Assembly (NCBI GenBank): GCA_037305845.1
Contig: CP147778.1
Location: 991,069-1,015,068 of the forward strand
DNA: 24,000 nt
Origin: Candidatus Freyarchaeum deiterrae
GTDB taxonomy: Archaea > Asgardarchaeota > Jordiarchaeia > Jordiarchaeales > Jordiarchaeaceae
Direction: 5' to 3'
Part shown: positions 1 to 24,000 of the stretch, one piece after another
Numbering within the stretch: the stretch's first letter is position 1
Layout of the letters: every line of letters begins with the position of its first letter
Notes under the pieces: generated by a model
Database searches by the model: none
Told to the model about the DNA's origin: nothing
The model's input: only the letters and a program-made list of their open reading frames with translations
Position numbers and translations under genes: made by a program

Positions 1-745
1 GTGAGTAAGGGTCTCTTTTTTTAATTGCGGATTTTACGTCGCCCGGACCTGCTATAATTTCCGCCTCAGGCGGTATACCTATCGGCCATACTTCAAGTTC
101 TCCGGTACAATCCTTATTCAACAGTCCTGGTTTCGCTTTGTGAAATGTTACTGTAACATCAGCCTTAACCACTTTATCATGAATTTGGCCGCTGTCTGGA
201 TCCAACCCTGAGGGTAGATCTACCGCTACTTTAAATGCGTTTGAAGTGTTGAACAGGTCGATGGCTGTAGATAGTGGTTCCTGAATTTTTCCGATAATTC
301 CAGTTCCCAGTATTGCGTCAATTACTACATCAGCGTTTTTGATGGAGTCTCTAATTTTTTTCAAGTCTGAAGAGTCTTTAATCAGAGTTTTCTCTATTGA
401 TAGTATCATTTTTTCCAAGGCGTTCCAGTTTTGCCTAGACTCAGGAGTACGAATTCTACTAGGGTCGCCTAGCAGAACTAAATGTACTTTGGCTCCGAGT
501 GAGGCTAGGTGTCTTGCGGCGACAAAGCCATCTCCACCGTTATTTCCGGTTCCTGAGAGGATAACGATGCTTGTTCCATCCACTTTTCTTCTTTTTAGTA
601 TATTCTCTGCTATTCCTCTTCCGGCGTTTTCCATTAAGAGCGCTCGGGGGATTCCCAAGTATTCCGAATTTTCATCGGCAATTCTCATATCTTCAGCGGA
701 TATAGTTTCCAAACTCCATGCCTCCGCCACTTTATAAGGAAACAT
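1..745 (-). CDS. nnr: NAD(P)H-hydrate epimerase domain (YjeF_N), the N-terminal part of a probably bifunctional Nnr repair enzyme; the 3' end runs off the left window edge
   Basis: Missing from the supplied ORF track because it has no stop inside the window. Manual minus-strand translation from the ATG (complement of 743-745) gives MFPYKVAEAWSLETISAEDMRIADENSEYLGIPRALLMENAGRGIAENILKRRKVDGTSIVILSGTGNNGGDGFVAARHLASLGAKVHLVLLG...ADVVIDAILGTGIIGKIQEP...KVAVDLPSGLDPDSGQ...KKRDPYS. The GTGNNGGDG, DAILGTG and DLPSGLD motifs are the YjeF_N signature. The listed + ORF 339..737 is its antisense shadow. Confidence 0.8.
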   Translation of the reverse strand, partial: MFPYKVAEAWSLETISAEDMRIADENSEYLGIPRALLMENAGRGIAENILKRRKVDGTSIVILSGTGNNGGDGFVAARHLASLGAKVHLVLLGDPSRIRTPESRQNWNALEKMILSIEKTLIKDSSDLKKIRDSIKNADVVIDAILGTGIIGKIQEPLSTAIDLFNTSNAFKVAVDLPSGLDPDSGQIHDKVVKADVTVTFHKAKPGLLNKDCTGELEVWPIGIPPEAEIIAGPGDVKSAIKKRDPYS

Positions 746-805
746 TTTTTTAATCTTCGTTACAGTACTCAAAAGCTTTTTATTCTTTAAAGGTATTTTT
801 CCATT

Positions 806-1429
806 ATGCCACCGAATGTATCGTTAGCGTTAAAGAAGGTAAAAGCGGGTATTAGAACCCCCAAGTTTGATTGCCAGCAATGCGGAACATGCTGTGTAAA
901 GTATGTTATATGCGTAACTCATAAAGACGCTTTTCGAATATCAAAACAAACCGGATTAGATCCTCATGAATTCCTAAATTGCACAATCCCTGAAAAAGGA
1001 GTGGAAGAATCATTTAAGGGTGTTCCGAGATTCATGGGACAAGATGAAAAAAAGTGGATACTGTGCATTAAAGAAAATGAGAAGACTAGCGGTTGTATGT
1101 TTAACAGTTCTGGACCCTGTGGGATTTATCCAGCCCGACCGTATGTATGCCACGCGTTTCCCTTTCTTTGGAGAAGGGACAACGATACAGATGTATTCAC
1201 GTTTAACAAGGACTCTGTGGAGTTTTGCAAGGGTTTGAAAGGAAAGGTGAACAAATACCCCTTTGATGCAGTAGCCAAGGATATGAGAATATCAGAAAAA
1301 GAGGACAAGGAATACGCTCAAATTTGTAAGGAATGGAACGACCGCGTGGAAAAGAAAGAAATAGAGTCTCCTTCATTAGAATCGTTCATCGACTTTATTA
1401 TGAAAAAAGCGTCAGATGAAGGAAATTGA
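806..1429 (+). CDS. YkgJ/UPF0153-family cysteine-cluster protein (CxxCxxCC putative Zn/Fe-chelating domain)
   Basis: 207-aa ORF with CQQCGTCC near the N-terminus and a downstream GCMF...GPCGIYPARPYVCHAFPF pattern typical of the family. Its TGA (1427-1429) overlaps the TTG start of the next gene (1426). Confidence 0.75.
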   Translation: MPPNVSLALKKVKAGIRTPKFDCQQCGTCCVKYVICVTHKDAFRISKQTGLDPHEFLNCTIPEKGVEESFKGVPRFMGQDEKKWILCIKENEKTSGCMFNSSGPCGIYPARPYVCHAFPFLWRRDNDTDVFTFNKDSVEFCKGLKGKVNKYPFDAVAKDMRISEKEDKEYAQICKEWNDRVEKKEIESPSLESFIDFIMKKASDEGN

Positions 1430-2289
1430 CCTATAGAGAATTATACCTCACCCCTCAGAACGTATTCTTGGGAAGGACAACACTCTACAAGGAAGCAAAA
1501 TTTGCACTATTCGGAGTTCCCTTCGACGGAACTTCCTCTTATTTGCCCGGCGCGCGATTTGCCCCCTCAGCCATTAGAGAGGCTTCCCGTAATTTGGAAT
1601 CATTCAGTCTAAGAAGTCTTAAGGATGCAGAGGACGCAAAATTCTGTGACCTAGGAGACATCGACGTGATTCAAGGGGATGTCCACCAGACACTTGACAG
1701 AGTGGAAAAGATAGTAGCGGAATTAAACCATGACAACAAAACGACCATAATGCTGGGTGGCGAACACACCATGACGCTGGGGGTTGTAAGAGGATTGGGG
1801 AAAGATGTGGGAATAATAGATTTTGACGCTCATATGGATTTAATAAGCGGATATTTGGACCAGCAATTAAGTCACGCAACATTCATGAGGAAGATATTGG
1901 ACGAGGGCTCAGAAATTCTTCAAGTAGGAGTAAGATCAATTAACAGAAAAGAATACGAATTTGCCACTCAAAAAAATTGGAATTATGTAACATCTCTCGA
2001 AATTCAAAAAGAAGGAGTGAAGAAAGCTCTGGATAAGATAAAGGAGTTTCAATCAGAAAGAGACCGCATCTACCTAACCATAGATATGGACGTCCTTGAC
2101 CCCGCTTACGCACCCAGTGTGGGAAATCCGGAGCCAGGAGGACTAACTTCATCCCAGTTACTTGATTTACTAGAAGTCTGCGACAAAATTGTAGGATTCG
2201 ATGTAGTAGAAGTAACACATGGAGAACGAATCACCGCTATTACCGCGGCGAAAATAATTTTGGAATTATTATGCTTGACCAAAGTCTAA
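1426..2289 (+). CDS. speB: Agmatinase (arginase/ureohydrolase superfamily)
   Basis: 287 aa carrying the ureohydrolase metal-site motifs GGEHTMTLG, IDFDAHMDL, LTIDMDVLDPAYAPSVGNPEPGGL and GFDVVEV. Size and N-terminus (FGVPFDGTSSYLPGARFAPSAIREAS) fit archaeal agmatinases. A TTG start is required because no ATG precedes the conserved FGVPFD. Confidence 0.85.
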   Translation: MTYRELYLTPQNVFLGRTTLYKEAKFALFGVPFDGTSSYLPGARFAPSAIREASRNLESFSLRSLKDAEDAKFCDLGDIDVIQGDVHQTLDRVEKIVAELNHDNKTTIMLGGEHTMTLGVVRGLGKDVGIIDFDAHMDLISGYLDQQLSHATFMRKILDEGSEILQVGVRSINRKEYEFATQKNWNYVTSLEIQKEGVKKALDKIKEFQSERDRIYLTIDMDVLDPAYAPSVGNPEPGGLTSSQLLDLLEVCDKIVGFDVVEVTHGERITAITAAKIILELLCLTKV

Positions 2290-2332
2290 ATACTGCCCAG
2301 AGCCTAATCCAAAATAAGCAGCCTGATTTATT

Positions 2333-3124
2333 TTATGTCTCAATTTCTTCCAGAGGCTTCATAAACCCAACATCTTTGTGCCTTATATAAACTCGAGGTA
2401 AATTGACCTTTTTTGCCAACCCTAGAAGAAGTTCAACGCTGGGCGACTTTAATTTTTTGAATTCATCACTAAAAGCATTAGCCGGCTCAAATTGTTGCAG
2501 GGTGTAGCTCGCCTCTCTCTTCTCCACTTTAGGGATATATCCGAGATCCCTCAAAACATCTCCTATATTCTCATAGTACCTCTCTTCGCCGTTCAACGTA
2601 GGAATAACAGAAGTTCTCAAATCCGCGTAGCAATGACTCCCGAATACAATCTTTATGGTCTGTATCAGATTTTCAATTATCTTCTCTCCGTCGTCTAATC
2701 CCGTTAATTTGCTATACAGCTCAGGATTATTAAACGGGGCCTTAACATCTATGGAAACCAAGGCGGTCTTACTTACAAGTTCCTTTACACTTTCAGGGAA
2801 AAATCCGTTAGTATCAAATCCGAAAGAGAGACCCTTCTTTTCACAATAATTAGCAATTTCCATAAGAAATTCAGGATAAAGGGTCGGCTCCCCACCAGAA
2901 ACCTTAACCGCTTCAATAAAAGAACTAGCCTTTTCGATTCTTTCAAAAACCCTAGATAACTCAACCTCCCGATCCGAGGTCGCTTCCATCATCCGCCAAT
3001 TGTGACACATAGGACACTGAAACCGGCAGCCCGCAACGAAAACAACCATAGCCGGCTTCTGAGGATAATCAATAGTGCTAAAATCCAAGATCCCATAAAC
3101 ATACGCTTTCACAGAAACCACCAA
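2333..3124 (-). CDS. Radical SAM protein, glycyl-radical-enzyme activase-like (NrdG/PflA family)
   Basis: 263 aa. N-terminus YGILDFSTIDYPQKPAMVVFVAGCRFQCPMCHN contains the CX3CX2C cluster, followed by SGGEPTL and DTNG motifs as in anaerobic RNR / PFL activating enzymes. The start is TTG (3124) or GTG (3121). Confidence 0.8.
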   Translation of the reverse strand: MVVSVKAYVYGILDFSTIDYPQKPAMVVFVAGCRFQCPMCHNWRMMEATSDREVELSRVFERIEKASSFIEAVKVSGGEPTLYPEFLMEIANYCEKKGLSFGFDTNGFFPESVKELVSKTALVSIDVKAPFNNPELYSKLTGLDDGEKIIENLIQTIKIVFGSHCYADLRTSVIPTLNGEERYYENIGDVLRDLGYIPKVEKREASYTLQQFEPANAFSDEFKKLKSPSVELLLGLAKKVNLPRVYIRHKDVGFMKPLEEIET

Positions 3125-3139
3125 TAGGAGTCATAATAG

Positions 3140-3215
3140 AAAAATTCTTTAATAACATAAAACATTTCATAACAACTAATCTAAACCAAGTATTTAAATA
3201 TAATATATTTATTCC
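3140..3215. promoter_or_regulatory. Divergent promoter region with several TATA-like boxes between the radical SAM gene and the AbrB-ACT gene
   Basis: tatttaaatataatatatttatt at 3191-3213 lies about 40-55 nt upstream of the ATG at 3250, with aaaagggg as a possible SD at 3235-3241. ttattaaag/tttatg-like boxes on the minus strand sit about 30-40 nt upstream of 3124. Called on sequence pattern only. Confidence 0.3.
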
Positions 3216-3249
3216 CGTTCTTTGAAAATGAGCAAAAGGGGCTCTAAAT

Positions 3250-3675
3250 ATGGAAAAGCGTGAAAATCCATACCAAGAAACGCAGTTCACAACAATAAAC
3301 TCAAAGAATCGAATTGCACTCCCCCAAAAAATTTGTGAAATGCTAGATATCAAAGAAGGCACCCGATTTCTAGTAATACCAGATAAATCAAAATCCAGAA
3401 TCACACTCTACCCAATAATTCTTGGAAAAGAGAAATTCGCCGAGCTACACATGAAGCTAAGGAACATCCCAGGAGTTTTAGGTAAAGTGGCAACCGAGCT
3501 AGGAAAAATGAACATCAACATCGAATCCAGCATAGTCCCTCCAAGTGCTGAGAAAATAAGTGATTTTTACGCAGTAATCAACTTTGCACAATGCAAACTC
3601 TCAATAGTAGAAGCAGAAGAAAAACTCAGAAAACTCGAAAACATCATCGAAGCCGAAATTATACCAATCGAATAA
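3250..3675 (+). CDS. Small regulator: AbrB/SpoVT-type swapped-hairpin DNA-binding domain fused to a C-terminal ACT-like ligand-binding domain
   Basis: 141 aa. Residues ~13-55 (TTINSKNRIALPQKICEMLDIKEGTRFLVIPD) match the SpoVT/AbrB pattern. Residues ~66-141 (LHMKLRNIPGVLGKVATELGKMNINIESSIV...YAVINF...EEKLRKLENI) match the ACT beta-alpha-beta-beta-alpha-beta pattern. Confidence 0.65.
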   Translation: MEKRENPYQETQFTTINSKNRIALPQKICEMLDIKEGTRFLVIPDKSKSRITLYPIILGKEKFAELHMKLRNIPGVLGKVATELGKMNINIESSIVPPSAEKISDFYAVINFAQCKLSIVEAEEKLRKLENIIEAEIIPIE

Positions 3676-3772
3676 ATAAAAAACGGGAAACCTTGAAAAA
3701 CAGGAAAAAAGTTTTATTCATTCAATAGGGCTAATTCAAAAAACTGAACCAATTTTTTCAGATTATTTATCG

Positions 3773-4513
3773 GTGGTATTATTATTGAAATCAAGCAAAC
3801 GCAAGCATGAGGACGATGAGCTTGTCCCAATCATCCCAAGCGAATTCGAGACAGTTCAGGGCATAGAACATAGGAACACGGGGATACTTTTGGGCTTTGG
3901 GATTACTGCGTTGGCTTTGATTATTTCTTTTTTGTTTGCTTATCGTTATTCCGTTTTGGATTCGACTATGATTATTACTGCGTTGGCTTCTTCTATTTCG
4001 TTTTTTGTTTTTTCACTTAGGACGCGTATTCTTGCTCTTTATCTTACTCATCATGAGTCGATAACCAAAGATAAAACCTTCTTAAAGGATATTTGGAGGT
4101 TGACTTTACGTGCGGATGCTTCTAATGAGGTGGGGTTGGCTTTGATTTTGGTTGGTATTTTTCTTTTTCTGATGATTATTGAGTTGGTGATTCCTGCTGT
4201 TGTTATGATGATAATTTTGAATCTTCTTTTCGGTAGGTGGAGTTTTCAGAGGATGGAGGTGGGTGTGAAGGAGAGGTTTAAGGCTATGCCGCATACTAGG
4301 GCTTTGATATCTAGGTTTAGGAATTTCGCTAGGTTTATGATTGTGTTTACGAGAGTCTGGATTCCGGTCTTTATGACGACGTATTATCTGGTTGCGCAGT
4401 ATTCGGAAATTTTTCCTGCGGATAGTTTTTACTGGGTCTTATTATTTTTGGGTGGGGTAGTTCTCTCGGTTGTTTATGTTTTTAGGACGGAGGAACAAGT
4501 TTCAATCATATGA
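3773..4513 (+). CDS. Hypothetical integral membrane protein (about 6 predicted TM helices)
   Basis: 246-aa ORF with a GTG start. It has a charged N-terminus (KSSKRKHEDDE) followed by long hydrophobic segments (ILLGFGITALALIISFLFAY, VGLALILVGIFLFLMIIELVIPAVVMMIILNLLF, FYWVLLFLGGVVLSVVYVF). I recognise no family. Confidence 0.55.
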   Translation: MVLLLKSSKRKHEDDELVPIIPSEFETVQGIEHRNTGILLGFGITALALIISFLFAYRYSVLDSTMIITALASSISFFVFSLRTRILALYLTHHESITKDKTFLKDIWRLTLRADASNEVGLALILVGIFLFLMIIELVIPAVVMMIILNLLFGRWSFQRMEVGVKERFKAMPHTRALISRFRNFARFMIVFTRVWIPVFMTTYYLVAQYSEIFPADSFYWVLLFLGGVVLSVVYVFRTEEQVSII

Positions 4514-4627
4514 ATTTTCTCTCAAAAGACGGGTTTTCCTTCTTCTTTTGTTGTTTGAATATTTTTACTTGCTTGGGCTTCTTTGTTGTTGATGGAGGAT
4601 TCTTTTGTGGGATGGTTATGGTGTGAA

Positions 4628-4641
4628 TGGGAAAAAATGGT
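4628..4641 (-). terminator. Oligo-T tract (T6 on the minus strand) downstream of cofC; candidate archaeal terminator of the cof operon
   Basis: A6 at 4632-4637 on + equals U6 in the minus-strand transcript, about 35 nt after the cofC stop at 4672. Archaeal termination at oligo-T is established; this site is unverified. Confidence 0.3.
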
Positions 4642-4671
4642 TATTTTTGATGGATTTTTTTTGGGTGGGTT

Positions 4672-5331
4672 TTATTTTTTGGGTTTGTTGGATGTTAATT
4701 CTGTGTTTTGTAGTACTTTGAGTGTTTTCGTGTGGTTGCCGCCGTGGTTAATGAATTTTTTTATGTCTTCGATTTCGTCTAAGTCGAGGGTTACTCTTGG
4801 TGAATTGTAGATTTTTGGTTCTATGTTTATTTTTCGGGATTCGTCGAGGTGTTTTTGGAAGCTGTTTTTTCCGAATTTTGGTTCTATGATTTTGGGTGGG
4901 GTTCTGTAGAGGATGTTTGTTCCTCCGGTTAGTGAGGGTGAGAGGATTACGGTGGGTTTTGTTTTTCCTCTAGTGATTATTGTGTCGATGTCTTGGGGTT
5001 TGATTAGGGGTAGGTCGGCTGGGATGACGAGTGTGGCTTCAGCGTTCATCTTTGTTGTGCTGTATTCGGTGGCTTCTGTTATTGCTTGGTTTATTCCTCG
5101 GGGTTTATCCTCGGGTAGTAGTGTGGCGTTTTTTGGGATGATGCTTTCTATTTCTCTGTCGGAAGTTATCACGATAAGGTGATTTGCCCTTTTGGATGAG
5201 GATACTGCTAGGATCACGTCGGAAAGCATGGCTGTTACTAAACGTTTCCTTAGGTCGTCTGAGATTTCGTTTGCTAGGCGTGATTTGGATTCCGCCAGAC
5301 CTTTGAAAGGAATTATAACGTTTACGTTCAA
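4672..5331 (-). CDS. cofC: 2-phospho-L-lactate (or PEP) guanylyltransferase, F420 biosynthesis
   Basis: 219 aa with N-terminus VIIPFKGLAESKSRL, LVIPADLPL and a GGTN motif, all typical of CofC/FbiD. Operon context with cofD and cofE supports the call. TTG start behind AGAGGAA. Confidence 0.8.
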   Translation of the reverse strand: MNVNVIIPFKGLAESKSRLANEISDDLRKRLVTAMLSDVILAVSSSKRANHLIVITSDREIESIIPKNATLLPEDKPRGINQAITEATEYSTTKMNAEATLVIPADLPLIKPQDIDTIITRGKTKPTVILSPSLTGGTNILYRTPPKIIEPKFGKNSFQKHLDESRKINIEPKIYNSPRVTLDLDEIEDIKKFINHGGNHTKTLKVLQNTELTSNKPKK

Positions 5332-5390
5332 TGTTTTTCCTCTGGGAGGGATTTCTGTGTATAGCTTATTTATATTGCCTACCTAATATT

Positions 5391-6170
5391 TTATGCCTTA
5401 TTTTTTTTTAGGGCGTTCTCAACTTCTAGTGCGAGTTTTCCAACCATTTTGGGGTCGCTGAGTGTGTGTCTCGCGACCGAGACTGCTTGTGCTCCTGCTT
5501 TGAGCATTTTTAGAGCTTTATCTACGCTGTTGACAGAGTTGTTGCCGATTAAGAATGTTTTACTTTTCTTTGATACTCGTCTGATGGTCTCCAAATCTGC
5601 TTGGGGATAACCGGGTTTCATAGCATCGATGTGGAGAGCGTCAACTCCAAGGGATTCCAGAATTTTTGCTAGTGATACATCGTCTACCACATTCGCCCGC
5701 CACTTTACGATTAGTGGAATCTTCAATATTCCTTTCAAACTTTTTATCCATTCTATGAGTTTTTCAGGATTGAAGAGTAGAGCTTCGCCTCCGCCCACCT
5801 GTGTGATTTCCGGTTGTCTGCAATGAGCATTTAGTTCGAAAGCTTCTGCTCCACTGTTTTGTACAATTTCTACCGCCTTTAGCAACCCTTTCTGGGTAGC
5901 CGCCCTAACATTCACTGCTACAGGGGTGGTTCCTTTTTTTGCTATTGCTACCTCTTGAATCAGAAAATTTTCCAGATTACCTAACTCCACGTTAAACTCG
6001 CTTCTTCCACTGGCTTTTATTTTGAGCCCTGCGCTAATTGTTGGAATGTCGAAGTTTATGCCGCCTATTGTAACCATTCCCGCTCCCGCTTTAGCCGCTT
6101 CAAAACAGAATTTGCCATCGCAGATACCAGCCATTGCAGCTAAAATTACAGGGTTTCTAATGCTTATCAT
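5391..6170 (-). CDS. Dus/dihydroorotate-dehydrogenase-like FMN-binding TIM-barrel protein (archaeal NifR3-related type); function unassigned
   Basis: 259 aa with PVILAAMAGICDG (cf. Dus LAPMAGVTD), PVAVNVR, and ELNAHCRQPE in which Cys117 (codon 5820-5822) sits where Dus/DHOD carry the catalytic Cys. LIGNNSV and VSVAR form a phosphate-binding tail. Its ATG overlaps the cofD TGA (ATGA at 6167-6170). Confidence 0.75.
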   Translation of the reverse strand: MISIRNPVILAAMAGICDGKFCFEAAKAGAGMVTIGGINFDIPTISAGLKIKASGRSEFNVELGNLENFLIQEVAIAKKGTTPVAVNVRAATQKGLLKAVEIVQNSGAEAFELNAHCRQPEITQVGGGEALLFNPEKLIEWIKSLKGILKIPLIVKWRANVVDDVSLAKILESLGVDALHIDAMKPGYPQADLETIRRVSKKSKTFLIGNNSVNSVDKALKMLKAGAQAVSVARHTLSDPKMVGKLALEVENALKKNKA

Positions 6171-7111
6171 TTTTCAGCCCCTAATCTTTTTATTACAAGC
6201 TTAGCGAGATTCACTTTATCATTTTCATTCTTCATAATAATATTAGCGCAAAAAACTCTGATACCTAGCGCCCTGATTCTTTCAGTAAGAGCCTCATCAC
6301 AGTTATCTATGAAAATTTCATCTATGAGCCCTTGATAAACAAGGGCGACACCGAAGGAGGATACTTCTACGCCTATTCCGCTCAATAGATTCCCAGCCGG
6401 TCCACTAATTGGTTCACTTCCCACTATGGGGCTGATGCAAATTCTCTTAACTTCAGTGCCTTCCAAGGCTTTCCTTATACCGGGTACACCAAGAATTGGA
6501 TTTATACTGGTGACTGGATTGCTGGGACCGATTATTATCCCATCGGCTTTGTTTATTGATTCGGTTACCCCTGGAGCCGGTTTCGCTTTTTTTATTCCCC
6601 TGAAATTTACGCCTAAGACCTTATCTTTCCCTTTTCTCTTTACCCAGAATTCTTGGAAGGGAAGGGTTCCTTTGTCTGTTTTTACAAAGGTGCTAATTTT
6701 TTCATTGGACATGGGTAGAATTTTCACTTTTATATTGAATGCGCGGCATAGGGAAGCAGCGACTTCGGTGAGGTTGTGCCCTCTCTTAAGTAGCATAGTT
6801 CTGTGGAAATGGGTCGCTAGGTCTCGGTCTCCTACTGAAAACCAATCTTCATATCCGTATCTTTTAATCATATTTAGGAAGTGGAAGGTGTCTTCTTTGA
6901 TTCCCCAGAACTTGTTTTCGTCGAGGAGACCTGCCAGAAGGTAGACAGCCGTGTCTAGATCCGGGCTGACGTATAGACCCAGCCATTCAAAGTCGTCAGC
7001 CGTGTTAACTATAATTGTTAATTCTTCAGGTTTTAAGAGAGTAAGGAGTCCCTGAACGAGTTTAAGACTGCCTGTTCCCCCGGACAGTACGGTTATCATT
7101 GTTTCACTCAC
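6167..7111 (-). CDS. cofD: 2-phospho-L-lactate transferase (LPPG:FO transferase)
   Basis: 314 aa with ITVLSGGTGSLKLVQGL, NTADDFEWLGLYVSPDLDT and GDRDLATHFHRT, all CofD hallmarks. The track start is a GTG at 7111. An ATG at 7099 (MITVLSGG) behind GAGTGAGTGA is a plausible alternative. Confidence 0.9.
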   Translation of the reverse strand: MSETMITVLSGGTGSLKLVQGLLTLLKPEELTIIVNTADDFEWLGLYVSPDLDTAVYLLAGLLDENKFWGIKEDTFHFLNMIKRYGYEDWFSVGDRDLATHFHRTMLLKRGHNLTEVAASLCRAFNIKVKILPMSNEKISTFVKTDKGTLPFQEFWVKRKGKDKVLGVNFRGIKKAKPAPGVTESINKADGIIIGPSNPVTSINPILGVPGIRKALEGTEVKRICISPIVGSEPISGPAGNLLSGIGVEVSSFGVALVYQGLIDEIFIDNCDEALTERIRALGIRVFCANIIMKNENDKVNLAKLVIKRLGAEK

Positions 7112-7118
7112 TCTCTGT

Positions 7119-7865
7119 TTATCGGAACATGTCCTTTTCGGACCGTCTCATTAAATCGTTAACAGTTCCTTCTCCCTCAATATAGTTGAATCCTCTTATT
7201 ATGACGACGGGAATTCCTTCGTTAGCCTCTCCCATTATGAGCTCCGCGGCTGAAGCCAGTTCATCTGCTATGCCAACTATTGTGGATTTTAACACGTAAC
7301 CGAATAAATCCACATCGCCACGTCTATCCCACAGAGGCTTCATTCCAGACACACCCAAAGCAACATTTATCGCGCCCTCTCTGAAGGGTCTACCGTGAGT
7401 GTCTGAAATTATTACCGCAACCTTGACTCCAGTCAACTTTTCCAATTCAGTCCTTATTTCTCTAGCTGATTTCACTGAATCCTTGGGCAGAAGAGTGACG
7501 AAATTCTCACCGGGCATGTTTGATTTGTCTACTCCAGAGTTTGCGCAAATATAACCATGCTTGGTTTCTGTGATAATAGCGTACTCCATTCTAATGATTT
7601 GTCTTGCTTCCCTAAAAATAACCTCGACTTGGCGGGGATCCTTTTCGAACCGTTCACCAGTTCGTATAGCCAGATCTGAGGGAACCACTGTATTGAGATT
7701 GACTATGCTGCCCTCTGCTCTAGAAACTATGGTTTGGGCGATGACGAAAACATCCTTGTTTTGAATTTCTATTCCTTGAGCCTCAGCGGCTTCTACAATT
7801 AATTTTGGAACGTTGTCCCCTTCCTGAACTATAGGAATTTCTTTAATGCCCATTATTTGAATCAT
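7119..7865 (-). CDS. cofE: Coenzyme F420-0:L-glutamate ligase
   Basis: 248 aa with VSRAEG, ICANSGVDKSN and ISDTHGRPFREG, the CofE signatures. There is no C-terminal nitroreductase-like (FbiB-type) domain. GAGGGT SD precedes the ATG. Confidence 0.9.
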   Translation of the reverse strand: MIQIMGIKEIPIVQEGDNVPKLIVEAAEAQGIEIQNKDVFVIAQTIVSRAEGSIVNLNTVVPSDLAIRTGERFEKDPRQVEVIFREARQIIRMEYAIITETKHGYICANSGVDKSNMPGENFVTLLPKDSVKSAREIRTELEKLTGVKVAVIISDTHGRPFREGAINVALGVSGMKPLWDRRGDVDLFGYVLKSTIVGIADELASAAELIMGEANEGIPVVIIRGFNYIEGEGTVNDLMRRSEKDMFR

Positions 7866-8100
7866 TTTTCAACCCTCTAAATGTTGAAGTACATAGAGAA
7901 AATATGGTATTTAAGTGAACTGTTAGAAGAGAATAACCAACTTTTACGGGTTTTTATATTTTAAGAATGGATTTAGGGGCGGCTCTTATAAAAACTCTTT
8001 GTCCAAAAAATGGGCTTATTAAAAAAAGATAGGGAGTTGCATTTATTGCCTTACTTGTTAATTAGGGAAGCAAAACCAGAAAGTAAGTTTATTGCATTTT

Positions 8101-8535
8101 TTACTCATCGGGCGCGAGTGTACCGTCTACTATTTTGGCGATTATGTTTTCATTTGCGTAGAATGTTGCATTTTTAAAATCAAATCCTTTTGTGTCTATG
8201 CTCAGTTCGTCAATCATGTTCCCGAATGTACACACGTTAACAATTTCAATGATCTTTTTGGTTATATCATACTTTTTTGACTTGTATCTCACTATAATAG
8301 TCTGGTTTTCCCAATCTACTTCAGCGCCGTACATTTGCCTCTGTAAATTTATAGCTTCCACAATGTCGATGCTAGGATTTGATTTCATCATTTGTTCGGG
8401 TGAAGGGACACTGATTCCTTCTTTTCTTAAAAGTGAGTGTTGAACAAACATTCCAAGAAGCCAACAGCGATTAAATCTGGCAGACCAAACTTTAGGTCTT
8501 AGCGCATCACCATTACCAGACAACAGTTTCACCAA
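8101..8535 (-). CDS. Hypothetical protein (orphan; no family recognised)
   Basis: Longest ORF in the 7866-8736 gap, 144 aa with a TTG start. The C-terminal ~100 aa look protein-like (IVEAINLQRQMYGAEVDWENQTIIVRYKSKKYDITKKIIEIVNV...). The N-terminal ~28 aa (W/R/C-rich) may not be translated; an alternative ATG lies at Met29. Long AT-rich spacers flank both sides. Confidence 0.4.
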   Translation of the reverse strand: MVKLLSGNGDALRPKVWSARFNRCWLLGMFVQHSLLRKEGISVPSPEQMMKSNPSIDIVEAINLQRQMYGAEVDWENQTIIVRYKSKKYDITKKIIEIVNVCTFGNMIDELSIDTKGFDFKNATFYANENIIAKIVDGTLAPDE

Positions 8536-8736
8536 TTATTATATAAACAAGTGGGTCTAATAAACGATTTCAAGTGTGTAAATATAAATATAATTTTTAA
8601 TAAATAAAAGCATAATCACAAAAATATAGTGTTATAAATGTATTAAAGCATGATGTCACTAGTCCTAGAGAACAGAAATCAAAGTAAATTGAACATCACA
8701 ATAATCTTTTTTGGTAATTTAATTGTAGCTAATTTG

Positions 8737-9309
8737 TTAATTCGTAGAGTCCTTTTTAGTGAGGCTTCTACCTAGTTTAACCCCTCTTATTAAAGCCTGA
8801 ACGTTTTTCTCCTTTACATTCTCTTTCAAGTCCAATTGTTCCATCACGTCTAGTAAAGAATTCAGAATTGATTCTTCTGAAACGATATCTGTTATCCCTA
8901 TTAGGGCCCCAAGCATTATCATGTTAGCAGTTGTTGTTGACTGGAAATCGGACTCAGCGATTTGAGTCGAAGGGATTCTGAAAATTTTAAAATTATTTTC
9001 CTGGGAGAATTTAGCATTCTCATCGATTAAAAGTAAACCTCCCTCCTTTAAACCGCTGGTAAATTCCTCCAAGGATTCGTCGGTTAATGAAACCAGAATG
9101 TCAGGCTTCGTTACGATAGGACAAACCACCTCGTTATCAGAAATTATGACATCAGAAGTAGTTGATCCTCCTCTCATCCTCGACTCATAGTTTTGAATAT
9201 TAGTAGCGTTTTTTTCCTCATAAATCACCGCGGCACGTGACAAGACAAGCCCCAAAAACACGATTCCCTGGCCGCCTCTTCCAATAAACTGTATCTCTAA
9301 GGTCGCCAA
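8737..9309 (-). CDS. 2-oxoacid:ferredoxin oxidoreductase, gamma subunit
   Basis: 190 aa with N-terminal GRGGQGIVFLG, typical of POR/KOR gamma subunits. It follows the alpha and beta genes. Confidence 0.85.
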   Translation of the reverse strand: MATLEIQFIGRGGQGIVFLGLVLSRAAVIYEEKNATNIQNYESRMRGGSTTSDVIISDNEVVCPIVTKPDILVSLTDESLEEFTSGLKEGGLLLIDENAKFSQENNFKIFRIPSTQIAESDFQSTTTANMIMLGALIGITDIVSEESILNSLLDVMEQLDLKENVKEKNVQALIRGVKLGRSLTKKDSTN

Positions 9310-9336
9310 AATTAATTCCCTTCTTCTTCTTCTATC

Positions 9337-10257
9337 CTATTCTCTTAAAGATAATTCAAGCCAGTCCAAGTGCGGCTTCTTCAGTTTAATGATTCCCCTT
9401 TGCACACCCTCAATTAGCTTCCTATACTCAAAAGTCATTTCCGGTCTTTCCCGGTCAACAAATTCACCCAGTATCAGTTTACCAGCTGTTTCCCTTTGGG
9501 GAAGATTCTTCGCCCTTTCCAGTTTTAAAGTACGCTCGTTAAACCAATCCATTAGTTTCTTAGGGTCTGATAGTTCGTTCTTTCTACCAAACTGTGTGGG
9601 ACACTGACTGATAACTTCTATATAAGAGAACCCCCGCTTTTGTATGCCCTTGATTATTGAATTTATCACTCTCTTGGGTTGAACGGTACTCCATCGAGCC
9701 ACATAACTTGCACCGGCACTCGTTACCAGTTCGCAGAGATCAAAAAAGCCTTCAATAACGCCATAGGGAGAGGTGTAGGTGTACGCGCCCACGGGTGTAG
9801 TGGGGCTCGTCTGGCTACCGGTCAAAGCATAAACCAGATTGTTAACGCTGATTACGGTCATATCGATGTTTCTCCTAGCAGCATGCACCAGATGTGAAAT
9901 TCCTATAGCTCCGCTATCACCATCCCCGGTGAAGACGATTACTTCGAAATCAGGGTTGAAGAGTTTAATGCCCGTAGCAAAGGCCACGGCTCTCCCATGC
10001 GTGGTGTGCAGACTATCAGCGTTAATATATCCAGGTATTCGCCCCGAGCATCCTATCCCGGAAACAAAAACAGTTTCATCTATGTTTATGCCCAGTTCGT
10101 CAATAGCCCTAAGGGCGCAGTTAAGTACTATTCCATTTCCGCAACCCGGGCAGAAAACCGTGGGAAGCCTATCCTCCCGCAAATATTTTCTCAAAGGCTG
10201 AATAACACCAGTAGTTTCGCTCATGTTTCCACATCCTTCGCCTTCTATAATGTTCAC
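9337..10257 (-). CDS. 2-oxoacid:ferredoxin oxidoreductase, beta (TPP-binding) subunit
   Basis: 306 aa with FCPGCGNG, SGIGCSGR and GDGDSGAIG (TPP motif). The track start overlaps the alpha stop. An alternative ATG at 10224 gives MSETTGV. Confidence 0.9.
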   Translation of the reverse strand: MNIIEGEGCGNMSETTGVIQPLRKYLREDRLPTVFCPGCGNGIVLNCALRAIDELGINIDETVFVSGIGCSGRIPGYINADSLHTTHGRAVAFATGIKLFNPDFEVIVFTGDGDSGAIGISHLVHAARRNIDMTVISVNNLVYALTGSQTSPTTPVGAYTYTSPYGVIEGFFDLCELVTSAGASYVARWSTVQPKRVINSIIKGIQKRGFSYIEVISQCPTQFGRKNELSDPKKLMDWFNERTLKLERAKNLPQRETAGKLILGEFVDRERPEMTFEYRKLIEGVQRGIIKLKKPHLDWLELSLRE

Positions 10258-11414
10258 ACCAGTTTTTTAATCTCGTCCAGAATTTCATTAGGCTTAAATT
10301 GCCTAGCTATACCCATAATTGGAAGAACTTCCGCTTTTCCCTTAGCCGCCTCAGCTACACTGTGAATTATTTGACCCGTATTCAATTCAGGAACCAGTAT
10401 GTAATCCACCTTCTCTGCAATGTTGAGCACCTCCTCGTAGGGAAAAGGCCAGACTGTGATCAAACGCAGATAGTCAATGTTTATTCCCTCTTTCTCCGCC
10501 TCAATAACCGCCTTTAGAGCGACTCTGGAAACGCTCCCAAAAGAGACAACTGCGATCTTTGGATTTTCGGAACTACGTTTTTCAAGGTAGGTAAACTTTG
10601 ATGAATTATTAATTATTTTATCTCTTAAACGCCTAACAAGCTTTAGATGTTTTTCTGGATCATCAATAGGATAACCCTTTTCATTATGGCTCAAACCAGT
10701 GAAATGAATATGATAGCCGGCTCCAAGAGTGGGAAGTGGTGGAGGAATCCCCTCCTCGTCAGCTTTAAAGGGTAAAAATTCTTTTGGAGGAATTTCAGGA
10801 TTCCTTCTCCAAACTATTCTCAACTCATCATGGTCAGGAACCTCAACCTTTTCTCTTACATGAGCCACCTCTTCGTCAGCCAATATTATAACTGGAACCC
10901 GGTAAGTCTCCGAAATGTTGAAAGCCCTAATTGTCAAGTCAAACATCTCCTGTGGAGAAGCGGGGGCAAGAGCTATAATCATACCGTCGCCGTGTCTGCC
11001 CCAAAGAGATTGCATAACATCCCCCTGAGAAACACGCGTAGGCAACCCTGTGCTAGGCCCAGCACGCTGACAATCAACAATTACACAGGGAACCTCACAC
11101 ATAACCGCCCACCCCAAATTCTCCTGCATGAGAGAGAAACCAGGCCCGCTGGTAGCGGTCATTCCCTTTGCACCAGCCATAACAGCACCAATCACCGCCC
11201 CGATAGAAGAAATCTCATCCTCACACTGGAGAAAAACTCCGCCAATCTCTGGCATTCTACGGGCCATAACTTCCATAATCTCGGTAGCAGGAGTTATGGG
11301 ATATCCGGCGAAGAATTTACACCCCGCGGTTATCGCTCCTTCCGCACAAGCCTCATTTCCGCTCATGAAGTAAATTCCAGATTCCAAGAGAAAATCTTTC
11401 AAACCACTTCCCAT
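10254..11414 (-). CDS. 2-oxoacid:ferredoxin oxidoreductase, alpha subunit
   Basis: 386 aa with MSGNEACAEGAITAGCKFFAGYPITPATEI and TSGPGFSLMQE, typical KorA/PorA-type motifs. Substrate specificity (2-oxoglutarate, pyruvate or other) cannot be read from sequence by eye. Confidence 0.9.
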   Translation of the reverse strand: MGSGLKDFLLESGIYFMSGNEACAEGAITAGCKFFAGYPITPATEIMEVMARRMPEIGGVFLQCEDEISSIGAVIGAVMAGAKGMTATSGPGFSLMQENLGWAVMCEVPCVIVDCQRAGPSTGLPTRVSQGDVMQSLWGRHGDGMIIALAPASPQEMFDLTIRAFNISETYRVPVIILADEEVAHVREKVEVPDHDELRIVWRRNPEIPPKEFLPFKADEEGIPPPLPTLGAGYHIHFTGLSHNEKGYPIDDPEKHLKLVRRLRDKIINNSSKFTYLEKRSSENPKIAVVSFGSVSRVALKAVIEAEKEGINIDYLRLITVWPFPYEEVLNIAEKVDYILVPELNTGQIIHSVAEAAKGKAEVLPIMGIARQFKPNEILDEIKKLV

Positions 11415-11708
11415 AGGCTACACCAATCAATAAATATCACTGAATCTATTTTAATTTATGTAAAGTTTCCTTTTTTAATTATGTGTAATTGTTTAGATTA
11501 GTGTATTTCTGGTAACATAATAGAAATCTGCAACGACCCCGATAAAAATAGTAATGGAACAAACTTATCAAAAAACAAAGATGAGAGAATGTCAATAACC
11601 ACGAAAACTAAACGATTAGTGAAGAGGTTGACATATATTTATAAAAAATACAAGCCCCTCAGAAGCCCCTAAAAGGGTAAACATATTTTGTAAAAAGTTT
11701 GAAGAAAA

Positions 11709-11724
11709 ACTCAAAAAAAAGAAA
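11709..11724 (-). terminator. Oligo-T tract (T8 on the minus strand) after the 845-aa gene
   Basis: A8 at 11713-11720 on + equals U8 in the minus-strand transcript, about 30 nt downstream of the stop at 11749-11751. Confidence 0.4.
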
Positions 11725-11748
11725 GGTGTGGGTGAAGTAGCAGTTGTT

Positions 11749-14286
11749 TTAACAGACAGTAAGTGGTTTCGTGCAGCTACAGAAGAAAGCTCTTCCACCT
11801 ATGGCGAGCATCTGTGTTGATGTTTCTTCTCTGTAAATAGTTAGAATGATTTTTCCGAGTACGCCCTCACCGTAGTAGAATTCGAATTGCCCCATCCTGC
11901 AGTGTTTTGTAATGTTCCAGGTGGCTATTTGGTCGCCTACCTGTATTCGAATCATGTGCTCTGAGAGGAACAGGGTAGCATTCCCACTAAACCATTGTTT
12001 GCCTATTAGAAGACCGCCACAGCCCTGGAATGCCTGTTCCATAATGACTGTGGTTGTTTTCGGCGTTTCTTTGTTTCCTGCGTTATCAACGCTGTAGTAG
12101 TCTATGGTGTAGGTTCCGATTGGACCCGTGATATTGAAGGCTCCAACATACTCAGTCCAGTTACCACCGTTGATACGGTAGTAGGTGTTTGCAACTCCTG
12201 AACCGGGAGCAGCGTCGGTGGCTGTGAGAGTGAAAACCGTGCTGGATGTAACATAGATGCTGCCATTCCCGTCAGTGTAGTGGGTTCCAATAATTAATGC
12301 GGTTGTAGGAGGCGTCTTATCGATACATATTGTTTCAGACTTTACAGTTTCCATGTTGCCTGCATTGTCTGTTGACCTGTAATATAATGTAGTTACTCCC
12401 TCGTCTGTGAGGGTGAATGAACCGGTGTAAGTGATCCAGTTGACGTTATCAAAGCTGTAGTTTGTTATGTTTACACCAGAACCAGAAATGCCATCTGTTG
12501 CCGATAAATTGACCATGACATTTGTTACATACCAGCCTCCGAGCCCTAGGGTGCCGTCTAAGCTAATCGTGGTAGTTGGAGCTGTCTTATCGATCAATAT
12601 TGTCTCGGAATTTGTTGTTTCCACGTTGCCTGCGATGTCAGTTGAGTTATAATAGACTGTCGTGGATCCCTCATTTGTGATAGTGAACGGACCTGTATAG
12701 TTAATCCAATTAATTCCATCGAAACTATACGCTGTGTTGGCTACACCTGAAATGTCGTCCATTGCGGATAGCTTGGCAGTCACATCTGATACATACCAGC
12801 CTTCAAGTCCTGAGATGCCGCTTAAATTGATCGTAGTAATTGGCGGCGTCGTATCCCAGGGTAGTAGCATAAATGCATCTGCTTTTTCGTCCCTGGTATC
12901 CCAATTCTGTATTGTTAGAGTGTAAGTGTATACTGGATAATTGCTTTCTATTCTGCCTATTTCATCCGTAACCAGGTTGTCTTTGGGTTGGTTTGGATTT
13001 TGTACTCTGTGAGGGGGGTTAAATGTCTGTCCAGCGTTCAAGTATACAGTGTATTCGAAAACGCCGTCATAGTTGATGTCTATTTTTATTTCAGTGTTAT
13101 CATGTGTTGCACCTATGGTGTAGGCTTTCTGGTAACTTGTTCCAAGTTGACTTGTTGGCTCAAGCAGTTGTGAGAAGGTGTAGTGTCTGTATACTCCAGC
13201 CCAAATGTCGCGCGCATAGATATCGAGTAAATATACTACTCCGATTGGCTTATCACTTGTAATGTGTGAAGAAAAACTTGTGCCTGTTTGGTATGGTAAG
13301 GTTCCGCCTTCATTTAAGGCGTAGTTGTTGCCATCTATGTTGATTAGTGTGTTATCTTGGGTTGCTACTATTCGAAAACCAGAATAGTCAGTAGCATCCA
13401 CGTATCTGAGTGAGATATCAAGATTGAACCAGTAGTCGGTTCCTAACCTGTTTGTGGGAAGCACTGCGTAAGAAAAGGTGTTGTCTCTGTTAGCCCAGTT
13501 CATGCTAACTGCAACCACTCCTATAGGATTGTTAGAAGTTATGTGCGTTCCAGCCGGTGGATTCTGGTAATTTAAAGCAGCTCCTATTCCCTGATTAGCC
13601 CAGGTCATTTCTGGGAAACCGTCGTTATTTGTGTCTATTTGGATATTAGTGCTGGGTGTGGTTGAAACTATGTAGAGGGCCATACAATTGGAAGGAAGAT
13701 AATAATCCATTCCTAAAACATTGGTCGGCAGAGCCTCGTAACTCAAGATTACACTGTCATATATACTATAATCTTCAGAATATATGTGATAGAAAACTGC
13801 AACTGGTTTATCACTAACGATGCGAGTCCCTGAAAGCGGATTTGAAAACGTTACTGGTTGGTTCGCTACCAAATTTAATACGTAATCAAAGTTTCCATCG
13901 TTATCCAAGTCTATTTTGACCTGTGTATCTTGAGCTGAAAACATCCATATATAAGAACCAAAGTTATTTGGACCCCTAAAAGTATTATCCGAGAAAGGCA
14001 GGTAATAATCTGTTCCTACGGTTATAATTGGTGCTTCAGTTGGGTCATTCGGAAATTGTTGCATCGTGTTAGTTTCTTTGTTCACTGCATTCTCAACTAA
14101 GGCATTTAATCCTTTCATATTTTTTAAGCTGTTTTGAAAATAAGTTTGCGTTAATGTATTTGTTAGTGAATTGTACTGTACCGCTTGTTGGTTATGAAAG
14201 GCTAATAATATTGAACCGGAAGATAAAGCAAAAGCCGTTATTAGGATAAGTGCTAGAATTCTTTTTCTATTTTTGAATGTACTCAT
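11749..14286 (-). CDS. Large secreted or membrane-anchored modular repeat protein (adhesin/S-layer-associated type)
   Basis: 845 aa with a basic N-terminus plus hydrophobic helix (KNRKRILALILITAFALSSGSILLAF), i.e. a signal peptide or anchor. Four degenerate ~95-aa beta-sandwich repeats and three tandem ~90-aa Ig-like repeats follow, then a Cys-rich 95-aa C-terminal domain. GGGGAAAAGGA precedes the ATG. Confidence 0.85.
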   Translation of the reverse strand: MSTFKNRKRILALILITAFALSSGSILLAFHNQQAVQYNSLTNTLTQTYFQNSLKNMKGLNALVENAVNKETNTMQQFPNDPTEAPIITVGTDYYLPFSDNTFRGPNNFGSYIWMFSAQDTQVKIDLDNDGNFDYVLNLVANQPVTFSNPLSGTRIVSDKPVAVFYHIYSEDYSIYDSVILSYEALPTNVLGMDYYLPSNCMALYIVSTTPSTNIQIDTNNDGFPEMTWANQGIGAALNYQNPPAGTHITSNNPIGVVAVSMNWANRDNTFSYAVLPTNRLGTDYWFNLDISLRYVDATDYSGFRIVATQDNTLINIDGNNYALNEGGTLPYQTGTSFSSHITSDKPIGVVYLLDIYARDIWAGVYRHYTFSQLLEPTSQLGTSYQKAYTIGATHDNTEIKIDINYDGVFEYTVYLNAGQTFNPPHRVQNPNQPKDNLVTDEIGRIESNYPVYTYTLTIQNWDTRDEKADAFMLLPWDTTPPITTINLSGISGLEGWYVSDVTAKLSAMDDISGVANTAYSFDGINWINYTGPFTITNEGSTTVYYNSTDIAGNVETTNSETILIDKTAPTTTISLDGTLGLGGWYVTNVMVNLSATDGISGSGVNITNYSFDNVNWITYTGSFTLTDEGVTTLYYRSTDNAGNMETVKSETICIDKTPPTTALIIGTHYTDGNGSIYVTSSTVFTLTATDAAPGSGVANTYYRINGGNWTEYVGAFNITGPIGTYTIDYYSVDNAGNKETPKTTTVIMEQAFQGCGGLLIGKQWFSGNATLFLSEHMIRIQVGDQIATWNITKHCRMGQFEFYYGEGVLGKIILTIYREETSTQMLAIGGRAFFCSCTKPLTVC
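12037..12855 (-). repeat. Three tandem Ig-like/OmpL47-type beta-barrel domain repeats (residues 478-567, 568-657, 658-750)
   Basis: Recurrent pattern DKT(A/P)P(T)TT...GWYV..V...L.A.D..SGV..T.YS.D...W..YTG.F.(I/L)T.EG..T(V/L)YY.S.D.AGN.E......I.ID. Repeats 1 and 2 are roughly half identical at the protein level by eye. Confidence 0.7.
12856..14025 (-). repeat. Four degenerate ~95-residue repeats (IgGFc-binding-N-terminal-like beta-sandwich pattern) within the 845-aa protein
   Basis: Each unit begins (A)LPTN.LG.DY(Y/W) and contains I.(A/S)T.D.T.I.ID. It ends in G(T/S).I(T/V)S(D/N).P(I/V)(G/A)V(V/F). Units cover residues ~88-168, 184-262, 274-355 and 374-455. DxDNDG/DTNNDG/NYDG inserts look like Ca-binding turns. 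Confidence 0.55.
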
Positions 14287-14341
14287 TATTCCTTTTCCCC
14301 TTTTAGATTTTTTCTTCTTTCTTGTTTTTGGGTATTTTTTT

Positions 14342-14407
14342 CATTGCGCCCCTCCTCGGCGCTCCCTACAGGTACTGTAGAGAGGTTTATCCCCTCTGCA
14401 TTGCGCC
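14342..14407 (-). promoter_or_regulatory. GC-rich three-hairpin element flanked by a 9-nt direct repeat, in the upstream/leader region of the 845-aa gene
   Basis: H1 is gcgcc 14346-14350 paired with ggcgc 14358-14362. H2 is ctacag 14366-14371 paired with ctgtag 14375-14380. H3 is agagg 14381-14385 paired with cctct 14393-14397. The repeat cattgcgcc occurs at 14342-14350 and 14399-14407. The transcribed strand is unknown; I assigned minus because of the downstream gene. Confidence 0.3.
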
Positions 14408-15044
14408 ATTTGTAGTGGTTGAATCCCCTCACTATTTCCCCGAATCCCAGTATTTCAGATTCCCAAGAAATTTTGAAAACGTTTTATTTATTTCTTTTAA
14501 TTTATATATAAATTTTTCTTTGAAATTAAATATAAGTGATTTATATAAGTGCTTTATTTTGATATAAACTTTGTACAGATTTTTCATAAATTCATCAAAA
14601 TTCCAGAGAGCCGTCTTGAACATCACCAAAGGGGTTACCACACCTGGCGTGTAGAAATGGGTATAACGGATTTATAAAAGTTCAAAATGTACTTCGCAGG
14701 TACTGGGAATGGGAGAATAAGTAAAATTTGGGGGATGAGAGAGGAAAATTTCTGTGTGCCATTAGATAAATTATAGCGTGACATATACCGTTATTGAAGG
14801 GGTATCCGAAAAAGCTTTACAAGGCAATTGGGGTGATTAGCAACGTAGCGAACTGACTTCTTTTTAAATAATGTTTCATATCTCTCTGAGCTATATAAAT
14901 AGTCTCAGCTAGCATCCGTCGGATTACTGCTGGGATGCGGATGCAAGTGAGTTATTAAGATTACTTTAAAAAATATTATTATTGTAAACTGTTTTTAAAA
15001 ATAGTAAAATTTGTAATTTAAAAATTTGGGGGGGGTCTAGGCAT

Positions 15045-15935
15045 TTATGTTGTGGATCTTCTGAAGAGGTATGCTCCTATTAGTACCATGCCTACAAATA
15101 TTAGTGAAAGTATTGCTAAATCGTATAGTAGGGAGCCGCCGACTCCGATAAATGCGAAATCTCCGTAGAGTGGTCCGAACTGTCCACCGAGGAGGCAACT
15201 TCTAACTGCGTCGACGGCGTAGGTCAGAGGATTAAACTGAGCGGCGGTCTGTAGCCAGCCGGGCATGGACGATAAAGATGTGATTGCTGGGCTGACAAAG
15301 AAGAGCGGTAATAGGATCATTTGGATTATTCCGAAAAAGGCTTCAACGTTGGCCATTCTTATTCCTGCTGCTGTGGAGATGCCTGCGAGTCCTAGGGCGA
15401 AGATTACCAAGAAGGGGATGGCTAGAGCTATTCCTATGATTCCCGTGTAAATTTTTACTCCTAGAAGAACAGCTACTGCGATAACCACTACGGCTTGGAT
15501 TAGGCTTCTGATCATTGCCGCTATCATTTTTCCGAGAATTATTGAGGAGCGGGGAATTGGAGCAGCTAACATCTTGGTGAAGAATCCGAACCGCTTATCC
15601 CAGATAACACTAATTCCAGATATGAAAGCTGTGGACATTACGGCGTAGGCGATCATCCCGGTTGCTAAGTAAGTGATGTAGTTGATGTTTACCAGATTGG
15701 ATAGTATGTATTTCGTGATATAGTCGACTGGGAGGAGATTCACGAAAATTTGTAGTATGTTAACTGAGCCTAGGGATAGTGAGCCGCCGGCAAGACTGGC
15801 TATTCCTGAGCTTAGGGCGAATCCGAAGAAGGCTAGCCAAACCACGGGCTGTATGAGTGAGGTTATCACCTGTACTTTTCGTCTGATGAAGTGCTTGAGT
15901 TCTCTTTCGGTTATGTACCATGCTTCTCTTAACAA
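15045..15935 (-). CDS. ABC-2 type transporter permease (paralog 2)
   Basis: 296 aa with 6 hydrophobic segments. The N-terminus MLREAWYITERELKHFIRRKVQVITSLIQPVVWLAFFGF is typical of ABC-2/DrrB-like permeases. TTG start 7-8 nt after GGAGGA. Confidence 0.85.
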   Translation of the reverse strand: MLREAWYITERELKHFIRRKVQVITSLIQPVVWLAFFGFALSSGIASLAGGSLSLGSVNILQIFVNLLPVDYITKYILSNLVNINYITYLATGMIAYAVMSTAFISGISVIWDKRFGFFTKMLAAPIPRSSIILGKMIAAMIRSLIQAVVVIAVAVLLGVKIYTGIIGIALAIPFLVIFALGLAGISTAAGIRMANVEAFFGIIQMILLPLFFVSPAITSLSSMPGWLQTAAQFNPLTYAVDAVRSCLLGGQFGPLYGDFAFIGVGGSLLYDLAILSLIFVGMVLIGAYLFRRSTT

Positions 15936-16012
15936 TCACTTTTCCTCCAATAAACCATGTTGGTTCTGTAATTCGTCTTATCCAGGATTAGCTTTTTATC
16001 GAGATTCCATTT

Positions 16013-16915
16013 TTATTTTAGTGCCCGTCTAAATACGGTCACCCCTATCGAAACCATGATAACTATGAATAAGCCTAATACGGCAGCGTCTACCAGAAGG
16101 TTTCCTAAGATTCCCATGAAGGCGTAGTCACCGCCTAGTTGTCCGAACGTTCCGCCGGCGAGCGACAATCTTACGGCATCAACGGCGTATGTTAGAGGAT
16201 TACCAGAAGCCACCCCTTGGAGCCATCCGGGCATAATCGCCACAGGAATTAAGGCTCCTGAAGCGAAGAACAGCGGCAGCAGTACTAGCGCTATGACGCC
16301 GAAAAATTCTTCATGCTCCGCCATCTTGATTCCGACGGCGGTGGACATGCCTGAAAACCCTAAGGCGAAGAGTGCCAGGAAGGGTACTACCAATATTATT
16401 CCTATGATTCCAGTATTTGTTTTTGCGCCTAAAAGTAGTGCTAAAGCTACGACGATGAGTCCCTGTATCATCGCTCTAATTGTTGCCGAGAGCATTTTTC
16501 CTAACATTATGGAGCTTCTCGGAATTGGGGAAACGAGCAGTTTGTTGAGGAACCCGAATCTTCTATCCCAGACTATAGAAACTCCCGCAAACATTGCGGT
16601 GAACATGGAAGTCATCGCCACAATGCCCGGAGCGAGGAAAGAGACGTAACTCATGCTTGTCAAATTTAGAAGAATGTAGCTAGTTATGGGTTCCAAATTT
16701 AGTGATAAAATTATAAAAGTAAGCGTCGTAGGAACACCTTGCACACCTGTTAGACCCAAACTACTCAGATTAAATCCAGGCAATCCGCCACTAAGCGAGT
16801 AACCGAACAGTGCTAACCATATCACCGGTTGCACCAGTGAAGTGATCACCTGAACCCTTTGCCTGTAGAAGTGCCTAAGTTCTCTTGTCGCTACGTACCA
16901 CGCTTCACTCAGCAT
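16013..16915 (-). CDS. ABC-2 type transporter permease (paralog 1)
   Basis: 300 aa, clearly paralogous to 15045..15935 (MLSEAWYVATRELRHFYRQRVQVITSLVQPVIWLALFGY; shared ...NPLTYAVDAVR...). Its ATG lies 1 nt after the ATPase stop. Confidence 0.85.
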   Translation of the reverse strand: MLSEAWYVATRELRHFYRQRVQVITSLVQPVIWLALFGYSLSGGLPGFNLSSLGLTGVQGVPTTLTFIILSLNLEPITSYILLNLTSMSYVSFLAPGIVAMTSMFTAMFAGVSIVWDRRFGFLNKLLVSPIPRSSIMLGKMLSATIRAMIQGLIVVALALLLGAKTNTGIIGIILVVPFLALFALGFSGMSTAVGIKMAEHEEFFGVIALVLLPLFFASGALIPVAIMPGWLQGVASGNPLTYAVDAVRLSLAGGTFGQLGGDYAFMGILGNLLVDAAVLGLFIVIMVSIGVTVFRRALK

Positions 16916-16916
16916 T

Positions 16917-17909
16917 CTATTTCCGCCTTCTCTGCATTAACATTCTATTCTTCATTAACTCTAAAGCATCGGTTTTTTCCGCTCTTAGGCTTCTTCCAGT
17001 GACTTTGACGAACACATCGTCAAGGGTTGGTCGGTTAAGGGAGATATTATCTATGTTAACACCAGTTTTATTGGCTTCCTCAAAAAGTTTAGGTATCGCG
17101 GTTTCGCCATTCTTAACCGTTACTCGTAGTCCACCCTCTTGCGGTAATACTTCGGAAACAAATTCCAGTTCCTTAACGTGATTCAGAAAAGCTTCACTAT
17201 CATTCGTGTGAACCGTGACTATGTCGCCGCCTAGCATTCCCTTAAGTTCGTTGGGAGTGCCCATGTTCACAATTTTTCCGTAATCAATTATTGCGATGCG
17301 GTTGCACAGTTTATCCGCCTCATCCATGTAGTGGGTAGTCATAAAAATCGTTATTCCCTGCTCATTTAGACTTTTAACATAATTCCAGATGCTGACTCTG
17401 CTTGATGGGTCAAGCCCAATTGTCGGCTCATCGAGGAATAGTATGTCTGGTCTGTGCATTAGTCCTTCGGCTATTTCTAGTCTGCGGCGCATTCCCCCCG
17501 AGAAGGTTTTGACTAGGGAGTTTTTCCAATCAGTTAATTCTACTACACTCAAAAGTTCTGGTATTCTTTCTTTTATGAGCTTTTTTGGCATGTGGTAGAG
17601 TTTGCCGTGTAAATCCATGTTTTCTCTTGCGGTTAGGTCGTCGTCCACGCTTATGTCTTGTGGAACTAGACCAATTTTTTTCCTCACTTCGTCTGGTTGT
17701 TTTTTTACGTCTATTCCTGCTACTTTGGCTTCGCCTTCCGTTATTTGGGTTAGTGTGCATAACATGTGTACAGTGGTTGTTTTTCCGGCTCCGTTGGGAC
17801 CTAGGAATCCGAATATTTCTCCTTTTTCCACTTCGAAGTTTATGTGGTCTACTGCAGTATATTTTCCGCCGAAAACCTTTGTTAGGTTGTTTGTTTCCAC
17901 TATGGACAT
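16917..17909 (-). CDS. ABC transporter ATP-binding protein (DrrA/ABC-2 exporter type)
   Basis: 330 aa with Walker A GPNGAGKTT, Q-loop, signature FSGGMRRRL, Walker B ILFLDEPTIGLD and an H-loop (TTHYMDEA). Confidence 0.9.
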   Translation of the reverse strand: MSIVETNNLTKVFGGKYTAVDHINFEVEKGEIFGFLGPNGAGKTTTVHMLCTLTQITEGEAKVAGIDVKKQPDEVRKKIGLVPQDISVDDDLTARENMDLHGKLYHMPKKLIKERIPELLSVVELTDWKNSLVKTFSGGMRRRLEIAEGLMHRPDILFLDEPTIGLDPSSRVSIWNYVKSLNEQGITIFMTTHYMDEADKLCNRIAIIDYGKIVNMGTPNELKGMLGGDIVTVHTNDSEAFLNHVKELEFVSEVLPQEGGLRVTVKNGETAIPKLFEEANKTGVNIDNISLNRPTLDDVFVKVTGRSLRAEKTDALELMKNRMLMQRRRK

Positions 17910-17940
17910 TACGGGACACCGCCTATAACGGGCATTAGGG

Positions 17941-17948
17941 TATATATA
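17941..17948 (-). promoter_or_regulatory. TATA-box candidate for the ABC operon
   Basis: tatatata at 17941-17948 lies about 32-40 nt upstream of the ATG at 17909. GGCGGTG between them could serve as SD. Pattern only. Confidence 0.35.
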
Positions 17949-18473
17949 TTGACTAAGTATTAATGCGAATTATTTGAATCTGTTCCACTGATATTTCGGT
18001 GCTTGTCAATTTTTATTTTCAATATTCTTATTGGGGCTTGTTTGTTTTTCTTTTTCTTAGCTTGCGGAATTCATTTTTTATTGATGTTGGGTTTACAATT
18101 AAAGAACATTAATTTTTTAATAATAGATTGATTTTCTCCTAACTAAAAGGGTCTTTTTCTCTCTTGTTGGGCTCTTCCCAGATGGGGATTTAGATAGAGT
18201 TAGAGTTATTAGTGTTGTAGCTAGTCTTCGGAATACGTATTTAGCCAGACAGGTTTGAAGTATTGTACCGTTGGGCTTCTTATGCCGTTAGAAAGAATTT
18301 AAAAAGCTTATCTCCTACTTTTTCATTATTCAAAATGAGTGCCTTCAGGTTATGGCTTGGAGTAATAGTTAAACGAAAGCTACGCGTTATGGGCCTAAAT
18401 AATTCAAGGCGTGAAAATGAGTTTATTAAATCAGCAGTTTTGAATTTAAACAGTGCGTGTTAGAGGAATTATA

Positions 18474-19547
18474 ATGGATATTCAAACTATTCTGTATATT
18501 ATTTGGCTTGCTACTTCTTTTGGGTTTTGCGCATTTTGCATTTTCCAGAGGAATATGATGATATACTCCGAGCTTCGAAGAATAAGAAGACGTGTTAAAG
18601 CGGTTTCTAAAATGATTAAGGAAACCAGAACTATGTTGACGTCGTTGTTTGATGATAAGTTGACTGAGGAGAAGAGGTTTGAGGGTTATGATAAGGTTAT
18701 GGATTACTTTGTAATTGCACCTATTGAAACTGATCCATCAGGTGTGATGAACCGCCTTGAATATCTTCTTGATACTGGTGACGAGACTCTGGAAAAATTA
18801 GTTCAGCCTTTATCTCCTGATGGGGATTTGGAAAGAATGGAGAATCTTAAGCAGATGTTTAAGGAGGCAATAATTCTTAATAGAATTTACAAAATGTTGA
18901 GGGAATTGTATATCTCCAGTAAAAAGTCCCGAAGCCTTGAAACAGTGATGCAATCAACAATGAATCTTTCAACGTTTATTCGAGATGCAAAGATTCGTTT
19001 TAAAGCTGTAAAGGCTTATGTAGACCCTCAACCTATTGGTAATGGTATCGCCCCCTTGGTAGCGTCGAAACTTATAGAGGATTCACCTTTCGAGGTTGAA
19101 GATGGGGTGGTTATTTCTGAGAGGAAGTATAAGGATAGGGATCTTGTAATAATTAAGCCTAAAGGTCCTGGAGCCCGGATGAGAAAATTGGGTAGAGTAG
19201 CCGAAACCAAAATAAGGAAGGAGAAAGAGATAGCGGGGGTAGCGGTTGTTACTGCGCAGGTTAAACTTGAGGGAGAGAAAACGGCTATTATTGTACCCGC
19301 AACTGGTGTTTCTTTCATCTCAGAACCGGATAAGTTCAGACTTGAAGAACTAGCGTCAGAGAGAAAAATTCCTTTAATATCAATTATTGTGAAAATGTCT
19401 GAAGAAGAGTATTACACAAAGATGAGCGATGAAATCCGCGATGCAGCGCCTAAAGTAATCGAAAAGTTTGAGGATGAAATAGAGCAATGGGGCAAAGGAA
19501 AAGTAATCGTAATTGGTTCAGGGAACACGATGTCCATAGAGCCGTAA
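18474..19547 (+). CDS. DUF1512-like archaeal protein with an N-terminal TM helix; function unknown
   Basis: The track ORF starts at GTG 18453. ATG 18474 behind AGAGGA gives MDIQTILYIIWLATSFGFCAFCIF (TM helix). The ~360-aa size and blocks PIGNGIAPLVASKL, KPKGPGARMRKLGR, VKLEGE and VIGSGNT fit my recollection of the archaea-only DUF1512 family. Not verified by search. Confidence 0.55.
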   Translation: MDIQTILYIIWLATSFGFCAFCIFQRNMMIYSELRRIRRRVKAVSKMIKETRTMLTSLFDDKLTEEKRFEGYDKVMDYFVIAPIETDPSGVMNRLEYLLDTGDETLEKLVQPLSPDGDLERMENLKQMFKEAIILNRIYKMLRELYISSKKSRSLETVMQSTMNLSTFIRDAKIRFKAVKAYVDPQPIGNGIAPLVASKLIEDSPFEVEDGVVISERKYKDRDLVIIKPKGPGARMRKLGRVAETKIRKEKEIAGVAVVTAQVKLEGEKTAIIVPATGVSFISEPDKFRLEELASERKIPLISIIVKMSEEEYYTKMSDEIRDAAPKVIEKFEDEIEQWGKGKVIVIGSGNTMSIEP

Positions 19548-19594
19548 CTCCAATCAAATGAGGGAATCAGAAGAGAGGTATTCCAGTTTAGAAG

Positions 19595-20215
19595 TTATTC
19601 TATTACCGCGTGTCTTTCTTTAAGAGTCTTCTCGTCAGTCCCTGTTTTTTCCATTAGTTCAGTTATCAAACCATCTAGAAATGCTAACACCGTAGATTCA
19701 AACAGTGTGCCTAAAGGAGTCAGCGGGAAGTGCTCTCCTTTGATTTGACGCTGTATGTAATCATTTTGTTCTGTTATCTTTGTTCTGCCCCTAATCTCTA
19801 CCACAAGGTCAGCTAACTCGGCTAGAGGTGAATCAGGGTAAGATGTAATAACAACCAGAGTTGCGTCCACATCTTGTTTGGCGATGCGGGAACTCTCAAC
19901 TACGAGCTTTGTTCTTCCAGAACCGCTAATTGCTATTAGTATATCCTTTTTTGTAACGGCAGGAGTTATGGTTTCTCCTACGACGAAAACCTCAAATCCG
20001 AGGTGCATAAGCCGCATAGCGAACGCTCTAACCACCAGCCCAGAGCGGCCGGCCCCCACAACGAAGATTCTCTTGTTAGATTTTAATCCGTTAATTAAGA
20101 GTTCAACTAGTTGGTCTACCTCATTATCATCTATTATTTCAACAGTATTCTGTATATTTCCACTGATCTCCAACATCGCTTGTTTTAAGGTTCTATGCTT
20201 TTCCAAAGCGCACAC
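19595..20215 (-). CDS. hxlB: 6-phospho-3-hexuloisomerase (SIS domain; RuMP pathway)
   Basis: 206 aa. RIFVVGAGRSGLVVRAFAMRLMHLGFEVFVVGETITPAVTKKDILIAISGSGRT closely parallels archaeal PHI such as MJ1247. GTG start at 20215; an alternative ATG lies at 20176. Confidence 0.85.
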   Translation of the reverse strand: MCALEKHRTLKQAMLEISGNIQNTVEIIDDNEVDQLVELLINGLKSNKRIFVVGAGRSGLVVRAFAMRLMHLGFEVFVVGETITPAVTKKDILIAISGSGRTKLVVESSRIAKQDVDATLVVITSYPDSPLAELADLVVEIRGRTKITEQNDYIQRQIKGEHFPLTPLGTLFESTVLAFLDGLITELMEKTGTDEKTLKERHAVIE

Positions 20216-20582
20216 CTGATTCTTAATACTTGCTCAATTTTCTCATTTAAGGTGACCACATATTTATACCCTACGTTCTAGCTTCATGCTTATATACTAA
20301 ATGTTTTCTCTTTAAAATAAACATGAAAGTGTATAGATTAAGTTGTTAAACAGTAAATTTAACTTTTTGCTAGACCAATTTTTTAATGAATAACCAAGAG
20401 AATGTAACCAGCCTCAAAACACGTCCAGAACTCGTCGCTCCGCGAGTACATTCACCAGGAATTCAGAGATTAATGGAGCCTCTTGTGGATAGCGAGGTTT
20501 AGTTGACCGAAATTTATATTATGTTTTTATAATTGTTGTTTTCTGATTGTTTCGTTTCATTGTGTTGCAGGAGGTAAACTGT

Positions 20583-21059
20583 TTGACGGTTAAAAGGCAG
20601 AAAAGCAGGTTTTTCGAAGCGGATATTTGGTGGCAACATCAACTAAATTTTAAAGCTGAACTAGACGGTTTGCATAAGGCGGAGATAGATGAACTGGAGC
20701 CTAATGGAACAGATCTGGCTCCGAATCCCGCTGATTATTTGCTTCTCGCTGTAGGTGGTTGTCTTGCATCATCATTTATGTTTTCAGTAAGCAAATTCGA
20801 TTTGAATCTGAAAAGGATGCACGCTAAAGTGAGAGGGAAGTATACGAGAGTTAATGAGCGTATAAGAGTTGAGAGGGTGGATGTAGTTTTGGAGGTTGAC
20901 CCAGCAACGGAAAAAGACCTTCAAGAAATCAAAGAATGGTGTATGGGGGTATTTCGTAATTTTTGTGTTGTATCAGAATCGATAAGAAAAGGTTTACCGA
21001 TAGGTGTAACTTTAAAAATGGGTAACAGTGAATTTGAAATTCCCCCACCAGAGGAATAA
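20583..21059 (+). CDS. OsmC/Ohr-family protein (putative peroxiredoxin/redox protein)
   Basis: NPADYLLLAVGGCLASSF plus a C-terminal CVVSESI pattern (two conserved Cys) are typical of OsmC-like proteins. The track ORF starts at 20547. TTG at 20583 sits 7 nt after GGAGGT (20570-20575) and is my preferred start. Confidence 0.7.
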   Translation: MTVKRQKSRFFEADIWWQHQLNFKAELDGLHKAEIDELEPNGTDLAPNPADYLLLAVGGCLASSFMFSVSKFDLNLKRMHAKVRGKYTRVNERIRVERVDVVLEVDPATEKDLQEIKEWCMGVFRNFCVVSESIRKGLPIGVTLKMGNSEFEIPPPEE

Positions 21060-21104
21060 AATTACAGTTATTGATTGTGAATTATCTCGAGTTTTGAACC
21101 TAAA

Positions 21105-21482
21105 TTAATTGCCTTTTATTTCCATTATTATTTCTCTGTAAAGCTTCTTCAATTTTTTACACTTGTTTTTTATTTCCTTTTTCGTGACAGTATGACTCTC
21201 TGGGCATTCTTTATCGGTGATACAACTTTTCGCATCGAAGTTCAGTATGATAGGATAAAAAACACATCCTTCTGGACGCGAGGGGTACACTATGCACTCA
21301 TTTTTGAAAAAAAAGCACTTGCCTTCTATGTTTCTGAGTTGATGAAATCCCTCTGGAGTGGTTACCATAAATTCTTTGCGGTCGTATCCCAAAGCCTCAA
21401 TCCTAGCAATATCCTTTGAGGACAGAAGCATTTCGGTGTTTTGACAACATAAACCGCATCGACTGCACTTCAATTTTACCAC
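21105..21482 (-). CDS. YkgJ/UPF0153-family cysteine-cluster protein (second paralog)
   Basis: 125 aa with CSRCGLCC (CxxCxxCC) at the N-terminus and GKCFFF...CIVYPSRPEGCVFYP downstream, the same architecture as 806..1429 but without the C-terminal extension. Confidence 0.75.
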   Translation of the reverse strand: MVKLKCSRCGLCCQNTEMLLSSKDIARIEALGYDRKEFMVTTPEGFHQLRNIEGKCFFFKNECIVYPSRPEGCVFYPIILNFDAKSCITDKECPESHTVTKKEIKNKCKKLKKLYREIIMEIKGN

Positions 21483-21583
21483 TTCATTCCTCTAAAAGAA
21501 GATAGACATAAAATAAATAGTTACAATTTTTTTAAAAATTCAGAGGTGTTGTTGAAAGTGTTTTTGGTAATTATTTTTCATTT

Positions 21584-22555
21584 TTAAATTCGACCGTATT
21601 TCTTGACTAGCCATCTGACATATTTTCTTATCGCTTCGTCTATTCGTATTGTGGGTTTCCATCCCTGGTTTTTGAGTTTGGATATGTCAAGTAACATGAG
21701 GGATACATCGCCGGTCCATCCCTGCTCACCACCGGTATAAGTAAGTTCAACATCTTGAAGTTTTAACTCGTTTATCACTAGTTTTGAAATGTAGTTTACG
21801 GTTACCCACTCCTCAGACCCTATATTGAAAATATTGAATCCTTTCTCGGATTTCTCCGAGACATACAGTGAAGCGTTTATACAGTCTGAGACATCCATGT
21901 AGGATTTTCTCTGGTTTCCGTCACCTAGTATTTGAAGGCTTTTATGCTCCTTCTTGAGTTTTTGGTAAAAGTCGAAAATTACTCCATGTAAACTCCTAGC
22001 TCCTATTATGTTCGCGTATCGTAGGACCACTCCGCAAAGCCCATAACACGCACAGTAGGCAGAAATATAGGCCTCTGAAGAAGCCTTTGAAGCTCCATAC
22101 GGACTTATAGGCTGGGAGGGATAGGTTTCAGGAGTGGGGAGTGTCTCAGCTAATCCGTAGAGGGTTCCACCGCTGGAGGCTAAAACTATGTTTGAAATAT
22201 CTTTTTTTCGCATAGCTTCTAGTACATTGACCATTCCATTAACGTTGACATCAAAATCATACATAGGATCTGAAACGCTTCTCCGAATATCATACTGAGC
22301 TGCGAAGTGGAAAACCACGCTTATATCTTCAAGGCAGCTTTCAACGGTTTCAAAATCTCTAACGTCTCCTTTAACGAATTCAATTTGGCCTTTATCCAAA
22401 TAATCTTGGATATACTCTGTGGTCGAGTTTGAAAGATCATCTAGAATTGTTACTTTGCAGCCCTTTTCGACCAAGTTGTCAACTAGATGGCTTCCTATAA
22501 AGCCCGTTCCACCAGTTACTAAAGCTTTTTCACCCTTTATTTTCAAAAACTTCAT
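21584..22555 (-). CDS. NAD-dependent epimerase/dehydratase (extended SDR, UDP-glucose 4-epimerase-like)
   Basis: 323 aa with a Rossmann motif VTGGTGFIGSHLV, the catalytic YGASK, and the ASSGGTLYG pattern. Confidence 0.85.
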   Translation of the reverse strand: MKFLKIKGEKALVTGGTGFIGSHLVDNLVEKGCKVTILDDLSNSTTEYIQDYLDKGQIEFVKGDVRDFETVESCLEDISVVFHFAAQYDIRRSVSDPMYDFDVNVNGMVNVLEAMRKKDISNIVLASSGGTLYGLAETLPTPETYPSQPISPYGASKASSEAYISAYCACYGLCGVVLRYANIIGARSLHGVIFDFYQKLKKEHKSLQILGDGNQRKSYMDVSDCINASLYVSEKSEKGFNIFNIGSEEWVTVNYISKLVINELKLQDVELTYTGGEQGWTGDVSLMLLDISKLKNQGWKPTIRIDEAIRKYVRWLVKKYGRI

Positions 22556-22959
22556 CTCACAAACTCTGTAACTTGGTAATGGAGTATTGTTCTATTTTTG
22601 AGGAGAATAATTAAAAAACCTTCCCTTCCAATTTCAAATGATAAAAAATAGGCCAAAAATGGAGAACTAATCGAGCATTTTACGCGTCTTCATAGTCGAT
22701 GTTATTTTACAATATTGAGAGAAATAAGGGGAAAAAGTGAAGGTTTAATGGACTAATTTACACAAAAATCGTAATTATTATATAGAAATATTTTAAAGTA
22801 TTAGAAGAGGAGTTATTACTAGATAATATGAAAATTTTTCGGAATATTTAATATTAATGGGGAAAGCTCCGAAAAATTCACTCAACCAAAATGAATTTAC
22901 TAAAAAATTTGTAAAAAAAATCTTGAAAAGAAATTGGTAAATTTCTGAAGGTGATATGA

Positions 22960-23496
22960 TTGGGTCTTTTGGATTATAAAAGCTATATAATCGATCGAAA
23001 GATGTCTCTAATATTGGACAACTTTTCTATCATGAACGATTCAAACGAAGAGATAGGAGCAGTTGAAAGTAAATTAATCTCACTTAATGGAGAATTCAAA
23101 ATCTTGGACAAAGCAGGGAAAGTTGTAGGAAAAATTAAAGGAAAGCTTTCGCTAAGACCAGCCTTTAACATTTATGATGAAAAAAACAGCCTTATAGCAA
23201 TAGCAAAGAGAAAGATAGTTGACTCAGGAGGAAGCGAATACTGGGTTGAAAATCAGGAAGGACAAAAAATTCTTGAAGCAACACCAGACTTCTCCGGGCA
23301 AGAATATCAAATAAAAAACCCTGAAGGAGAATTAATTGCTGATATTTCCGAAAAAATATCCAACCTCAATGATGCATACATAATAAATATACACAACCAT
23401 ATTGACCCACTAATTATACTTGCCCTCACAATTTCCATCGACTGCTATGAAAACAAGAAAAACCAATTAGAACTAATTACTGGCTTTGAAGATTAA
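22960..23496 (+). CDS. LURP-one-related / Tubby C-terminal-like (DUF567-type) protein
   Basis: 178 aa with a repeating beta-hairpin pattern (YIIDRKMSLILDNFSIMNDSNEEIGAVESKLISLNGEFKILDKAGKVVGKIKGKLSLRPAFNIYDEKNSLIAIAKRK...) resembling bacterial YxjI / plant LOR proteins. TTG start behind GAAGGTGA. Confidence 0.55.
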   Translation: MGLLDYKSYIIDRKMSLILDNFSIMNDSNEEIGAVESKLISLNGEFKILDKAGKVVGKIKGKLSLRPAFNIYDEKNSLIAIAKRKIVDSGGSEYWVENQEGQKILEATPDFSGQEYQIKNPEGELIADISEKISNLNDAYIINIHNHIDPLIILALTISIDCYENKKNQLELITGFED

Positions 23497-23628
23497 ATAA
23501 AGTAACCGAGAAAGCCAAAAAGGCAATAATTACCCAAAAAAACAAAAAAACTATTTTTCAACCTTCAAAAAATTAACGACCCAAAAATGTAAGGGTGGGA
23601 ATCACCAGCATCGAAAAATTGAAGGATT

Positions 23629-23676
23629 GAAGGGAATTACACGGGGACCCGCACTGGCGCCCGCATAATTCCCTTT
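23629..23676. other. Strong GC-rich hairpin inside a GC-rich island of an otherwise AT-rich intergenic region
   Basis: gaagggaatta (23629-23639) pairs with taattcccttt (23666-23676): 10 Watson-Crick pairs plus 1 G-U. Inner cggg (23642-23645) pairs with cccg (23660-23663). The loop contains the direct repeat cccgca. Strand and function are unknown. Confidence 0.3.
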
Positions 23677-24000
23677 CTCCCTCCTCATGGGGTAGATCGC
23701 ATGGATAAGCTTTATTTTATTATTGAGTTTGTTGGAGGGAAGTTCCCATTTTTTAGTATAAGATAATCTTGATTAAAAGTATTTTTTTGTTTCTATTAAT
23801 TTATTATATTGTTATTTTTCTTATTTATATCTTTCGATTAGTTAATTTGAGTTATATTATCACAGATTTTGGTTTATTAATGAAAAAGCCGAAGCTTAAT
23901 TTATTTTATTTTTGCAAAAGAAATCTTTCGTTTTTCAATAAATTTGATTGACAAGTGTATATTTTTAGGATAAATGAATCAGAGAGATTATGCTTATTGT

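What the first reader, a model, noticed from the sequence alone, without database searches (positions are those of the whole stretch)
5391..6170. FMN TIM-barrel (Dus/DHOD-like) gene translationally coupled inside the cofE-cofD-cofC operon: candidate for the unassigned archaeal F420 step
Seen in sequence: four co-directional minus-strand genes run from 7865 to 4672. cofE and cofD are 7 nt apart. The cofD TGA overlaps the ATG of the 259-aa ORF (ATGA at 6167-6170), and cofC follows after 59 nt. The 259-aa protein has Dus/DHOD-type motifs (PVILAAMAGICDG, PVAVNVR, ELNAHC117RQPE, LIGNNSV, VSVAR). It is a bare barrel with no room for the C-terminal helical tRNA-binding domain of genuine dihydrouridine synthases. 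CofE here lacks any FbiB-like nitroreductase domain. Established knowledge: the kinase proposed to supply 2-phospho-L-lactate (CofB) has never been identified. In bacteria, PEP-derived dehydro-F420-0 is reduced by the FMN-dependent C-terminal domain of FbiB. The DHOD/DPD/Dus barrels use FMN plus an active-site Cys to reduce a C=C conjugated to a carbonyl, which is the chemistry needed to turn the enolpyruvyl group of dehydro-F420-0 into lactyl. Inference: this gene could be a non-homologous dehydro-F420-0 reductase. I recall such co-localisation being remarked on in the F420 literature without a biochemical assignment, but I cannot verify that here.
Basis: partly seen in the sequence, partly recalled or inferred. 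Interest (0 to 1): 0.7.

Follow-up and report, generated by a model that had tools for sequence, protein, structure and literature searches.

The report
Candidate missing reductase for archaeal F420
A small flavin-type reductase gene of unknown function sits directly after the F420-biosynthesis gene cofD in many distantly related archaea, which makes it a specific, testable candidate for the step that creates the lactyl group of coenzyme F420, a step nobody has assigned in archaea.

Summary
On the minus strand the window (Candidatus Freyarchaeum deiterrae, an Asgard archaeon) carries cofE, cofD, a 259-aa ORF and cofC. The cofD stop overlaps the ORF's ATG (ATGA), and all quoted motifs are present.

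The ORF is a confidently modelled bare FMN-type (beta/alpha)8 barrel (pLDDT 97.4). It belongs to the uncharacterised MJ0144 "dihydrouridine-synthase-like" family. It keeps the Dus/DHOD catalytic Cys, Lys and His but lacks the tRNA-binding domain.

The key new result is synteny. In 17 of 17 loci with the free-standing form outside the methanogens, cofD lies immediately upstream. These loci cover several Asgard orders, a haloarchaeal-type contig and four unnamed lineages. The gap is 13 nt or less in 14 loci and the genes overlap in 9. Methanobacteriales carry cofE-cofD-GTP cyclohydrolase III-X.

The family is small (about 70 clusters), and every named cluster is archaeal. No paper in the library links it to F420.

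I conclude it is very likely an F420-biosynthesis reductase, most plausibly converting an enolpyruvyl group to lactyl. Whether it acts on dehydro-F420-0, PEP or EPPG is unresolved. A methanopterin-linked context in Methanosarcinaceae is a real rival. Nothing has been tested biochemically.

The parts
5391..6170 (-). ORF-X: 259-aa MJ0144-like FMN-type (beta/alpha)8 barrel, candidate F420 side-chain reductase. Family-invariant residues are G15, G36, G37, E58, N87, R89, E112, H116, C117, Q119, E121, G128, R158, D182, N210, N211, S231 and R234.
   Evidence: ORF and family scores; alignments and invariant columns; C117, K156/R158 and H180 align with the Dus catalytic Cys, KxR and HGR; pLDDT 97.4; Foldseek hits to Dus, DHOD-B, DPD and OYE.
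6167..7111 (-). cofD (2-phospho-L-lactate transferase). The likely true start is ATG 7099. Its TGA stop overlaps the ORF-X ATG.
   Evidence: TIGR01819, 344 bits. The sequence shows ATGA at 6170-6167. N-terminal MITVLSGGTG matches the Methanobacterium CofD.
7119..7865 (-). cofE (F420-0:gamma-glutamyl ligase), single-domain with no FbiB-type nitroreductase domain.
   Evidence: PF01996 only; TIGR01916, 285 bits; 100% identical to the Ca. Freyarchaeum deiterrae CofE.
4672..5331 (-). cofC (guanylyltransferase), TTG start, 59 nt downstream of ORF-X. A TATAAATA-like element lies in the gap, so cofC may have its own promoter.
   Evidence: TIGR03552, 161 bits; PF01983, 125 bits. Gap sequence read.
6167..6170 (-). 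ATGA overlap of the stop and start codons (cofD TGA, ORF-X ATG), a signature of translational coupling.
   Evidence: The same overlap or zero-gap junction occurs in 12 other loci.

Best explanation
ORF-X is a dedicated enzyme of archaeal coenzyme F420 biosynthesis that works with CofD.

What it is: an FMN-dependent (beta/alpha)8 reductase of the Dus/DHOD/DPD mechanistic type.

Proposed reaction: it supplies the two-electron reduction that turns a PEP-derived enolpyruvyl group into the L-lactyl group of F420. My committed version is reduction of dehydro-F420-0, the product of CofC/CofD acting on PEP and FO, to F420-0. That is the 'CofX' activity postulated by Bashiri et al. 2019, and CofE would then glutamylate the product.

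Proposed mechanism: by analogy with DHOD, Dus and MurB, reduced FMN delivers a hydride from N5 to C3 (the CH2 carbon) of the enolpyruvyl group. Cys117 protonates C2 and sets the L configuration. The conserved Arg/Lys residues hold the carboxylate and phosphate. FMN would be re-reduced by NAD(P)H or F420H2 in the free-standing form. In methanogens the partner would be the Cys-rich 'marker 9' domain, fused or encoded nearby.

Shown here: the fold, conservation of the catalytic motifs, tight and phylogenetically broad coupling to cofD, restriction to archaea, and the lack of any assigned function.

Inferred only: FMN binding, the reaction, the substrate and the electron donor.
For: 1. Synteny. 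cofD is immediately upstream of the free-standing gene in 17 of 17 loci outside the methanogens: the window, L001-L007, L011, L081-L087 and L094. These represent Freyarchaeia, Jordarchaeales, Baldrarchaeum, Borrarchaeota, Sifarchaeum, Hodarchaeales, a haloarchaeal-type contig, the GGACT-fusion lineage and further loci whose records name no order (one labelled only 'Thermoproteota'). The gap is 13 nt or less in 14 loci and the genes overlap in 9. Flanking genes differ between lineages, so the pair itself is what is conserved.
2. Pure F420 clusters. Hodarchaeales and another Asgard genome have cofD-X-cofC-cofG-cofH.
3. Methanobacteriales have cofE-cofD-GTP cyclohydrolase III-X wherever the contig extends far enough. 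Methanococcus has GCHIII-X. GCHIII starts the pathway to the FO precursor (from memory).
4. cofD stays with X even where cofC is elsewhere (haloarchaeal-type L083, L084, L094, Methanobacteriales). That fits an enzyme acting on the CofD product.
5. Haloarchaea have X next to cofD. They make F420 but have no methanopterin and no methanogenesis (PMC8305020).
6. The fold and active site match enzymes that reduce a C=C bond conjugated to a carbonyl. C117, K156, R158, H180 and N210/N211 align with the Dus catalytic and FMN-binding residues. Foldseek returns Dus, DHOD-B, DPD and OYE ene-reductases. The model has pLDDT 97.4.
7. The window's CofE lacks the NTR reductase domain. The archaeal reductase is explicitly unassigned (PMC6450877).
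8. M. mazei CofD processes PEP-derived EPPG in E. coli (PMC8571402), and M. jannaschii CofD has relaxed specificity toward EPPG (PMC8764529). DF420 is described as less stable than the saturated form, which would favour coupling to CofD.
9. The family is compact (about 70 clusters at E<=1e-30 among 1.84 billion representatives). All 12 named clusters are archaeal.
Against: - There is no biochemical or genetic evidence of any kind. Everything rests on gene context, fold and chemical analogy.
- Archaeal CofC enzymes (M. jannaschii, M. mazei) and two archaeal CofC/CofD pairs prefer or are 'highly specific for' 2-PL. The field's latest position is that archaea start from 2-PL (PMC8764529). If so, dehydro-F420-0 may never form in vivo.
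- Early cell-extract work by the White laboratory proposed that lactate is phosphorylated to 2-PL (cited). Under that route no reductase is needed.
- In Methanosarcinaceae and Methanocellales the gene is far from cof genes and sits with CitG-like, DUF447 and dihydromethanopterin reductase genes. In Methanoperedens it stands with none of these.
- Methanogen gene clusters mix several cofactor pathways (purO, atwA, hemA in the same run), so context there is weaker evidence.
- I could not test whether F420-producing archaea outside the sampled lineages (for example Nitrososphaeria) have the gene, nor whether it is absent where CofE carries an NTR domain.
- Bathyarchaeia cofE loci were uninformative.
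Confidence: 0.35

Rival explanations
1. Same enzyme and same chemistry, but one step earlier. ORF-X would be a phosphoenolpyruvate reductase that makes free 2-phospho-L-lactate (PEP + 2[H] -> 2-PL). That would make it the true source of the CofC substrate, replacing the never-found lactate kinase 'CofB'.
For: - Archaeal CofC/CofD pairs strongly prefer 2-PL, and the origin of 2-PL is unknown (PMC8764529; PMC6450877; PMC8498797; PMC8305020).
- No later paper in the library identifies a source.
- X lies between cofD and cofC in many loci (window, L002, L006, L007, L081, L086, L087).
- Beyond the Dus core there are four family-specific conserved cationic residues (R54, R56, R89, R118) plus H116. 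These would suit a small tri-anionic substrate such as PEP.
- All the synteny and fold evidence listed for the best explanation applies equally here.
Against: - The invariant partner is cofD, not cofC, including in lineages where cofC is elsewhere.
- The barrel is as small as a Dus catalytic domain. No extra lid element stands out in the secondary structure, whereas small-substrate relatives such as DHOD close a loop over the substrate (inference; pocket geometry was not measured).
- No PEP reductase is known (from memory).
- White-laboratory extract data pointed to lactate as the precursor.
Confidence: 0.25
2. Same chemistry on the activated intermediate. CofC makes enolpyruvyl-diphospho-guanosine (EPPG) from PEP, ORF-X reduces it to lactyl-diphospho-guanosine (LPPG), and CofD, which prefers LPPG, transfers it to FO.
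For: - This reconciles the abundance of PEP, the missing 2-PL source and the LPPG preference of archaeal CofD.
- The gene often sits between cofD and cofC.
- CofC and CofD are reported to cooperate closely and channel labile intermediates, so a third partner in the complex is conceivable.
Against: - EPPG and LPPG are unstable and stay tightly bound to CofC, which leaves little opportunity for a third enzyme.
- Archaeal CofC prefers 2-PL over PEP in vitro (PEP turnover 3.5-30%).
- There is no direct evidence.
Confidence: 0.07
3. ORF-X belongs to another archaeal cofactor pathway, most plausibly tetrahydromethanopterin biosynthesis. One candidate is the unassigned flavin-type reduction of the ribofuranosyl-aminobenzene intermediate. 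On this view its position next to cofD reflects mixed 'cofactor super-operons'.
For: - In Methanosarcinaceae and Methanocellales the gene, fused to marker 9, is followed by overlapping CitG-like and DUF447 genes and then dihydromethanopterin reductase (TIGR02700, 407 bits).
- CitG-like and DUF447 genes are known from methanopterin-linked gene islands of methylotrophs (from memory).
- Asgard archaea and methanogens both use methanopterin-dependent C1 pathways.
- Methanobacteriales clusters do mix pathways.
Against: - Haloarchaea lack methanopterin (PMC8305020 supplement) yet have cofD-X-CitG-DUF447 with overlapping genes.
- In Hodarchaeales the gene is embedded in a pure five-gene F420 cluster.
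- All named family clusters are archaeal. No bacterial methylotroph member was seen among about 70 clusters, though only 12 carry names.
- The cofD junction is overlapping or near-overlapping in many lineages.
Confidence: 0.12
4. It is what its database name says: an RNA dihydrouridine synthase, or another nucleic-acid or pyrimidine reductase, unrelated to F420.
For: - It scores above the Pfam Dus threshold (72 bits against 20.4).
- The nearest solved structures are DusB, Dus and DusC.
- The catalytic Cys, Lys and His are conserved, as are the Asn residues that bind uracil in Dus and DHOD.
- Sources annotate it as 'tRNA-dihydrouridine synthase'.
Against: - It lacks the C-terminal helical tRNA-binding domain.
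- It scores 74 bits against a 293-bit cutoff for DusB and 28 against 397 for DusA.
- The profile search shows a sharp break between this family and true Dus.
- The family-specific motif is H-C-R-Q-P-E rather than G-C-P.
- Gene context is cofactor biosynthesis in every lineage examined and never RNA modification.
- No publication shows RNA activity for the family.
Confidence: 0.04
5. It has an F420-linked role that is not enolpyruvyl reduction. Examples are a flavin:deazaflavin oxidoreductase acting on the uracil-like ring of FO or F420 during or after assembly, or a step in supplying the pyrimidine precursor.
For: - C5=C4a-C4=O of 5-deazaflavin is chemically analogous to C6=C5-C4=O of uracil, the Dus/DPD substrate (inference).
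- The pyrimidine-binding Asn positions are conserved.
- GTP cyclohydrolase III is adjacent in Methanobacteriales and Methanococcales.
- One lineage carries a fusion to a gamma-glutamyl cyclotransferase-like domain.
Against: - No biosynthetic step is known to need deazaflavin reduction.
- The archaeal pyrimidine reductase ArfC is already assigned (from memory).
- The tightest and broadest partner is cofD, the side-chain transferase.
Confidence: 0.1

Closest known systems
MJ0144 family 'RNA dihydrouridine synthase-like protein' (NCBIfam TIGR00736, nifR3_rel_arch; a hypothetical equivalog of unknown function)
   Same: It is by far the best family match (201.5 bits, E 1e-59, full-length alignment 13-239 to 1-226/231). 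ORF-X is 41-45% identical to Methanobacterium members that score 262 bits. It has the same invariant motif set (AMAG, RGRxEF, VNxR, E-x-N-A-H-C-R-Q-P-E, KxR, HxDAM, GNNS, SxxR) and the same bare-barrel size.
   Different: The score is just under the curated cutoff of 218.7. More distant relatives linked to cofD score 121-162 bits. The Asgard and haloarchaeal form stands alone and is coupled to cofD. The methanogen form is fused to, or encoded near, methanogenesis marker 9. The family itself has no demonstrated function.
tRNA dihydrouridine synthases (DusA/B/C, Dus2; Pfam PF01207)
   Same: FMN-type (beta/alpha)8 barrel. The N-terminal (A/P)MAG motif is shared, as are the catalytic Cys, the Lys-x-Arg on beta5, the His on beta6 and the GN(N/G) phosphate loop. 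These are the nearest solved structures (6ei9, 3b0v, 1vhn).
   Different: Sequence identity is only 17-21%. There is no C-terminal helical tRNA-binding domain. It fails the equivalog cutoffs by a wide margin. The loop motif is H-C-R-Q-P-E instead of G-C-P. There are extra conserved Arg and Glu residues. Gene context is cofactor biosynthesis, not RNA modification.
C-terminal nitroreductase-fold domain of bacterial FbiB (FMN-dependent dehydro-F420-0 reductase)
   Same: It carries out the proposed reaction, with the same cofactor (FMNH2) and the same place in the pathway, between the CofD/FbiA and CofE activities (PMC6450877).
   Different: It is not homologous. FbiB-C has a nitroreductase alpha+beta fold (PF00881), and neither ORF-X nor the window's CofE matches PF00881. 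FbiB-C is fused to the ligase, whereas ORF-X is a separate gene coupled to cofD.
Class 1 dihydroorotate dehydrogenase and the FMN domain of dihydropyrimidine dehydrogenase
   Same: Same fold. FMN plus an active-site Cys on the loop after beta4 acts on a C=C conjugated to a carbonyl or carboxylate. DHOD-B and DPD receive electrons through Fe-S partners, which parallels the Cys-rich marker-9 partner in methanogens.
   Different: Scores are far below the family cutoffs (63 against 269 bits). There are no pyrD or preA neighbours, and the barrel is smaller.
MurB (UDP-N-acetylenolpyruvoylglucosamine reductase)
   Same: It is the only well-studied enzyme that reduces an enolpyruvyl group to a lactyl group. 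Flavin hydride goes to C3 and an active-site residue protonates C2 (from memory). This is the closest mechanistic precedent for the proposed chemistry.
   Different: It is unrelated in fold (FAD-binding PCMH type), uses FAD and NADPH, has a Ser proton donor and is bacterial. No sequence or structure match was seen.

Membership tests
MJ0144 family (TIGR00736) | Whole-protein score at or above the curated cutoff of 218.7 bits | tested here: not met
   The score is 201.5 bits. That is a near miss, and this is the best hit by about 130 bits. Methanobacterium relatives score 262 bits.
MJ0144 family (TIGR00736) | Full-length alignment and the shared invariant motif set with bona fide members | tested here: met
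   The alignment covers 226 of 231 model positions. There are 18 invariant columns across 58-63 sequences that include methanogen members.
MJ0144 family (TIGR00736) | Association with the methanogenesis marker 9 domain (fused or nearby), as seen in methanogen members | tested here: not met
   phmmer found no marker-9 homologue in the 24-kb window, and there is no fusion. The rest of the genome was not available.
tRNA dihydrouridine synthase (Dus) | FMN-binding TIM barrel with a catalytic Cys and conserved Lys and His | tested here: met
   C117, K156, R158 and H180 align to the DusB residues. Foldseek gives DusB E 1.6e-13, TM 0.72. Pfam Dus scores 72 bits against a 20.4 cutoff. FMN binding itself is inferred.
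tRNA dihydrouridine synthase (Dus) | C-terminal helical tRNA-binding domain | tested here: not met
   The protein is 259 aa. The model ends with a single helix at 242-258. True Dus hits are 300-350 aa and match in two stretches.
tRNA dihydrouridine synthase (Dus) | Equivalog-level score for DusA, DusB or DusC | tested here: not met
   DusB scores 74 against 293, and DusA 28 against 397. DusC did not reach the reporting threshold for the window protein.
tRNA dihydrouridine synthase (Dus) | Reduces uridine in RNA | not testable with these tools
   This needs an RNA modification analysis of a mutant, or an in vitro assay.
Dehydro-F420-0 reductase (function defined by FbiB C-terminal domain) | Homology to the FbiB nitroreductase domain (PF00881) | tested here: not met
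   There is no PF00881 hit in ORF-X or CofE, and the fold is a TIM barrel. It could only be a non-homologous analogue.
Dehydro-F420-0 reductase (function defined by FbiB C-terminal domain) | Genomic linkage to the F420 side-chain genes | tested here: met
   cofD is immediately upstream in 17 of 17 non-methanogen loci, and Methanobacteriales carry cofE-cofD-GCHIII-X.
Dehydro-F420-0 reductase (function defined by FbiB C-terminal domain) | Catalyses FMNH2-dependent reduction of dehydro-F420-0 to F420-0 | not testable with these tools
   This needs purified protein and LC-MS.
Dihydroorotate dehydrogenase (class 1) | Equivalog-level score and the orotate-binding motif set | tested here: not met
   The scores are 63 bits against 269 (NF005574) and 54 against 270 (TIGR01037).

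The most novel reading that the evidence does not exclude
The MJ0144-like barrel is the long-sought missing enzyme of archaeal F420 biosynthesis. It would be a non-homologous analogue of the FbiB reductase domain (or the first phosphoenolpyruvate reductase) that makes the L-lactyl moiety from PEP. That would remove the need for the never-found lactate kinase CofB. It would also give a first function to 'methanogenesis marker 9', as the enzyme's Fe-S or Cys-rich electron-input partner in methanogens.
Probability: 0.55. Interest if true: 0.85.

Novelty: new variant of a known kind. Interest (0 to 1): 0.74.

Why it matters
F420 is central to methanogenesis, anaerobic methane oxidation, antibiotic biosynthesis and activation of anti-tuberculosis prodrugs, and it is being engineered into E. 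coli and yeast for biocatalysis.

How archaea make its lactyl linker has been disputed since 2001. The proposed lactate kinase (CofB) was never found. The 2019 revision (PEP via dehydro-F420-0) left archaea without a reductase ('CofX'). A 2022 study swung back to 2-phospho-L-lactate without explaining where that compound comes from.

A single conserved gene wedged against cofD in Asgard archaea, haloarchaea and Methanobacteriales (and paired with GTP cyclohydrolase III in Methanococcales) turns this into a simple experiment with a named candidate.

If confirmed, it would:
- complete the archaeal pathway;
- correct thousands of 'tRNA-dihydrouridine synthase' annotations;
- give a minimal four-gene archaeal module for heterologous F420 production;
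- suggest a role for the orphan methanogenesis marker 9.

Tried and rejected
1. Complementarity with FbiB-like CofE::NTR fusions. I searched with the window's CofE, but none of the 120 nearest homologues carried an NTR domain, so the test was uninformative.
2. Unbiased check starting from cofE in Bathyarchaeia. There cofE is not clustered with cofD. A conserved divergent 241-aa neighbour with no Pfam hit is not a family member (hhalign probability 0.1%; no NCBIfam hit).
3. An apparent CofD::X fusion protein (P0339). I rejected it because the CofD-like and X-like parts are separated by low-complexity R/S/T-rich stretches typical of frameshifted high-GC DNA. It shows adjacency only.
4. Literature searches for MJ0144, CofX, methanogenesis marker 9, a PEP reductase, CitG/DUF447 with methanopterin or F420, and cof genes together with dihydrouridine or nifR3. 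Nothing relevant came back.
I rebuilt the alignment.
6. Pocket geometry could not be analysed, because the model coordinates are not exposed to the script environment.
7. Whether the window genome encodes marker 9, cofG/H or a separate NTR elsewhere could not be checked. None is in the 24-kb window.
Full report
**1.

The window carries four co-directional minus-strand genes:
- cofE, 7865-7119 (248 aa)
- cofD, 7111-6167
- a 259-aa ORF, 6170-5391
- cofC, 5331-4672 (TTG start)

The cofD TGA overlaps the ORF's ATG (ATGA at 6170-6167), and cofC follows after 59 nt. HMM scans confirm the three cof genes well above their curated cutoffs: TIGR01916 at 285 bits, TIGR01819 at 344 bits and TIGR03552 at 161 bits. 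CofE has the ligase domain only, with no nitroreductase domain.

One small correction: cofD most likely starts at the ATG at 7099 (MITVLSGGTG, as in homologues). The cofE-cofD gap is then 19 nt rather than 7.

The window's CofE is 100% identical to that of Candidatus Freyarchaeum deiterrae, an Asgard archaeon.

**2. What the protein is**

The ORF matches Pfam Dus (72 bits; cutoff 20.4). Its best match by far is NCBIfam TIGR00736, the 'MJ0144 family RNA dihydrouridine synthase-like protein'. That model is a hypothetical equivalog with no known function. The score is 201.5 bits, just under the 218.7 cutoff. DusB, DusA and DHOD models score far below their cutoffs.

An AlphaFold2 model built on a 58-sequence alignment is very confident (mean pLDDT 97.4, pTM 0.94). 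It shows a plain (beta/alpha)8 barrel plus one C-terminal helix. Foldseek against the PDB returns E. coli DusB, T. thermophilus Dus, DHOD-B, dihydropyrimidine dehydrogenase and old-yellow-enzyme ene-reductases. All are FMN enzymes that reduce an activated C=C bond, and none exceeds about 23% identity. So no member of this family has a solved structure.

A profile search of PDB sequences aligns several residues with their Dus counterparts:
- C117 with the Dus catalytic Cys
- K156/R158 with the Dus Lys-x-Arg
- H180 with the Dus His
- N210/N211 with the FMN-phosphate loop

Eighteen columns are invariant across the family, and all lie at the C-terminal ends of the strands: G15, G36, G37, E58, N87, R89, E112, H116, C117, Q119, E121, G128, R158, D182, N210, N211, S231 and R234. 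The family differs from Dus in two ways. The loop motif is H-C-R-Q-P-E where Dus has G-C-P. There is also an extra RGRxEF element, although the window protein has Ser at position 54.

An exhaustive HMM search of 1.84 billion cluster representatives finds about 70 clusters at E<=1e-30. Below that there is a sharp break to 300-330-aa true Dus proteins. The family is therefore small and distinct.

**3. The main new evidence: synteny**

A scan of one genome per GTDB species found relatives in 438 genomes, and I analysed the best 80 loci. I then searched these and 15 further loci for neighbours, using the window's own proteins and other reference proteins as queries.

| Lineage | Arrangement |
|---|---|
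| Free-standing form outside the methanogens, 17 of 17 loci | cofD immediately upstream |
| Methanobacteriales, wherever the contig extends far enough | purO-cofE-cofD-GTP cyclohydrolase III-X-atwA(A2)-marker 9 |
| Methanococcus aeolicus | GTP cyclohydrolase III-X |
| Methanosarcinaceae, Methanocellales | X::marker 9-CitG-like-DUF447(-dihydromethanopterin reductase) |
| Methanoperedens | X::marker 9 with none of these neighbours |

The 17 loci comprise Freyarchaeia (the window), Jordarchaeales, Baldrarchaeum, Borrarchaeota/Borrarchaeum, Sifarchaeum, Hodarchaeales, a haloarchaeal-type contig, a lineage in which X is fused to a GGACT-like domain, and further loci whose records name no order (one labelled only 'Thermoproteota').

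The cofD-X junction is an overlap in 9 of these loci (-7, -4 or -1 nt), zero in 3, and 13 nt or less in 14 of 17. By the collection's own gene call the haloarchaeal junction is also a 4-nt overlap. Flanking genes differ between lineages, so it is the pair itself that is conserved.

In Hodarchaeales and another Asgard genome the gene lies inside a pure F420 cluster, cofD-X-cofC-cofG-cofH.

From memory, GTP cyclohydrolase III is the first enzyme toward the pyrimidine precursor of riboflavin and FO, and the M. jannaschii enzyme is MJ0145. That fits the family's name.

Named family clusters come from Baldrarchaeia, Hodarchaeales, Heimdallarchaeaceae, Methanobacteriaceae, Methanococcus, Methanopyri, Haloferacaceae/Haloquadratum, Thermoproteota and Hydrothermarchaeota. 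All 12 named clusters are archaeal.

**4. The complicating evidence**

In Methanosarcinaceae and Methanocellales the protein is fused at its C-terminus to the Cys-rich 'methanogenesis marker 9' domain (TIGR03277) and has no cof genes within 10 kb. It is instead followed by overlapping CitG-like and DUF447 genes. In several genomes dihydromethanopterin reductase comes next (TIGR02700, 407 bits). The haloarchaeal-type locus combines both contexts: cofD-X-CitG-DUF447, all overlapping.

This raises a methanopterin-biosynthesis rival. Three points count against it:
- Haloarchaea have no methanopterin (PMC8305020 supplement) but do make F420 and keep the gene against cofD.
- The Asgard clusters are purely F420 clusters.
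- No bacterial member, such as a methylotroph, was seen.

The fusion does link marker 9 functionally to this enzyme. By analogy with DHOD-B/PyrK and DPD, marker 9 may be an electron-input module. That is inference only.

**5. Where the literature stands**

Bashiri et al. 2019 (PMC6450877) showed that PEP gives dehydro-F420-0, which the FMN-dependent NTR domain of FbiB reduces. They noted that archaeal CofE lacks this domain and postulated a separate enzyme, 'CofX'. They searched 1060 archaeal cofE neighbourhoods, but only for PF00881 domains, and found nothing.

The 2021 review (PMC8498797) and the Haloferax annotation paper (PMC8305020) still list the origin of the phospholactyl moiety as unresolved.

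Hasan et al. 2022 (PMC8764529) found that archaeal CofC enzymes and two archaeal CofC/CofD pairs strongly prefer 2-PL. [quoted passage not shown] They also reported that M. jannaschii CofD has relaxed specificity toward EPPG.

M. mazei CofD works on PEP-derived EPPG in engineered E. coli, which has no 2-PL (PMC8571402).

Searches for MJ0144, CofX, marker 9, a PEP reductase, and cof genes together with dihydrouridine or nifR3 found no paper linking this family to F420. The library does not include most subscription-journal papers, so this is not proof of absence.

**6. Interpretation**

The protein is very likely (about 0.8) a dedicated component of archaeal F420 biosynthesis working with CofD. 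The Dus/DHOD/DPD active site (FMN plus Cys) reduces a C=C bond conjugated to a carbonyl or carboxylate. That is the chemistry needed to turn an enolpyruvyl group into a lactyl group: hydride to C3 and a proton from Cys117 to C2, as in MurB and in the FbiB reductase domain. I put the general 'enolpyruvyl-to-lactyl reductase for F420' reading at roughly 0.65.

The stage at which it acts is not resolved.
- **Dehydro-F420-0 (0.35).** In its favour, cofD rather than cofC is the invariant partner, the barrel is small and Dus-like, dehydro-F420 is unstable, and FbiB is a precedent.
- **Free PEP, giving 2-PL (0.25).** In its favour, archaeal CofC/CofD prefer 2-PL, the source of 2-PL is missing, and the family has extra conserved cationic residues.
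- **EPPG to LPPG (0.07).** This would reconcile both bodies of data.

The remaining probability goes to methanopterin or another cofactor pathway (0.12), another F420-linked redox role (0.10) and a genuine RNA dihydrouridine synthase (0.04).

Nothing here is biochemical. FMN binding, the substrate and the electron donor are all inferred.

**7. Verdict**

The protein is a near-threshold member of a known but uncharacterised family. The proposed function would be a new use of a known enzyme type, non-homologous to the bacterial solution.

The value of the finding is that it converts a 20-year-old gap in a major cofactor pathway into a simple experiment with a named gene. Section 'decisive next steps' gives the assays.

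Noticed in passing
window 4050-5250: Extreme local strand asymmetry. On the + strand the GC skew is +0.32 to +0.53 and the AT skew is -0.28 to -0.55, so the minus strand is very A+C-rich. The stretch spans the convergent membrane-protein ORF 3773-4513(+), the intergenic region and cofC 4672-5331(-). The other three operon genes stay within about +/-0.26 GC skew. cofC still scores well as CofC. The cause is unknown.
   Followed up: no
window 7097-7111: The mechanical ORF call starts cofD at GTG 7111. The ATG at 7099 gives MITVLSGGTG, matching the N-termini of homologues and the Pfam alignment start. The cofE-cofD gap is therefore probably 19 nt, not 7.
   Followed up: partly
L013, L015, L018, L023-L080 (many), L090:8001-9140; L053:12496-12975: In Methanosarcinales, Methanocellales and Methanoperedens the ORF-X homologue is fused to the orphan 'methanogenesis marker 9' domain (TIGR03277; two CC...C Cys-rich repeats). 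In Methanobacteriales marker 9 is a separate gene two positions downstream (X-atwA-mmp9). This looks like a gene-fusion ('Rosetta stone') hint to the function of a universal methanogen marker protein.
   Followed up: partly
L090:9127-11736; L083:3739-6031; L051, L062, L070, L076: There is a conserved run X(::Mmp9)-CitG-like-DUF447, often followed by dihydromethanopterin reductase (TIGR02700). In a haloarchaeal-type contig the run is cofD-X-CitG-DUF447 with all genes overlapping. What the CitG-like and DUF447 proteins do in organisms without methanopterin is unexplained.
   Followed up: partly
L094:3996-5054 (P0441; cluster of P0291): One lineage (10 cluster members, 317-352 aa) has ORF-X fused at its C-terminus to a gamma-glutamyl cyclotransferase-like (GGACT/AIG2) domain, again with cofD just upstream. 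This is intriguing because F420 carries a gamma-glutamyl tail. Neighbouring genes include a large FAD-binding flavoprotein with a small ferredoxin-like protein, and an MVD-like kinase.
   Followed up: partly
P0339 (312 aa, metagenomic): This looks like a CofD::ORF-X fusion but is an artefact. In-frame CofD-like and X-like segments are joined by R/S/T-rich low-complexity stretches typical of frameshifts in high-GC DNA. It is a caution for automated fusion detection.
   Followed up: yes
L092:8105-8830(-), L093:8115-8843(-): In two Bathyarchaeia genomes a conserved 241-242-aa gene with no Pfam or NCBIfam hit lies divergently next to cofE. It is not related to ORF-X (hhalign probability 0.1%). Its function is unknown.
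   Followed up: partly
window 806-1429(+) and 21105-21482(-); also L086:7650-8066: The window has two separate CxxCxxCC (PF03692) putative zinc- or iron-chelating proteins. Another lies near the cofD-X-cofC cluster of a different archaeon. This is probably coincidental.
   Followed up: no
window 11749-14286(-): An 845-aa ORF has an IgGFc_binding-type domain (PF17517, 66 bits). It lies next to a three-subunit 2-oxoacid:ferredoxin oxidoreductase (8737-11414) and upstream of an ABC-2 exporter (15045-17909). It is probably a surface or secreted protein.
   Followed up: no
window 5332-5390: The 59-nt gap between ORF-X and cofC contains a TATAAATA-like element (about 5365-5372, minus strand). cofC may therefore have its own archaeal promoter, whereas cofD and ORF-X are translationally coupled. 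I read this by eye. The available promoter tool does not cover archaeal promoters.
   Followed up: no
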